Shown in pieces: positions 1 to 64,000 of a stretch of DNA of 64,000 nucleotides (positions are counted from its first letter, which is position 1; each line of letters begins with the position of its first letter). A program made the position numbers and the translations under genes. The stretch is from a virus (taxonomy: Duplodnaviria > Caudoviricetes), in the IMG/VR virus record IMGVR_UViG_3300031994_000058, positions 22,688 to 86,687 of that record; one strand, given 5' to 3'. Below the pieces are notes generated by a model, which worked only from the letters and a program-made list of their open reading frames with translations, searched no databases and was not told where the DNA came from.

Positions 1-634
1 AAACAACAGGTACGAGTTCATGCATCATAACGAGGAGTGGGCATGCTACTCTATTCATATCTGGATGCGCCGGTCCCGTAGTATTCGCTGCCCTAAGCTT
101 GAAGAAGTGCCGCCACTCTCTGTAATTTCCGGTAACGACGATTTCTGTTTTCACGCAGTTCGGAAGTACTGCCCTACACTCTTGTGGAGTGTGTCCGCTG
201 TCTCTCAAGTAATAATAGGCGCTCGATGCACTGGTCAAGTATTCATCGAATACCTTCTGGTCATTGAATGTAGCATCATTATACCAAAACGGTCTGATAA
301 ACACGAGTCCACCTGCCTTACCGCCATCGTTATAATCCACGTATCTGGTACTCTCTTGTGCAAACGAGAAGTGTCTATGCCTCACGATTTCATGAGACAC
401 GCCTCGGTCCGTTACAAAACGAACTGACAGAATGGAGTGTTCAAGCATTGCATCATGGCCTCTCTTGATAAGCCCCTTGACAAAACGCTTAGAAACCTCA
501 GGATCGCCATCGGGATTTGCACTCTCACTTTTGTAACAAGTTCTTGCCGCTTCTTCAATGAGGGTATACTCGTTACCCTTGATCGGGGTAAGGATCTCTG
601 TATGCGGGTCAATAATCATATGTGCTTTAGCCAT
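1..634 (-). CDS. thyX: Flavin-dependent thymidylate synthase, 3' end runs off the window
   Basis: Absent from the ORF track. Manual translation from ATG 634 (RBS AAGGAGG) gives MAKAHMII...EEAARTCYKS...GHDAMLEH...DRGVSHEIVRHRHFSFAQESTRY...RAVLPN...NYREWRHFFKLR, containing the ThyX RHRxxSxxQESxRY motif. Confidence 0.95.
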   Translation of the reverse strand, partial: MAKAHMIIDPHTEILTPIKGNEYTLIEEAARTCYKSESANPDGDPEVSKRFVKGLIKRGHDAMLEHSILSVRFVTDRGVSHEIVRHRHFSFAQESTRYVDYNDGGKAGGLVFIRPFWYNDATFNDQKVFDEYLTSASSAYYYLRDSGHTPQECRAVLPNCVKTEIVVTGNYREWRHFFKLRAANTTGPAHPDMNRVACPLLVMMHELVPVV

Positions 635-635
635 T

Positions 636-983
636 TTAGTTTTCCTCCTTGCATTCAACATTACGCCTGCCACAGTTAGGGCAATATCTTGTAAATTCCT
701 TTAAATCTGCGCCGCAAGCACAGCACTCGAACATGTCTGGTTCGTCTACATGTTCAATAATGTGTGTGATTGCTTCAGACTTGACACCGGTCTCAAACTC
801 GTGGAATACAGCATCGCCGAGATTACGAAGATTAGTATATCGATGAAACAGATTCCGAAGCGCCTCAACATGATCGGTAGTTAGACTTTCGCTTGTAAGC
901 TCGTTTTCATAGAGTATTTTATGAAGCTCTCCAGAAAATGTCTCCTCAATAGCCTGTTCATACAGTTCCTTGAAGTCTTTCAT
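636..983 (-). CDS. Hypothetical protein with C-terminal zinc ribbon, paralog of 980..1516
   Basis: CCACG...YCPNCG; N-terminus DFKELYEQAIEETFSGELH shared with neighbour. Confidence 0.75.
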   Translation of the reverse strand: MKDFKELYEQAIEETFSGELHKILYENELTSESLTTDHVEALRNLFHRYTNLRNLGDAVFHEFETGVKSEAITHIIEHVDEPDMFECCACGADLKEFTRYCPNCGRRNVECKEEN

Positions 984-1516
984 TCTTTCTCCTCCTTGAA
1001 ATTAATATTAAATCTGCCGCAATGCGGACAGTATTCTGTGGATTCCAAAAGTTCAGAACAACATCTTGTACATATATAAGGCAAATTCGCGTTCGTGTCG
1101 TGAATTACATCCATGATTCTTGTAAATGCCTTCTGGCCTTCGTCACCTTTCTCACTGTCGTTAGAAGCCACGCATTTATTAAGGTTAGGGGGTGCCATAT
1201 TTTCATAATCTTGTTTGGCCATTATAGCTATCGCTTTAGCAATGATGTCCATTTGATGTTCAGCGTTAATCTGTTCGATCGTCATCTCACTATCTTTTTT
1301 GCTGGCATCCATACGATCTCGCAGTCCGTCATCTACAAATTCAGTATCACCTAATTTGCGAAGATCCTTATATCGTTGGAACAAATTGCGAAAAGCCTCT
1401 CTATTCTCCTTGGAGAGAGGCTTTTCGGTAAGCTCATTGTCATAGAGCATTCTATGAAGTTTTCCCGAAAACGTTGCCTCAATTGCCTGTTCGTACAATG
1501 TCTTGAAGTCTTCCAT
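980..1516 (-). CDS. Hypothetical protein with C-terminal zinc ribbon
   Basis: Start MEDFK at 1516 after AAGGAGG; CTRCC...YCPHCG. Confidence 0.75.
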   Translation of the reverse strand: MEDFKTLYEQAIEATFSGKLHRMLYDNELTEKPLSKENREAFRNLFQRYKDLRKLGDTEFVDDGLRDRMDASKKDSEMTIEQINAEHQMDIIAKAIAIMAKQDYENMAPPNLNKCVASNDSEKGDEGQKAFTRIMDVIHDTNANLPYICTRCCSELLESTEYCPHCGRFNINFKEEKE

Positions 1517-1529
1517 ACATCTTCCTCCT

Positions 1530-1907
1530 TTAACCGTGCTGAACAAAAAGTCCTGTTACAGCTTTCTTAGATTCCTCTGCCAGCGCTTTACGATCAGCAT
1601 TAATCTCGTCTGCCGCCACTCCGATCCATTCACTAACGGCCTCTTCGTTTTCATTTGTTACGAAATCGACCATCGAAATATTTTTGCTATGACACTCGTC
1701 CCATTTCTCAATCATTCGATCAAGGTACCAGCGTGCTTTCTCAAGGTCCTCCTTTCCATTTTTACGAGGCGCTCGAGACACGTATTTAATTACGTTCCCA
1801 AAGTTAAATATCATCGCTTCGGGATAGTTTTTAGAGTATTCCTCGATATAGTCGATAACTTCTATCTTTCCCTGATAGTGATTTGGGTGGTTTACCTTCT
1901 CAGCCAT
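1530..1907 (-). CDS. DUF3310-like (SaV-like) phage protein
   Basis: VNHPNHY..KIEVIDYI...GNVIKYVSRA.RKNGKEDLEKARWYL signature. Confidence 0.85.
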   Translation of the reverse strand: MAEKVNHPNHYQGKIEVIDYIEEYSKNYPEAMIFNFGNVIKYVSRAPRKNGKEDLEKARWYLDRMIEKWDECHSKNISMVDFVTNENEEAVSEWIGVAADEINADRKALAEESKKAVTGLFVQHG

Positions 1908-2003
1908 TGTTTTCTTCCTCCTTTAAGTGTTTAATATAGCATTCAGGATGATAGTACATTTTATCAGTTGTGTACACATGTACAAGCTCACATCGCATGG
2001 TTT

Positions 2004-2324
2004 TCATTCTTTCTTCTCCTTACAAATCGGTGTTCCTGGTTCCGGTGGATTAGTTAACGCATTGACAACGCCAGGCGGATATACATACAAATCGTTTAAA
2101 GACGCGAGCGGTCCGCCAATATCACAGCAAGACGGCGGCAATGGGCTGCAATATGATGGTACTGGTACGCAATAGTCGAGCTCTCTATCTCCGATTTCTT
2201 TGCGCAAAATATCAATCTTTTTATGAAGTTCTTCGCATTCTAAAGCTTGCATTGCGTTGAACTTTGCGGCGATTCTTGCCCAATTTTCGTTAACCTCTTT
2301 CTGAATATCGTCATTCTTCATCAT
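2004..2324 (-). CDS. Hypothetical protein, Pro-rich C-terminus
   Basis: Likely start MMKNDD overlapping the stop of 2311..2580. Confidence 0.6.
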   Translation of the reverse strand: MMKNDDIQKEVNENWARIAAKFNAMQALECEELHKKIDILRKEIGDRELDYCVPVPSYCSPLPPSCCDIGGPLASLNDLYVYPPGVVNALTNPPEPGTPICKEKKE

Positions 2325-2580
2325 CGTCTTCCTCTCCATAATCATAAACCGTATAGAAAAGATGGTCTTTAAAGTCAATCTTTCCGTGATCGAAAAGAGC
2401 CTCAGTGGTTTCTTCCATATACTGGTATACTTGAGAATCGTAGCAATGCGCAATAATAGTTCCGCATTTACACAAACCTACACCAGTAACTGTTCCGAAC
2501 TCATTGTACAAAACAAGCACATCGTCAACCTCGCTGATTCTATATGAACCGAAATTATCACATTGATACCGAATAAGCAT
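2311..2580 (-). CDS. Hypothetical protein
   Basis: GGAGG upstream; fits tiling of minus-strand genes. Confidence 0.65.
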   Translation of the reverse strand: MLIRYQCDNFGSYRISEVDDVLVLYNEFGTVTGVGLCKCGTIIAHCYDSQVYQYMEETTEALFDHGKIDFKDHLFYTVYDYGEEDDDEE

Positions 2581-2581
2581 T

Positions 2582-2785
2582 TTAAACCTCCTGCGTAGTA
2601 AGATCGTCGATTAGAATCTCAATGTCATCAATGAGAGATTCGGCATCATTGCAGAATTTCATCTCATCATCGCTTAGAGTGTATCCTCGCTCCTCGATGA
2701 ATTCCTTTAATTGCGTAAGATGCTGGTATAGCCCAGAAATATCATCGATAAAGGCGGATTTTACAAGATTATTCTCAAAGACCAT
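2582..2785 (-). CDS. Hypothetical protein
   Basis: Tiles with neighbours; acidic helical. Confidence 0.65.
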   Translation of the reverse strand: MVFENNLVKSAFIDDISGLYQHLTQLKEFIEERGYTLSDDEMKFCNDAESLIDDIEILIDDLTTQEV

Positions 2786-3003
2786 TACTCTTCCTCCTCT
2801 GAAAATTCAACGTCAGTTCCAAACATGGCTCTCATATGCGTCCAGGCGTTTTTATTAGTCATGCCAATATCATGGATGACATATAGTCGCTCCCATGAAT
2901 TATTGTGGTTTTGTATATAATCGAAAGTCACGCCCATATTACGGAGTCTTGTTTCGACTCTTACGCAAAGTTGTCTTGTTGTAGTTTTAATTGTTCCAGT
3001 CAT
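2785..3003 (-). CDS. Hypothetical protein
   Basis: Tiles with neighbours; AAGGAG RBS. Confidence 0.65.
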   Translation of the reverse strand: MTGTIKTTTRQLCVRVETRLRNMGVTFDYIQNHNNSWERLYVIHDIGMTNKNAWTHMRAMFGTDVEFSEEEE

Positions 3004-3005
3004 AA

Positions 3006-3284
3006 TTATTTCTCCTTCACATTTAATAAATCACCAAATATAAAATCCTCATGGTGAGAATCTCGTCGAATGAACTGGTCTAAACGTAACCAATATTTAC
3101 GCCAAATCGATTGTTTCTTTTGCTTTTGCATCCAGTCTCGAAGCTCTACAACATCCATAACAAATGCCTTATATGGACCAGTGTTACTTGCTGGAAAATC
3201 ATCGTATTTCCTAATCCACATCCCAACAGTATATGGGCTAATGTCAAGAATACAAGAAACATCACGAATGTTATAGAGTCTCAT
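3006..3284 (-). CDS. MerR/excisionase-like HTH DNA-binding protein
   Basis: YNIRDVSCILDISPYTVGMWIRK winged-HTH pattern. Confidence 0.65.
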   Translation of the reverse strand: MRLYNIRDVSCILDISPYTVGMWIRKYDDFPASNTGPYKAFVMDVVELRDWMQKQKKQSIWRKYWLRLDQFIRRDSHHEDFIFGDLLNVKEK

Positions 3285-3619
3285 TCCTTTTTCGCCTTCT
3301 TTCTATACGACTTTGGCCCGTTAAGCCCAAGTTCGTTACGCTTCTTAAAAACATATTTGTGAAATTCGATTACGTCTGGCGTACCGCAATAGAATTTGTT
3401 CGCATAGAAAGAGACTCTACGATATCTTGGCCCCCATTTGTCAGAATTAGAATTCTTATGCTGAACGAGTAACCAAATATAAACGTCTCCAAGATAGAAT
3501 TTGAACACTTTACTGTTTCCACATTGCGGCATTCCTTGAGTAACCCAGTGTCGAATAGCTCCAGGGCTAACGTTTACGATCTCAGCAAGTTCTTTCGTGT
3601 TAAAAATAAGCTTATCCAT
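3281..3619 (-). CDS. HTH DNA-binding protein (MerR/Nu1-like)
   Basis: FNTKELAEIVNVSPGAIRHWVTQGMP...FYLGDVYIWL. Confidence 0.7.
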   Translation of the reverse strand: MDKLIFNTKELAEIVNVSPGAIRHWVTQGMPQCGNSKVFKFYLGDVYIWLLVQHKNSNSDKWGPRYRRVSFYANKFYCGTPDVIEFHKYVFKKRNELGLNGPKSYRKKAKKE

Positions 3620-3849
3620 TATACACCACCTCCATTATTGTATACATTGATCACAACTGGCTTAGAATTTCTTGAGACAAGACTAAATATAATTGCCGCG
3701 CACGAGAGAATGCAAGCGCCAATTAAAAGCTTTTGTCCATTTTCGCCAGTCGTTGCATTATCAACCTTCTTTTTTACTTCCTTCTTAACAGCCTTAGATG
3801 ATTTCTTAGCAACCTTCTGGCATACAGAATCGATGAGTTCATCAAACAT
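3619..3849 (-). CDS. Small single-pass membrane protein
   Basis: Hydrophobic LLIGACILSCAAIIFSLV; GGAGG RBS. Confidence 0.65.
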   Translation of the reverse strand: MFDELIDSVCQKVAKKSSKAVKKEVKKKVDNATTGENGQKLLIGACILSCAAIIFSLVSRNSKPVVINVYNNGGGV

Positions 3850-3864
3850 ACAAATTTCCTCCTT

Positions 3865-4080
3865 TTAGTCCATGTGAAAATCCGTGTCTTCAAACAAATA
3901 CCACCCATAACACCATGAGGGAAGATAATCAGTATCGAAATATAAATCATCACCCTCAATATACCACTCGATCATTCCGTTGTCACCAAATTCGTATATA
4001 TAGCCTATCTCATATGTATCGAGTAGCGATGTAAATTCTCGAAAAGCGAGAAGACTATCATCCGTTTTGGCAAATATCAA
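3865..4080 (-). CDS. Hypothetical protein, probable paralog of 4096..4335
   Basis: T(D/E)DSL...Y.Y...G..EWY pattern shared with neighbour. Confidence 0.6.
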   Translation of the reverse strand: MIFAKTDDSLLAFREFTSLLDTYEIGYIYEFGDNGMIEWYIEGDDLYFDTDYLPSWCYGWYLFEDTDFHMD

Positions 4081-4095
4081 TTGGAGTACCTCCTT

Positions 4096-4335
4096 TTAGA
4101 ATATTCGCTCTCGTCTTGCAAGTCCCGGCTCCATGCCGATACCGTTGCTAACGCCGATATGAAACGCCTCAAGTATAAAAGGTGGAATCTTTATAAAGCA
4201 TAAATTATCGCATAAAACATACCATTCGAGAACACCACCAATGTTCTTATACATATAAGGAGCATCTATGTATTCGAGCCAGTCAGACAATTTACGAATA
4301 ACTTTTAACGAATCTTCCGTCCTAAGAATCGTCAT
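4096..4335 (-). CDS. Hypothetical protein
   Basis: See neighbour; tiles on the minus strand. Confidence 0.6.
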   Translation of the reverse strand: MTILRTEDSLKVIRKLSDWLEYIDAPYMYKNIGGVLEWYVLCDNLCFIKIPPFILEAFHIGVSNGIGMEPGLARRERIF

Positions 4336-4337
4336 TT

Positions 4338-4526
4338 TTAATCCTTCCTTTCAACCTCCTCATTAAGAAGTCTTTCGAGACATTTATGACAATCACCCTC
4401 GCATTCGTTCGCATATATACCAGTAATGATGTCCCGCATACAGGTTGTTCCATTAGTCGCGTTATCGCTAAGCATATACAAGATGTCAATCATCGCCATC
4501 TTGTTCAGCTTGTCTCTCCATTTCAT
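4338..4526 (-). CDS. Small Cys-containing hypothetical protein
   Basis: Probable start MKWRDKL; CEGDCHKCLERLLNEEV. Confidence 0.5.
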   Translation of the reverse strand: MKWRDKLNKMAMIDILYMLSDNATNGTTCMRDIITGIYANECEGDCHKCLERLLNEEVERKD

Positions 4527-4719
4527 CCTCGCATACCCCTTTCTTTTCTTTACTATAAGCGCAAATATCAATCCAGTTCGAATAATCCCAACAGTCGAAA
4601 CACTCAAATACATCACCAGGTCCGGCATGATAACAATTGCTACAATTTCGTTCCATATTCATTGCTCCATTCAGAAAATAAAAAATGAGGGCAGTTGTAA
4701 AACCACCCTCGACAAACCC

Positions 4720-5196
4720 TTAATCCTTAGCGAACATCTCTTCGACATCTGCCATCATGGATACCGCAATGTCAGGCTCTTCAATGATCGCAACATCGAG
4801 TTCGTCGCCATTGTTAAACACATAAGCGCCGTTCCCGTTATCGAGATTCATCATCATAGCACCGGTAATTGCGTCCAATCTTTGACCAGATTCAGTTACT
4901 AAGTCATGGGGTTCTGTCGGTCCGGCATACGGCCCCCATTCATTGTTCTCCACGAAAAACTTTATCGTTCCCGGAGACTGCTTCTGAATCTTCTCGCCAA
5001 GTGCACGAGCATGGATCTCCATACCATTTGTCTCGCCTCGACTCTCGCCAACCTTATACGCGATTGCTCCAGTAGCAACACTACCAAGAACCGTAGTTCC
5101 GATAGCCGTCAATACCGGATGCTTCTGCGTCCAGTTGTAAGTCTTGACAATGGTATCCTCGACCTTGTCTCTTACTTTCTTCAGCTTTTCATTCAT
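4720..5196 (-). CDS. Hypothetical protein with N-terminal hydrophobic helix
   Basis: Start MNEKLKK after GGAGG, downstream of promoter 5239-5265; terminator hairpin 4687-4710 follows. Confidence 0.7.
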   Translation of the reverse strand: MNEKLKKVRDKVEDTIVKTYNWTQKHPVLTAIGTTVLGSVATGAIAYKVGESRGETNGMEIHARALGEKIQKQSPGTIKFFVENNEWGPYAGPTEPHDLVTESGQRLDAITGAMMMNLDNGNGAYVFNNGDELDVAIIEEPDIAVSMMADVEEMFAKD

Positions 5197-5241
5197 ATTA
5201 TGTACCTCCAAAATATAAAATTTTTCAGGCATCTCTGCCTA

Positions 5242-5766
5242 TTAAGAGCCCTGTCTCGTTTGCGATTCGAATAATGCATCAAACTGACGAATCTCGTAAT
5301 GCGAGAACCAAAACATCTTATTTTGTTTGTTCTTTTCCCATTGATTCTCGTCGTTTGTAAGACCCAAACCGAAGTAGCACTGATATTCCTGTTCTCTTAA
5401 TTTTCCAACGGCCGTTCGTAAGTAGTATCTATATCGAGAAGGATCGTTTGACGATAAATATAAAAAGTCCATGCCTGGCAAGCTATCCATAACTACAAAT
5501 GGTTTGTCTTCGGTGACTATACCATCATGAATATCAACCCGACGAACGAGGTTGCAGTTATGAATGAGCCACATTTGCGTTCTATAAAAACCAATCCACG
5601 ATCCATACACATCTCCGTCACCAATCCATCCGTGAAAGTCATCGACCTCGATTGGTGCTCCGTTTTCATCATAAATATAATCCGGATGGTGCATAAGCGT
5701 CGCATCGGTTTCCGGGTCGATAAGCTTTCCGTTCCTTACGATAATAGCTCCATAAATATCAGACAT
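5242..5766 (-). CDS. Hypothetical protein
   Basis: Start MSDIYG after AAAAGGAGG. Confidence 0.6.
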   Translation of the reverse strand: MSDIYGAIIVRNGKLIDPETDATLMHHPDYIYDENGAPIEVDDFHGWIGDGDVYGSWIGFYRTQMWLIHNCNLVRRVDIHDGIVTEDKPFVVMDSLPGMDFLYLSSNDPSRYRYYLRTAVGKLREQEYQCYFGLGLTNDENQWEKNKQNKMFWFSHYEIRQFDALFESQTRQGS

Positions 5767-5783
5767 GACAATCCGCCTCCTTT

Positions 5784-6221
5784 TTAGAATGGGCATGTAT
5801 GCTCTTGACAATATCCCTCATACGGTGGATCTAAACATGTTTCGGTTTCACCAAGCCTTTCATAACACGGAGTTCCATATATAACAGGATCGCCTTTTAT
5901 ATACGTATCGATAACCGTCTTCTTCTGAACCGTTAAGAAGTTATACGCATCACGAGTCATTTCCTTCACTCGGCATCCAGGCATGAGCATGTCGAGCGCA
6001 TCAAGTCTAAGATGAACCTCGTCTATAATTGTCATGACCTCATCGACAATTTGCGGGTCGTCCATCCATCCGCATTCAATGATCGTCTCGTCCTCTGAGA
6101 TATATTCGGACCCATTTAGACAACATCCACAAGGTTGCTGTGCTCCAAGTAATTCGTTGTATTTGAACACACATGTTTTACAAGGATCTTGTCCGTCATA
6201 AACCGGTTCCATAAATATCAC
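5784..6221 (-). CDS. Cys-rich hypothetical protein
   Basis: CKTC...CGCC and terminal C..C..C. Confidence 0.6.
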   Translation of the reverse strand: MIFMEPVYDGQDPCKTCVFKYNELLGAQQPCGCCLNGSEYISEDETIIECGWMDDPQIVDEVMTIIDEVHLRLDALDMLMPGCRVKEMTRDAYNFLTVQKKTVIDTYIKGDPVIYGTPCYERLGETETCLDPPYEGYCQEHTCPF

Positions 6222-6299
6222 TCCTTTTTAATTGGTAAAAAGAAAAGGGCCCTGTTTAAGAGCCCAATTCCTTCTAAGTCATTTTAACCTCCATTTTAC

Positions 6300-6524
6300 T
6301 TAGAGCGCATTGGTCGGGATGTACGCTGGATATAATGCCTCCTTGATCACGCCATTAAGCGCCAGTTCGAGACTATCGACCTCCGCGAGAAGATCTTCGT
6401 TAAAATCCTCGCCATCTTCGAGAATCTTAGGAAGTCCCTCTGCAAGTTTCATTGCCTCTTTTACGTGGCTGCATACGCACTTCCAAGAAGTTGCATCCTT
6501 CACATCCATAATCTTAATAACCAT
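6300..6524 (-). CDS. Hypothetical protein in a promoter-gene-terminator cassette
   Basis: Promoter 6562-6588, GGAGG, terminator 6247-6265. Confidence 0.7.
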   Translation of the reverse strand: MVIKIMDVKDATSWKCVCSHVKEAMKLAEGLPKILEDGEDFNEDLLAEVDSLELALNGVIKEALYPAYIPTNAL

Positions 6525-6591
6525 ATGTATACCTCCAAATATAAATTTTTGGCTTTCATGCCTATTAGGAGGGCTGTTTCGTTTGCGAGAC

Positions 6592-6810
6592 TTACTTTCT
6601 TACTTGCGACTGAATATAAGCGCTTTTAAGAAGATAGGAAACAAAAATGTTATGAAAGGCATTCGCAATATCGTCCGCAGATCGATGCTCCTTCATTCGA
6701 GTTTTTGTTTGCTCAAGCTCCTTGACGAATTCTTCATTCATCTGCTTCATGAGTTCACCATATGCATTCGTGATGCCGGCAGAAGCGACAGCGTTCGTGT
6801 AATCGTCCAT
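6592..6810 (-). CDS. Hypothetical protein
   Basis: Start MDDYT after GGAGG. Confidence 0.6.
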   Translation of the reverse strand: MDDYTNAVASAGITNAYGELMKQMNEEFVKELEQTKTRMKEHRSADDIANAFHNIFVSYLLKSAYIQSQVRK

Positions 6811-6815
6811 AAATA

Positions 6816-7259
6816 TCAATCCTCCCAATGCATAATAAGTCTATCAAGATACCATCGAGCTTTTTTCAGATCCTCAACGCCATTCTTATGCTTGGCTCTA
6901 AGAACATATTTTACAATATTCCCAAAGCGAAATCCATTGGCGCCGTTGTATTCCTTTCCGAATTCGTCAATAATATCAATGACTTCGAATTTTCCAGAGT
7001 TGTAATGAGACGGATGGTTTACATTATCCGACTCATTTTCTAGAGCTGGACGAATATCAATGAGATCGATAAGATTACGTCCTTCCATTTCGCCATCAAG
7101 AATGATACCATTAGTGTATATGTAGCCCTCTCTTGTACAGTTTCTGATGTAATTGATGACCGATTCATATATAACATCATAGCTGTCTTTGTCGTCGAAC
7201 ATTATTGTCGGTTCGAATGAGTTCTTTACAGGTCCTTCGAACTTGAATTTAACTTTCAT
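6816..7259 (-). CDS. DUF3310-like protein with N-terminal extension (second copy)
   Basis: DNVNHPSHYNSGKFEVIDII...GNIVKYVLRAKHKNGVEDLKKARWYL. Confidence 0.85.
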   Translation of the reverse strand: MKVKFKFEGPVKNSFEPTIMFDDKDSYDVIYESVINYIRNCTREGYIYTNGIILDGEMEGRNLIDLIDIRPALENESDNVNHPSHYNSGKFEVIDIIDEFGKEYNGANGFRFGNIVKYVLRAKHKNGVEDLKKARWYLDRLIMHWED

Positions 7260-7946
7260 TTATTCTACTCCTTTTACTTTCTGCTTTGCACGATACTTCC
7301 AGTTATATACCTGGCTTGTCGAAATTCCAAAATAATTAGCAACGGCATAAGACTTTTCGCTACCCCATTTGTCAAGCCAAAGAGCCGCCTCCTGAGTAGT
7401 TCTGAATAATGGATCGCCTCTCTTGACCCCTCTACGAAGACGAGTTTCCAAATCCATAATGCATTTCTTTGCATCAACCATCGGTTTCTCCGATTCTGTT
7501 ACTGTGGTTACTACTGGTTCGCTTTCTACAACCGATTCTTTAGGCTTGACATACACAGTAGTATCGTCAACGAACAACGATCTCTGAATGAGACCGATAA
7601 TTGTTTCTGTGTCATTTTCTGTGAAAGAATATAAATACTTCGTGAATTCATTAGCGCCCTTGGTCGTGATCTGAGAGATTACCATTTTTGATTCTACATC
7701 GCTAAGCGGATTGTAGAAGCAAATATCAGTGTTTCTCGTATCAGAGGACGTAATATTCGTCGTAAGGGGAACACAAGAAATCATGCTTCCGTTTACACGA
7801 ACAATAAAATAGGGCCTAGAACCATTGAGCGCCTTGTGATTCGCAGCACGAAGGGCGTCCGTCACTGCCTGTTCTTCGCCACAGAACCAAACCTGCCCCT
7901 TCTTAAATTTCTGAATATTAAATTCATACTTCTTGTACATACGCAA
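7260..7946 (-). CDS. PemK/MazF-like domain fused to a C-terminal HTH
   Basis: KKGQVWF...GSRPYFIV...CVPLTT...SKMVISQITT matches the PemK/MazF pattern; YAVANYFGISTSQVYNWKYR is HTH-like. Confidence 0.6.
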   Translation of the reverse strand: MRMYKKYEFNIQKFKKGQVWFCGEEQAVTDALRAANHKALNGSRPYFIVRVNGSMISCVPLTTNITSSDTRNTDICFYNPLSDVESKMVISQITTKGANEFTKYLYSFTENDTETIIGLIQRSLFVDDTTVYVKPKESVVESEPVVTTVTESEKPMVDAKKCIMDLETRLRRGVKRGDPLFRTTQEAALWLDKWGSEKSYAVANYFGISTSQVYNWKYRAKQKVKGVE

Positions 7947-7955
7947 ATCCTCCTT

Positions 7956-8168
7956 TTATTTACCATTACGTACGTCTTTGAGATAACAATCCGTATGCCA
8001 GTAACAATCATGCCCTGACATAACGTAGTCGTCTTCGTTAATGTTTATTTCCTTGTGGCAGCTCATGCATTCTTTTTTATAATCGTTTTGTGTATCCATT
8101 CGTCCTAGTAGTCCGGCAGCAATGATACACAGCACAATGAATATAAAGAATGTTGACTGTTTTTTCAT
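7956..8168 (-). CDS. Small membrane-anchored zinc-finger protein
   Basis: Start MKKQSTF; TM segment then CMSC...H.DC. Confidence 0.6.
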   Translation of the reverse strand: MKKQSTFFIFIVLCIIAAGLLGRMDTQNDYKKECMSCHKEININEDDYVMSGHDCYWHTDCYLKDVRNGK

Positions 8169-8455
8169 TTTGTTACTCCTCTTTGTTGTATACGGTTCAT
8201 CTGTCTGTTCTGTTTTATGTTTACCCACGTTTGAATCGCTTTGTCAGACAAACCGTAAATATAAATGAGATTGGAGACTGCTATTAGCACATCCCCAATC
8301 TCTTCTTCCATATGAGACCCATTCTCCGTCCCTCGAATCTGTTTCGAGATACATTGAATCAGTTCGCTGCATTCTTCTGTTGCGTTTGTTGCCGTATCAA
8401 TTTCTCCAAAATAATCGCAAGATGCCTTGATGAGTTCTTTGTTAATATCAATCAT
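8165..8455 (-). CDS. MazG-like NTP pyrophosphohydrolase
   Basis: Start MIDINK; EECSELIQ...EEEIGDVLI acidic motif. Confidence 0.8.
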   Translation of the reverse strand: MIDINKELIKASCDYFGEIDTATNATEECSELIQCISKQIRGTENGSHMEEEIGDVLIAVSNLIYIYGLSDKAIQTWVNIKQNRQMNRIQQRGVTK

Positions 8456-8966
8456 TATTCTGTTGTGTCTCCTTTTCAACTTTATACAGTCGATGCGGAA
8501 GAACGTCTGTAATCTTCCATTCTCCAGATGCTGTCTTGTACGGAACGAAAAGCTCGGCATCTGTCCATCCGAACTCTCTCCATTCCTGTGGAATATCATT
8601 GCTTTCCGGATATGGCAGATGCTCGGTGACAGATCGCTCAAGCATGAACTCAGCGAATGTAACATAGCCCTCATCCTTAATCGCCTGCACGATATCGCAC
8701 ATTGAGGTATACGCCGATGCCTGAGTCTCAAACGTCATCGGAACGAGGTTGAAGTCATAGTCAAGTTTAACATCCTCATCGACGTTCTCGACAGCGCCTT
8801 CTCCTTTGAACTTCGTCGTGCAAATATCAAGAGACTCTGCAACTCTGTCACAAACGCCCTTAACTGTTGCTTTGATTTGATCCTTTCTCTCGACGCCGAG
8901 ATTTGCAACATATCCTACAGCAGCACCAAGACCAAACAGAATAAGACTTTTTCTTGTGTTATTCAT
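8448..8966 (-). CDS. Hypothetical protein, N-terminal hydrophobic helix
   Basis: GYVTFAEF...FGWTD resembles the C-terminal domain of 11534..12214. Confidence 0.6.
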   Translation of the reverse strand: MNNTRKSLILFGLGAAVGYVANLGVERKDQIKATVKGVCDRVAESLDICTTKFKGEGAVENVDEDVKLDYDFNLVPMTFETQASAYTSMCDIVQAIKDEGYVTFAEFMLERSVTEHLPYPESNDIPQEWREFGWTDAELFVPYKTASGEWKITDVLPHRLYKVEKETQQNND

Positions 8967-8980
8967 AACATAATCCTCCT

Positions 8981-9382
8981 TTAATCAATGTTATTCATTT
9001 TACAGAAAGCAAAACGCTCACTATATGAATGAAGATCGTGCAAATGCTCGTTCAACGTATTCTCAATGAGATCGAGCAGTTCATCTTTTTCGGGTGTCCT
9101 TTCCAAAATATGAAAATCAATGACTACCACGGAATACCCTTCGTTGAGTTTAAGCCAGTCTTTAACGTCATTGAGTGTTGTGTTGTTGGTAATCGACGCA
9201 GCGATGAGAAATTCGTCCTCGAGACCGCGCCGAATATCATCAATTGAACTCTCTGGCGTGAAACCTCTATACCCAAGATAATCGCCCACTGCAAAACCGA
9301 AATCTTCGAAAAGACCGAGTTTAAGTCCTTTCGCAGTGTCCGGAACCAGGTCGATAATATTATGCTTTTCTACATACATCAT
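8981..9382 (-). CDS. Hypothetical protein
   Basis: Start MMYVEKH after AAAGGAGG. Confidence 0.6.
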   Translation of the reverse strand: MMYVEKHNIIDLVPDTAKGLKLGLFEDFGFAVGDYLGYRGFTPESSIDDIRRGLEDEFLIAASITNNTTLNDVKDWLKLNEGYSVVVIDFHILERTPEKDELLDLIENTLNEHLHDLHSYSERFAFCKMNNID

Positions 9383-9411
9383 AACAATTTCCTCCTTTGA
9401 AAATATAAAAC

Positions 9412-9534
9412 TTACCAACAGAAATGTCCCACAAGTAAACCAATACCAAAAGGAACGCCGAAGAGAATGACATATGCGAGAATTCGTGCAATAATATCAG
9501 TAATACTAATTTCTGGAAGTTTATCAAATTTCAT
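9412..9534 (-). CDS. 40-aa membrane peptide (below ORF-track cutoff)
   Basis: MKFDKLPEISITDIIARILAYVILFGVPFGIGLLVGHFCW; fills the gap between flanking genes. Confidence 0.55.
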   Translation of the reverse strand: MKFDKLPEISITDIIARILAYVILFGVPFGIGLLVGHFCW

Positions 9535-9537
9535 ATC

Positions 9538-9831
9538 TTACGCTCCAATCTTCAGAACTTCGTAATCAAGCCCTTCTGTAAGGGGCTCGAGCATTGCTTT
9601 GAACTCGGCATCAGAATAACTCTTCAGCTCTTTCCAGTTGAACCAGCGCTTTGTAGGAATGGGCTCCCACATAACGCCATTTACACGTACATTCAGCGCA
9701 TCCTTAAGAATCATATCCATATTATTTACCTCCTCAGATTCGGTTCGATTTCTATCGGCTCTCTCGCTAAGAAGCTCGATAGTCCTGTTCACATTGTCAT
9801 CGTTATAATCCTGATAAGTCTTAAAACTCAT
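9538..9831 (-). CDS. Hypothetical protein
   Basis: GGAGG RBS. Confidence 0.6.
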   Translation of the reverse strand: MSFKTYQDYNDDNVNRTIELLSERADRNRTESEEVNNMDMILKDALNVRVNGVMWEPIPTKRWFNWKELKSYSDAEFKAMLEPLTEGLDYEVLKIGA

Positions 9832-9848
9832 TCGTTTGCCTCCTCGAG

Positions 9849-10040
9849 CTATTCATTAAACTCTTTGCAGCAATCTGTGCAAAGCTCATATGTTTTCTTT
9901 CCGAAATATCCATCGGTAAGGTTCCATGATCCTTGGGTAATGGTGTTAAGTCCCTTAACCTTTACATTGGATCCTTGTCGATTTACCTCATAGAGGTCGA
10001 AGAATTGTCCGCATCGGTCACACTTCGCCGCTTGTGCCAT
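9849..10040 (-). CDS. Small zinc-finger protein
   Basis: MAQAAKCDRCG...ELCTDC. Confidence 0.65.
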   Translation of the reverse strand: MAQAAKCDRCGQFFDLYEVNRQGSNVKVKGLNTITQGSWNLTDGYFGKKTYELCTDCCKEFNE

Positions 10041-10384
10041 TAGAATTCCTCCTTCGGACATCTTTTAATAGTCTGATAAGAAGCGTACGGTTTATCATAG
10101 CTACCATAAGGATAGCGCCGTCTTACAGTGTCTTTTCCGTAGATACTTTCCTCAACAATTCTCGAAATACAATCCTGAATGCCTCGACGAACCTCTTCAG
10201 GAATGCATTCTTGCTTATCGATCATCGGCAAAATATCACGAAGAAACGCCACGTCTGTTTCATCACCATCAGTGAGTTCAAGCACCGTTGCAAGATTACC
10301 GAGAATGTTTCTAATGGCAGCGTTCAGACGGACATCATGATCATCGTTACGCTTCTCTGTATACTTAACAAAATTCTCCATCAT
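10040..10384 (-). CDS. Hypothetical protein
   Basis: AAAGGAGG RBS. Confidence 0.6.
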   Translation of the reverse strand: MMENFVKYTEKRNDDHDVRLNAAIRNILGNLATVLELTDGDETDVAFLRDILPMIDKQECIPEEVRRGIQDCISRIVEESIYGKDTVRRRYPYGSYDKPYASYQTIKRCPKEEF

Positions 10385-10406
10385 ATTAATATTCCTCCTT
10401 TAAATA

Positions 10407-11030
10407 TCAATAAATGAGATTGATTGTCTTCGCGGTATTACGGCTGAACTTCGAGTATGTAATGCGAACCAACGCACCAGCATACAAAGAACACCATGTT
10501 CCACGATCAATGTTAAATTGACGAAGCTCTCCTGTCGCATCGTTCATAACTGTAACATAACATCTGCACTCTCGACGAGTAATTTTTTCGTTTTCTTTAA
10601 GTCCCACATCGACAAAAGCAGGCATCGAGATTTCCTGATTTGGACCATAGGTATTTGAACGCTTCAAATTTCGCATAGGAACCCATTTCTTAATCTCGTA
10701 ATAATACTTGGTTGCATAGACAGGCTTCTCTGCGTAGGCGGTAAAACCATGCTCGTCCTTGCCAGTAGGAACCTTCTCCATCTCCTTAAACGTCCATTCA
10801 GTGCTGATAACTCTCGCGCCAGACGGAGCAGTCCATCCCGATTCCTTAACCATCTTCAGTTCTGACACTGTGACATTAGTTTCCCATCCAAGATTACGAA
10901 TCTCACCAGTGATTTCGATCGGCTGAGAATCCTTGATGAGATAAGCGAGACCGCCTGCGAGAACTCCGCAGATAGCCGTAGCAACCTTGTGCTCCTTTAC
11001 AAAGCTTACGATATTACCAAATGTACTCAT
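10407..11030 (-). CDS. Membrane-anchored hypothetical protein
   Basis: N-terminal TM (VATAICGVLAGGLAYLI) then beta-rich domain. Confidence 0.65.
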   Translation of the reverse strand: MSTFGNIVSFVKEHKVATAICGVLAGGLAYLIKDSQPIEITGEIRNLGWETNVTVSELKMVKESGWTAPSGARVISTEWTFKEMEKVPTGKDEHGFTAYAEKPVYATKYYYEIKKWVPMRNLKRSNTYGPNQEISMPAFVDVGLKENEKITRRECRCYVTVMNDATGELRQFNIDRGTWCSLYAGALVRITYSKFSRNTAKTINLIY

Positions 11031-11084
11031 AATAACTTCCTCCTTTTAGTCCGTGAGTGTTTCCTACAAAAAGAAAAAAGGAAA

Positions 11085-11188
11085 GGATGACCGAGCGGTC
11101 TTCAAAACCGCGTCTCCCGCCAGATTGACCAGCGGGCGTGTTACTCTTACCATACCATTTACGTCCCTGTCAATTCAGGAAGTCATCC
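11085..11188 (-). ncRNA. Promoter-driven tRNA-like structured small RNA (A)
   Basis: Closing stem GGATGAC/GTCATCC; arms TTCCTG/CAGGGA, CCCGC/GCGGG and GCGGT-TTTGAAG-ACCGC; U-tract at 11068-11079; promoter at 11192-11218; no convincing minus-strand ORF. Confidence 0.6.
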
Positions 11189-11280
11189 ATTCCATTAAGG
11201 CGGCTGTTTATTTTGCGAGTCGTCACTCTCATAGAGAGGGGCGTGTGGTATCGTGTCTGAAATCAGACTTTTTGCGAGTT

Positions 11281-11511
11281 TTATTCGCCGTTTACATACT
11301 CCTCGTATGAAATATAATCGTCGCCGTATTCCTTTGCGTCATCTTCGTCATACACGATGTCGATGTTTACTTCCGTCGGATCGATTCGTTCATCTGCGCA
11401 AAAGTCCTCGAACAACGTAATAGCCTCGTCTTCGGTCTTTGCGCAAAACTGAGTTCCATCTGGCCGGTCATCAATCTCCCACGAAAACTCATAGGTTTTG
11501 AACTTATCCAT
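11281..11511 (-). CDS. Acidic hypothetical protein
   Basis: Start MDKFK after GGAGG. Confidence 0.65.
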   Translation of the reverse strand: MDKFKTYEFSWEIDDRPDGTQFCAKTEDEAITLFEDFCADERIDPTEVNIDIVYDEDDAKEYGDDYISYEEYVNGE

Positions 11512-11533
11512 ATTATTTAACCTCCATTTTGAT

Positions 11534-12214
11534 TTAAATAGCAACCGGCTCCGGCAAGTCAATGATCCAAAGACCACTCATCGGAGCTCTTTTAACCGTA
11601 ATCTCAAAGTTCTTGAGATTGTCTTCGTTCCAACCCCACTTCTGTAAGATTGAATTGTTTCGCCTGTCGATGCCTTTCGCATACTCGCCACAAGCATCGT
11701 AATACTCATTGATGGAGCAGCGACCATATTCACAAATATATTCGACAATATAATTCTTAACACTTTCAGCATCGGCATATACCATCGGAATGTTCTGGAA
11801 TCCTGTCAGATAACTTGTCCGTCCATATGTAACGTTCTGTCCGAGTGGCTGATTCTGAGGCTGACGAGTGAGAGCGCTATAGTTTGTACGAGACACTCCA
11901 ACACCAAGCTTGTTCTGTCCGGTGTTAATCTTCGTATCGCCATACAGCGCCATGTCGATAGCGGCCTTTGATGCGTTCGCAACACCATCGATTACCGCAG
12001 GGAGCAACACACCAGTGATGACGAAAGCAGCTACATCCGTGGGATTTCTTCCCTGGAGAAACGTTGACTTGATTTTTCCCCAGAGTCCTGCATTCTTGGG
12101 TTTGGCTGCATCCGAGAGAATAGGACGAGGAATCTCTCGGTGTTTCTCAGCTTCTGCCTGAGCATCCTTGCTTACTTGTGAGTTGGCATACGGGTCGATC
12201 TTATGTTCTGCCAT
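11534..12214 (-). CDS. Conserved-looking phage hypothetical protein
   Basis: EYGRCSINEYYDACG...KWGW...IIDLPEPVAI; AAGGAGG RBS. Confidence 0.7.
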   Translation of the reverse strand: MAEHKIDPYANSQVSKDAQAEAEKHREIPRPILSDAAKPKNAGLWGKIKSTFLQGRNPTDVAAFVITGVLLPAVIDGVANASKAAIDMALYGDTKINTGQNKLGVGVSRTNYSALTRQPQNQPLGQNVTYGRTSYLTGFQNIPMVYADAESVKNYIVEYICEYGRCSINEYYDACGEYAKGIDRRNNSILQKWGWNEDNLKNFEITVKRAPMSGLWIIDLPEPVAI

Positions 12215-12253
12215 TTTGAATACCTCCTTATGGTTGTAAAAAATTTAAAGAAC

Positions 12254-12329
12254 GATGTAAATGACAGGATTCAAACCTGCAATCTATTGCGTTTCAGCAA
12301 TCGTGTTCCCATAACACTTCATTTACATC
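12254..12329 (-). ncRNA. tRNA-like cloverleaf RNA (B) with a 6-nt anticodon loop
   Basis: Acceptor GATGTAAATG/CATTTACATC; D arm GTGT-TATGGGA-ACAC; ATTGC-TGAAAC-GCAAT; variable AGATT; T arm GCAGG-TTTGAAT-CCTGT; no CCA. Confidence 0.7.
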
Positions 12330-12368
12330 ATTCCTACTATAGCGGTTGTAGAATTTGCGAATCACAGC

Positions 12369-13220
12369 TTACCGGTAACTGTGAAATATCGGATCGGCGT
12401 GAAGGTTAATCTTTAAACATGGAATCTCCGTATCCGGTACAAGCGCTGCATCAACAAGATTATCAACGTTAATGAGACCACTCTCGTTAATATCCCAATA
12501 GAACATATCGCCGATGTCTCTGTTTTCAGTAACACCTCTACCATTGCCAGTATCGACAGCAATCTCGTTTAGATCGGCAAGAATCTCGTTCAGACTTACC
12601 TGATCGCCATAATTCAGACGACTGTTGATGCGATTAAATACCGCCTTAACGTCATCAATCTTCGCGACAAATGGTACATTAGTATAAGGTGCTAAGAAGA
12701 TGCTGTACTGAGTATTGATCCCGACATATTCTACGGCTTTCTTATCTGGCGGATTCTTATCGACCTGATCCTGAGCAACCTTCTGGTTGATGAAGCTCAT
12801 CTTCTTTTCACCAACAACTTCCTCGGTCTTTTTCTGGAATTCCTTGAGACTCATATCAGCAATTGTGTAAGCCGCAGACAGAGCCACCTGACGCTTATCC
12901 GAAATATAATCAGACCCGATAATTGCTGCTGCTGAAAGAGCAAAGGAAAGTCCGACACCCCAATACGCAGGGATTACAGCCTTTACGGTTTCGATGGGCG
13001 TGAGTGTAATATCATCAATGTTCGTCACGCTTCCGTCTTCCGATCGATCGGCTGCTTTCTCCGCCTTAGCATTCTTGATACGAAGGTCAGCATCGTCCTT
13101 CTGTTTGATTGCCCAGATAATGGTTCCAAACATTCCGCTGATGCCAAGCGCCGTGAGAATTTTGGGACTATGCTTGACAAGTACTTTCGTCCCACTCTGC
13201 AAGATTTCGTTTACTGCCAT
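12369..13220 (-). CDS. DUF6353-like phage protein
   Basis: KHSPKILTALGISGM...IIGSDYIS.KRQVALSAAY pattern. Confidence 0.7.
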   Translation of the reverse strand: MAVNEILQSGTKVLVKHSPKILTALGISGMFGTIIWAIKQKDDADLRIKNAKAEKAADRSEDGSVTNIDDITLTPIETVKAVIPAYWGVGLSFALSAAAIIGSDYISDKRQVALSAAYTIADMSLKEFQKKTEEVVGEKKMSFINQKVAQDQVDKNPPDKKAVEYVGINTQYSIFLAPYTNVPFVAKIDDVKAVFNRINSRLNYGDQVSLNEILADLNEIAVDTGNGRGVTENRDIGDMFYWDINESGLINVDNLVDAALVPDTEIPCLKINLHADPIFHSYR

Positions 13221-13266
13221 TTTGATTTCCTCCTTGTGGTTGTGAAAAATGAAAAAGATAAAGAAC

Positions 13267-13310
13267 GATGTAAAAGGTGGGATTTGAACCCACTACATTT
13301 CATTTACATC
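13267..13310 (-). ncRNA. tRNA minihelix-like RNA (C): acceptor stem plus T arm
   Basis: GATGTAAA...GTGGG-TTCAAAT-CCCAC-C-TTTTACATC; flanks shared with element B. Confidence 0.6.
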
Positions 13311-13317
13311 ATTCCTA

Positions 13318-13701
13318 CTATGGGAGTTGTTTTGTTTGCGAGAATGGCAGTACTTTGCCTTTCCAACCATCATATCGTTCTTTATCTTTCTCAAATTCTT
13401 TCCGCACCTTTCCAAGAACATCTTCGAGAGATTCCTCGCTATTATGCGGATCATCGCCAGCATTATAAAAACTATATGCGTCAGTCATTCCGAATTCAAA
13501 TCCGCTACACCAAGGGAATAGACGAAATCGGAATCTGGGTCTCTTGTAGAATTGAGACCCAAGGACGATGTCTTCGTGTTTTAGAATTGCAAACCGTCCA
13601 TCATTAACCTTTAGCTTTTTACACGCGTGATAGTACCCTTTTGAATATCCAGAGACATACGCTTGAAATTGAAGTCTAGATTTAAGTTTCTCAAACATCA
13701 T
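13318..13701 (-). CDS. Hypothetical protein
   Basis: Start MMFEK after GAGGAGG; ends in TAG. Confidence 0.55.
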   Translation of the reverse strand: MMFEKLKSRLQFQAYVSGYSKGYYHACKKLKVNDGRFAILKHEDIVLGSQFYKRPRFRFRLFPWCSGFEFGMTDAYSFYNAGDDPHNSEESLEDVLGKVRKEFEKDKERYDGWKGKVLPFSQTKQLP

Positions 13702-14119
13702 CGTCCTCCTCGAGTGGTTCGTCGATAATGGCATCCATGGTGGAGAAAATAAGGCGAAGAATATCTTCTACCTTTCGCATAATTCGACGATTCGGGAAAT
13801 CATAAACGGTCTCCTTATCGTAAATGTTTGCGGCAATAAACTCAACCCAGCAGCCTTTTGCTCTCCACCATTTGTCGTAAAAATATACAACGTCGGCTTC
13901 TGCTAGTTTTTGGATGGATGCTCCAAGATACCATAGACGAGGGGCATTTAATGGGGCATTCTCGTGTTTAATAGTTTGAATAAGTTCGAGTTCGTCGGTC
14001 TCCTTAAGTCGCTCTTCATTTGTAAGGTCCTCTTTCAGAATCTTAAGAGCTTTACTCATATCTTCCTGTACTTCGTTGTCGGGTCGGCCATTCATTTTTA
14101 AACTGATAAACGCTTTCAT
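13691..14119 (-). CDS. Nucleoside 2-deoxyribosyltransferase-like (DUF4406-type) protein
   Basis: AFISLKMNG...LWYLGASIQKLAEADVVYF...W..AKGCWVE. Confidence 0.7.
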   Translation of the reverse strand: MKAFISLKMNGRPDNEVQEDMSKALKILKEDLTNEERLKETDELELIQTIKHENAPLNAPRLWYLGASIQKLAEADVVYFYDKWWRAKGCWVEFIAANIYDKETVYDFPNRRIMRKVEDILRLIFSTMDAIIDEPLEEDDDV

Positions 14120-14132
14120 TTTGATTTCCTCC

Positions 14133-14489
14133 TTAGTTAAAATCGACGTATTTTCTAATCATTTCGCAGATAAAGTCTTTGTCAACATCACAATCATTGT
14201 GGTAATTAGCTTCCTGCTCTTTGAATTTGTCAAATTCTTCTTTTGTCGCTCCACCATAGCACATAGCGACGAATAGGTATTGAAGAATCGCTGACGAGTG
14301 ATAAGGATACTCGACATGTAGCGGATTCTCATCATCGATATAAATCGTGAGCTCATCAATCGGAAGACCAACGCCTAATTCTCGCTCAATTGCGAGTGAG
14401 ATGTCATTGTTTTCTGGAACTTCAATTTGTTTGCAATCAAGCCGGTTTCTGTCAAGACTATAATAGTCAACAAGAACTTCTACTTTCAT
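14133..14489 (-). CDS. Hypothetical protein
   Basis: GGGAGG RBS. Confidence 0.6.
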   Translation of the reverse strand: MKVEVLVDYYSLDRNRLDCKQIEVPENNDISLAIERELGVGLPIDELTIYIDDENPLHVEYPYHSSAILQYLFVAMCYGGATKEEFDKFKEQEANYHNDCDVDKDFICEMIRKYVDFN

Positions 14490-14543
14490 ATCTGATTACC
14501 TCCCATTTTGATTTGGACAAAAAAAAAGAAAAGAGGAGAGGCA

Positions 14544-14822
14544 TTACGCCTCCGCCTCCTCTTCAGGTTCTATCTCAGTTTCCTCTTCCTCCTTCTTCAG
14601 CTCTGTTGTCACAGCCTTTCGAATCGCCATGATGCCTTCGATGCAGTCATTAGCGCCATTCATCGCCACTCCTCCCGCAGCAAACAGCAATGCGAAATAA
14701 CCAACCGCCTCGACGGGGTTAGTAATCTTTGCATCACCGTAAAGCTTGCTGCCGAGCTTGTTGGCGATAATAATGCCGCCAAGACCTGCTGTTGCATTAA
14801 TAACAACCTTCCAAGTGTTCAT
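14544..14822 (-). CDS. Small membrane protein with acidic tail
   Basis: Two hydrophobic helices, E-rich end; stop lies inside terminator GAGGCGTAATGCCTC. Confidence 0.7.
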   Translation of the reverse strand: MNTWKVVINATAGLGGIIIANKLGSKLYGDAKITNPVEAVGYFALLFAAGGVAMNGANDCIEGIMAIRKAVTTELKKEEEETEIEPEEEAEA

Positions 14823-14878
14823 AACAATACCTCCAAATAAGTAGTAGACTTTTTACAGTCCCTATTAAGAACGTTGTT

Positions 14879-15250
14879 TCATTTGCGAATTCTACCCTTC
14901 TCGTCAAGCCTTGCGATTAAACGTAAAAGTGTCATAACGTCACCATCTGTAAGATTCTCGATAACGCCGTCAGTAATCTGCGTGTCGTAACAAAGATGCC
15001 CTTCCCATGTGACTGATAACTCAAATAAATCCTTATCGGCACCGTGAGAGCCACGTTTCTTAATTACTGACGCTCCGTACTTTGTATCCGGATAGTGAAT
15101 GATGTATGCGAACCCATTGGCGTTATGCCGCGTCTCAACAAAGCACCCAAGCTTATCAAGTTCCATCCACACCTCGGGCTTGAATGGATGTAAAATAGTC
15201 GATAAGGACTGCGGCCAAGATTTAATTTCGATAGGCTTTTCTGTTGTCAT
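14879..15250 (-). CDS. Hypothetical protein
   Basis: YGASVI...SHGADKDLFELSV; GGGAGG RBS. Confidence 0.6.
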   Translation of the reverse strand: MTTEKPIEIKSWPQSLSTILHPFKPEVWMELDKLGCFVETRHNANGFAYIIHYPDTKYGASVIKKRGSHGADKDLFELSVTWEGHLCYDTQITDGVIENLTDGDVMTLLRLIARLDEKGRIRK

Positions 15251-15301
15251 AACATTTTACCTCCCATTTTGATTTGGACGAAAAAAGAAAAAGGAGAGGC
15301 A

Positions 15302-15523
15302 TTACGCCTCATCCTCGGTTTCTGTATACGCTTCTCGGATCGTTTTTGCTGTTTCAGAAGCCAACTCCTTTCCAACTCCATCAGCCTAATTAAGCTTATT
15401 ATAGAGCAGGTATCCACAGATAGCTAGTCCATGCAGACCCAGCATAACAGCGATGCCCCCATAATAATCGCCCTTTGTGTAAGGCTGCTTTGCCCACTCT
15501 CTAAAAGTCATCTTCTTTTTCAT
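15302..15523 (-). pseudogene. Small membrane protein with acidic tail, interrupted by in-frame TAG at 15386-15388
   Basis: MKKKMTFREW...GYLLYNKLN*ADGVGKELASETAKTIREAYTETEDEA; final TAA sits in the same terminator as in 14544 and 17073. Confidence 0.6.
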
Positions 15524-15685
15524 ATTAACTCCTCCTCAAATATGTATATAGGGTTTTCACCTCTATAAGGAGAGCTGTTTCGTTTGTGAGGCGTCACTCT
15601 CGTAGAGATGGGCGTGTAGTATCGTGTCTGGAAACAGACCTTTTGCGAAAAAAGAGGATGGCTGTAAAACCACCCTCGCACGAAA

Positions 15686-16147
15686 TCACATCGTATCGTG
15701 GAAGCACGTGCCGTCTTTGTATGCCATTGATCCAAGATAGTTATCCGGACTATCGACACCCTCGTCGGTGCCAAAGTTCGTTATACAACTATACTCGATT
15801 CCATGATCTTTACAAATCTGGTCCACTTCCTTAAACTTCTCTATAATATCATGCTCAGCCTGTTCCCAGCCAACCTCCTGTTTGATAAGTTCACAAAGTT
15901 CTTCATCATCACACGTTGCATCAGACGAAGGCAAGTCTTTTGCGATATCGAGTTTCGTGACATCGCTAAATTCCTCATCAATCGAATCTGCGGCTTTCTT
16001 AAAGAGTACAATACCGCCGACCGTTACAGCCGTACCGATTGCAATCTTAATCAAGCCACTCTTATGCTCGACGACAAACGTCTTTGCTTTGTCCTTAACC
16101 TCTGATACCTTTTCCTTGAAAGTCTTCTTTTCCTTCTTCTCATCCAT
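15686..16147 (-). CDS. Membrane-anchored acidic hypothetical protein
   Basis: Start MDEKK; TM IAIGTAVTVGGIVLF. Confidence 0.65.
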   Translation of the reverse strand: MDEKKEKKTFKEKVSEVKDKAKTFVVEHKSGLIKIAIGTAVTVGGIVLFKKAADSIDEEFSDVTKLDIAKDLPSSDATCDDEELCELIKQEVGWEQAEHDIIEKFKEVDQICKDHGIEYSCITNFGTDEGVDSPDNYLGSMAYKDGTCFHDTM

Positions 16148-16271
16148 AATGGATTCCTCCTTTAAAGATTTTTGTGGTTTACTTACCATTAAGGCAGGTG
16201 TCCCATTTGCGAGATTTACTGCCATTTTGAAAAAAAAAGGAAAGGACGTTGTGTCCAATCCTTTTTGCGGG

Positions 16272-16652
16272 TTATTTCTTGAGCACCCGCATGCTCTTTA
16301 AGATGTCCTCCGTAAACTCGCCATCCCGCTTCCTTCGAGAAATTTCTATTCTCTCGTCGTTCGTAAGCTTCCGCTTAAGCTCCCAGTGAAATCCGCTCGA
16401 GGGATCGTAATAACACTTTCCCATTCTGTCCTCATGCCGATCCGCCGCACTGCCTCGAACCGTTCTAATAAACTTAACGGTTCCCGTCGCAATAGCAAGC
16501 ACAACCGGTGTGAGTTTCAGAATTGTTTCTGCGTGATCCATAATCCATCTTCCAGCTTCACCAGCCTTGTTCTTAAGCTTCGTCTTCGCATCCGAGAATT
16601 TGTCTCTGAGTTTCTCCATAAAGCTTCTGGTATCATTCACAACAATATTCAT
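16272..16652 (-). CDS. Membrane-anchored hypothetical protein
   Basis: AAGGAGG RBS overlapping promoter 16666-16692; terminator 16244-16256. Confidence 0.65.
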   Translation of the reverse strand: MNIVVNDTRSFMEKLRDKFSDAKTKLKNKAGEAGRWIMDHAETILKLTPVVLAIATGTVKFIRTVRGSAADRHEDRMGKCYYDPSSGFHWELKRKLTNDERIEISRRKRDGEFTEDILKSMRVLKK

Positions 16653-16736
16653 ATAGAACACCTCCTTATTAAGGTGCGTGTTTCATTTGCGAGAAAAAAA
16701 AGGAAAGGGCATTGCGCCCGAATCCTTTATGCGTTT

Positions 16737-16820
16737 TTATTTCTTCTTTTCATCTCGACCACGCATTATAATCGAGATGAAGATTAAGATTACGGCTGCA
16801 ATCAAAAGCATGTCTGCCAT
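16737..16820 (-). CDS. 27-aa membrane peptide
   Basis: MADMLLIAAVILIFISIIMRGRDEKKK; AAGGAGG RBS; terminator 16707-16719. Confidence 0.55.
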   Translation of the reverse strand: MADMLLIAAVILIFISIIMRGRDEKKK

Positions 16821-16991
16821 TTAATCAACCTCCTTTTCCTTTTTCTTGTGAGCGCCGAACATAAATCTCACCAGCGCTATTAGCTCTCGGATAATTAGTA
16901 GCAGCACTACCAACGCTCCGATGAGCAATAATATGCCAGCCAGACCTAAGCCCAGCAAACCAAGCAGAATTCCGGTTAATGTTTCTAACAT
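16821..16991 (-). CDS. 56-aa very hydrophobic membrane protein
   Basis: MLETLTGILLGLLGLGLAGILLLIGALVVLLLIIRELIALVRFMFGAHKKKEKEVD; AAAGGAGG RBS. Confidence 0.65.
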   Translation of the reverse strand: MLETLTGILLGLLGLGLAGILLLIGALVVLLLIIRELIALVRFMFGAHKKKEKEVD

Positions 16992-17072
16992 ACTATTTCC
17001 TCCTTTGCCATATCTTCTATAAGGAGGCGTGTCTAGTTTGCGAGAAAAATATAAAAGAAAAAGGAAGAGGCA

Positions 17073-17354
17073 TTACGCCTCAACCTCCTGTTCTGTCGGA
17101 GTTTCCGTTTCTACCGCCGGTTCTGTCGGAACTTCTTCCGTTTCAGTCCCCGCAACATCTTTCGCTTCGGCTTCAACGACGCCTGGGTCGTCGGGCTTGA
17201 TCGCATCCGTCGGAATCGACACTGCATTACGTCCTTCCAGAGCATTCATGCCCTTGTCCATAATAGCGCCGATAACAATGCCACCAAGACCCATTCCCAT
17301 AGCCTTGAGTCCGGTCTTAGCGATTTTCGTTGCAATACCGCTGAAATTAATCAT
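17073..17354 (-). CDS. Small membrane protein with acidic tail
   Basis: Gly-rich hydrophobic helix, E/T/P-rich tail; stop inside terminator 17067-17081. Confidence 0.7.
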   Translation of the reverse strand: MINFSGIATKIAKTGLKAMGMGLGGIVIGAIMDKGMNALEGRNAVSIPTDAIKPDDPGVVEAEAKDVAGTETEEVPTEPAVETETPTEQEVEA

Positions 17355-17584
17355 ACTTATTCCTCCTTAAAATCCGGGTAGACCTCTCTGGTCTCCTCTA
17401 TAAGGAGAACTGTTTCGTTTGCGAGTCGTCACTCTCATAGAGAGGGGCGTGTAGTATCGTGTCTGGAATCAGACCTTTTGCGAGAAAAAAAGAAAAAACC
17501 TAAACAAGCGGCATAACTTCATCCTAGCAGCATAGCCTTTCGCCGTGCCAAGATTACGTGTTACCCTCTTGTTAGGTTCTTGGT

Positions 17585-17713
17585 TTACTTATTATACATT
17601 CTTACAATTATTGCCATGCCTTTAGTCTCAATCTTGTAATGGTCAAACTTGGTGCTGAATCGCTCGATCAGCTCATAAGCCTGGTCCATCGAAAAAACTG
17701 TAATTGTTAACAT
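17585..17713 (-). CDS. 42-aa hypothetical protein
   Basis: MLTITVFSMDQAYELIERFSTKFDHYKIETKGMAIIVRMYNK; AAAGGAGG RBS; own promoter 17754-17780. Confidence 0.6.
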   Translation of the reverse strand: MLTITVFSMDQAYELIERFSTKFDHYKIETKGMAIIVRMYNK

Positions 17714-17839
17714 AACAATACCTCCTTTAGATATGTATAGGTTTATATTCCTTCTATAATATACCTTGCAAATATTGCGAGGGTGTATTTTACTGCCATT
17801 TTGAAAAAAAGAAGGGCCCTGTTTAAGAGCCCACTTCTT

Positions 17840-18202
17840 TTATTCATAAAGTAAGGCGTCTAGTTCAGCCTTCTCTTCAGCTGTAAGACCTCCGTGAGTT
17901 TTTCTGTAATATAGATAGTTCAATCTATACGTATCATAGCAGTACTGAGCCGCGTCGTTTTGATGCTCCTGAATCCGGATCATCATTTGAAGAAGCCAGT
18001 CGTTGTATTCTCTACTTGACCCGCCAAGCAGAGAATTTACAAACGGCGAGCGTTTCTTCTCTTTGATAATTTGGTTTAGAGTATCCATTTCCGACATAAC
18101 CCAGTCTAATGCATATGATTCACATTGATCAACATACCTACACCAACGTTCGTTTACCTCTTCTACAGTCTTTGCCAGCTTATAGCTTTCCTTATTCAGC
18201 AT
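17840..18202 (-). CDS. Hypothetical protein in cassette
   Basis: Promoter 18215-18241; terminator 17814-17832. Confidence 0.7.
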   Translation of the reverse strand: MLNKESYKLAKTVEEVNERWCRYVDQCESYALDWVMSEMDTLNQIIKEKKRSPFVNSLLGGSSREYNDWLLQMMIRIQEHQNDAAQYCYDTYRLNYLYYRKTHGGLTAEEKAELDALLYE

Positions 18203-18287
18203 AAGACCACCTCCTTATTAAAGCGGGTGTTTAAAATGCGAAAAATTGAGAAGCCCTGTATAAAACACGAGCTTCTCGTCAGTTTTG

Positions 18288-18536
18288 TTAGTCGTCGGAT
18301 TCTTCAGATTCTTCCCAGCCGTACAAATCGCCGATATGTCTCCACTCGGCTTCAAAAGTGGCGTCCATCTTGTCCATGAGGCCTCTGGCCACGTTAAGGC
18401 TCACCTTATCCTGCGCCCAATTCGGCAGGAAGGCGCGTCCATATAACTCTGTAGCCGTCTTCTCGTAGGCCTTGATCAACGCGTCCTCTCGAAGCTTTCG
18501 GAGATCGTTCGCCGTCTTAAATTCTTCCACTTTCAT
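18288..18536 (-). CDS. Hypothetical protein in cassette
   Basis: Promoter 18573-18599; terminator 18248-18277. Confidence 0.7.
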   Translation of the reverse strand: MKVEEFKTANDLRKLREDALIKAYEKTATELYGRAFLPNWAQDKVSLNVARGLMDKMDATFEAEWRHIGDLYGWEESEESDD

Positions 18537-18617
18537 AGTTATACCTCCTTTAAATCTTTGAGACTAACATCTCTATAATAGACATTGTCTAGTTTGCGAG
18601 AAAAAGAATGGCCCTGT

Positions 18618-18845
18618 TTAAGAGCCCTTACTGAATGGTGGTAGCGTTAAATCAAATCCTCGAATAGACCCCTCAAAGGTCGACGTATAAGGAATACCAA
18701 GATGCTCTGAAATAAAACTCCAAAATTCGTTTCCCGATATCCAACGCCGGTTCTTAAATTCTGGTATGTTATTCCAAGATCCAATTCTTATTAATTTTTC
18801 CTTATTAGTCGATTTCTTTACGTGACATTTGATATACTTTTTCAT
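18618..18845 (-). CDS. Hypothetical protein in cassette
   Basis: Promoter 18858-18884; terminator 18610-18627. Confidence 0.65.
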   Translation of the reverse strand: MKKYIKCHVKKSTNKEKLIRIGSWNNIPEFKNRRWISGNEFWSFISEHLGIPYTSTFEGSIRGFDLTLPPFSKGS

Positions 18846-18939
18846 AAAGCCACCTCCTTATTAAAGTCAATGTTTGAAATGCGAGAAAAAATTTAGGAGC
18901 CATGTATAAAACACGACTCCCATTTTGAAACCTCCTTAA

Positions 18940-19290
18940 TCAGTCCTTAGACTTTAAGAAATCCTTAATTCCGACAGCAGCTGTCTTGAACCACTTCGGA
19001 ACCACGTGCTCCTCGTCATACACGAGAAGCAGCAATGTCGATCCTAAAGACCCCGCAAGGGTCAGACCACCCGCGATAAGCGTGTTCGGATCTACCTTCT
19101 TACGCTGTGGCTGAGTTTCAGCAACCGCTGCTCTCTGTTCAGCCAATCTTGTAAGATTGCAGACCGCCGCATTGTATTCGGCCGAATCTGATCCGTGTGT
19201 CTCCAGAATCTTCGCTGCCTCCTCCTGTGCCTGCACGATCAGTTCATCCAGTGCCTCAAGCGCTGTCTTTTTCTTAGTCTTCTTAGCCAT
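18940..19290 (-). CDS. Membrane-associated hypothetical protein in cassette
   Basis: Start MAKK; promoter 19314-19340; terminator 18896-18920. Confidence 0.7.
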   Translation of the reverse strand: MAKKTKKKTALEALDELIVQAQEEAAKILETHGSDSAEYNAAVCNLTRLAEQRAAVAETQPQRKKVDPNTLIAGGLTLAGSLGSTLLLLVYDEEHVVPKWFKTAAVGIKDFLKSKD

Positions 19291-19377
19291 ATAGACCAAC
19301 TCCTTTCAAGTTTCTATAATAGTCCGTGTTTCGTTTGCGAGTCGTGTCTGAAATCAGACCTTTGCAAAAGTATCTGA

Positions 19378-21882
19378 TTACGCCGTACCAGTCCAGTTGA
19401 TTGTAAAGTTCGTAGCTCCCCATCCATTTGCATATCCTGAAATAGCGTTCTCTTTGCGATTGATGTTAAACGTTATACCATCGCAGCCCGCAAACGCGGA
19501 AGAGTTAATAGTCGTCATCGTATTCGGAAGATTAACAGTTACCAAACTTGTACAATTCAGAAATGCGTTGGCGTTAATAGTTCTTAGCACAGGATTAGAT
19601 TCAGAAGAAGGCGTAAAGGTTGTCATATTACTGCATCCTTCAAAAGCGTTCGCGTTGATCGTTGTTACCTTAGGCGGTAATATAAAATTGACAAATCCGA
19701 CACAACCTCTAAAGCAACCGGTGCCGATAGACGTCCATAATGGTGCCGTTATAGAGGTAAGACTTGCGCAACCGTCAAACATATAAGACGAACCACTCGT
19801 TTGTTTAGAAATAGTTGCCGATTGCAAGGCTGCGCAATTCTCAAACGTACTAGCGCCAATGGACGTCGGCATAGAAAGTGTTATCGATGTAAGACTAGTG
19901 CAACCGCTAAAGCACTTCTCTCCAACAGTATAAGTTTTTGCGTTTTCAGTAAACGTCGTCAAACCGGTGCATCCAGCGAATGCTTGGATGCCTACTGCCG
20001 TTACCGCGGTTGGTAAAGTGAAAGACGTTAAAGAAACACAATCCTTGAACGCCGTTTTAGCGATAGTCTTTATAGTAGATTGAAGTTCGATTGACGTAAG
20101 CGCCGAGCATCCCTCAAAGCAAGACTCGCCAATAGTTGTGTATTTTTCACCAATGACTGTTGTAGATGGATTCTCAGTGTTAATCGTAACTGTTTGAAGA
20201 CCGGTACAATGATAAAATCCTAATTTTGGCATAGTTGTGCAATTTCGAGGAAGCATGATGCTAGTTAAACTGGTACAATTTTGGCACATTCCCTCGCCCA
20301 ACGACGTCACTGTTTTAGCGATTGGTAAATCTTCAAGAGCCGTGCAACCAGAGAAAACATAATCACCTATAGTGGTTAGTTTAACTGTTTGTCCATCTGG
20401 AATAACATATTCGAACTTCTCCATGGCAGAGCATCCCTGAAAAACTGAATCGCCAATCGACGTGACTGTATAAGGAATACGTACCGCATCACCTTGAGAT
20501 ACTACAGCATCTATATCGGGGTAGCTGATGTTTTTTAGTTTAGTGCAGTTCTTAAACGTTTCATTGAGAATAGAGGTTATTAATGATGAATAAGTAACGC
20601 TGGTGTTACTGTAATCGACCATTGATACACTAGTCAAATTAATACATCCGTCAAATACACTAGCCTCCAATCGTTTGGTAGATCCAGTACCGCCAACGAT
20701 TGTAATATGATCCAACGCCGTACACCCATAGAATGCGTGATCGCTTGGATATATTACCTTACCAGTTTCAAACGCAATGAGCGATTCACAATTATAGAAA
20801 CCGGCCTGACCAACGACAGTGGGATTTTCTGTAAGAGTTATATCAGTGAGTTTTGAACACCCGCTAAACATATATGCTGACACATTGCCAACAGGAACCG
20901 CATCCGTGTTAAACTTAGGCATTTTAGCTTCGACCAAATTCTCACATCCCATAAACATTGAGTTGTAGTCAGTTGTTTTGGTACTTGCTAATTGTATATC
21001 GTTATTTGCAGGTTCAAGATTCGTTAAATCGACATACGTCAAAGATGTGCAATTTTTAAAAGACGTTGGATAAATGGATATAACGCCCTCAGGGATGACG
21101 AGTCGAGTAATTGCACAATTCTCAAAAGCGTTATTTCCGATCACATAGATAGACGATGTTATGATATTGCTGACATCGGTAAGGCCTGTACCTTTAAACA
21201 TATTGTCAGAAATGAACCACAAATTTTCCGGCATGTCGACCGTCGTTAATGATTCGCAACCCTCAAACATCGACTCATAGTGCTCCTGTGCATATTCGGC
21301 GGGCCACGTAGAGCTAGCTCCGGAGGTTCTCTCCTGATTTATCTCAGTGACTGTTTTAATGTTTACAGTAGTCGGCAGATCGATCTCAGTAATTGATTTG
21401 CAACCTTTGAAACAGTGTTTTCCGAATGTAATTTTATTGTCCGGAATCTCGATCTCAAGAAGACTTTCACAATTTAAGAAGGCATCATCCTGGATTTCCA
21501 TCGTGCCTTCAGGAATAACTACCGACTCGATAGAAGTAATGCCCTTGAACGCTTCACTGCCGATTACTGTACATTCGGTGGGAATAATCGCACTAATAGT
21601 GTTCGTGCTAAGTCTAAAAGTGGTTGGGTCACTAAGAAATATCGCACCGCTACTGCTTCCGCCTTCTTGTTGAGAAAGCTTGTAAAGAGCGTCGTGAATA
21701 GCCATGCGGATGTCTTTTCCATACGTACTTTCACGAATAGTAGTCAGCTCACCTTTAATTGCCGATCCAGGATACATAAGTTTTACCAGCTTCTCTAAAG
21801 CCGAATCAACGTTATTTAGGACGTCTTCACCACCAGATTTAGACTTTATAGCCTCAAGCTGAGAACTAATATCAACTGCCAT
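19378..21882 (-). CDS. BspA-type (TpLRR/LRR_5) leucine-rich repeat protein, 834 aa
   Basis: Many repeats of the L..I.IP..V..IG..AF.GC..L type; N-terminal YGKDIRMAIHDAL; C-cap GWGA..FTINW. Confidence 0.92.
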   Translation of the reverse strand: MAVDISSQLEAIKSKSGGEDVLNNVDSALEKLVKLMYPGSAIKGELTTIRESTYGKDIRMAIHDALYKLSQQEGGSSSGAIFLSDPTTFRLSTNTISAIIPTECTVIGSEAFKGITSIESVVIPEGTMEIQDDAFLNCESLLEIEIPDNKITFGKHCFKGCKSITEIDLPTTVNIKTVTEINQERTSGASSTWPAEYAQEHYESMFEGCESLTTVDMPENLWFISDNMFKGTGLTDVSNIITSSIYVIGNNAFENCAITRLVIPEGVISIYPTSFKNCTSLTYVDLTNLEPANNDIQLASTKTTDYNSMFMGCENLVEAKMPKFNTDAVPVGNVSAYMFSGCSKLTDITLTENPTVVGQAGFYNCESLIAFETGKVIYPSDHAFYGCTALDHITIVGGTGSTKRLEASVFDGCINLTSVSMVDYSNTSVTYSSLITSILNETFKNCTKLKNISYPDIDAVVSQGDAVRIPYTVTSIGDSVFQGCSAMEKFEYVIPDGQTVKLTTIGDYVFSGCTALEDLPIAKTVTSLGEGMCQNCTSLTSIMLPRNCTTMPKLGFYHCTGLQTVTINTENPSTTVIGEKYTTIGESCFEGCSALTSIELQSTIKTIAKTAFKDCVSLTSFTLPTAVTAVGIQAFAGCTGLTTFTENAKTYTVGEKCFSGCTSLTSITLSMPTSIGASTFENCAALQSATISKQTSGSSYMFDGCASLTSITAPLWTSIGTGCFRGCVGFVNFILPPKVTTINANAFEGCSNMTTFTPSSESNPVLRTINANAFLNCTSLVTVNLPNTMTTINSSAFAGCDGITFNINRKENAISGYANGWGATNFTINWTGTA

Positions 21883-21902
21883 TTTGATTCATCTCCTTCT
21901 TA

Positions 21903-22679
21903 TTATGGATCCCACACGACGGTCGCAAATCTAGCGCCCCATGGAGCATAGGAAGAACCTACTACCTGGTCGGCAGACTTGTGAACTACAATCGTATTAA
22001 TATTAGTACAATTATAAAAAGCCTGCTGCTGTATTTCCAAAATAGACGATGGTATCTCTACAGTTCCGCGAATGTTAGAGCAGTTAGCAAAGCAACCGTC
22101 CATTAAAGTTTCAATACCATCTTCAAACGCGAGCTCTCGAATCATGGAATATTGCAAGCATCCGCCATATATAGTTTTTATATTACCAGGAATGGGACCA
22201 CCAATATCTTCGATATTACCATAGTTCCAAGAAGACGCCGCGTATACACCGGGCTTTATAGCATTTATACTTCTAGGAAAATTTACTTTTTTAAGTAACG
22301 GACAACCACTCATAAAGCTATTGCCCATATCGGTTATTGCATCACTAACATGACAGGCGAGTACGGTGCTAAATGAAGAATATAGGTTTGCAGTTAGAGC
22401 CACAGGTTCAATTTGTGATCCAAAATATAGCCCTAGTCTTTTGTACCAGGTCCATCTTCTGAGAGCGTTTGACACCTCTGAATGATCTGTAGATGCTAAT
22501 AAAACCTCAGTAGGTTCTAACGATCCGTTTAATATCGTGATACTTATTTTAGTCTCATCTATTAACACTGGAGGGTCTACCGGAGTGAATCTTTGCCATA
22601 AAAGCTCATTATCTTTGTAGATCTTCTTTAATGGTATCTGTCCATAATAGATGGATGAGTTATATATCGTCATTATCAA
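21903..22679 (-). CDS. BspA-type LRR protein with phage-fibre-like N-terminus
   Basis: IYYGQIPLKKIYKDNELLW; LRR units; C-cap APWGARFATVVW. Confidence 0.8.
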   Translation of the reverse strand: MIMTIYNSSIYYGQIPLKKIYKDNELLWQRFTPVDPPVLIDETKISITILNGSLEPTEVLLASTDHSEVSNALRRWTWYKRLGLYFGSQIEPVALTANLYSSFSTVLACHVSDAITDMGNSFMSGCPLLKKVNFPRSINAIKPGVYAASSWNYGNIEDIGGPIPGNIKTIYGGCLQYSMIRELAFEDGIETLMDGCFANCSNIRGTVEIPSSILEIQQQAFYNCTNINTIVVHKSADQVVGSSYAPWGARFATVVWDP

Positions 22680-24415
22680 TTACCTCCAAGCCATCTAATC
22701 TCGCAATCTTCTGGCAAATATGCTGTATAGGCTTTCGGCGTCCACGGATTTCCATTAGAATCAACTATACTTCCTTCTGTGCGATTTATATTTATTCTTT
22801 TTAAAGCCCTACAACCGGCGAACACTCTCGGATTGCTTGGATCATCAAAAATTTGTTCAACAGCATTACCTATAGTAACTGATTCTAGTGAACTACAACC
22901 ATTAAAAGCCCCACCGCCAATATATGTCGGGCCATTGGGTATACTGATCGTTTTTAAACTTCTGCAAGATTCGAAAGCCGCTGCTCCGATACTAGCTACG
23001 CTGCTAGGAATGGATACCGATTCTAATGCAATACAATGTCCGCATACATAGTTGCTAATATCAGTGAGGTGTGGAGGAAAGGCCAGAGAAGTAAGTGATT
23101 GACAATTATAAAACGCAAACGCCTCTATTGACGTTAGAGACTCCGGAAGAACCAAATTATCTAAAAGCGTACATCCCCAAAATGCATGATCTTTGATGGT
23201 TATTAGATTATCAGACAAGCTGATGGCAGTCATACTTTCACAAGACTCAAACGCTTTTGTTCCGATCGTTTGTACAGAGTTAGGTATGCTTATATAAGGC
23301 AATGATGTACACTCGGCGAACGCTCTCGCTCCTATATCTTTAAATGCTGGTTCATCCTGCAACACCACAGTTGTTAAGGCATAACAATTGTCGAAGCATG
23401 CTTCTGGTATTGAAATCTGATTACCGGGATGAAATACAACGGTTTTTAAATTAGAACACATCATGAACGATCCTATGCCCAAATATGATATACTCGCGAG
23501 CTCTATTCGCTCCAAGGAATAACAATCTCTGAATGTCTCGTTCCCTATATGGGTCACATTTGACAAGTCGATATCTTTAAGCGCCATGCAATATGCAAAA
23601 GCGTTATTGTTTAGATAATATGCATTGTTCAAATCGACAGTAGTTAATCCCTCACATCTATAAAAAGCATTGGACTCTACATCGGTTATTGAATCCGTAA
23701 ATACAACATCATCAAGAAGCCTGTCATATTCGAACATATTATACGTTACTCGTGTCATCGATTCTCCGAATGTAACATTAGTCAGGTATTCGTTCCAGCT
23801 ATATTCGTGTCCCCTAGTTGATGAGTGAATATATCGATTCGGTATTACCACTTCGCTAAGTTTTGTATTATGAAACGCGGATCTCTCTATGAATAATCCG
23901 ATATCAGACTCCGTATACGTAACATATCGAAGTGTACTTCCAGTAAATGCATATTCGCGAATAGCTGTAATTGTACCAGGAACATGAAATGCAAGAATGT
24001 TTTTGCAGGTTTGAAATGTTCTATTAGGAACTTCGGTCACTCCACACTCTTCACCAATCCAAATTCGATACATAATGTTTGGATCATTCTCGTAATACTC
24101 ATCGAGCTTGGCACGGGCTTCGGCGAGCGTCTTACAATAGAAAACATCATCGGTATCCGCATCACCATCCAACATGATTACCGAAATCCAATAATCTTTC
24201 CACACCGGTTCTGTGGGATCATATATACAATATGCAACGTTTTGCTCCTTTACTTCTAAAGCATCATACTCCTCTTGCGTTACAAGTTTTTTCGTGGTTG
24301 CTCGAAGTCCATGGTTGTAAAGAATCCAAAGAGCATCTGAAATAGGTCCTCGAATATCTTTACCATACGTACCTTTGCGAATTTCCCGTCCTTGTCCCTC
24401 TATATATACTGCCAT
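22676..24415 (-). CDS. BspA-type LRR protein, 579 aa
   Basis: YGKDIRGPISDAL, TQEEYDALEVKEQNVAYCI, then about 15 LRR units. Confidence 0.92.
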   Translation of the reverse strand: MAVYIEGQGREIRKGTYGKDIRGPISDALWILYNHGLRATTKKLVTQEEYDALEVKEQNVAYCIYDPTEPVWKDYWISVIMLDGDADTDDVFYCKTLAEARAKLDEYYENDPNIMYRIWIGEECGVTEVPNRTFQTCKNILAFHVPGTITAIREYAFTGSTLRYVTYTESDIGLFIERSAFHNTKLSEVVIPNRYIHSSTRGHEYSWNEYLTNVTFGESMTRVTYNMFEYDRLLDDVVFTDSITDVESNAFYRCEGLTTVDLNNAYYLNNNAFAYCMALKDIDLSNVTHIGNETFRDCYSLERIELASISYLGIGSFMMCSNLKTVVFHPGNQISIPEACFDNCYALTTVVLQDEPAFKDIGARAFAECTSLPYISIPNSVQTIGTKAFESCESMTAISLSDNLITIKDHAFWGCTLLDNLVLPESLTSIEAFAFYNCQSLTSLAFPPHLTDISNYVCGHCIALESVSIPSSVASIGAAAFESCRSLKTISIPNGPTYIGGGAFNGCSSLESVTIGNAVEQIFDDPSNPRVFAGCRALKRININRTEGSIVDSNGNPWTPKAYTAYLPEDCEIRWLGGN

Positions 24416-24434
24416 TTTGAATTTTCACCTCCGA

Positions 24435-25253
24435 TTATCTAAGCCACACAATCTCGGCATCTGGTGCTCCCCACGGTGCCAAATCGATAGAATCCGCTTC
24501 CTTATCGATAACAATGACTTTAAGAGCATCACATCTCTGAAAAGCGTTTTGCCCGATGGCGGTTACTGAATTCGGGATCTCAATACGCTCAAGTCTATTG
24601 CAATGAACAAATGCTCCGCCGCCAATATAAAGCAAACCGTCGTTTAACCGTATTGACTCCAGTGTGGACAGCCCCTGAAAAGCACCATTATCGATGTAAC
24701 GAAGTAGCGGATGACATATGAATTCTTTTATCGCTACATCATCGTTGAATAAACCAAAGGAAATGGTGTCCTCCGTGATCCCATCGAATGCACGAATGTA
24801 ATATTGAATGTTTGTCGGTACACCCTCGTCCTCACTATAGGCTTCTTTAAGATATCGACTGAGAGCTGCGAGATTCTGGAATTTATATGCATTTCCAGTC
24901 CGTACTCCGGTATCATTATTGTACTCTATCGCCACGACGGAATCCGGTTCTACAATACCATACAAAGTATATGGATCTGGAGCAGGAAGCCCATCATAGG
25001 CCTCCTGTGTCTCCTCAATAATCTCCAGATTTGGATCCATGACAGACTCTGCCATCTTCAGGAGTGCATCATGGATCGCCATACGAAGCTTTCGACCTTC
25101 GGGAGAAGTGGCAATTATAGACAGCTCCTCATGAATGTTTGCTTTGACGTACATTGTAGTGTTAAGAATCCTCATAGCTTCAATGATCGCTGCTGATACT
25201 GGTTCGCCAAGAGCCTGATTGTCAACAACGTCGAGCTCATCTACAAATGCCAT
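24435..25253 (-). CDS. BspA-type LRR protein, 272 aa
   Basis: GRKLRMAIHDAL, TQEAYDGLPAPDPYTLYGI, LRR units, C-cap APWGAPDAEIVW. Confidence 0.88.
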   Translation of the reverse strand: MAFVDELDVVDNQALGEPVSAAIIEAMRILNTTMYVKANIHEELSIIATSPEGRKLRMAIHDALLKMAESVMDPNLEIIEETQEAYDGLPAPDPYTLYGIVEPDSVVAIEYNNDTGVRTGNAYKFQNLAALSRYLKEAYSEDEGVPTNIQYYIRAFDGITEDTISFGLFNDDVAIKEFICHPLLRYIDNGAFQGLSTLESIRLNDGLLYIGGGAFVHCNRLERIEIPNSVTAIGQNAFQRCDALKVIVIDKEADSIDLAPWGAPDAEIVWLR

Positions 25254-25275
25254 TATATAGCCCCTCCCTAATAAA

Positions 25276-25539
25276 TTAAACAGTATGCTTAACTCTATCT
25301 GCTTCTTCGGCTCTTTTGCCGTCGTTCCATCGACTCATATCACCTACAAGATAGCCGGTGATGCGACGAATGCGCTCGAACGGAATATCCTTGAGCGTCC
25401 ATTCAAGATCAACGTACTCGCCGTCAACCTTGATAGTAACGCTCTCAAGTTCTCTCTTGCCGACCTTCTCCTTGACATAGTCGACGTAAATCTTCTTTTC
25501 ATCAGGGTGAATAGCTTCACCAATAACTTTTACTTCCAT
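25276..25539 (-). CDS. Stand-alone class III ribonucleotide reductase (NrdD) C-terminal glycyl-radical-motif protein, 87 aa
   Basis: PFERIRRITGYLVG...WNDGKRAEEADRVKH; far too short to be a full NrdD. Confidence 0.8.
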   Translation of the reverse strand: MEVKVIGEAIHPDEKKIYVDYVKEKVGKRELESVTIKVDGEYVDLEWTLKDIPFERIRRITGYLVGDMSRWNDGKRAEEADRVKHTV

Positions 25540-25568
25540 TTTGAAGTCCTCCTTAGAATTTAGGTTGC

Positions 25569-25698
25569 TTATTTATATCCATAGAATTCCCATGGGGTTC
25601 CATCAAAAAATACTGGATGGTATGGTGATGGCATTAGCGATATCAGTTTTGGCTGTAATGAGCCTGGAAAGGTTTTCTGCTATTGTGTGTTCAGGCAT
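25569..25698 (-). pseudogene. Internally deleted remnant of a fibre/adhesin gene
   Basis: MPEHTIAENLSRLITAKTDIANAIT matches 24/25 aa of the 42900..44399 N-terminus; stop at 25603; another frame reads PVFFDGTPWEFYGYK* ending at 25569. Confidence 0.75.
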
Positions 25699-25713
25699 TT
25701 TTGTGACCTCCTT

Positions 25714-28700
25714 TTAAGACCATCCTGTACAAAGTCCCTTATCAAAATGTAGTGTACTCGTGGTGCCATCAGTGCCAGTAACAACTGTTATGTCTCCTCT
25801 AGCACCATATGCACCACCCCATCCATCAGGGAAAACAGTACCTCCTAGCACTATAGGACCGTCGAGTATTATAGGACCGTTACCAGTCGCAACTATTCGA
25901 ATACCGGTGGCGCCATCTTGATATACGTCACCCATGTAAATTCTTCCGGCTACTGTCCACGGATGCTGAGGGTCTGGTGGATCATTATACACGCTTCCTT
26001 CTATGATGCCATCATTGATCATAATTTGACGCGTCTGGCCACCATAGTCTGCCGCTATACCCTGCTGCAATATACCTTTGTCCTTATTTATTTCGACCAT
26101 ATTACCATGATCTTCATCGGATCCCCAAGGCAGTTTTGTTGGACTCTTGATGATTATCTGACCATCGGGAACATTATCATCTGGAGAACCGCCAACTCCA
26201 AGTGTGAGCGTGCCACCCATGATGCGATCGGCATACATAGTGCCGGCGAGGATACTATTAGCTATAATCTGACCAGTAGAATTAACGAGATCAATAGTTG
26301 ATGCGCTGCCCAATCCATCACCATAGAATACAATGCCTTCATGATTTATGAGTAGACATCTTATATTTTTCATTGAAGGATCGGCTTTTATCTCATTCCA
26401 TCGCGCACTTGGATAACCACCAGTATACTCAGAATAATATCCGTCTGGATGATCTTGATCAGGCTCATGCCAAACCTTGAAGAAGCCTACACCGGTCGGT
26501 TGATCGACATCGTTTGTTACTGTAATAACGGCACCAGTACCAAAACCGTCAACGATTATTGCTTCGGCATTCTTCCTAGCTTCGCTTAAAATATAACTCT
26601 GGCTGGAACCTGCATTAATCTTAGCGAGAAGTTCGCTGTTAGTGTTGTTATTAATGGATGTTAGTGTCTGTACCGTTTCAGAGCCGAGGTCAAACTGCAT
26701 ATTCTCAGGCTTATTAAGCGGAATATCAAGAGCGCTAATCTCAAAGAATCTTGCTAAACCGTGCGGACGTGAGGATACATAGATGTAGGAGTTAACGTCA
26801 AGAGCATCGGTATCAACGCCCAGAATACTCAAATCAAGCGCCTTTACAGACAGGGTCATCTTGTCGAACTGACCGGATGCAAGATACGTCTTAGCCTTAT
26901 AGTAAAGCTCATCAGGATTCTCACACTCGTTAAACGTAATAACCTTCTCAATCCAACCGTATTCCTGAAGAGAAGAATTAGCCGGTTCATACATTGACGG
27001 AATGCTGGCCCCCTGCTCGAACATAAGCTCTGATACTGCACTGATGGCAGTTGCTTCATCTGCTACATCGTCGTGAGACGAATAGAACATGAATTTAACC
27101 TTGGATCTAATTTTCTTACCAGCATCGTCGCCTTCTTCATACTCGCCTCTATCTGGGATTGTAATTTTGGCTCCTGAATTGTCTGTCATTTTGATCCAAT
27201 CAGTACAGTCAGCATAAGTTTCGTCCTCGTTGTAGAAGAACACCTTAACGTTAATCACACGAGTATCGTCAGCGGAGGTTTTTGTGGTTCTGCCATGAAT
27301 GAGATAATCGCCCGGCTCAAAGCCAATTACCTTACCATCGCGACTGAGCGTATAGAGAAAATCGGCGGTTCTGATTCGGCTCATATCGGTAACTTGATTC
27401 GGTTTACCAATGAGATCGCCAGACTCAAACAATCCGCCCTGCTCCATCGATGAGTTGAACAGGTTCTTAGACTCTGCTGTTACATACAAGCTACCGTGTT
27501 TCTCGCCTTTAGTAACGACAAGTTTAGTGACATAGCTCGACGGATCTGGAAATTCCGCAGTAGACGTAGCGTATTTGAGCATTACCTTTATCTTATATGT
27601 GGTGTTTCCATCTACTGGAAGCGTAAATCGAGCTGGTAACGTAAGCCACTCAGTATTTCCCTTAAATAATCCTGCATAAGTATACCACAAAACTCTAGCC
27701 TGTAATATCTTATCCTCAGTAGTAGCGACATTTACAGAGTACTGTCCGTTTTCGAAAAATGGATATGTACTACCATTTTGAATAAAATTAGCGGATCTGA
27801 TAAAGCGCCTATCAACTTCGCCAGTTTCGCCTGGATTATCCTCGCCTTTCACGTTGAGTTTACCGTATTCGAATCCGGGCAAATCTCCTTCTCCAGGCAC
27901 ACCATCGGTCAGGTTTATCGTAGAAACAAGAGCGTCCTCAGCGGTGTAGTATTCATCGAGCTGGTCGGTTACCTGTGCCGATACATTTACTCGAAGTTGA
28001 ATGTCGCCACCGAATGAACCGACAGTCAGTACATAGTATTCGTCAGTTGTGCTCACTGGCACCTCGACAGCTTCTTCGACCATGTCAGAAAAGCCGAGAG
28101 GAACGGACGAGAACTTGCCAGAGGTATACTGAAGCTCGGGATCCTTGGTCTGCCAAGTGTACATGCCCCAACCGGCATGCATACGTGAACTGATGTAAAT
28201 CGTATTCTTGACTTCGTTAGTAGATGCTTTGATTTTTAGTACAGCAGTTGAGTAACCTTCCCATCCAGGTTCGCCCTCGTGTTCTCGATTGATGATGTCG
28301 CCGCCAGCCCGAATTGTATCTTCGTCGTTAATGTATGTACCGAGGGTTTTTACCTGTTCAACACCCCAACCACGATCTGCGGAATACGCAGCATACGTGT
28401 CCAGATTAATTGCATCGCCAATCTGAGTGGTATTTGCTCGAGTTTTTACTGCACCAAGAGGTACAATAACCGTAGCGAGTTCAGACATATCGAAGTTCGA
28501 AGTATAATCGAGAAGATTTTTACCGAATTCGACAGACTGAGTAGACGAGCTGATAACACCGGTAAAGAACTTAATGTAATTACCGTATACTCCGTCAATT
28601 GTTTTCTTCTCAATCTTCATATGACAATTGTAGTCAGTACATACCTGATTGAGAACCTCGAGTGTCTGCTCAAATTGCGTTGCCCTGTACTCGATAACAC

Positions 28701-29121
28701 CACCTTCAACTGCCTGGTATTCGAAATAGATTTTACGGTTATCGGGCACTTTTGAGTTGTGAATATCAATAACAGACTTGATAAACTGTTCCAAAGTCAC
28801 ATTACGGTATTCTCTCTGGGGCTGACAGGTATCGTTGAAGTAAGCAAGAGCGCCCTCACAATAGATATGACGGTTCTTAACAAAATCATAGCTATCTTCA
28901 ACTATTCTGCCTTCCCAGATTTCTTTATCATTTCGCTTAACAGTAAGCGTCGATTTCATTCGTTTAAGTGTGTTATATCCAACATTGACAGGAGGCAGGA
29001 CCGCGTCTAACGATCCTGCTGCACTGTCTGTTATTTTGAGCACTGGGGAGTCCATCTTGTACTCAGGTGTTGGATATCGATCATTGTATATGCATACTCC
29101 ATCAGCGTATATACTATACAT
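25714..29121 (-). CDS. Tal-like tail tip protein (phage endopeptidase family) with inserted domains
   Basis: Follows Dit; YCEGALAYFND, FGKNLLDY, YGWIEKVITF, MQFDLGS. Confidence 0.8.
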   Translation of the reverse strand: MYSIYADGVCIYNDRYPTPEYKMDSPVLKITDSAAGSLDAVLPPVNVGYNTLKRMKSTLTVKRNDKEIWEGRIVEDSYDFVKNRHIYCEGALAYFNDTCQPQREYRNVTLEQFIKSVIDIHNSKVPDNRKIYFEYQAVEGGVIEYRATQFEQTLEVLNQVCTDYNCHMKIEKKTIDGVYGNYIKFFTGVISSSTQSVEFGKNLLDYTSNFDMSELATVIVPLGAVKTRANTTQIGDAINLDTYAAYSADRGWGVEQVKTLGTYINDEDTIRAGGDIINREHEGEPGWEGYSTAVLKIKASTNEVKNTIYISSRMHAGWGMYTWQTKDPELQYTSGKFSSVPLGFSDMVEEAVEVPVSTTDEYYVLTVGSFGGDIQLRVNVSAQVTDQLDEYYTAEDALVSTINLTDGVPGEGDLPGFEYGKLNVKGEDNPGETGEVDRRFIRSANFIQNGSTYPFFENGQYSVNVATTEDKILQARVLWYTYAGLFKGNTEWLTLPARFTLPVDGNTTYKIKVMLKYATSTAEFPDPSSYVTKLVVTKGEKHGSLYVTAESKNLFNSSMEQGGLFESGDLIGKPNQVTDMSRIRTADFLYTLSRDGKVIGFEPGDYLIHGRTTKTSADDTRVINVKVFFYNEDETYADCTDWIKMTDNSGAKITIPDRGEYEEGDDAGKKIRSKVKFMFYSSHDDVADEATAISAVSELMFEQGASIPSMYEPANSSLQEYGWIEKVITFNECENPDELYYKAKTYLASGQFDKMTLSVKALDLSILGVDTDALDVNSYIYVSSRPHGLARFFEISALDIPLNKPENMQFDLGSETVQTLTSINNNTNSELLAKINAGSSQSYILSEARKNAEAIIVDGFGTGAVITVTNDVDQPTGVGFFKVWHEPDQDHPDGYYSEYTGGYPSARWNEIKADPSMKNIRCLLINHEGIVFYGDGLGSASTIDLVNSTGQIIANSILAGTMYADRIMGGTLTLGVGGSPDDNVPDGQIIIKSPTKLPWGSDEDHGNMVEINKDKGILQQGIAADYGGQTRQIMINDGIIEGSVYNDPPDPQHPWTVAGRIYMGDVYQDGATGIRIVATGNGPIILDGPIVLGGTVFPDGWGGAYGARGDITVVTGTDGTTSTLHFDKGLCTGWS

Positions 29122-29123
29122 GA

Positions 29124-30098
29124 TTAAATCCTCCCAGGTTTAAAGTTTACTGATACGTAACCATGGCCTCGGACTCGTATCTGGACGTTATTGATCCCTG
29201 TGAAATTACTAATAATATAAGAAGGGATGGCTTTATTTATTTCTCCATTATAGACGTCCCATTCATGTTCTTCATGCCCGAGACCAAGTTCTTTATTTAC
29301 ATACTGAACATACATTTCTGTATTCGTATCGGGATGGATATGCAATGTGAGAGACACGGGCATACTACCAATGGCATCAGTTACGAAATTTCGTCTATAA
29401 AAATAACCATGATATGTTCCATCCTCTTCATGCTCTTCGCCAAGAAACGCCTCATTCGATGTGTCGATGACTTTATCCCAATCGCCAGCGCTGAGATCCA
29501 AATCGACATCAACACGATGATAATATGGATTCCATCCTCCATTCGCGCCAATTCTCTGTGCTATAATACCGCTTTGAAAGTTAAACGGATCCCAAAGCCA
29601 ATTGCCAAGGATGTCATACAAACGATACTTATAAGGTTCGAGATTGTACTTGAGTGTCAACGTAGAGCGTGTCTTTCCAGTAACCCAAGACTGCACCTCC
29701 CATCGACCAACATAATACCACTCTGGGTCTTCCTCATATACACAGAAAAGCTTCTTCCCATGAAGAGTTGCTAAAATGTCGCTGTATGCCTCTTGCCAGT
29801 TTCTAAAATCATTCAGAACGGCAAATTCTATAGATCCTGTGCGATTCCCATATGTTGGATAGCCAGTAAGAGCTTGTGAAAGATCTAAAACACCATTCAT
29901 ACCATCAATTGACACTTCTCTGGTGTTTATAGACGGAGGGGCAAAAGAGGGCCGGCTCGTAGGCACGACCCTCCAATGATCCCATGTGTTTCTGGCTCTG
30001 GTTAGATTATAAGATTTACGTACAGCACTATCAGGATCCGGCTGATAAACACCCTTGTCGTTATAAATCGGATCTATAAACGTCATAGAATAGTACAT
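29124..30098 (-). CDS. Distal tail (Dit)-like protein
   Basis: Start MYYSMTF right after the TMP stop; IDGMNGVLDLSQALTGYPTYGNRTG, WYYVGR, LKYNLEPYKY. Confidence 0.75.
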   Translation of the reverse strand: MYYSMTFIDPIYNDKGVYQPDPDSAVRKSYNLTRARNTWDHWRVVPTSRPSFAPPSINTREVSIDGMNGVLDLSQALTGYPTYGNRTGSIEFAVLNDFRNWQEAYSDILATLHGKKLFCVYEEDPEWYYVGRWEVQSWVTGKTRSTLTLKYNLEPYKYRLYDILGNWLWDPFNFQSGIIAQRIGANGGWNPYYHRVDVDLDLSAGDWDKVIDTSNEAFLGEEHEEDGTYHGYFYRRNFVTDAIGSMPVSLTLHIHPDTNTEMYVQYVNKELGLGHEEHEWDVYNGEINKAIPSYIISNFTGINNVQIRVRGHGYVSVNFKPGRI

Positions 30099-30099
30099 A

Positions 30100-33000
30100 T
30101 TATCGGCCTCCCCTTCTCTGACGTTGTGCTCTCTGACCCAAAGCATTATCATACTGAGCAACAGTAGCCCCGACAAGTGCCCCGGAATCGAGATAAATGT
30201 TTGTATTCATCATGTTGTCGTTGAGCGAACGAATATCAGTCCTGAGGTCGCTAATAGACTGAACTACATTCTTGTCGTTATACTTATCGTTGCGCTCATA
30301 CTCGAATGCTGTATTAACATACTGACTCGCACTAGCGGCCAGCTTCTTAGAAACTGTTGGTGTCTTAAACAAGGTGTCAACTTCATTTGCTGTCTGTCTC
30401 ATGTTGGACATATCAATGACTGGTCGGATCTGTGGCGTTATTTCAGAGAATTGCCCGAATGTAACCGCGTCGCTAATCTCATTGATGGACTGTTGCATAA
30501 CCTTAAGTGGCATGTCATTTTGAAGTCCGATAGCAAGTCCTTCCATTGCGAACTGACCTAAAGCAAAGAACAACTTAGACGGTGAATTAACCTTCCATTC
30601 GTTGTATGCCGTATCAATAATGTTCGCCATTTCACTAACAAGCCAATCCTTTGTGACTCCAAACTCGACTTCCATACCTCTTTTAAGTTCGTGCACAAGC
30701 GTGAAACCTGCCTGATAGAACGGCTTCTTATAGGATTTTACTGCAGTAACAGTATTCTCCATATTTTTGTCAAGTTCTGCAGCATTGCCATTAGCAGCCT
30801 CAATAAGTTGCTGCATAGAATCGGAACAACCGTCGACATTGTCGGTAACGGCAGAAGTGGTATCGCCCCAAAGACCCTGAATATTACCAAGATGTGCATC
30901 GGTGGTAATGTCCATATTACCAAGATCTATGCCGTATTCATTGGTCATGTTGTCCATTATGGTTTGCATGTCAGTACTAGAAATCTCGCCCATATCCACC
31001 ATGTTTGAAAGATCACCGACGACTTGGTCAATTGGCAGCTTATCAGCAATCACGTTCCAATCCACGGCACTAAGATCAATTTCTCCATCTGACCAACCAG
31101 TAACGTCCTTGATTGTGTCTACGAGATCTAAATCCTTCAGCTTGCTGTTTTCCAGACCGACCTTGATCGATCCGGCTACATTATCACCAGCTACTTTCGC
31201 AAACTTCTCTGATTGATCGGAAAGAGCCTTTGCAGCATCCTGTTGCTGCTTCTCGTAGTCGACTGGATCGATGCCAAGCATATCTCTAAGCTCATTTTTG
31301 GCTGCATCATCGAAATTGTTCTTTCGGAATTCTGTCCACCATTCTATGCCAACGGTATGATCCATCTTGGCATAATCTTTCCAACCATTTTTTATTTCCA
31401 GAGCATTTGCTTCTGCTTCTTCATCCGCAGTTTTAATCTTTTCCCATGCTGTTCGTTCCTCATCTAGCATTTTATCTGCAGCGGCTATAGCTCCTATATC
31501 ACCAGCCGCTGCTGCAAGTCCCTTGCTAAAATATAGACCCAGCATCGTAGCATAATGCTCGGCACCATGCAAGATTTTCTCCCACATATGACTACCAAGA
31601 ATCCACAATTCCCATATATCTCCACCAAGGTCGACAAGCGAATTGTATATAAAAGTACCAATAGCGCCGAACAACCCAGCGAGAGCAGGCATGATTAGAT
31701 TGCCAATCGACATGAGAATGCGCACGATAACGTACCAAATATAATTGGTATTAGCGTCGATTGCATCCGCAAGCTTCTCAAGCAGATTTAGAACGAATAT
31801 GAGAAGTGACTCTACAAGCGTGCCAGTAATCTCTCCAAGATATGCAGAGACCATGACAACAATACTTTCGATAGTCTTAAGAACCTCAGGACTTGTCTGA
31901 CTAAGAGCAGCACAAATGCCAAGGACAATCGCCGCTACTGTCATCATTGTCTTTTTACCAATCGCCGGAAGACCGCCACTATCGTTCAGTGATTTGAATG
32001 CCGTCGCAATAATAGCGATAACGCCAAAGATTGCAGCGCCTACAAGTACTACAAAGGCACCAAAGGCTAATGCGGCAATAAGAAGCGTTCCGCCATCGTC
32101 CTTGATTTTTTCACAGAATTGATGAAGTGAATCACCAAGGGCCGGTAAACCATCGACAAGAGCCGGAATTGCCTTTCCGAGAACATCCAACGCAACACCG
32201 AAGACTAAGATAGCAACGGATACGCCAAATAGAATTCCAGCAATGCCAAGAAGTATATACCCGAGAGCTTGCAAAATTGCCCCTGCTTGAGGTGCAACAT
32301 AGGCCAAAACGGCGGCTAGTCCACCCATGACAAGGATGAACATTCCAAAAACAGCAGCGTATCCTTGCAGATCCTCTACAGATACGGTTTTTGCCAACAA
32401 TGCAAACGCCCCAGCAATAATCATCAACCCGCCACAAAGAGCAAGAATCGCAACAGACATGGCCTTAATATCACCAGTCTCGACTTCATTCAGTGCACCC
32501 AACCATGTCAACATGCCCATAAATGCCGCCATAAGAGCAACAAGAGCTATAGCCATGGTCGCTGCAACAGCTACAAATTCACCAACAGTAGAGTTATTCT
32601 GCTTGAGAGTTTTGAGAACTCCGGAGAATACGGCTGCGACAATCGCCATAAATGCGCCAATCGACACAATAACTGACGACATAGCAAATACCTGACTGCC
32701 TTTTATCTTCTCCATTGCTTTGAGACAAATAGCAATAGCAGCGCCAAAAGCAACAACCATCATTGCAATAGCACCGGCAATTTTTATAGATGCCAAAGGA
32801 TCGTTATTAAATTGCTCAATAACTGCAAGGGCACTAATTACCGGAAGGAGATGATTAAGCGTCGTAGCGAATATGAGCATTACTGCTGCCATCGCTAACA
32901 TTGGCTTTAGGATGCCATTTTGATTTATAGAGGTCTTAGACGAAAGTAACGCAAGAAGCGATGCAATACCAGCTAAGACGACTAACAATCCGCCAATTAC

Positions 33001-36000
33001 CGTGATTATACCTTGCATCATTCGGCCATCGACGTCATCCTTCGTAAGAGCAGCCACAACAATTATAGCGGGAATTAAGAGGTCAACAGCCAATGCTAAA
33101 CTGGTTATAACAACCGACATTGCTAAAAGTGCTTCAATTGCCTTTGAGAGTTTCTTTGCGTTAGTATGTGTTGCCATATACTCTGTGAGATACATAATAC
33201 CAGCCATTATACCGCCAAGTATAATAACGATAGTAGACACAGCTGTAAATGCGTCCAACAGTTTAGTTCGAGGAATCTTGGCCAATTTAGTCATAGCATT
33301 CACTATGATTTCTATCGCACCGCCAATAGCCAGAATAGCAACTGCAAGCGATGTAAACACTCCGCTCGGCCCCTCAGACTTTGTCGCAAAACCAAGGAAT
33401 TTGGTTATGGATTTAGAATCAAGCTTCTTTGCCGCTTCAGCGAATGTGTATACTAAAACGCCAAGAAGACCCATGAGAATAACAACGATACCAACAGCTA
33501 TAACAAGTCTTTGCATTCCCTCTGTTGTACTAAGGTCAATGTCCTTAATCATCGTGTTAACCTGACTTAACGCACTAGCAATAGCCAAAGCAAACCCGGC
33601 GATTGCCAAAATCATGGCAGCGACACCAAGAGTTCCGGCATCAATGTTCGCGGTATTATTAGATAACAGCGTTAATGTTTTATTACCGGAGTTGCTAATT
33701 TTTGTACGATTGATGGATGTTAGGCTGGTGTTCATCTTTGACACAATCTTAGCAAAGATGGCAAAGAATGTGCCAAGAATTACCATTGCTGCTATACCCT
33801 GTGACAATTCATTTTCTGGAAGTTTACCAAGGAGAATTACAGCACCAGCAACAGCGACCAATGCATATACATAAGACTCAATAACCTGTGCCTGAGTAAT
33901 CTGTTGTAAAGAGGTCTTTGCCTGCGCGACGGTACCTTTTACGTTTGCCACTACGTCATTGAAATTCGAGAAGATGTCAGCAATACTAAGCGGAACCTTA
34001 GCAAGCTTATCAAGCGCGTCACTGAGATTCTTCGTGCCTTTGCGGAATTCAACCAAACCCCAAATGATAGCGAACAAAGACGTGATAGTCTTAAGCTTCT
34101 CCCAGTCAATCTCAGTATTCTTAAAGAAATTGGTGACAGCTTCACCAATACCAGTCAATACATTTCCAAAGAATTTCGCACTACCACGAGTAACTTCCTC
34201 AGAATCAGTATTACCAAGAACGCCAGAAAGGCTAGTGCTCATCTGTGAGAAAATGTCTTTATTACCAGAACGAGTATCGCCACTGCCATTTTGAATTTTA
34301 TCAATAAATGCATCAACCCAAGAGATGACGTTAGCGATTCCTGTTACAAGATTGTTAAACCCGGTAGCGAGAAGTTCAACAACGCCAAGAAGAACGTTAA
34401 GCCAACTGAATGAACCTTCACCCTTCTTTCCCTCATTGACAAGAGAACTCATGGCTCTGTCCGGAGCCTTGGCGTTGTCTTTACCAAACAGATTTGAGAT
34501 TGCTGTCGATAAGTTGCTAAGAACTGTGCTAACATTCTGAAAAACCTTTGAGTTTGTGATGTAATCTTTGACAGTATTAGCAAGGTTTACAACCCAAGTG
34601 ACTGCTTTAGAAATTACACCAATTACTACTTTGCCGACATCAATAATTCCGCCGATAATTTCTTTGGCTTTCTCAAACGCTTGCGTCAAACCATAAATAA
34701 ATGCTTCAACAGCAATGTCGTCATCTGCGAACGAAGTGAGAACATCTCCGATAGCCGCTAGAATGTCCAAGAACGTCGGAAGAACATTTTTTGTAGCAAC
34801 TTTTAACGTTTTACCAAACAGTTTCGATACGAGCTTTGTGACAATTCTCAGCATTGCCGCAATACCAGAAAAGATTCTAGTAATACGATCGTTCTCGTTT
34901 AGCGCTTGTCGAACGCTATTAATGCCATCAATAAGCCCAGAAAGCGCATTTCTCACAATGTCTAAAATATCAATGTCACCAAATACATTATGAAAAGCGT
35001 CACTCCCTGCCTTTCCGAAATCTCGGATTACACCTGTGAAAGTATTAAACAGCGTGACAAGCTGAGAAACAATCGCACGGACCTTGAGCAGTCCTCCATT
35101 CGCTACCGTATCCGTAATTGTTCGAGCTACATTTGCGATAGGGTCAAGAATCCAATGCACAATGTTTTTGAGCCCCGAATTTTTCTTCATGGACTGCCCA
35201 AACTGATCAATTGCCGAACGAATCATTTCTACCAGAGACCAGAATCCGAGAAAAATATCATAGATCGTATGGTAAACAGAATCGTCAAAGAACACTTCAC
35301 GAATGGCATCTGCAACTCCACCAAGAACTTTACCAAGTTTAGAAGACATACGAACAATGCCGCTTTCTTCTTCCTCTACTTCTTCGAGCCCTTCACTTAC
35401 GGATTCACCAACGGTATAGCCATCCTTGACCATCTGCTCATGGACCTCATCGAGCGATTTCTTTGAGCCATATGCAATCTGATTGACATGCTTTTGTACA
35501 TACTTTGGGTCTAATCCAAGCGCCTCAAGCGCACGTACACGAGCCTCGCCATTACCAAAACTACCCTTAGTCCAAATATCAGACACGGCCTGAAAAGCTT
35601 TCTCGACATACTCGCTGGCTTCCTGAGCGGCTTCACTAACTTCGTCGATTGTCTCTTCAACAGCGCCAAATGCATCCTTTACAGAGTAAATGGCATCGTA
35701 AAGACCACTGTTCGTAAAAGCGTTGGTAAACGCCTCATGATAGGATGAGAATGCATCACCAACTGCCTTAACAATTCTAAGGAAATTATACCAAATATCA
35801 GCAAGCTTTCCAAGAATACCATTAGTTGCACTGGCTTCCAAGCGATCTGTAAAGTTATGGAATGGATTAAGAATCTCTTGGATTTTTGTACTATTCATCT
35901 CGCCGAATACATCCGTCCAGCCTTGTTTTATAGCTTCAGTAAAGGCGGCAACAGTGTCCATAATCTGGTAAAGGCTTTTACGGAATCTATCGAATCCTTT

Positions 36001-37278
36001 AGGAGACCAATCATCAAGGGCACTATTCAGATTATCAATCGGCGCTGAAAACACATCCCAAAGGGTATTTGCAAGATCTGTCCAAAGTTCCTTAGCCTGC
36101 TCATAGTTGCCGATAAAATGCTCGAATGCGGTCATGAAACCTGTAGACACGGCATCCTTTACAGAATCAATAGCATCCGACAGTGTTCGCGCTTCCTGTG
36201 AGGCCTTGAACGCTTTAAGTCCGAGATCATCTTCACTAACACCAAGAGCCTTAATTGCATCAGAAGTATACTCGATTTCATCATGCGCTTGCATGAATTC
36301 GTAAAGTTCTTCTGTCGTTCCGCCAAAACGCTTAAGGGCTCTAGTCATGACATTAGTCGTTAACCACTTGGCCTTTGTCATGGCGTTCTCGAAATTTTCA
36401 ATTGTTACGATGCTGTCATCGTCGAACGATCCAAAAGCTCCGTATACGCCTTCGGCGCCTTTTTCAAGTACCCCTTCCGCCACAGCAGCGTCGATCAGGG
36501 CCTCCTTGAATTGTACCGTGTCCATGTGAGCAGTTTTGATCCAACTCCATCGCTGTCTATCCATGTAGCCTTGTGCGATTGCTCCAGAGAAACCCTCCAT
36601 GGCGTGCGAAGCATCCTGAACAGAAGAACCAGCAAGACCTGCAGCATTACCGATACCAATCATGGCCGTGATAGCATCGTCGAGTGCGATACCAGCATTG
36701 GTAAACTTACCAATATTGTTTGTCATATCGGTGTAGGCATACGACGTTTCGTCAGTATACCAGTTTAGTTTCTTAAGCTTCTCAGTAACCTCATCAGCGC
36801 TCATCCCGGTCGCTGACATAATCGATGCGACGGATCTTGTCTTTTCGCCAAACTTTTCCCAACCAGCAGACAACTGATCGATAGTAAGAGATTTAGCGAG
36901 GCGTTCGCCAGCATCAAGGGCCTGTTCACCAAGCCGTCTGAGCGCTCCGACAGATATTTCTTCGAGCTTGCTGAAAGACTGAGAAACGGCTTCTGCATTT
37001 GCTCCGAGTTCCTTTAAATTTCTTACAGGATGAAGTGCGACATCGCCGAGCTTTTTATAGACATTGTAGAATTTCTCGACACCTGTAACGGCCCCGGAAA
37101 CAGTAGATGTAACTTTTTTCAAGCTATTTGCGATGGTCTCAAAACCAGACTTTACTCCACTGAAATCCAGACTTTTCTTCAGTTTGTCAACAGTCTTCAG
37201 TGACTGAGCGGCATTCTTTTCAAAGTCTTTGTTATTAAATTGTAAATTTACGATCTGATTGTCAATTGTTGTACTCAT
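30100..37278 (-). CDS. Tape measure protein, 2392 aa
   Basis: Length, position after tail chaperones, helical N-terminus, long Ala/Ile/Val-rich amphipathic middle. Confidence 0.95.
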   Translation of the reverse strand: MSTTIDNQIVNLQFNNKDFEKNAAQSLKTVDKLKKSLDFSGVKSGFETIANSLKKVTSTVSGAVTGVEKFYNVYKKLGDVALHPVRNLKELGANAEAVSQSFSKLEEISVGALRRLGEQALDAGERLAKSLTIDQLSAGWEKFGEKTRSVASIMSATGMSADEVTEKLKKLNWYTDETSYAYTDMTNNIGKFTNAGIALDDAITAMIGIGNAAGLAGSSVQDASHAMEGFSGAIAQGYMDRQRWSWIKTAHMDTVQFKEALIDAAVAEGVLEKGAEGVYGAFGSFDDDSIVTIENFENAMTKAKWLTTNVMTRALKRFGGTTEELYEFMQAHDEIEYTSDAIKALGVSEDDLGLKAFKASQEARTLSDAIDSVKDAVSTGFMTAFEHFIGNYEQAKELWTDLANTLWDVFSAPIDNLNSALDDWSPKGFDRFRKSLYQIMDTVAAFTEAIKQGWTDVFGEMNSTKIQEILNPFHNFTDRLEASATNGILGKLADIWYNFLRIVKAVGDAFSSYHEAFTNAFTNSGLYDAIYSVKDAFGAVEETIDEVSEAAQEASEYVEKAFQAVSDIWTKGSFGNGEARVRALEALGLDPKYVQKHVNQIAYGSKKSLDEVHEQMVKDGYTVGESVSEGLEEVEEEESGIVRMSSKLGKVLGGVADAIREVFFDDSVYHTIYDIFLGFWSLVEMIRSAIDQFGQSMKKNSGLKNIVHWILDPIANVARTITDTVANGGLLKVRAIVSQLVTLFNTFTGVIRDFGKAGSDAFHNVFGDIDILDIVRNALSGLIDGINSVRQALNENDRITRIFSGIAAMLRIVTKLVSKLFGKTLKVATKNVLPTFLDILAAIGDVLTSFADDDIAVEAFIYGLTQAFEKAKEIIGGIIDVGKVVIGVISKAVTWVVNLANTVKDYITNSKVFQNVSTVLSNLSTAISNLFGKDNAKAPDRAMSSLVNEGKKGEGSFSWLNVLLGVVELLATGFNNLVTGIANVISWVDAFIDKIQNGSGDTRSGNKDIFSQMSTSLSGVLGNTDSEEVTRGSAKFFGNVLTGIGEAVTNFFKNTEIDWEKLKTITSLFAIIWGLVEFRKGTKNLSDALDKLAKVPLSIADIFSNFNDVVANVKGTVAQAKTSLQQITQAQVIESYVYALVAVAGAVILLGKLPENELSQGIAAMVILGTFFAIFAKIVSKMNTSLTSINRTKISNSGNKTLTLLSNNTANIDAGTLGVAAMILAIAGFALAIASALSQVNTMIKDIDLSTTEGMQRLVIAVGIVVILMGLLGVLVYTFAEAAKKLDSKSITKFLGFATKSEGPSGVFTSLAVAILAIGGAIEIIVNAMTKLAKIPRTKLLDAFTAVSTIVIILGGIMAGIMYLTEYMATHTNAKKLSKAIEALLAMSVVITSLALAVDLLIPAIIVVAALTKDDVDGRMMQGIITVIGGLLVVLAGIASLLALLSSKTSINQNGILKPMLAMAAVMLIFATTLNHLLPVISALAVIEQFNNDPLASIKIAGAIAMMVVAFGAAIAICLKAMEKIKGSQVFAMSSVIVSIGAFMAIVAAVFSGVLKTLKQNNSTVGEFVAVAATMAIALVALMAAFMGMLTWLGALNEVETGDIKAMSVAILALCGGLMIIAGAFALLAKTVSVEDLQGYAAVFGMFILVMGGLAAVLAYVAPQAGAILQALGYILLGIAGILFGVSVAILVFGVALDVLGKAIPALVDGLPALGDSLHQFCEKIKDDGGTLLIAALAFGAFVVLVGAAIFGVIAIIATAFKSLNDSGGLPAIGKKTMMTVAAIVLGICAALSQTSPEVLKTIESIVVMVSAYLGEITGTLVESLLIFVLNLLEKLADAIDANTNYIWYVIVRILMSIGNLIMPALAGLFGAIGTFIYNSLVDLGGDIWELWILGSHMWEKILHGAEHYATMLGLYFSKGLAAAAGDIGAIAAADKMLDEERTAWEKIKTADEEAEANALEIKNGWKDYAKMDHTVGIEWWTEFRKNNFDDAAKNELRDMLGIDPVDYEKQQQDAAKALSDQSEKFAKVAGDNVAGSIKVGLENSKLKDLDLVDTIKDVTGWSDGEIDLSAVDWNVIADKLPIDQVVGDLSNMVDMGEISSTDMQTIMDNMTNEYGIDLGNMDITTDAHLGNIQGLWGDTTSAVTDNVDGCSDSMQQLIEAANGNAAELDKNMENTVTAVKSYKKPFYQAGFTLVHELKRGMEVEFGVTKDWLVSEMANIIDTAYNEWKVNSPSKLFFALGQFAMEGLAIGLQNDMPLKVMQQSINEISDAVTFGQFSEITPQIRPVIDMSNMRQTANEVDTLFKTPTVSKKLAASASQYVNTAFEYERNDKYNDKNVVQSISDLRTDIRSLNDNMMNTNIYLDSGALVGATVAQYDNALGQRAQRQRRGGR

Positions 37279-37679
37279 CTATCAGTCACCTCCAACCATA
37301 CATCTTTCTTGAACTTACTTACATAAGGCTCAATTGTAGGAGTTACAAAATCATTAGGAGGAATCCAGTATCCATTTGCTGTGGCATGACCATTTACAAT
37401 CAACAGAACAATCGGCGTTAATCTATCAGAGTTGTAGTAATAACCCTCTACATGATTTGAGTTTGTCCATGTAATTGTCGTTGAATTCCTTGTGGTTTCG
37501 ATTTCATAACCCCAAGATTCTGAAGTTTTTCCCGTATCCTTAGGCGTCGCTTCCTTTAAAGCTTCAGTCACTTCCTTTGCAAAACTGTCGAGCTTCCGAT
37601 ACCACTTCTTACTAGTTGCTTGTCGTAAAAGGCTTTCTGTATGCTTGAAGTTTCCTTCACTATTTATTCTAATGCCCAT
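37275..37679 (-). CDS. HK97 gp10-like tail completion protein
   Basis: Start MGIRINSEG; ALKEATPKDTGKTSESWGY...GHATANGYW. Confidence 0.7.
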   Translation of the reverse strand: MGIRINSEGNFKHTESLLRQATSKKWYRKLDSFAKEVTEALKEATPKDTGKTSESWGYEIETTRNSTTITWTNSNHVEGYYYNSDRLTPIVLLIVNGHATANGYWIPPNDFVTPTIEPYVSKFKKDVWLEVTDR

Positions 37680-37725
37680 AAAAGAAGCGCCGCCCTTTCG
37701 TAAAAATTTATAGAAGTTGTAGAAT

Positions 37726-38280
37726 TTACGTGCGTGGTTTTCGTCTAGCCTTATTGACCATATGGTTCTGTCTAAGAACATCCTGCTTAGACATTTTCTT
37801 AGACGGTTGGCTTTTAATGCTAGCAACCTTTAAAAGCGTCATGAGTCTATTAAAATGCCAATACTGAGTCTCAAAAGGAATTTGTGCAGCCGCCATCCAA
37901 TAATACACTAACTCACTTGTAACGATTTCGTTATTGCTAGGGGTTTTGCCCTGTTTTAATAATTTATCATTAAACCAAGTTGCTGTCATGGAATCGTTCA
38001 TGTATTCGGCAATCTCGTTTTGTTGGGCCTTGGTTAAAGCTTGTAAAACGAGTGGATTAACATTGTCATCCAGAATCATACATCGAATGTAATCAAGCAT
38101 TTGTTCTTGGGTTTTCTTGTGTCGTTTATCATCTGCGAGAAACGCAATCTTCCATTTTGATTCCCACTTAGCTATTGCATATAGACTATGCTCTAAATGG
38201 AGAGTCTGCGGTTCTATAGTCACAAACTCTCCATTAGCTTCATCGTAAAATTCTACAGCGTTAACCTGCAGTTCGAGCAT
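37726..38280 (-). CDS. Tail assembly chaperone-like protein 2
   Basis: LEHSLYAIAKWESKW...WHFNRLMTLL; located before TMP. Confidence 0.65.
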   Translation of the reverse strand: MLELQVNAVEFYDEANGEFVTIEPQTLHLEHSLYAIAKWESKWKIAFLADDKRHKKTQEQMLDYIRCMILDDNVNPLVLQALTKAQQNEIAEYMNDSMTATWFNDKLLKQGKTPSNNEIVTSELVYYWMAAAQIPFETQYWHFNRLMTLLKVASIKSQPSKKMSKQDVLRQNHMVNKARRKPRT

Positions 38281-38714
38281 TACTTATGCTGGAGCGCAGG
38301 ATGATTTGCATTCTGATTGCCCGATGCCTGAGCCTTCTCTCGTACATCGGGAGGAAGGATGCCATTTACAAAGTTTGCAGCCTCTTTGTCATCACTTACG
38401 AGCTGCATATAGAGAACGCTGTACGCCTCTGTCTCGATAAATTCGTCGGCAAGTCGATGTCCGTCAGGTGCCTTCTTGATGAATCGCTTACCGTCAGCAG
38501 ACTTCTCACCATAAGCGAGCATGATAAGCTCCTTAAAGAGCTTTGCCAGAGTAGGTACATCTTTAGCCGCAACGATCTTGGTGATGTACTCACCAAAACC
38601 GCCAGCCTGGGACATCTGAAGCTCTGCAAGCTCTGCCTGTGTCAGATTGAAGTAGAAATCTTCCTTCATCTCGACGCCATCAAAATTCGTGTACTCGATT
38701 GTCTTCTTAAGCAT
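38280..38714 (-). CDS. Tail assembly chaperone
   Basis: MLKKTIEYTNFDG...EDFYFNLTQAEL...AYGEKSADGKRF. Confidence 0.7.
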   Translation of the reverse strand: MLKKTIEYTNFDGVEMKEDFYFNLTQAELAELQMSQAGGFGEYITKIVAAKDVPTLAKLFKELIMLAYGEKSADGKRFIKKAPDGHRLADEFIETEAYSVLYMQLVSDDKEAANFVNGILPPDVREKAQASGNQNANHPALQHK

Positions 38715-38758
38715 AATAATTACCTCCGCTTGTTTCTTGTGGTTTTTCTATTTATCCA

Positions 38759-39658
38759 TTATACGCGCTTGACGTATTTGGAACTGAGATTAATCCAGCC
38801 TACGCCGGAAATAAGCTTGCCCCAACCATTCTTCTCCTCGATGATGGAGTAAATCTCATTCTTATGAACGATTGCGGTACGTTTATAGGATGCTCCCGGT
38901 CCAGAACGAACGTTCAGTGCATAGCAAATTACTTTTACATTGAACTTCTTCACGTTAGTCGGGGTTGTGGGTTTTGTGGGTGTTATAGTTGGCGCCGGGG
39001 TTGGAGTAGGAGTCGGCTGTGTCGCAGGTGCGTCGGTCTTCGCAAAGCCATTCTTACCGGAAGCCTTGATGATCGACGGAAAGTCTTGATAACATTCATC
39101 GAGATCCACCTTACCGTTGATGCCTTTAATAGACCCTTTATCACTCTTCTGCCAGATAGCATACGGATCCGGATAGTTGGTTTTACTTACACCGTAATGT
39201 GCAACCCACATCGTATACTTCTGTCTCGTAGTGGTGGAAATGTTATCTACCAGAGGATAACGAGAACCGTAGATACCTGCGAAATATCCAGCAGCCTCGA
39301 GTTCGGAACAGAATGCCTCAACGATCTCGGTAACGGCGGTTTTAGAAAGGGCAAGCTGCTTTTCATACTCAACATCCATGTAAATCGGATACTCAAACTG
39401 TTTACCAGAGAGAGCCTTGATACAAGCCTTTGCCTCCGATCTCGCTGCAGCAGGAGTGAGAGCCTTGGAATACCAGTAAGCACCACAAGGAATGCCATGT
39501 GCCTTACATTCTCGGTAATTTCGCTCATACTTGACATCTGTTGCAGTACCAATACCGGCGCGCATGATAATGAACTGTGCCTTAGGATCGGTCTTTACCT
39601 TGCTGAAATCTGGGTCACCCTGCCATTTTGAAATGTCAATGCCATAAACGGTAGCCAT
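38759..39658 (-). CDS. Endolysin: GH25 muramidase, Pro/Thr linker, SH3 domain
   Basis: YGIDISKWQG...YMDVE...WQKSDKGSIKGINGKVDLD; ALNVRSGPG...KNGWGKL. Confidence 0.93.
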   Translation of the reverse strand: MATVYGIDISKWQGDPDFSKVKTDPKAQFIIMRAGIGTATDVKYERNYRECKAHGIPCGAYWYSKALTPAAARSEAKACIKALSGKQFEYPIYMDVEYEKQLALSKTAVTEIVEAFCSELEAAGYFAGIYGSRYPLVDNISTTTRQKYTMWVAHYGVSKTNYPDPYAIWQKSDKGSIKGINGKVDLDECYQDFPSIIKASGKNGFAKTDAPATQPTPTPTPAPTITPTKPTTPTNVKKFNVKVICYALNVRSGPGASYKRTAIVHKNEIYSIIEEKNGWGKLISGVGWINLSSKYVKRV

Positions 39659-40011
39659 TAGTCGTTACCTCCTCCCATGAGATACATAAGAATAAAAAGC
39701 CAAAGCACGTCCCGCGAAGAATCAGACTTAAACACATTGGGAATGTTTGTCTCCTCGATTCGGTTTTCAAAGCTGGGGAGATTGTACTTGATGTCGAACG
39801 TTGTTGCTCGTGCGATGAGAACGGACAGATACTTGCCCATTGTGTCGTACTGTTCCTGAAGCAAAGAATACTCGGGTGAATCCTCACCGATTTTCTTCAT
39901 ATGCTTCTCGAGACCATACATACGAAGATCACACTGTTCGATCTCTGCGACGAGCCGCTCCTTCCAGTCGTCTGACATCATTCCGTCAATGGTGTCTCTT
40001 AAAGTCTTCAT
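39658..40011 (-). CDS. Small coiled-coil phage protein (crAss001_48-like)
   Basis: TIDGMMSDDWKERLVAE...LQEQYDTMGKYLSVLIARA. Confidence 0.55.
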   Translation of the reverse strand: MKTLRDTIDGMMSDDWKERLVAEIEQCDLRMYGLEKHMKKIGEDSPEYSLLQEQYDTMGKYLSVLIARATTFDIKYNLPSFENRIEETNIPNVFKSDSSRDVLWLFILMYLMGGGND

Positions 40012-41059
40012 ATGAAATTCCTCCTTTTATTATAGCTTTTAAAAGCCTTATAAATTTTAGTTTTAGATATCGATTTTTGAGTTCTCTTGTGGTGGTGATA
40101 GTTAATAATGACAATCGTGAAAGCATTCCGGACGCCATCTTAGAGGTCAGAACTAAGTTATTACGGATCCTGGAATGAAGAGATCTGTACTTTCTTTTAA
40201 GACGTAATAGAACCGGTTTTCGAAGCATAAATCTGGTCCCTTGATACCGGTAACCAAGAGCCGATACGGGACGAGATGATACTTTGTACACTTGCCAGTT
40301 AGGTTTTAACCGTAAACAAATGCCGTTTAAGTAATCGGATATGGCCCGAACTACTTTATGGAGCATTCTCTTATTAGAATGAAAAAGTGTTAAATTGTCC
40401 ATATAACGAAGATAATGCGGTACATGAAGAACCTCACGAATGTAATGATCGAGAGGTTGAAGAAGGACATTCGCGAACCATTGACTATGGAATGCGCCTA
40501 TCATTACACCATCCTGTATTGATATTTTTATCAATTTCATCACTCGCTCATCATTTATAAGACTTCGAAATCGACTTTCTATAATTGATGGTAAAATGGA
40601 CTCATAAAAATGATGAATGTCGAGTTCTGCACAATATTTGGTATGCTTTGGATCATTTTTCAGCCATTTACGAATACCAGTTTGTCCGCGTTTTAGACCT
40701 CGACCTTTAATCGAACCGCAGCACCAATAGTCCATTCCTCGCATCATTACGGGCATCAAAGCCTGTACAAGCATATGGTGGATGTACTGGTCGGGCCATA
40801 ATTTAGGCTCTGTTATAGTTCGAATCTTCTTGGCGTTGTGGTCATATCGCCTAGTGACTTTTGGTCTACTTGGCTTAAATCCCTTTATTACGATGTTTCG
40901 TAACTCTCTAACACGCTCTTCTAATGTAGCTTCTATCCATATCACGGTTCGATTAAGACCCTTACGTGTGCGCCTGTGGGATTTGTTTACGTCTCTAATC
41001 GCTTGTTTAATGTTGTCATCGCTAATTAATATGGGAAAGAGATTCTTTACTCTCTTCAT
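39986..41059 (-). CDS. DGR reverse transcriptase (YMDN variant)
   Basis: PDQYIHH, GSIKGRG, ELDIHHFYESI, GVMIGAFHSQWFAN, HYLRYMDNL; adjacent TR/VR pair. Confidence 0.92.
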   Translation of the reverse strand: MKRVKNLFPILISDDNIKQAIRDVNKSHRRTRKGLNRTVIWIEATLEERVRELRNIVIKGFKPSRPKVTRRYDHNAKKIRTITEPKLWPDQYIHHMLVQALMPVMMRGMDYWCCGSIKGRGLKRGQTGIRKWLKNDPKHTKYCAELDIHHFYESILPSIIESRFRSLINDERVMKLIKISIQDGVMIGAFHSQWFANVLLQPLDHYIREVLHVPHYLRYMDNLTLFHSNKRMLHKVVRAISDYLNGICLRLKPNWQVYKVSSRPVSALGYRYQGTRFMLRKPVLLRLKRKYRSLHSRIRNNLVLTSKMASGMLSRLSLLTITTTRELKNRYLKLKFIRLLKAIIKGGISYEDFKRHH

Positions 41060-41195
41060 GAGGTGTTTGCTTCCTTGTTGCTTTTTATGGATGTTCGCGG
41101 ATTTACGTTACTAGTCCATACCCATTTAAGCAAAATTTTCACCAAGTGGTGTGCGAAAGGCCGCGCCGAGTAGAATATAAAAAGTGCAAACAAGT

Positions 41196-41337
41196 AGACG
41201 AGCGCCGATGTTACCGTTCGAGTTCGAAGAACTGTTATTGCCGTTCAGATAGAACATACCATAGTTCCGGTTCTGGTTGTAGTTACCGCCAACGTAGAGA
41301 ACCACACCAGACGAATTATAGTTACAGTTATCGGCGA
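41196..41337 (-). mobile_element. DGR template repeat (TR)
   Basis: 142 bp with 13 AAC/AAT codons; differs from 41466-41607 only at TR adenines. Confidence 0.95.
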
Positions 41338-41421
41338 GACTGCGCGACCAGTCCCATTTTGATTAAATTTCTGACCAGATTTGGGTGTTCTGTTTAAAAT
41401 TGTTACGATTGATTTATCCGT

Positions 41422-41437
41422 GGGGGAAGTATCCCCC
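41422..41437. other. GC-rich hairpin just 3' of the VR gene (probable DGR target-recognition hairpin)
   Basis: GGGGGA-AGTA-TCCCCC, 10 nt past the target stop codon. Confidence 0.6.
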
Positions 41438-41446
41438 TTCACCCCC

Positions 41447-42883
41447 TCAAATGGGTAATTTCTGGAGACGAGCGCCGATGCTACCGCCCGAGTCCGAAGA
41501 ACCGTTATTGCCGCCCAGATAGAACATACCATAGCCCCGGTACTGGCCGTAGTTACCGCCAACGCAGAGAACCACACCAGACGAATCATAGTAACAGTAA
41601 TCGGCGATGTAAGTAGAATAACTCGAGTCTGATACGATAGAAGACGGATATAATGCCCATTCGTAGTCGGTGGCTGTCGGAACGCCGAAAGCACTGATAC
41701 AGCCAGACGAGGTGTATCTTGTACCAGTGTTAGTACCACCAGAAGAATCGGAATACGTAGAGGGGTTAAGATAAGTGTAAATCGAAGAAGATGAAAATCT
41801 AATACCATCACACCAATCGAGGACATTATCCCAGATACCCTCGATATACCGGTATTGGGTTGAAGCGGCATAAGTCGTTCTGGAAGAAGCCATTGTACCA
41901 GTATGGTAGGGCATAGAGTCAGTATAACCCATCGTTACGACGGACGAGCCATTACCACATCCATAGCCTATTACTTTCTGAGAATCCCAATCGGCGAATT
42001 CCACAATGTAAAGCATCCGGATGGTCCAGAACATAGCAAAATCAAATTGCCAATAGTCAGATCCCAGGTTATGAATGCTGGTTCTTGCGGTGGATCTTGT
42101 GATGGAAACCTTAGGCGAAGAACCGGATGTGGACTTATAGTTAGTCGAAGAACAATGGTACCGTCCTACATACACATAATCCCGTTCTCCAACACCATCA
42201 CCTCTGTCCATATGGGCAGGAGAGACAGAAAAGCCTTCAACGGGGCCATTTGCGATCTGAAACGTCATGGCAGAACCGGTTTTCGTGATTTTATACCAGA
42301 ATTTAGGAATCTCAACGAGTTCGTTTCCATCTAGAGTCACTCTTCGTATTCCAGACCAAGGCATAACATCGTCGAAGGGCGAATATCCGGGATGATTGTT
42401 GTCATTAACATATGGGTCTGGATTAGAGAAAGACGCAGCATCGTCTGTTCTGGTCATAGTGGTAGTGGAAGAACCATCCCAAAATACGCCAAAGGTCTGA
42501 GTAAATGCAAGACTTGTTGTGTATGTCGTATAATCATCTACCACAACAGTCTTTGTGACGCTATCACCATCCAGTTCCATCGTACATGTCCACGTGCCGA
42601 GGTTGACAAGATAGGTTTTCGGGGTTCCGTCGGATGTGTACGTGTGGGTGGTGGTGCCATCTGTCAGAGTCACTTCGCCACCTTCAACTGCTGTTACAGC
42701 GAGCTTAGCGAAGGCGAGACTAACGGACTGCGTGGTGTTGGTTGTGGTGGTCTCGATGTATTTCGTTTCAGAGGTCGCACCTTGGAGAGAGGCATTGACC
42801 TGATAGAGACCAGGGTCATCGATATGGAGAACCGCATTGCCGGAAGAGTCGGCAGTGGCGGTGTATATTTTTGGTAGACTCAT
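41447..42883 (-). CDS. DGR target: tail fibre/receptor-binding protein with C-terminal C-type-lectin-like VR domain
   Basis: IEGIWDNVLDWCDG...VGGNYG...IGARL; carries VR1 at the extreme C-terminus. Confidence 0.9.
   Translation of the reverse strand: MSLPKIYTATADSSGNAVLHIDDPGLYQVNASLQGATSETKYIETTTTNTTQSVSLAFAKLAVTAVEGGEVTLTDGTTTHTYTSDGTPKTYLVNLGTWTCTMELDGDSVTKTVVVDDYTTYTTSLAFTQTFGVFWDGSSTTTMTRTDDAASFSNPDPYVNDNNHPGYSPFDDVMPWSGIRRVTLDGNELVEIPKFWYKITKTGSAMTFQIANGPVEGFSVSPAHMDRGDGVGERDYVYVGRYHCSSTNYKSTSGSSPKVSITRSTARTSIHNLGSDYWQFDFAMFWTIRMLYIVEFADWDSQKVIGYGCGNGSSVVTMGYTDSMPYHTGTMASSRTTYAASTQYRYIEGIWDNVLDWCDGIRFSSSSIYTYLNPSTYSDSSGGTNTGTRYTSSGCISAFGVPTATDYEWALYPSSIVSDSSYSTYIADYCYYDSSGVVLCVGGNYGQYRGYGMFYLGGNNGSSDSGGSIGARLQKLPI
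41466..41607 (-). repeat. DGR variable repeat (VR1)
   Basis: 16 mismatches to TR, all at TR A (13 A>G, 3 A>T on the coding strand), no indels. Confidence 0.95.
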
Positions 42884-42899
42884 GTTAATTCACCTCGCT

Positions 42900-44399
42900 T
42901 TAGGAATTGGGTGGGAGGTACAGAAGGCGAGCGCCAACGAACGTGTCATAGTCCGACGAGCCGACGTCACCGCGCAAGCAGAACAAGCCGTAGCCCAGGT
43001 ACTGGCTATAGTTACCACCGAAGTGCAGCACCACACCGGAACTGTAATAGTACACACGATCACAACAATAAGTAGCATAATTACTGTCACTATATACATC
43101 ACTGGGATATACAAAACATTCATAGCCACTTACTGTGCTGTCTTTCCATGCTTTAATCTCATTAGAAGAAGTTGGTCTAGTACCAACCAACGTTCCTCCA
43201 CTACTATCAGAAAAATTAGCAGGATTCTTAATGGCATAAATATTAGCGCTAGAAAAATAAATACCATCTACCCAGTCCAATACGTTTCCCCATAAATCTT
43301 CAATCCATCTATATTGTGTACCAACACCATATGTTGTTCGAGAAGATTTCATGGTGCCTGTGTGGTAAGGCATACTATCAGAAGCACCGAGGTTTTCAGT
43401 TGCTGAGTTATTACCACATCCATAGCCTATCTTTGCTTGAGAATTCCAGTGCGCGAATTCTACAAGGTATAAATACCAAATGGAGATCAGGGTCATCATA
43501 TCAAACTGGCAATATCCAGTACCTCTACCAGAACATCCACTTCTTGCCGTAGATCTGGTAATACTTGCAAGAGGTTTCACACCAGAAATTGATTTATAAC
43601 CAGTACTTACATGATATCTGGATACGTATACATAATCTCTTTCTCCCTTACCATCACCACGATCTTGATGAGCCGGAGATACAGAGAATCCAGCAGTTGC
43701 TTTATCTGCAATTTGGATTTTTCTTTTTGTACCAGTTGTGGTAACCTTAACCCAGAATTTAGGAATCTTTACAAATACATCTGTACCAATTGTTTCTTTT
43801 ACCATACCACTCCATGGCATGAGGTCATCAAATGGTGAACTACCAGGATGGTTTCCGTCATTCACGTATGGATCGGGATTATCAAATTCGGCAGCGTCAT
43901 CTGTCCGTGTCAATGTCGTTTCTGAGCCGCCGTCCCACTCGACTCCGTATATATGACCAAATCCAATCTTCATTTCATATTCTTTGACATCATCAATATC
44001 AATTTGCTTCGTATAAGTATCGCTGCCGTCAATAGCTGTCACTGTCCATGTCCCTGAAAACGGAAGCATGAAGGTAACTGCGGTAGTCTCACCGGCACCT
44101 GTACCTGTCAGTACCGTATACCCGTCTGTGATGTTCAAAGCAGAATTCGTCGGTGCATACACCTTAAGAACATAAGAAACACGAGTTGCGGTGACAACTG
44201 CGCTGGGTTCAGTGGTGACATTCACGGTAGATTTGAAACTGGACTCGCCGCCTGCCGGAATCGTCAGAATATCATCGGGAAACTCCTCAAATCCGTCCCC
44301 AGTATTAACCGTGCCACCCATCGTTGTGATAGCATTGGCGATATCGGTCTTAGCGGTTACTAAGCGGCTAAGGTTTTCTGCGATTGTGTGTTCTGGCAT
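42900..44399 (-). CDS. Paralogous fibre with a diverged VR-like C-terminus
   Basis: Shares TRTDDAA.F.NPDPYVND.NHPG.SPFDD.MPWSG and the lectin-like end with 41447..42883. Confidence 0.88.
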   Translation of the reverse strand: MPEHTIAENLSRLVTAKTDIANAITTMGGTVNTGDGFEEFPDDILTIPAGGESSFKSTVNVTTEPSAVVTATRVSYVLKVYAPTNSALNITDGYTVLTGTGAGETTAVTFMLPFSGTWTVTAIDGSDTYTKQIDIDDVKEYEMKIGFGHIYGVEWDGGSETTLTRTDDAAEFDNPDPYVNDGNHPGSSPFDDLMPWSGMVKETIGTDVFVKIPKFWVKVTTTGTKRKIQIADKATAGFSVSPAHQDRGDGKGERDYVYVSRYHVSTGYKSISGVKPLASITRSTARSGCSGRGTGYCQFDMMTLISIWYLYLVEFAHWNSQAKIGYGCGNNSATENLGASDSMPYHTGTMKSSRTTYGVGTQYRWIEDLWGNVLDWVDGIYFSSANIYAIKNPANFSDSSGGTLVGTRPTSSNEIKAWKDSTVSGYECFVYPSDVYSDSNYATYCCDRVYYYSSGVVLHFGGNYSQYLGYGLFCLRGDVGSSDYDTFVGARLLYLPPNS

Positions 44400-44400
44400 A

Positions 44401-44928
44401 TCAAAGCACCTCCTCTAACACGGTGTTGATGTTACCAAGAATCGTATACACACCGCCACTTGTGATGCAGGCAGTGCTTCCGCTTGTAGCAGAGTCTGTT
44501 ACGTCTCGGTAAGCGGCATTATTAAGGTTGTTAATATTAGCGAGATTCGCCGCCGTTACAAACCTATTAGTCTTATTTGTATCATCTACCAAATCAGAAC
44601 TCAGTTTGCTATTAGACGTAATCTCAGACTGAAGACCAGAAATAAGACCTCCAATCGGGAATGTTACGTAAGTTCCGTTCTTGAGTTCAAGCTTGATAGC
44701 GTTACCATATGTTGGATCATCACTGACATATTCACCGCCTACTACCATTGTTTCAAGCGGAAGGTCGATTCCTGTGGACGTACTAATGACTGTTCCAGAG
44801 GCATCCTTTAATGTTGCGGTAAGAACGTAAGTCGTCGGATCAATACTAAGGTCGATAGTTCTTGCCGAGGAAGCATCTTTGAGAGTATAAATTATATCAT
44901 TAAGTTTAATTGCGGATATATCAGCCAT
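44401..44928 (-). CDS. Fibre-associated hypothetical protein
   Basis: Start MADISAIKL; IDLPLETMVVGG, ITSGGVY. Confidence 0.65.
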   Translation of the reverse strand: MADISAIKLNDIIYTLKDASSARTIDLSIDPTTYVLTATLKDASGTVISTSTGIDLPLETMVVGGEYVSDDPTYGNAIKLELKNGTYVTFPIGGLISGLQSEITSNSKLSSDLVDDTNKTNRFVTAANLANINNLNNAAYRDVTDSATSGSTACITSGGVYTILGNINTVLEEVL

Positions 44929-45062
44929 TTTAAAGCCTCCTTCAAAATCTAAAATTTGTTTTAAACAAGTCCTTAAAAGGACTGATAGGTCTAATAAACA
45001 TTTAAGAAGACATACCCCGCCTCCCATTTTGAAAGACGGGGTCATTAGTCTTCATGACTTCA

Positions 45063-45929
45063 TTACGTGTTGTTTTCGGGAGTAACGTAGTCGGAATCGG
45101 TGCCAACAGTGAAGTTGGTAATATTACCGGTTGCAGTGTTGGAACCGGTAGAGGTAAGCTCCTCGCCAGTGAATGCCAGCTTAACAGAAGTACCAGCCAG
45201 GTTTACAGTCTGAGTGCCGGTAGCATCTACAGTAACATCAGTTACAATGCTCTTAGCAGTGAAGGACGGCAGAGTAACATCAGTAGGCGTACCACCATTG
45301 AAAGTGCCCTTGTCGAAGGTGATGGTGAGGGTCTCAGCCTCAGAGCCAGTACCAAGAGATGCAGTCAGGCTCGGATCAACGGTGAAGGATGCTGCAGTAC
45401 CAGCGGTTACGGAGCCACCACCAGTAGCACTTGTAGCAACATAGTTGCCAGTAGCCTCAGTGGTAGGAGTTACAGTAGTAACCGGGCAAGCTACAGTACC
45501 AGCAGGGGTGTAGGTCGTGCCGACGCCAGTGGACGGGTTTACGTTAACAGCACCTGCCGGAGTGCCCTTTACCGTAGCAGTGAATGCAGTACCCTCGAAA
45601 GTAGCGGAACCAGTGCCAGTGGGCTTAGTGTAAGAAGCCTTGTCGTAGTATGCCAGATCGCCAAGGGTGGACATATCACCAAACTCATGCCACTTGCTGT
45701 CAGAGGAAGAGTAGATGAATTCCTTACCGGAGTAGATTGCCAGCATACCATTCTTGGCAGTTACACTTTCGCTGCCGATAGTGATCGTGGAGGTGGATGC
45801 GCCGTCAGTCAGAGCAGTGGTAGTAATACCAGCATAGATGACGCCACCAGCGGCTGTCTGTCGAGCTACGGAGTCCTTGATCTCATACGTAGTGCCATTG
45901 AGTTTAATTTTACTTACTTCGTTTGCCAT
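45063..45929 (-). CDS. Thr/Gly-rich fibre- or decoration-like protein
   Basis: ISKIKLNGTTYEIKDSVARQ fibre N-terminal motif; TPAGTV repeats. Confidence 0.7.
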   Translation of the reverse strand: MANEVSKIKLNGTTYEIKDSVARQTAAGGVIYAGITTTALTDGASTSTITIGSESVTAKNGMLAIYSGKEFIYSSSDSKWHEFGDMSTLGDLAYYDKASYTKPTGTGSATFEGTAFTATVKGTPAGAVNVNPSTGVGTTYTPAGTVACPVTTVTPTTEATGNYVATSATGGGSVTAGTAASFTVDPSLTASLGTGSEAETLTITFDKGTFNGGTPTDVTLPSFTAKSIVTDVTVDATGTQTVNLAGTSVKLAFTGEELTSTGSNTATGNITNFTVGTDSDYVTPENNT

Positions 45930-45944
45930 AGCGATTAGCCTCCT

Positions 45945-46418
45945 TTAAGACTTTGTGATGATGAGTGTTTCGGCGTCGTCAATATCCATATAGGCAGTGA
46001 CTTTATTATTCCAAAAATCGCGTTCTGCTTCCGTAATGGTACCAGACGCTACAAACGGCATATCGATAAGTCTCGTCACACCATCTCCGACCTTTAAAGC
46101 AGCAATCTCAACCCCGCTGGAAGTTGTCATATAGTCTGTGTAGACATAAATGACATCCTTATCTGTCACGAGGTCAACGAGATAGTTCCACTCAGCAGTC
46201 GTTTTGGACAGCACCGGCTTGTTAGCAACCGCGATTTCCGAAATTCGTTCGTTGAGGTTCACATATGTTCCGCGAGCTTCCGTTACTTCGTCGGTAACAG
46301 ATTTTAAACCCGCCTTAACCTCTGTGTCGTCGTAGTTTTCGAGTCCTACTGTTTTGTCCAGAAGGTCGTCGATTTGTTTACCTGTATATTTGAGCACGTA
46401 GTCTGCCATGAAGCTCAC
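45945..46418 (-). CDS. Fibre-associated protein (Mtd/hyaluronidase N-terminal-like)
   Basis: YTGKQIDDLL, EVTEARG, IYVYTDY...LKVGDGVTRLIDMPF. Confidence 0.6.
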   Translation of the reverse strand: MSFMADYVLKYTGKQIDDLLDKTVGLENYDDTEVKAGLKSVTDEVTEARGTYVNLNERISEIAVANKPVLSKTTAEWNYLVDLVTDKDVIYVYTDYMTTSSGVEIAALKVGDGVTRLIDMPFVASGTITEAERDFWNNKVTAYMDIDDAETLIITKS

Positions 46419-46801
46419 CTCCTAGATAACAGTTTATTATTGAGAGAATCGAACAATGCAAAGCCGTCGAATGAGAATAGATACTTTGGCTCAGGATTCG
46501 GATCGAGATCGGTTGCCTCAATCTCAACACGGCTAAGACGCTCGCCCTCATACTCTACTCCGTTTACGAAATCCTTGAAGATCTCTTCGATTCGAGAGAG
46601 TGCTTTATCAGCGTAACTTTGGCCTTTCATATAAGCCAATAGTATCTTTTCCCATCGACTAAGTGGCGGTGCATTGTATTCGGTTCCATCAATAATGGCT
46701 CTGACTATCTTTTCGATTCTGGAGGATGGCGTATGGACATTTACAGTAAAGCCCATAAGATCTTTGAGCAATGCTTCAAGTCTACTAAGAGCATCATTCA
46801 T
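46415..46801 (-). CDS. Hypothetical protein with five SRxE repeats
   Basis: SRLE, SRIE, SRWE, SRIE, SRVE at about 21-22 aa spacing. Confidence 0.65.
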   Translation of the reverse strand: MNDALSRLEALLKDLMGFTVNVHTPSSRIEKIVRAIIDGTEYNAPPLSRWEKILLAYMKGQSYADKALSRIEEIFKDFVNGVEYEGERLSRVEIEATDLDPNPEPKYLFSFDGFALFDSLNNKLLSRR

Positions 46802-46827
46802 GTCTCTATCCTCCTATTTTGATTTTA

Positions 46828-47556
46828 TTACGTGCCAGAAAGCAGTGCCAGGACTTCATCGGGCAGAAGAACGTGTGGATCAGTTCCTGTGGAACCCTCT
46901 GTACCATCGCCATCTGTACCGAACAAAGCGTCCTTAATCTTCTTAAGCTTTGCACGACCGGTTGCATCTGCGAAAAGCGGACCGGTGGAATCGATCTTAA
47001 GAATAGCCGTATTCTTATAACCTTTAACCGGAACGGGTGTCGTTGTAAAGTCCCAAGACAGTTCCTGAGGCTCCGGACTATCATTGATTGTCTGATACTC
47101 ACGCTCGGACGGAGATGCCGTTGCGTTGTAAATGATATGGATAATGTAACCATAATCGTTACCTTCCAGATCATTACCCTTCTGAGTTACATAAGCCAGG
47201 CAGAACGGAACCCGAGTCTGCTGACCAATAGTAATGCCAGTTCTTGTTCCGCCGGCACCAACCATCAGATCTGCTGTACCATCGCAAGCATCAAACTCTG
47301 CGGGAGACTGATAAGCGGTAATAGAACCACCAAAGTCCTCAACACCGCGCAGAGCCAGGTACTTGATGTTATCAGCGTAGAAAGCTTCCTCATCCGCACC
47401 TTCTGGAGTCTCGGTTACAGAAATAAGGCCATTCCATGCGTAACCTCTATCCCAAGTAGCGTCAGCACCAGTACCGGTTCTCGGGTACAGAACACCCTGG
47501 CTAATACCAGTTTCATAAAAGTGCTCGCCACTCTTATCCCATTTTAAAGCTGCCAT
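46828..47556 (-). CDS. Major tail protein
   Basis: LKWDKSGEHFYETGISQGVLY...AWNGLISVTE...YADNIKYL. Confidence 0.9.
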   Translation of the reverse strand: MAALKWDKSGEHFYETGISQGVLYPRTGTGADATWDRGYAWNGLISVTETPEGADEEAFYADNIKYLALRGVEDFGGSITAYQSPAEFDACDGTADLMVGAGGTRTGITIGQQTRVPFCLAYVTQKGNDLEGNDYGYIIHIIYNATASPSEREYQTINDSPEPQELSWDFTTTPVPVKGYKNTAILKIDSTGPLFADATGRAKLKKIKDALFGTDGDGTEGSTGTDPHVLLPDEVLALLSGT

Positions 47557-47574
47557 ATGGTTTTCCTCCTTCGA

Positions 47575-47883
47575 TTAGTAGAATAGCGTATAGTTATAAT
47601 GATTGAGATTGTCTTTCGTGAAAAAGTTATTCAGAACGCAATGCTCAAATCTTTTCGGTAATTCTTCGATAATTGGATTGTCTGGATTTTTTGTAATGAG
47701 CGTAACATTATAGCGTCTTGTGAACAGATATACTTTATCATCAGCTCTATCTATTTTGGCTGTAGAGAGATTGTATATGATACAATCGAATTTGAGTTTC
47801 ACTGACTCAGGAGGCTGATAATAGCAATTCTTATTTCCAAGAAGAGATTCAAACTCTTTGTGCAGAGACAGTCTGCGGTCCAT
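47575..47883 (-). CDS. Tail terminator-like protein
   Basis: Start MDRRL; YYQPPESVKL...YNVTLITKNPD...DNLNHYNYTL. Confidence 0.7.
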   Translation of the reverse strand: MDRRLSLHKEFESLLGNKNCYYQPPESVKLKFDCIIYNLSTAKIDRADDKVYLFTRRYNVTLITKNPDNPIIEELPKRFEHCVLNNFFTKDNLNHYNYTLFY

Positions 47884-47978
47884 TCTACATCTACCTCCAT
47901 TCTTGTTCAGTGATTGAGAATACTTCTGATATAGCAGTCCTTCCAAACATGCAAAATATCAAAAAGCATGATCCGACT

Positions 47979-48305
47979 TTATTTATTATACAAATCGCCA
48001 ATGGATAGAACTAATCTCGGAAACTGTACCTCAACGTTTGACACTTCCCACAAAGTGCCGTTCCAATCCACATATCGAATCTTTTTGAAGTTGTCCGAGG
48101 CATATGGATCTGCAAGAATACTAATCCTAGTGGTGATAGAAATATCATCGTTTAGATTGCTGGTGTTCTTCCACCGACTAGAATAAGTCGACAGATGTTC
48201 ACCATAATATGCTCGCTCGACCCAGGTTTCCTCGAACACTCCAGGATGGTTTTCAGGATCTGTTTCAACAGTATCAAGAAAACCAATCTTTCCGTAGAAC
48301 TTCAC
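47979..48305 (-). CDS. Head closure / head-tail adaptor
   Basis: MKFYGKIGF...PGVF...ISILADPYA...VEVQFPRL. Confidence 0.75.
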   Translation of the reverse strand: MKFYGKIGFLDTVETDPENHPGVFEETWVERAYYGEHLSTYSSRWKNTSNLNDDISITTRISILADPYASDNFKKIRYVDWNGTLWEVSNVEVQFPRLVLSIGDLYNK

Positions 48306-48441
48306 CTGATAAACCTCCTATTTTGAATTAAAAAGTTAGGATGGCCCAAACCCAGCGTCGACTTAGTCTAGGCCACCCTTTCCACAAGAGAGGAAGCAAT
48401 TAGTCCTTCTCCCCAAGTGAACTTTTAGAGAGAAGCGTTAA

Positions 48442-50310
48442 TTAGCCCTGAGCCGGAACATACTCAAGCACGAGTGCGGACTTCGGCTTAACAAGGCAAC
48501 CAGAGCAACGAGTCTCCATCAGGTACTTCATCTGGTTGTAATCGATGTCGAAGTCATCAAAGGTATTGATCTCGCCACCCTTATCAGCGCCGACAACGTA
48601 GTCTGCCGGGTTTACAATGATACCAGCCAGAGTGCGAGTTACAGCAGAAGCGCCCTCACCAGTGGTTCTGGTAATGCCTGCCATGGGCTCAACAGTAACG
48701 ATCTTAGAAACGAGCAGTGCGGTTGCAAGCTCATCCTTAGTTCTGTAGAGTCTTCGGCCGATACCATCCTCAACGAGCAGCAGATCTGCCAGAGTATCCT
48801 CAGTAGTATAGAATGTCGGATTACCAGAACCCTTATAGTTCTTGCGTGCCTTGATTGCAGCCTTAACGAGAGCCTTGGCCTTAGCCTCCTCATCGTCATC
48901 GGCAGCAACCTCAACGTCGACCTTTACGGAGAACAGGTCGTCATCAGTGTAGATCGGACGAATGCAATCCTCGTTGATCTTGTCGTCTGCCTGGGTTACC
49001 GGATCACGACCATCACCCAGCAGAAATGCACGAGCGAGTTCCTCATTCAGCATGACTCTCATCTCACGGCGAACGTATGCTACTACATCGAAATCAGTTA
49101 CATCAATGATGTCATCACGATCGAACTTCTGCTTCTTGTAAACGGTGGTCGGAACGGTGATTCTCTTCAGGAGCTTGAATACTTCTTCGAGCTTCTTCTT
49201 ACCCTTCACGTAACCTCTTGCACGAGCCTCCTCGGCAGTAATGTCTGCAAAGATAGTCTTAATACGAGCGAACGGGCTACGCTTAACCGAATTCAGGAAC
49301 GCAGATACCCACTCCATATCTCTGGAGATAAGCTCGGGCTCCTTAGTCCAATTCTTAGCATCCGGGAACAGCCAGTCGATGTCCTTGATACCATAGGCGT
49401 CTGCATGAGCAAGAATAGTATCCTTCAGGCTCTGCTGCTTCTTGGAAGCCTCTGCAAAAATTGCGGAGGTCTCTGCTCTCAGTTCCTCGCCGTGCTTTAC
49501 AGCATTCTCATCAGAGGACTGAATGCCGGTGTAGGTTGCGGAATTGTCAAATACGTTGTGCTTCATTTCTTTTTCATCCTCCTTGGATTCGTTCGTTGCT
49601 TCGTTGTTAGATTTGTTATTACGCTTCATAGCCTCGCCGACCATAAAGTATACAACCATTTTCTGCTTCTCGGACATTGCGTCAAAGACATCCTTGATGG
49701 TTTCCTCGTCATTGTCAGCATGCTCGAGTTCGTCATCTTCGGTGTTCTCGGTCTCAGTCTCGGTTTCGGTTTCCTCAGGCTCTTCATCCTCATCTTCATT
49801 AGAAAGGAAGCAGCTACCATCGGCAGCGTGACACAGGAAATACGGAGTCTCGAAGTCGATGACCTCGTCATTGTATACGAATCCCTGCTCGCCATATGCT
49901 TCGCTACCATCAGAATGTGTGATGATGTTGTCGATATACGCGCCAGGATTTGCGCCATGCATTACAAGGCTTACCTCACGAATTACACCATGAACAACAT
50001 CAGGGCCATTCTGGGTAAGCTGATTAGCATAGATAGAAAGCGCATCAAGATCACCATGCTTAACCGCTTCTAGAGCAGCCTTGCCATTCTCGGAGTCATT
50101 GAGTGCGCAGTAAGCATATACGCCCTCTGCACGATTCTCAAGAAGTGCATGGCCGATTACGGATGCGGGAGAAGAATGATCATGCTGCCACATAAGCGGA
50201 ACAACATCGCAATCATTGTCCTTGAACGCATCGCGCTTAATTACGCGACCATCTGTGCACTTGAGATTGTTTCTAGTGGCCCAGCCACTAAAATCAAATC
50301 TTTCTGCCAT
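48442..50310 (-). CDS. Prohead protease fused to major capsid protein (HK97 fold)
   Basis: Start MAERFD; PLMWQHDH...IREVSLVMHGANPGA protease; acidic linker; FDDFDIDYNQMKYLMETRCSG capsid end. Confidence 0.92.
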   Translation of the reverse strand: MAERFDFSGWATRNNLKCTDGRVIKRDAFKDNDCDVVPLMWQHDHSSPASVIGHALLENRAEGVYAYCALNDSENGKAALEAVKHGDLDALSIYANQLTQNGPDVVHGVIREVSLVMHGANPGAYIDNIITHSDGSEAYGEQGFVYNDEVIDFETPYFLCHAADGSCFLSNEDEDEEPEETETETETENTEDDELEHADNDEETIKDVFDAMSEKQKMVVYFMVGEAMKRNNKSNNEATNESKEDEKEMKHNVFDNSATYTGIQSSDENAVKHGEELRAETSAIFAEASKKQQSLKDTILAHADAYGIKDIDWLFPDAKNWTKEPELISRDMEWVSAFLNSVKRSPFARIKTIFADITAEEARARGYVKGKKKLEEVFKLLKRITVPTTVYKKQKFDRDDIIDVTDFDVVAYVRREMRVMLNEELARAFLLGDGRDPVTQADDKINEDCIRPIYTDDDLFSVKVDVEVAADDDEEAKAKALVKAAIKARKNYKGSGNPTFYTTEDTLADLLLVEDGIGRRLYRTKDELATALLVSKIVTVEPMAGITRTTGEGASAVTRTLAGIIVNPADYVVGADKGGEINTFDDFDIDYNQMKYLMETRCSGCLVKPKSALVLEYVPAQG

Positions 50311-51577
50311 TTTGAATTTCCTCCTTGTTAGATAGTATATCGGAATAAGAATCATCAACAACTGGCGAATTATTTATTGGATTGCCATTATCGTCTGTCG
50401 CTTGGTTTAGATTCTTGTTTCTAAGTTCGTTTGCGGCCGGATCATCAACCGGTTTGTAGCCAACGATTGCTCTAACCTCATTAGAACTGAGAATCTCATT
50501 TCTAGTGAATTTATCAGCAATGTCAGCAACCTTCTCGACAGGAACGAGCTTAAACGGATCTCTAAAGAACCAGATTGATTCTCTTTGAGTAATAGCAGTT
50601 CTTGATAAAAACTTTCGTTTAAATTCGTCTGCGATTGCCGCGAGAATGGGCTCGACGGTTCGGCTATAGTAGTTTAGTAATTCCTGCTCTGATGCACTGC
50701 CATCAAGAATGGCTTGTGTGATGCCAAGCTGTGCATAAAGATCAGTCCGTAGATCCTGAACCTGTGTAGAAAGCTGATTTTCTACAGGTCTATTAAGCTG
50801 AATTACCTGCTCTGTACCATCCGTATAAGCAATGCCATATTCAGAACTCGTAAGCTGGGTCTCAATGTCTTTTCGACGTTGTTCCGCTTGTTGACGCCGA
50901 ACTTCGCCTTTAACGATATAGGGAAGCTGAATGATAAGATCGAGCTTGCGTCCGCTGTTTCTTTCATCCAGCATATCGATTAGATTGAGCTTTCGCATGA
51001 GTCTTTTTGCCGTTGAGTTAGGTTCATTCATGATTGAATAGAACGGATTCTCAATAATAGCAATGGTTCGCTTAGGACAAATGATCTCCTTATGCAGTCC
51101 ATCTCGTTCATCATACAAACGAACACGAACTCTGTCAGGATACCATTCCATAATCTTACCGACTCTCATTGACAAGATGTCATAAGATTCGGTAACATCT
51201 GGGTTTTTATCCGTTTCGGTTGGTACAACAGCTACTACTCCTTCATCAAACATCGATAGAACAAGGTCAAGAACGAATGCTCGACCAGTCTGATCGATAT
51301 TTGCTTCAACGGTCATACATCGATTGAGCTTGTCTTCAATAGTTGTGACGTATTTACCATTAGCGTCGAGCTTTGCATGGAGTAGATTAATCTGGGCGAC
51401 ATCATTCGCAATTCGATTGTAAATTGCGTTGACGATTGAACGCTCATTTCCTCTACTCAGCACGGCTTTATCGGGTCTTGATCCATATGACGCATAGAAA
51501 GGATACTGTTTTTCTTTCGTCGGATCTCGCCCGATAAAGGCGTTCCAACCATTTTGAAATCTTGTAAATAATGACAT
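50294..51577 (-). CDS. Portal protein
   Basis: IYNRIANDVA, LDLIIQLPY, GIAYTDGTE, EILSSNEVRAIVG; between TerL and capsid. Confidence 0.9.
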   Translation of the reverse strand: MSLFTRFQNGWNAFIGRDPTKEKQYPFYASYGSRPDKAVLSRGNERSIVNAIYNRIANDVAQINLLHAKLDANGKYVTTIEDKLNRCMTVEANIDQTGRAFVLDLVLSMFDEGVVAVVPTETDKNPDVTESYDILSMRVGKIMEWYPDRVRVRLYDERDGLHKEIICPKRTIAIIENPFYSIMNEPNSTAKRLMRKLNLIDMLDERNSGRKLDLIIQLPYIVKGEVRRQQAEQRRKDIETQLTSSEYGIAYTDGTEQVIQLNRPVENQLSTQVQDLRTDLYAQLGITQAILDGSASEQELLNYYSRTVEPILAAIADEFKRKFLSRTAITQRESIWFFRDPFKLVPVEKVADIADKFTRNEILSSNEVRAIVGYKPVDDPAANELRNKNLNQATDDNGNPINNSPVVDDSYSDILSNKEEIQNGRKI

Positions 51578-51592
51578 TGGTTTGGCTCCTTA

Positions 51593-52306
51593 TTAGGATT
51601 GAAAAGCGAAGTGTTTTACAATAGGACTGATCTCTCGTTTCTGCTTAATGTCCTTCAAATCTTCAATAGACTTCGTTGCATATCCGAAATTATCAAAAAC
51701 ATCAGATTCGACAATCTTGTCCATTAATGAGTCATCCATCTTGACACGATCATCGGCAATAAGCTGCGCAAGATTGAAAGCATCATTTTCATTAAGAAGA
51801 ATTCTGTTTCGATTCTTCTCGCTGAGTTTGGTGTTTATCTCAGACAAGACTAGCGAAGCGAGAACTCGACTTTCGAGTGTTGGTATAAATGACACAACAG
51901 GCATCATAAGCTTTGTGGCCTTAAGATAGTCATCGGCTCTTTTTTGTCGATTATGCTCCTCAGATAAAGCTCGTACATAAGCCTTTCCAGAATCAACACT
52001 CTTTACGATTCGTTCCAGACCCTTCTCGCCATATTTATTGACAAGATCTTTGTACGTTTGCTCGTCATCAAATCGGGATCGAAGTTCGGTCAATCGCTCT
52101 ACTTTTTTCAAAGTCTTCTTCTGGGATCTTGTAAGCTCTCCGTGAATCTCATCTTTTACTCGACGTTTGCCGGGATGTCTAGGTTCTCCAGAATATCCAT
52201 AATGTTCTCTTCCTTCAGGAGTGAGGGAGCCATCTTTGTTCTGATAACGACGTTCTCCCCACTTCTGTCCGAGGATGCCATGATGCATAAGAAAATCTTC
52301 TGTCAT
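51593..52306 (-). CDS. HHG..WG-leader protein
   Basis: LMHHGILGQKWGERRYQNKDGSLTPEGR. Confidence 0.8.
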   Translation of the reverse strand: MTEDFLMHHGILGQKWGERRYQNKDGSLTPEGREHYGYSGEPRHPGKRRVKDEIHGELTRSQKKTLKKVERLTELRSRFDDEQTYKDLVNKYGEKGLERIVKSVDSGKAYVRALSEEHNRQKRADDYLKATKLMMPVVSFIPTLESRVLASLVLSEINTKLSEKNRNRILLNENDAFNLAQLIADDRVKMDDSLMDKIVESDVFDNFGYATKSIEDLKDIKQKREISPIVKHFAFQS

Positions 52307-52313
52307 ACCAGTA

Positions 52314-52991
52314 TCACCCCACTCCGAAGAAATCTTTGACGAATTGAACACCTTGAGAAACTGCAGGTTTAATCTTCTTAGAATTAGCTTTCATAGAAGA
52401 CGCCGTATACTCAACATATCCGTCAATGAACTTTCGAGCCTTCTTCGCGGCTGACACGTTCTGTTCCGCTTTAGATGCTGCTAAAGAATCCAGATAGGGC
52501 TTCTTTCTTTTGTACGTATCAGCACGTTTTTTAGCAGCTTCGAGTTTGGCTTTTTCATTTGCTACATAATCGACATTCGCGATATTGTAATTGACTCTGC
52601 CATAACGTTTTCTGGCTGCATCAAGTTTAGCTTTTTCGTTTTCGGCGTAGGCATTTGCAGTATTTCCTTGGACACCGCGTCGATGCTTTTCCGCTGAAGA
52701 TGTCCATTTCCAAACGCCTTTATTCTCGTCATATGAGAAGCCAGCGGCGTTCCATTCTCGCTCTTCTTTATCGTTCTTCGGGTACACACCTTGAGGGAGG
52801 TAGGTATAAGAGCCAGATTTTTGTGCATCTTTTACATACTCTTTAAGACTGTCAGGTATCGTGTTTCCTGTAGTAACGTTCTTCCACCGCTCTTTATTTT
52901 CCCGATAGTATTTTGCATTATACTCTTTCTCGCGTTTCTTCTGTTCTGGAGATTTTCCCCAAGAATGTGCGAGTTCTTCCAAAAAATCCAT
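52314..52991 (-). CDS. HSWGK-leader protein
   Basis: LAHSWGKSPEQKKREKEYNAKYY; paralog of 61136..61705. Confidence 0.8.
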   Translation of the reverse strand: MDFLEELAHSWGKSPEQKKREKEYNAKYYRENKERWKNVTTGNTIPDSLKEYVKDAQKSGSYTYLPQGVYPKNDKEEREWNAAGFSYDENKGVWKWTSSAEKHRRGVQGNTANAYAENEKAKLDAARKRYGRVNYNIANVDYVANEKAKLEAAKKRADTYKRKKPYLDSLAASKAEQNVSAAKKARKFIDGYVEYTASSMKANSKKIKPAVSQGVQFVKDFFGVG

Positions 52992-53005
52992 AATTTCACC
53001 TGCCT

Positions 53006-54751
53006 TTAATAGAACAAATCCTTGTTGTTTTTCCAAGCGACATAAGCATCCATCATGGCGGACACATTATCGATTTTTTGGTCGCTTCGTTTCTTCAGAA
53101 GTTTGCGATTTCCATTTGTGTCTTCAAGTGTGATACAGTTACCCATACAAAACTTCATAATCTCTTGGTCGAATCTAAGCATTCGATCTTCCGATAGAAT
53201 CTTAAGTTCTCCAAGGGGCACTGTTTCTGTTCGTGCACCCTGTGCCACTTTCTCGACACCAAACGGTGTATTTTCCGTAGACCAACGTGTAATGAATTCT
53301 TTTGCGTTGTATGGGTCATAACCCACAGACACAACATCATAAGAGTTTGCCTGTATATACGCATCGAGTTCATCATATACTTGATTCATGTCTAAAACGG
53401 AGCCGTCCATAATAATAAGACTGCCTTCATTTATGAACATCTCATACGTCGATCGCATCGCAAGCGGAAGATTGCACAACGTTCTCTCTGTAATGTAACT
53501 CCTCGCTTTTACGCCGAAAGAACCATCGCGTAATGGAAAGAGAAATGTGAATGCACAGAAGTCATCACCTTGAGACAGGTCACATCCCATCGAGCAAGCC
53601 ATGGACCAGTAGTCTCGATGCTCGTGCGGTATGGTTTCGTCATAGGTAAAGTAATACGTATAGCCTTCCATAGGAATGCCAAAACGCTTTGCCAGAATAT
53701 CATTTCTGGTTGCAGGAGCTTTCTCAGCACGTTCTTTATCGAGCTGATATGTCTCGTAACTAACTGTCTTACCAAGATTCGGATTTGCTTTAATCCACAT
53801 ATTAGGATCCGCAACTTCCTTAATGTCATCGAGTCGATACCACCAAATAGAAATGTGAGGGTTGATGTAATCGCCCTTCAGAATGTCCATCAATTCCATT
53901 TTGATTGTATCACCACTGCCGTTTCTGACTGTACCTTCGGATGAAATCGCGACAATGAGATAATCGTCAAGTTTTGACGCGCCCTGCTCGATTGCACCAA
54001 CAACATCCTCTCGTACGTCTCCAGAAAGCCACTCGTCGATCGTTGCGATTTTACAACGGAGACCCTGTAGCTTATCTACAGACATCGGTCGAATTTCCAA
54101 TAGACTTGATGTCAAGAAATTCTCAATACCCTTTTTTGTCGCCGATAATTTACACCGATTCATCTTAGAGCCTGTGGTGTTTTGAATCGAACCCTCTGTT
54201 AAAAATTTGAATAGTGGTCCTCGTGCTCTTGCGATGGATGTACGTATCGGCGACATAACCTCTTCCGCCTGATGCATTGTTGGGGCGGTTGTTACCTGAT
54301 GTGTGGTGAACGGATCTATGTTCAGAAAATAATTCTGAATGCAAGATGCATACATAGACTTCGCCGCGCCTCGAGCTACGATAAGATACTGTTTGTTGGT
54401 GAGCCGCTTTTTAATACGCTTCATTTCGTAATGACCGCCGTACCCATCCTTATCAGGGACGAATACTGAGCGATCAACGAAGTAATACCAACCAAATATC
54501 TGTTCTGCCCATAGCTTAAAACTATCGAGCAGGTGTAGCTCGGTACCATCAGTAAGGGTAAGCTCATTTTCACAATAGGCAATAAACCCATTGATAGCTT
54601 CGTCATCATAGTAGATGTTTGGGTTCGCAATGAGATCGTCAATGCGATTCATCTCCATTGAGATCTCTTGATTTACTGGTATTTTTCTTTGCAAAACTGC
54701 TTCTCGAAATTGCCCGTAATAGATTGGAACCGCAGTATTTGATAAACTCAT
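53006..54751 (-). CDS. terL: Terminase large subunit
   Basis: Walker A-like LIVARGAAKS, Walker B ATIDEW, nuclease GCDLSQGDDF, KIDNVSAMMDA. Confidence 0.95.
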   Translation of the reverse strand: MSLSNTAVPIYYGQFREAVLQRKIPVNQEISMEMNRIDDLIANPNIYYDDEAINGFIAYCENELTLTDGTELHLLDSFKLWAEQIFGWYYFVDRSVFVPDKDGYGGHYEMKRIKKRLTNKQYLIVARGAAKSMYASCIQNYFLNIDPFTTHQVTTAPTMHQAEEVMSPIRTSIARARGPLFKFLTEGSIQNTTGSKMNRCKLSATKKGIENFLTSSLLEIRPMSVDKLQGLRCKIATIDEWLSGDVREDVVGAIEQGASKLDDYLIVAISSEGTVRNGSGDTIKMELMDILKGDYINPHISIWWYRLDDIKEVADPNMWIKANPNLGKTVSYETYQLDKERAEKAPATRNDILAKRFGIPMEGYTYYFTYDETIPHEHRDYWSMACSMGCDLSQGDDFCAFTFLFPLRDGSFGVKARSYITERTLCNLPLAMRSTYEMFINEGSLIIMDGSVLDMNQVYDELDAYIQANSYDVVSVGYDPYNAKEFITRWSTENTPFGVEKVAQGARTETVPLGELKILSEDRMLRFDQEIMKFCMGNCITLEDTNGNRKLLKKRSDQKIDNVSAMMDAYVAWKNNKDLFY

Positions 54752-54775
54752 TACTAATTGCTTCTTTCTTTTTTA

Positions 54776-55864
54776 TTACGACTTGGTTTTATTGTACAGT
54801 TCCTCTATCTGATCGTCCTCTAGATCATATCCTTCACAAAGTTTCTTAAACTCTTTAAGACTAAGATTCTTTGTCTTCTGGACCTTAAGCCTGTTATCGG
54901 GATCGATAACGCCAAGAGGCATGCCATCACTAAGAAGCTTTTCCATCATAAGATCTACTGGGTTTGCATCAACGCCGGCTCGAGTATTCTTTATGTGCAG
55001 CTTCTTAGCTTTAGCGGCTCGTTCTTCAGGAGTTGTGAATGTACCGACAGCTTCATTCGTAACAGCTCCGATTTGCTCATATGCCTTCCAACCAGCAAGA
55101 GCCAGACCGCCAACGCCAGCAACGATTTTGGTAGCAGTGCCAAGATTTTCGATGATCTGTTCTGTTTTGGTCTTACCATCTTTTTCGGATTTCTGAGCAG
55201 CGGTCTTCTTGTCAGGGTCTATTTTGCTCAAAGTATCAATTCTGGAGAAAGCACTCTTAAGCTCTTCATCGGTAAACAGGTGCCTATTATCATAAATTTC
55301 TTTTGGATCCGCCTTGGCAAGTATCGCAGCTTTCTTCTTTTCCTTAGCACTCTCTTTGACTCCAAACAATCTATCCATAAGAGATTTCTTTTCAGCCGGG
55401 GCTTCCTGTACAGGCTGCGCGCCCTGTTTGTTCTGATTGCCTTGAACCGTCTGCCGATTTTGCATAGGAGGATTGATCTTCTCAATCTTATCGATGCGCT
55501 TTATCGCTTCGTCAAGCTCGTCATTTGTAAACAGTTGTCGATTATTATAAACCCCATTTCTGTCACCAGTTTCGATGAGCCTTTTCTTAGTCGCTTCGAT
55601 TTCATCCGCCTGTGCTTTTTTCTTAAGCTCGATTTTCTTAAGCTTCTTTGCTTTCTTTAAAGCCAATCTTTCAGCTCTCTCTTCTTTTGTTTCCAATCGA
55701 AAAGATTTGCGTTTCTCTCTAGGAGGACCGATTCCCCAATGACGGCGTCCTTCAGGAGTTAAGGAACCATCTTTATTCTGGTATCTACGCTCTCCCCACT
55801 TCATGCCGAGGGTTCCGTAGTGCTTAAGGAACGTTGTATCAAGCTTTTGATTCTCTGTCTCCAT
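54776..55864 (-). CDS. HHG..WG-leader protein with internal repeat
   Basis: LKHYGTLGMKWGERRYQNKDGSLTPEGR; repeats RQLFTNDELDEAIKRI / RHLFTDEELKSAFSRI. Confidence 0.8.
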   Translation of the reverse strand: METENQKLDTTFLKHYGTLGMKWGERRYQNKDGSLTPEGRRHWGIGPPREKRKSFRLETKEERAERLALKKAKKLKKIELKKKAQADEIEATKKRLIETGDRNGVYNNRQLFTNDELDEAIKRIDKIEKINPPMQNRQTVQGNQNKQGAQPVQEAPAEKKSLMDRLFGVKESAKEKKKAAILAKADPKEIYDNRHLFTDEELKSAFSRIDTLSKIDPDKKTAAQKSEKDGKTKTEQIIENLGTATKIVAGVGGLALAGWKAYEQIGAVTNEAVGTFTTPEERAAKAKKLHIKNTRAGVDANPVDLMMEKLLSDGMPLGVIDPDNRLKVQKTKNLSLKEFKKLCEGYDLEDDQIEELYNKTKS

Positions 55865-56267
55865 TCATCTTCACCTCCTCTTTGGAGTCCGTGCTACCAT
55901 TTTGAATTTCTTCGTTCATACTGTTTAAAGCCTTATCCACAAATTTTGGAATAGGAACTCCTAATTTTTTAAGATTCTCACAGATACTTACGATTTCCAT
56001 AAGAATGATGTATAAAGAGAATGCTGACAGAATATAGAATGGAAAGTTCATTCCCGCGGTAAAAAGCTGGCCAATGAACAAAATCATTATTTCTCCAAAT
56101 TTTCTGCCGAGGCCCTCTCTCATTTTATAAGACTTAAGATGCCCACTTGCCCATGCATGGATCACGCCTGTTAGTACATCAATACCCATTAAAGTTACAG
56201 GAATAAGCATGATCCAACCACCATCATGAAAACTTACATCTACGAAAATGTTAGTGATCTCGTTCAT
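55839..56267 (-). CDS. Holin (toxin secretion/phage lysis family 4)
   Basis: IDVLTGVIHAW...KSYKMREGLGRK...MEIVSICENLKKLGVPIP. Confidence 0.9.
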   Translation of the reverse strand: MNEITNIFVDVSFHDGGWIMLIPVTLMGIDVLTGVIHAWASGHLKSYKMREGLGRKFGEIMILFIGQLFTAGMNFPFYILSAFSLYIILMEIVSICENLKKLGVPIPKFVDKALNSMNEEIQNGSTDSKEEVKMNGDRESKA

Positions 56268-56338
56268 TGGTCCTCTCCTTATAAGAAGTATAAGAGCCCG
56301 CCCCGATTATTACCGAGACAGGCTCTTACAATCATTGC

Positions 56339-56896
56339 TTATTCGCCTTTCATGGAATCGATAACTCGAATGAACTGATTAAGTCTATCACGCTCGTAGT
56401 TAGACTGAGCGCTGTCCATCATCTGTTCGATCTTATCGATTACTCTATCCTCAATACTATGGCCACTCATACCGCTATCATAAGCGAACGAACCATGCAT
56501 ACGACGGCCGGACGTTCTCATGTCATCATGGTAATCATCATGACCGTATGAATATCTTCGACCATCTCGACTGACGTATCTGCCAGTTGCTGCGTCTCGA
56601 CCACGGGCATAAGAATGCATCCTTCCAGAATATCCGTCATACATCATGGGTTCATCCCATCCATAAGAATACTCATGATTAGGATAATACATCCGAGGCA
56701 TACCTTCAGAAGTTTCATACTTATACTCTGCTTTTCCGCCGCGCATTACATCGTCGATCTTCTCAATAAGGCATACCGCATTCTTAGCATTCTCAATCTC
56801 CACAGGAGAAAGAGAAGGCTTGGAAGCAACAAGCTGCTCAATATCTTTTTCGACATGCTCACGGAGATTCATGAGTGTCTTGTTCTCCATTTCCAT
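56339..56896 (-). CDS. Accessory-module protein with Tyr/Gly/Arg low-complexity region
   Basis: YSGR/YSYG repeats, ARGRDAATGRYVSRD. Confidence 0.7.
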   Translation of the reverse strand: MEMENKTLMNLREHVEKDIEQLVASKPSLSPVEIENAKNAVCLIEKIDDVMRGGKAEYKYETSEGMPRMYYPNHEYSYGWDEPMMYDGYSGRMHSYARGRDAATGRYVSRDGRRYSYGHDDYHDDMRTSGRRMHGSFAYDSGMSGHSIEDRVIDKIEQMMDSAQSNYERDRLNQFIRVIDSMKGE

Positions 56897-56913
56897 TTTG
56901 AATTCCTCCTGTG

Positions 56914-57399
56914 TTAATATGTTACGGCGAGATCGGGTCTACCGAAAATGATGTTGGGATTCTGAACAAGAATCGGAATGTCGCTAGTGTTTCTAACAGA
57001 AACCGTTTCACAACAACCATTCCATACATCAACATTGATCTCTCTGCTAACATTGAAGAATTCCTCGACTGCTGCAGGGGTGACGATCATTGTGCTTGCC
57101 GGAACAGTAGCCCCATCGACGGTAATTGCGAGAGAAATCTCACCGACTGTCTCGCCGGTCGGAACTGCGATGTTCGCCCCAAAGTTTACCCGATAATTGG
57201 CACTATTAATTCTTCTACAACAGCACCGATTTCGGTTAAGGCATCTTGGAATCCATCCAGAAAGAAGAAAATTTCCAGTTCCACTACGCCAACGAACAAG
57301 ACCTCTTTCGCAAGGGCTAGGGGCAAGTGTGAAAACCACAGTCTCACCAGGTGGTACTGTCTGCAACGTGTTATTGGTGTATTCAGCCATTGCTGTCAC
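56914..57399 (-). CDS. Cys-rich beta-sandwich accessory protein
   Basis: QTVPPGETVVF...YRVNFGANIA...GCCETVSVRN. Confidence 0.7.
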   Translation of the reverse strand: MTAMAEYTNNTLQTVPPGETVVFTLAPSPCERGLVRWRSGTGNFLLSGWIPRCLNRNRCCCRRINSANYRVNFGANIAVPTGETVGEISLAITVDGATVPASTMIVTPAAVEEFFNVSREINVDVWNGCCETVSVRNTSDIPILVQNPNIIFGRPDLAVTY

Positions 57400-57405
57400 C
57401 TCCTA

Positions 57406-58323
57406 TCACGCGTTGCAACCGCAGCCGTTGTAGAAATTCTGATTAGCACAGCAGTTGGGATTCTGAACAACATATGCTGGAATGGGAGACGGATTCAGAT
57501 ACTGCTCGAGCGCCTGAGTCTGAGCCTGATTGTCAGCCAGGATAGCAGCACGGTTAGCCAGGCCCTCAGCGCGAATATTCTGTGCGGTGATCTGGTTCTG
57601 CAGAGCATTGTTCTGAGCCTTGAGTGCCTCGATCTCCTGCTGACACAGCTTATCCTGAATGCTCTGGATGCCATTGTTGATGGTATTAAGCAGCATCTGA
57701 GTGTTTGCGGTATTGTTCGTGATGATGTCGCGAGTGTTGTTAGCAGCCTCATAGCGATCCTGGCAATGCTCCTGAGCATTCGCATACTTAGAATCCAGAA
57801 CTGCCGCACGATTCTCGCAGCAACAATTCTGCTGTGCCATAGAAATCGTATTGAGCTGGTTAGAAAGACCGGTCTGAAGATTAAACATCTGATTCATGTT
57901 AGCCATCTGGCGAGCATTATCGGATGCTTCGGCTGCGGAGAAACCAGAATTTACAGCAGCCGTGACACCGTTAAAGCCGTTGCACAGAGCCTGATTTACA
58001 CCGGCAAAGCCAGAGCACATGCCCTGATTCACACCAGCGAAACCGTTAGTTACAGCACCAGTAAGGCCATTGATTCCAGACATAACTGCCTGCTGATCAA
58101 AGCCTCTCTGTACATCGTTATTAGTGGTGTTGTTCATGATGTACGGCATAGCACCGTTACCATATCCGCCACCCCAGCCATTGCCGTTGAAAGCAAACAG
58201 GAACAGAACCAGCAGCCACCATGCTCCGTCGCCGCCAAATCCGTTTCCGAAGCCACCTCCATTATTATAGCCAGTGGGAGTTACAAGCATTGTCGTGTTT
58301 GTTCCGTTTTCTGCAAGACTCAT
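57406..58323 (-). CDS. Gly/Asn/Gln-rich protein with 11-aa repeats and Cys clusters
   Basis: TM WWLLVLFLFAF; GFAGVNQGMCS-type repeats; QQNCCCENR; NPNCC. Confidence 0.8.
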   Translation of the reverse strand: MSLAENGTNTTMLVTPTGYNNGGGFGNGFGGDGAWWLLVLFLFAFNGNGWGGGYGNGAMPYIMNNTTNNDVQRGFDQQAVMSGINGLTGAVTNGFAGVNQGMCSGFAGVNQALCNGFNGVTAAVNSGFSAAEASDNARQMANMNQMFNLQTGLSNQLNTISMAQQNCCCENRAAVLDSKYANAQEHCQDRYEAANNTRDIITNNTANTQMLLNTINNGIQSIQDKLCQQEIEALKAQNNALQNQITAQNIRAEGLANRAAILADNQAQTQALEQYLNPSPIPAYVVQNPNCCANQNFYNGCGCNA

Positions 58324-58409
58324 AGTAAAGCCCTCCTTGAATTAATTAGTAGATTGTAGTAGTGTAATTGTTAATGCAATATCCAAAACCTGCGCAGGTT
58401 TTTAGAACG

Positions 58410-59282
58410 TTATTTAATATCTCCATAAATCATCGCTTTGACTGTGGCTATTGGTATATCCAATATTGAGCCCATCTTGCTATCCAAGTAAGACAGATTA
58501 CTAGTGTCAAAGATGATTACTGGATTTTCTCGTTTGAAATTTGTACCATAGTGAGAATCATTAGTATCGATGGCTGCGCCATAACCTTGACGCTTGAGTT
58601 CTTTAAAGAATCTGGCTCGCTGCCTTTGAAGGTCTGGATCTTCATTCGGAATCGTGTAATTGAAAAACCTGTAAATCTTATACAAATCTTCAGAAGATAC
58701 ATTTTGATTCTTTCGTTTTCGAACTTTTTCAAGCGTTTTTATTGATTCCTTATACGCCGGATTTTCCTTATGATTGTCAGGCATCAAAGATTCCATTCTT
58801 TTTGGATCTGTTACAAAGTTCCAAAAATCTTTAGACTTTTCGACGCATTTCGTAAAAGCTTCAACAGATGCTTTTTCATCGGCCACTTTAATGTCTTTAT
58901 TCGCCTTATTTCGAATTTTGTATAACATATGGAACGCGGGACCAATGCGCTTTCCATTCTCGTCTACCTCGTCATTTTTTATGACCTTTTGAAACATCGC
59001 ATTATAAAAATTCTTATCACGATCTGTAAGCGCTGCGTAATAAAAATCGGAATCTCTTGTTCGATCTTTATCCTTAGACAAAGTCTGTGCGACACTCCCA
59101 CGTTTTATGATCGTCGGCGAACTTTTAGCCTCGTAATCGACTCGTTTCACTCTATGGCCTTTTAATGGATACGGCGGGCCATTACGCACGCCCCACTCTT
59201 GGCCTTTAATTCCGTGATGAGCTAAGAAATCAGTGTACAATTCTATTACCCCTCCTCCCCGATTTTTATTTAGCATTCTCAT
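58410..59282 (-). CDS. HHG..WG-leader protein, possible ADP-ribosyltransferase-like C-terminus (true start likely slightly inside)
   Basis: LAHHGIKGQEWGVRNGPPYPL; LKRQGYGAAIDTND...PVIIFD. Confidence 0.7.
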   Translation of the reverse strand: MRMLNKNRGGGVIELYTDFLAHHGIKGQEWGVRNGPPYPLKGHRVKRVDYEAKSSPTIIKRGSVAQTLSKDKDRTRDSDFYYAALTDRDKNFYNAMFQKVIKNDEVDENGKRIGPAFHMLYKIRNKANKDIKVADEKASVEAFTKCVEKSKDFWNFVTDPKRMESLMPDNHKENPAYKESIKTLEKVRKRKNQNVSSEDLYKIYRFFNYTIPNEDPDLQRQRARFFKELKRQGYGAAIDTNDSHYGTNFKRENPVIIFDTSNLSYLDSKMGSILDIPIATVKAMIYGDIK

Positions 59283-59343
59283 TTTTTTTCTGGTTATATC
59301 TATAATACTATTTCTCAGCCGTTTTCTACGTAAGGCTCTTACC

Positions 59344-60003
59344 CTAAGAATGCTGGAGAGAATCTAAGTAAACGGTGTTAAACATTTCTCTTCTAAAGCC
59401 CCACTCATCATTTAGAGCTTTATAGTTATTGCTAAGAGTTGCAATAGGATGATTCAACCGGGCTTTCATATATTCACTGTGCATATATTTGTCGACAGCT
59501 TTAGCGGTTTTCTTATAATTTTTGTATACGTCTTTGCACTTCTGTTTGACCAACTTATCAAAATTGGGAGACTTGCCGCCATTAAGTTCATCAGCATATT
59601 CTGGCGCATCATAGCGACGTTCAAACACGTCTTTATAGAATTTTTCACGAGCCTTCGGATTAGAATGATCATAATCTTTGTTTGTATAGATTTGATCCAT
59701 CAGTTTCATCCCGTGTTCTTTGATTTCTTTAGCGGTGAGTTTTCGATGACTTTTTTCGTATTCTTTCTTTACTGCTTTATACTTTTTATCGTATTCGCGG
59801 CTGGCGTCAAAGGCTGCATCTTGCTTTTGCTTATACTTCTTAACCGACGACTTACTAAGATTAAGAAAATGCTTCCTGCCCATCGGTGTGAGGGAGCCGT
59901 CCTTATTCTGATATCGTCTTACACCCCACTTTTGTCCGAGAACACCATGATGATAGAGCTCGTCATCATTCCCGGTCAAAATATCTTGAAGAAAATCTGT
60001 CAT
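59344..60003 (-). CDS. HHG..WG-leader protein
   Basis: LYHHGVLGQKWGVRRYQNKDGSLTPMGR. Confidence 0.8.
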   Translation of the reverse strand: MTDFLQDILTGNDDELYHHGVLGQKWGVRRYQNKDGSLTPMGRKHFLNLSKSSVKKYKQKQDAAFDASREYDKKYKAVKKEYEKSHRKLTAKEIKEHGMKLMDQIYTNKDYDHSNPKAREKFYKDVFERRYDAPEYADELNGGKSPNFDKLVKQKCKDVYKNYKKTAKAVDKYMHSEYMKARLNHPIATLSNNYKALNDEWGFRREMFNTVYLDSLQHS

Positions 60004-60006
60004 CGC

Positions 60007-60228
60007 TTATCCTTTCCCCATAAGGTGATTCGCCATTTGAGCAACGGCGTTGAACTGCTCCTGAGAGATTTCGCCATTTTGAATTTTCTGCTGAATAATC
60101 TGCTGTGGGCTCATCTGAGCAGAAGCATTAAACTGCTGCTGAAAATTATTAAACTGGTTTACAAAATTATTGAAACCACCAAGCTGACTGAATAATGGAT
60201 TCTGCGGATTAAAGTTAAAGCCGTTCAT
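60007..60228 (-). CDS. Small Gln/Asn-rich protein
   Basis: NNFVNQFNNFQQQF...PQQIIQQKIQNGEISQEQFN. Confidence 0.75.
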   Translation of the reverse strand: MNGFNFNPQNPLFSQLGGFNNFVNQFNNFQQQFNASAQMSPQQIIQQKIQNGEISQEQFNAVAQMANHLMGKG

Positions 60229-60234
60229 ATACTA

Positions 60235-60729
60235 TCACCCCTTAAGTTCGTTGTAAAGCGCTTCAAACTTTGCTTTCAGATCATCAAACTCCGCCTTCGG
60301 AACTGTAGATTCTTGCGATGTCTGATACTTCTCAGTTTGCGACGGTTGCATCATAGGATTTGGAGTCGTCTCTGTCAGACTCCATGTGCGTGGACTTAAA
60401 TCAATTCCATATACGTCTTTTGCTTTCAAGCAAAGTTCATGTTCAGAGAAGTTAAACAGGGCGATCGTTTGTCCAGCCATTGGTGTATAATAGTTGTAAT
60501 CCGACTTATTATTCACCATGTAACAAACTGTGATGCCTCTTTGCTCTGTGGCAAAAGGAACCGGTTGAAGTTGCGTTGTTGGTTGTGGATTAATCCAATT
60601 ACTATAGTTTGGTTGCACCTGTTGTATTTGCTGCTGTTGAGTTGTTTGCGTAGGCATTGGTTGTGTCCGTGTTGTACTTTGCATAGGCTGAGTTCCAGCA
60701 TTCGTATAATTTGCGAGCACTATTACCAC
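60235..60729 (-). CDS. Gln-rich accessory protein
   Basis: Q/P/T-rich N-terminus, then YTPMAGQTIALF...LKAKDVYG. Confidence 0.7.
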   Translation of the reverse strand: MVIVLANYTNAGTQPMQSTTRTQPMPTQTTQQQQIQQVQPNYSNWINPQPTTQLQPVPFATEQRGITVCYMVNNKSDYNYYTPMAGQTIALFNFSEHELCLKAKDVYGIDLSPRTWSLTETTPNPMMQPSQTEKYQTSQESTVPKAEFDDLKAKFEALYNELKG

Positions 60730-61100
60730 TCCTTTCTGTAATAGTAAATCGGCGATTTATCTCCAGAATCAAACGTGTCATAATAATCACCATTCACAAC
60801 GGCTATTACATGACCGGAGGTTTTAAGAAGATATGAACCAATCGGATGATCATCACAAAAATCTCTAACTGTATAGCAATCAGGACATGTATCCGGTATC
60901 AAATATCTTCTATAACCTCGCATCGATAGGAATTTACCCCACATCTTATCAGAAGAAGGCATGTCATAATTTTCCCGACAAATATCTGTTACGCTGTCAA
61001 ATGCTTCTAACCATGTAAGACCTTCGAGTCTACAAATGGCCCTTATTGTACAGTCTGTGACATGTTTTCCTTTGGGGTTCGGATTATAGTAGATAAACAT
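60723..61100 (-). CDS. Possible papain-like (Cys-His-Asp) small peptidase
   Basis: DCTIRA...GHVIAV..GDYYDTFDSG. Confidence 0.5.
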   Translation of the reverse strand: MFIYYNPNPKGKHVTDCTIRAICRLEGLTWLEAFDSVTDICRENYDMPSSDKMWGKFLSMRGYRRYLIPDTCPDCYTVRDFCDDHPIGSYLLKTSGHVIAVVNGDYYDTFDSGDKSPIYYYRKEW

Positions 61101-61135
61101 TTTGAATTAACCATAAAAATTTGATCTATAAGACT

Positions 61136-61705
61136 TTACTTAAGCGGAATAAAACTCGGTGTCGCGTAAAGAATCTCTTTCGGCGTTCTATTCTTATTCA
61201 TTCTTGCTATCTCATCGATTGCATGCTGGTTTGAAACGCGGGCACTTCGGACGGCTTTCTTGTATGGCTTATAGTACTTCTCGGCTTTTTTGACGGTTTT
61301 CTGCATAGAGAGTGAGTCTAGGAAATCTTTCGCGGCTTTAAAAAGTTTACCGTTTCTAAAGTTTACCAAAGCAGACATCTTAGTTGCTTTAACGTCGTCC
61401 ATTACGTCTTTTGTAGCCACTTCATATGTCCAAACTGTATTATTTAAAGCCCTCTGTTGCTCTTCGAGAAGATACTGTGCGCGTGACAATTCCTCCTTAC
61501 GAACATTTCCAGGATCAACCGAGTCTCCCTTTTCGACTCCTGCACCGCCATTCGTGACATACTTCTCTCTGGCTTTTGGGCGATTGTCCTGCCACTTCTC
61601 TTTGTGCTTCTTGTAGTATTCGGCGTTATACTCAGATTCACGTTTTTTTTGTTCTGGAGACTTCCCCCAAGAATGACTGAGTTCTGCCAGAAAATCTTGT
61701 TTCAT
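61136..61705 (-). CDS. HSWGK-leader protein
   Basis: LSHSWGKSPEQKKRESEYNAEYY. Confidence 0.8.
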   Translation of the reverse strand: MKQDFLAELSHSWGKSPEQKKRESEYNAEYYKKHKEKWQDNRPKAREKYVTNGGAGVEKGDSVDPGNVRKEELSRAQYLLEEQQRALNNTVWTYEVATKDVMDDVKATKMSALVNFRNGKLFKAAKDFLDSLSMQKTVKKAEKYYKPYKKAVRSARVSNQHAIDEIARMNKNRTPKEILYATPSFIPLK

Positions 61706-61716
61706 GTGTAAGCTCC

Positions 61717-62076
61717 TTATAATTTAGTGATTCCGGGATCTACTTCGACATTAAGTCGCCACTCAAGTTCCTTGATTGCTTCTTTCATCTTCTCATTTGC
61801 AATGGAGCTTGCTGGCGGATCGAAGATAAGCTTTACTTGCATGTAAATATATGATCGAACTTGCGGGAGCCTATTTGCAGGATAGTCGTCGCCAAGAAAG
61901 TCGTGCCACGTTTGTGTCTCGTCTGTTAGAATGAATTCAGGAGTTCCAACGCCCATCTGAACAAGATTCGCAAGATATGTGTTGGCATGAATCATGATGT
62001 CTTGGTCGAAATAATTGTAATCTGTGGCGGCTCCGCCAAGAAGTTTTCGCAAACTTGCTAAGATGGATTCGTCCAT
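61717..62076 (-). CDS. Head-tail connector (gp6-like)
   Basis: SILASLRKLLG...FDQDIMIHAN...LVQMGVG...VKLIFDPPASS...ELEWRL. Confidence 0.7.
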   Translation of the reverse strand: MDESILASLRKLLGGAATDYNYFDQDIMIHANTYLANLVQMGVGTPEFILTDETQTWHDFLGDDYPANRLPQVRSYIYMQVKLIFDPPASSIANEKMKEAIKELEWRLNVEVDPGITKL

Positions 62077-62089
62077 TTACTTGCCTCCT

Positions 62090-62389
62090 TTATTTTTTAC
62101 CATAAAGGTATCTATTACCAACGTCTCTTAAATGATGACCGCTTCTGTCATGAAGTCTATTTCTATTAGTTAGGCTCTCCACTACACCTTCATAGATCCA
62201 ACCCTCACCGATTATCGCTTTGGCCTTATAGAATTTGCGATCTGTCCAGTCATATGTGACATTAGATTCGTCGATCTCAATGACTTCGCCATTTTGAATT
62301 TCACCAACGACATCTTCTGAAATTTGAGTAATCCATGGAGCTCGTCTCAGAGATGCTTTCTTACAATTGGCGATTTTTACTTTAGTCAT
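62090..62389 (-). CDS. SH3-like domain protein
   Basis: IANCKKASLRRAP...VVGEI..GE...EGWI. Confidence 0.55.
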   Translation of the reverse strand: MTKVKIANCKKASLRRAPWITQISEDVVGEIQNGEVIEIDESNVTYDWTDRKFYKAKAIIGEGWIYEGVVESLTNRNRLHDRSGHHLRDVGNRYLYGKK

Positions 62390-62398
62390 AAGACGATA

Positions 62399-62812
62399 TC
62401 ACCTCCAGGGAATTGTATCATTTGGTGTTCTATCCGCAGGTCTTCGAGATTTAACTAGATCCATGTTTCCATAGTGAATCATCTGATGCGTGTCAAATGA
62501 AACACAGACAACGTTGTTTGGATCGAATACACAAATGTCTCGATTAAGGATGTTCTCAATTGTGATTGGGTTTAGGTGATGGATGTAAAGACCCTTATTT
62601 ATTGGGTAGTCTGGATGAGCTAAGTCACAGCCATGATCTCGAACGACTATTTCTCGCCTAAACTTCTGCCATTCATAGGAATGATAGAGCGTTTGGTTTA
62701 GATGCCTATGTGAACCAAATGTTGCAGATCCTGGTTGACCGTTTAGAAACAGATACTCCAAGCGCTCATCGAATGTCGGCAGCGATATAAGCTCTTGGTA
62801 GGTTCGGATCAT
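62399..62812 (-). CDS. HNH endonuclease (packaging-associated)
   Basis: EWQKFRREIVVRDHGCDL...IHHLNP...NVVCVSFDTHQMIH. Confidence 0.88.
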   Translation of the reverse strand: MIRTYQELISLPTFDERLEYLFLNGQPGSATFGSHRHLNQTLYHSYEWQKFRREIVVRDHGCDLAHPDYPINKGLYIHHLNPITIENILNRDICVFDPNNVVCVSFDTHQMIHYGNMDLVKSRRPADRTPNDTIPWR

Positions 62813-62832
62813 TTTGACAACATCCTTTCGGT

Positions 62833-63441
62833 TTATTCAAGCCACTTTTCATAATTCACAAATGTACCTAATTCAGGATCAGTAAATCTTTCAAATTCTT
62901 TAAACCCCATCTTTTCAGCAAGGCGTCGAGAACCTTTATTTTCTTCAAGAGCTGACCAAAGAATTGGCTTATCCCAATCCAAAGAACTTTTATTCTTTTC
63001 AATCCACTCGATTCCTCGCTTTGCGGCTTTTGTAGCGTAACCTTTTCCTCGATTTTCTTTTCCACCCCTGATTCCAAGTGAAACGTTGTATACCTCGTTA
63101 TACTCGTCAATATTAAAAAACGACATCGGAATACTTCCTGATTTAATAATTGTCGAATGAACCAACCTTGTGGCATCTCTATAATCATCGGTTCCTTTAT
63201 ACCCGTGTTCATATCCCAACAAACGAAGATCATCTTTGCTCATGGAATTGATTATACTTTCGAGTGATGGATCAACTCTATGGGTTCTAGAAACGTTACC
63301 GTATCGTTTCCGCCCCTCATCAGTCAAAGAGCCGTCGGTGTTTTGGTATCGTCTTACACCCCACTTTTGGCCTTTAATTCCATGGTGTGAGAGCGAGGTG
63401 TTCGAGTTTTGTGTGAGTTCTATTAGAAAATCGTGTTTCAT
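62833..63441 (-). CDS. HHG..WG-leader protein fused to a GNAT acetyltransferase
   Basis: LSHHGIKGQKWGVRRYQN; ENRGKGYATKAA (acetyl-CoA motif A)...ENKGSRRLAEKMGF. Confidence 0.85.
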   Translation of the reverse strand: MKHDFLIELTQNSNTSLSHHGIKGQKWGVRRYQNTDGSLTDEGRKRYGNVSRTHRVDPSLESIINSMSKDDLRLLGYEHGYKGTDDYRDATRLVHSTIIKSGSIPMSFFNIDEYNEVYNVSLGIRGGKENRGKGYATKAAKRGIEWIEKNKSSLDWDKPILWSALEENKGSRRLAEKMGFKEFERFTDPELGTFVNYEKWLE

Positions 63442-63444
63442 TAG

Positions 63445-63780
63445 TTACTCCTCATACTCTTCATAAGGTGTCTGACCTTGATATAATCGCATTGCGTTGA
63501 TAGCATCGCCATAAAGGGCCTCAACCCTCTTGGCGGATTCGATTGCTTCTGTCTTTGCTTCCAGATTTCGCATCTGCTTCTCCATCAATTCCTGTTCGAG
63601 CTGCGCCTTGGTTGTGCCGAGCTTCAGGTAATGACAGATTAGCTGATTTGACGCTGTTCCATCCAGTAATTTTTCTTCAGCCAAATCCATGGCCAAAGAA
63701 ATCAATTGATTCTCTCTTGCTTCAGGAGTCTTTGCTGGAGGGAGGCGTCTTTTAGCACCACTTTTGTTTGTGTTTGCCAT
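63445..63780 (-). CDS. Putative terminase small subunit
   Basis: First gene of the packaging block, helical, PAKTPEARENQLISLAMDLAE; assignment is positional. Confidence 0.5.
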   Translation of the reverse strand: MANTNKSGAKRRLPPAKTPEARENQLISLAMDLAEEKLLDGTASNQLICHYLKLGTTKAQLEQELMEKQMRNLEAKTEAIESAKRVEALYGDAINAMRLYQGQTPYEEYEE

Positions 63781-64000
63781 AGTTTCTTACCTCCTTATAA
63801 GACTTTTATCTATCTAATATCTAGTTTTCATGTCCTTTCTACAGCGTTTGGGAGACTTTTCAAACGCGAAAGGAGTACACGTTTGTGCGGGACGGACGAT
63901 AACACGGACTGTAGATTGGAGGCTCCCCCAAACGCTATAGACAAGACATGAAAATTCTATGGGAAAATATAAAAAATCTTCCGCCGGAATATTTCCGGAG

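Follow-up and report, generated by a model that had tools for sequence, protein, structure and literature searches.

Proteins that a phage carries in its head and delivers together with its DNA determine how an infection begins, within its first minutes, through anti-defence and takeover of the cell. To our knowledge, T4 and a handful of giant phages are the only ones for which the selection of head cargo is understood in detail. In T4, the internal proteins IPI-III and Alt carry a capsid-targeting sequence that is removed whole by the prohead protease gp21 at (L/I)-x-Glu, and known internal head proteins such as IPI-III are basic. Encapsulins load their cargo by C-terminal peptides, and the HK97 protease gp4 likewise has its targeting peptide at the C-terminus. 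Polymorphic toxins fused to MuF (SPP1 gp7) were reportedly described by Jamet et al. in 2017, and Iyer et al. are said to have described in 2017 phage 'polyvalent proteins', long polypeptides with several effector modules that undergo processing and enter the host with the DNA.

Herein we analysed 64 kb (the window) of an 86.7-kb siphovirus genome of the "Lactococcus phage 1706 / actinophage" lineage, in which seven genes carrying one of two related motifs, a type-A tag (A1 to A5) or a type-B head (B1 and B2), are interspersed with genes for packaging and head proteins. Judged from sequence, the seven proteins are probably loaded into the head and trimmed there, since the Leu-x-His with which the tag starts also occurs in the spacer that is cut out of the capsid precursor. 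The genes concerned are as follows.

48442-50310, minus strand: fusion of a prohead protease (S78), an acidic spacer and an HK97-type capsid protein, with Peptidase_S78 and capsid domains
50294-51577, minus strand: portal protein (phrog_12, E=1.9e-44)
51593-52306, minus strand: A1, 237 aa, directly upstream of the portal gene; tag core at 52220-52291 (LMHHGILGQKWGERRYQNKDGSLT)
52314-52991, minus strand: B1, 225 aa; type-B head at 52884-52988, DFLEELAHSWGKSPEQKKRE...
53006-54751, minus strand: terminase large subunit, TerL (phrog_9, E=1.6e-107)
54776-55864, minus strand: A2, 362 aa; tag at 55757-55828
58410-59282, minus strand: A3, 290 aa, phrog_7502 body; short tag at 59184-59225, without the RYQN extension
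59344-60003, minus strand: A4, 219 aa, all-helical and basic; tag at 59887-59958
61136-61705, minus strand: B2, 189 aa; type-B head at 61592-61696
61717-62076, minus strand: connector protein (PF24829, E=3e-28), homologue of the phage 1706 ORF6 'structural protein'
62399-62812, minus strand: HNH endonuclease of the packaging module (phrog_4321, E=3e-48)
62833-63441, minus strand: A5, 202 aa, GNAT acetyltransferase; tag at 63322-63393

The type-A tag, L-x-H-[HY]-G-x-x-G-x-x-W-G-x-R, is present in five genes and continues as RYQNxDGSLT in four of them; the type-B head, DFLxELxHSWGKSPEQK..., is rare and occurs in two. These motifs and the HNH, connector, TerL and portal neighbours of the seven minus-strand genes had been called in a first-pass annotation of the sequence and are borne out here, with a holin and the protease-capsid fusion as further neighbours. 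A six-frame regular-expression scan of the 64 kb found no tag or head motif outside the seven genes. When the whole 86.7-kb genome was searched with the Pfam HMM for DUF7211 (PF23847; 25 positions, gathering score 27 bits), exactly five places matched, at 28.7-34.4 bits, and these are the type-A copies; scanned as whole proteins, three type-A products scored 30.6-31.5 bits and two 25.5-26.7. The type-B proteins (52314-53036 and 61136-61705) gave no match to this HMM at E<=0.1, and only DFL, L-x-His and WG are common to the two types. In our reading the type-B heads are the same device as the type-A tag with a different core, in a rare form particular to this lineage. Pfam lists no function for PF23847, and a literature search on DUF7211 and the letters of the motif returned nothing relevant.

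The most likely starts of A1 and B1 are the ATG codons at 52306 (237 aa) and 52991 (225 aa), and with these revised starts the gene overlaps vanish; A3 may start at the TTG at 59240. A1 occupies the slot of AUV56562 in phage FP_oengus. An untagged 125-aa ORF at 60723-61100 was considered as a papain-like peptidase, which would be a rival processing enzyme, and Pfam gives no support for this assignment.

The first-pass annotation had described the bodies behind the tags as different from one another. The GNAT domain of A5 is confirmed (PF13302, E=6.5e-10), A2 contains two repeats of ~30 residues together with a Gly/Ala-rich hydrophobic helix, and all seven proteins are basic (pI 8.9-9.7). The ART-like body suggested for A3 finds no support in Pfam, PHROG or NCBIfam; the atlas offers a weak lead (ART-PolyVal, 35% of one cluster, score 0.86), and a single-sequence AlphaFold model of 58410-59282 has a pLDDT of 41.5, too low for use. 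Ten proteins were compared with NCBIfam, and none matched.

Among relatives, where DUF7211 matches 115 of 118 tagged ORFs, the number of tagged genes per phage ranges from 1 to 7 and their bodies are unrelated. Most of these bodies are small, basic and helical, and about 6 of the 118 ORFs contain a known domain (GNAT, Ntox50, Barstar, papain-fold deamidase, CW_7 or TraI-middle). The 'diverse effectors' of the first-pass annotation are borne out only in part, by the GNAT protein here and by a few toxins in relatives; no function can be recognised in ~95% of the bodies, so that the word 'effector' is mostly assumed. Clustered genes with several bodies alike in composition, basic and helical, might also be copies of one duplicated ancestral gene in which descent or gene conversion kept the N-termini alike as the rest drifted, leaving a functionless tag. 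We consider such plain paralogy most improbable: unrelated folds occur among the bodies (GNAT, Ntox50, papain-fold deamidase and CW_7), alignment columns outside the tag average ~6% identity, and the tag is kept across phages of Firmicutes and Actinobacteria whose capsid genes share 33-45% identity, and across a family of 52,494 cluster representatives at E<=1e-3.

The tag comprises ~25 residues that are predicted as coil, at a pLDDT of 62-79 even with a 118-row alignment, and are followed by a confidently predicted helix. On these models it is a linear peptide and not the folded domain that the first-pass annotation had set against its own proposal. Its profile has Leu at -2 (92%) and D/E at -4/-3 relative to the His, giving the start pattern acidic-acidic-Leu-x-His. 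In 109 of 135 cases the distance from the initial Met to the tag is <=20 residues. The earlier term 'leader' is too narrow because a conserved core follows the putative cut and because the tag is also internal in multi-module proteins. Two to five tags per protein are found in 145 of the top 150 family representatives, and multi-tag proteins of relatives consist of 2-5 tag-module units with 106-644 residues per module; the seven genes of the window are separate. Proteins of the form tag-cargo-tag-cargo with double-His junctions occur naturally in the family: the hydrophobic residue at -2 is kept in 222 of 222 internal tags of multi-tag proteins, 130 of which have a second x-His-[SAGNM] site <=40 residues upstream. 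Four two-tag ORFs are uninterrupted in their DNA (translation table 11), and a scan of viral contigs for the multi-tag protein P0010 gave no match. The hosts of tag-bearing phages are Actinobacteria, lactic acid bacteria and Clostridia of the gut. Cultured members include phage 1706, Faecalibacterium phage FP_oengus, ReqiPoco6 and many phages of Gordonia, Streptomyces and Arthrobacter, the last including the AM/AU phages.

Two of these cultured phages, 1706 and ReqiPoco6, have the gene order of the window. In Lactococcus phage 1706, ORF7 is a two-tag protein that its depositors labelled 'structural protein', in a record that marks predictions as 'putative' and the remaining products as 'unknown'. 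The predicted mass of ORF7 is 51 kDa, and besides its two tags it contains another three L-x-His sites. In Rhodococcus phage ReqiPoco6, gp018-gp023 are six consecutive genes between TerL and portal that start FLAHYGVKGMKWG. Neither ORF7 nor gp018-gp023 have bodies related to the tagged bodies of the window. The published descriptions consulted mention the capsid-protease fusion and not the tag. The label of ORF7, together with the proximity of tagged genes to portal, connector and TerL, would also fit a tag that anchors minor structural proteins to the portal, the connector or the capsid wall, making them permanent parts of the virion (plugs, head-completion or decoration proteins) that are neither cut at His nor ejected. 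Such an anchor would keep its conserved core downstream of the putative cut, as seen, and the internal tags of multi-module proteins would suit a repeated anchor. However, 1 to 7 tagged genes per phage with unrelated bodies would be unusual for fixed structural parts, and the GNAT enzyme and the toxin domains (Ntox50, deamidase) fit cargo better; we therefore regard the anchor as unlikely.

In 132 of 135 cases the tag gene lies on the strand of the fusion gene, upstream of it and within 10 kb. This strict placement in the late packaging and head module, and the 'structural' label of 1706 ORF7, argue against a tag that acts in the infected cell and not in the particle, for instance as a timed degradation signal or by binding an assembly chaperone of the phage or some host factor, its likeness to the spacer being coincidental. 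The many bodies of unrecognised function would be compatible with such a role, and a half-matching tag at the start of an FP_oengus 'putative RNA polymerase', of which the genome analysed here has no homologue, might just as well reflect a common motif for regulation or interaction; overall we judge an in-cell role to be quite unlikely.

In the window's fusion, all six spacer His residues (His132, 161, 197, 251, 273 and 302; codons within 49405-49923) stand in a [LIVMF]-x-His context, and the 317-aa capsid domain is without His. By fusion residue, [LIVMF]-x-His is conserved at 132 (83/83), 161 (69/83), 251 (71/83), 273 (80/83) and 302 (69/83), and the sites are present too in phages 1706, ReqiPoco6 and FP_oengus (33-45% identity). 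Four to six conserved sites with the acidic-acidic-Leu-x-His pattern of the tag stand in an otherwise variable acidic spacer. Hydrophobic-x-His was counted 450 times in spacers against 97 expected from shuffles, a statistic that overstates independence because the aligned homologues are related. The residue after the His differs, being His or Tyr and then Gly in tags and Ser, Ala, Gly or Asn in spacer sites.

The same tripeptide is scarce in the cargo bodies, where hydrophobic-x-His occurs 21 times against an expectation of 46.3 +/- 5.9 (0 of 300 shuffles were as low). As controls, untagged ORFs of the same loci contain it at 1.18-1.35 times expectation, and the reversed tripeptide occurs 50 times in tagged bodies against 47 expected. 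At the termini of the window's proteins, A1 ends in VKH-FAFQS, A4 ends in LQH-S and A5 begins MKH-D. Neither an anchor nor an in-cell role explains the avoidance of the tripeptide in the bodies; the anchor also leaves the L-x-His likeness to the spacer unaccounted for, and the in-cell role the conservation of the spacer His residues. Tag and fusion further occur together in both directions, the tag in 40 of 41 related contigs with the fusion and the fusion in 43 of 44 related contigs with the tag, although both samples were drawn from a single broad lineage whose synteny is conserved, and shared ancestry could explain these counts. The head-loading tag proposed by the first-pass annotation thus gains indirect support from the two-way co-occurrence, the L-x-His common to tag and spacer, the tripeptide-poor bodies and the label of 1706 ORF7.

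On balance we lean, by a little, towards the DUF7211 peptide being a signal for incorporation into the head that also contains a site at which the prohead protease of the phage itself cuts. Because it is fused to the capsid protein, this protease would be located inside the prohead, where it would cut after His with a hydrophobic residue at P3 and His at P1. It would chop up the spacer, whose removal from the capsid precursor is presumably needed, and would also separate tagged modules from one another and release them from short pre-peptides, and the intact basic proteins would remain in the head with the DNA. The Gly/Trp/Arg-rich core that follows the His (HG-x-x-G-M-K-W-G-V-R-R) may dock onto the prohead interior, and the tagged proteins would exit with the DNA at infection. 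A complex prediction for the whole protease-spacer-capsid precursor with a 42-residue tag scored 0.00; it had no controls and weighs neither way.

Compared with T4, the arrangement is alike in that a short N-terminal peptide is borne by unrelated, often basic or enzymatic proteins, with a hydrophobic-x-X motif resembling the cuts in the scaffold core; a location inside the head, known for the T4 proteins, is putative here. There is no sequence similarity, and His stands here where T4 has Glu. Unlike gp21, the protease here is an HK97-type Peptidase_S78 fused to the capsid protein, and the common motif is [LIVM]-x-His. The T4 analogy drawn in the first-pass annotation holds as a functional likeness only: in the phage tag a conserved core is retained behind the putative cut, and in long proteins the tag serves as a joint between modules as well. 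The tagged proteins recall MuF and polyvalent proteins in that a constant, putatively head-packaging part precedes toxin or enzyme modules that vary, in genes next to the portal. Ntox50 and a papain-fold deamidase are among the bodies in relatives, where there are also multi-module proteins whose delivery with the DNA is presumed. MuF is a folded domain of 100-300 residues, whereas here the constant part is a peptide of ~25 residues, and Phage_Mu_F (PF04233) matched none of the seven window proteins or the 118 tagged ORFs of relatives. Encapsulin cargo and HK97 gp4 offer an analogy in their short linear peptides that bring proteins into HK97-fold shells, a role that is putative for the DUF7211 tag, which differs from them in sequence and in being N-terminal or internal.

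If the tag is the loading and processing signal, it would provide a simple rule by which to list what a very large set of uncultured phages carries as cargo, the prohead protease would have an unusual preference for His, and phages that infect Gram-positive bacteria could be loaded with foreign proteins by means of a small tag. More tentatively, and with somewhat less than even confidence, we suggest that across a large lineage of Gram-positive phages (1706-like phages, actinophage clusters and gut Clostridia phages) one hydrophobic-x-His protease code may both dismantle the spacer and run a plug-in cargo system, in which a DUF7211 unit of ~25 residues would suffice for any protein or string of proteins behind it to be taken into the head, released by cutting and sent into the host along with the DNA. 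Capsid and cargo bodies would themselves have been purged of the site. Were this code to hold, these phages would constitute a natural, engineerable platform for protein delivery.

The window forms the final 64 kb of an 86,687-base IMG/VR viral contig rated complete by CheckV, and nearly all of its transcription is carried by the minus strand. Seven genes of its packaging region encode tagged proteins, named here A1 to A5 for the type-A copies (Pfam DUF7211, PF23847) and B1 and B2 for two with a related type-B head; each joins a tag, a short peptide with L-x-His near its start (about 25 residues in type A), to a body comprising the rest of the protein. On balance, we favour a reading in which the tag directs proteins into the head and contains a cleavage site for the protease fused to the capsid.

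Packaging region of the window, in transcription order (all minus strand)
63445-63780, minus: phage 1706 orf4 homologue
62833-63441, minus: A5, tagged GNAT
62399-62812, minus: HNH
between HNH and connector, minus: 99-aa ORF
61717-62076, minus: connector (PF24829, E=3e-28; phage 1706 ORF6 homologue)
61136-61705, minus: B2, type-B head
between B2 and A4, minus: three small ORFs
59344-60003, minus: A4, tagged
58410-59282, minus: A3, tagged
between A3 and holin, minus: three ORFs, function unassigned
55839-56267, minus: holin (PF05105, E=8e-21)
54776-55864, minus: A2, tagged
53006-54751, minus: TerL
52314-52991, minus: B1, type-B head
51593-52306, minus: A1, tagged
50294-51577, minus: portal
48442-50310, minus: fusion of S78 prohead protease, acidic spacer and HK97-type capsid, 622 residues

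The holin gene is embedded among the packaging genes on the upstream side of TerL; orf3 of phage 1706 is placed likewise, and Arthrobacter AM/AU phages also carry a lysis gene ahead of the terminase (Klyczek et al., PMC5513430). The tail genes include a complete diversity-generating retroelement (DGR; 39986-42883, minus strand), whose template and variable repeats differ at 16 positions, all adenines in the template copy.

Components of the DGR
39986-41059, minus: reverse transcriptase (PF00078)
41196-41337, minus: template repeat
41466-41607, minus: variable repeat (residues 426-473 of the target)
41447-42883, minus: target protein, 478 aa

Also in the tail region, four tail-fibre-like proteins with BspA-type leucine-rich repeats (PF13306; 834, 258, 579 and 272 aa) are encoded in a row (19378-25253, minus strand), downstream of a 1135-aa Prophage_tail protein.

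The first-pass annotation had described seven genes sharing two leader motifs, and our searches confirm this: a six-frame regular-expression scan of the window confined both motifs to these genes, and the DUF7211 model matched exactly the five type-A copies across the whole genome, all above the Pfam cut-off. Its gene starts required only small corrections, with likely new starts for A1, B1 and A3. Type A reads (D)FL-x-H-[HY]-G-x-x-G-[QM]-x-W-G-x-R, extended by RYQNxDGSLT in four genes, and type B reads DFL-x-E-L-x-H-S-W-G-K-S-P-E-Q-K-K-R-E within about 38 conserved residues; the DFL element, L-x-His and WG are common to both. Neither B1 nor B2 matched DUF7211. Type-B heads are rare (8 clusters among 5.8 billion proteins; 1 of 80 related loci) and always sit on divergent, lysine-rich helical bodies. 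An AlphaFold model of A4, computed from a 118-row alignment deep at the tag, predicts residues 10-31 to be coil with one small beta-bridge (pLDDT 62-79), followed by a long helix (pLDDT ~94). By this model the tag is a linear motif, and so is not the folded domain which, with an unrelated function, the annotation had named as a finding that would speak against its own head-loading proposal.

Relatives of the fusion protein number 250 in IMG/VR, of which 80 were retrieved (46-90% identity), and 244 records among cultured phages, including those of Arthrobacter, Gordonia, Streptomyces and Rhodococcus (ReqiPoco6), Lactococcus phage 1706 and Faecalibacterium phage FP_oengus. A preprint (10.1101/842583) has reported the Firmicutes/Actinobacteria supercluster to which they belong, along with the HNH-connector-TerL-portal-capsid protease block that it conserves, and the capsid-protease fusion was noted by Klyczek et al. 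(PMC5513430); neither paper mentions the tag, and a literature search found none naming DUF7211. Of the 41 fusion loci whose sequence extends 6 kb or more upstream of the fusion gene, 40 contain at least one tag (mean 2.2, maximum 6). All tags in the relatives share the strand of the fusion; 132 of the 135 are located upstream of the fusion gene, and in 109 of 135 the tag His is no more than 20 residues from the first Met. When the search was begun from the tag, 43 of 44 loci with sufficient downstream sequence contained a fusion homologue (36-64% identity). As both samples come from one broad lineage, shared descent is a confounder. Plain paralogy, by which the tagged genes would simply be related copies, seems to us a very improbable account. 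A profile built from 47 tags retrieved 52,494 cluster representatives at E<=1e-3 and 22,697 at E<=1e-10.

In ReqiPoco6, six tagged genes lie in a row in the TerL-portal interval (gp018-gp023; L086:2475-6797), each opening FLAHYGVKGMKWG; the record notes them as 'similar at amino terminus' and leaves the tag itself unnamed. FP_oengus has one tagged gene, in the slot equivalent to A1. A separate FP_oengus protein annotated 'putative RNA polymerase' (MG711463; 924 aa, L168:592-3366) opens with a half-matching tag, DILEHYGTKRHSGRYPWGSG, and has no homologue in the window's genome.

When 83 fusion proteins were aligned, little of the spacer proved conserved beyond its hydrophobic-x-His sites, which occur at residues 132 (83/83), 161 (69/83), 251 (71/83), 273 (80/83) and 302 (69/83), numbered on the window protein; a sixth, at 344 (47/83), is absent from that protein. 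The same sites are found in 1706, ReqiPoco6 and FP_oengus. In all, 450 hydrophobic-x-His tripeptides were counted in the spacer, where composition-preserving shuffles predict 97. All six spacer His residues of the window fusion have this context, and its mature capsid domain (317 residues, 48442-49395) contains no His, against a proteome frequency of 1.8%. In the tag profile, Leu stands at -2 in 92% of cases and Asp/Glu at -4 and -3; the spacer sites are similar, with L/I/M/V at -2 preceded by acidic residues, but differ behind the His, where they carry Ser/Ala/Gly/Asn and the tags His/Tyr then Gly.

If hydrophobic-x-His is a cutting signal, it should be avoided in proteins that have to survive inside the prohead. 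For 115 single-tag proteins, whose bodies total 22,889 residues, we counted 21 such tripeptides in the bodies where 46.3 +/- 5.9 were expected; not one of 300 shuffles gave so low a count. In untagged ORFs from these loci the count is 1.18-1.35 times expectation, and the reversed tripeptide occurs 50 times in bodies against 47 expected. In A1 (VKH-FAFQS) and A4 (LQH-S) the motif lies only a few residues ahead of the stop, and A5 opens MKH-D.

Among the protein sequences of the 150 best profile matches, 145 have two to five tags, at spacings of 106-644 residues, roughly as long as a protein with one tag; in 137 of the 150 the first tag is N-terminal. The hydrophobic -2 residue is kept in all 222 internal tags of this set. 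In 130 of them another x-His-[S/A/G/N/M] site precedes the tag by no more than 40 residues, so that the junction reads ...L-x-His-Ser...(AFxIENGTLYL)-x-His-His-Gly. Four two-tag ORFs in the examined loci are uninterrupted under the standard code, two of them with the double-His junction. One of the four is phage 1706 ORF7, labelled 'structural protein' by its depositors. Their record (EU081845) marks predicted functions 'putative' and remaining genes 'unknown', the plain label being confined to orf6, 7, 11, 12, 13 and 17. The basis of these labels is reportedly the work of Garneau et al. (2008), who used mass spectrometry to identify gel bands. A structural anchor, involving neither cutting nor ejection, is a possible but distinctly less probable role for the tag.

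Each of the seven window bodies is basic (pI 8.9-9.7, Lys+Arg 16-21%), and the GNAT of A5 is their only known domain; the suggestion that the body of A3 may be ART-like is not supported. The 118 tagged ORFs of relatives include one each of Ntox50, Barstar, papain-fold glutamine deamidase, CW_7 and TraI-middle, with no known domain found in the rest. A2 has two copies of a unit of about 30 residues (residues ~103-132 and ~189-218; Y-N/D-N-R-x-L-F-T-x-x-E-L-x-x-A-x-x-R-I-D-x-x-x-K-I), and inspection by eye showed units resembling it in P0009, P0010, P0012 and P0059, all of them multi-tag proteins; the cargo family may thus have a second recurrent module. That the tag instead acts in the infected cell, in a role unrelated to the particle, we consider unlikely.

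Among known systems, the closest are the T4 capsid-targeting sequence and the polymorphic toxins linked to MuF, together with the polyvalent proteins; the tag system would resemble these in its working. It appears to lie outside both families: the protease here is an S78 enzyme and the shared motif has His where the T4 cutting site has Glu, and no MuF domain (PF04233) was found in the seven window proteins or in the 118 tagged ORFs of relatives. The analysis establishes the motif and where it occurs, its association with the fusion, the conservation of the His sites and the shortage of such sites in bodies, and the existence of proteins with several tags; under the head-loading reading that we favour, the Gly/Trp/Arg core of the tag would mediate docking, the capsid-fused protease would cut after the His, and the tagged proteins would be ejected.
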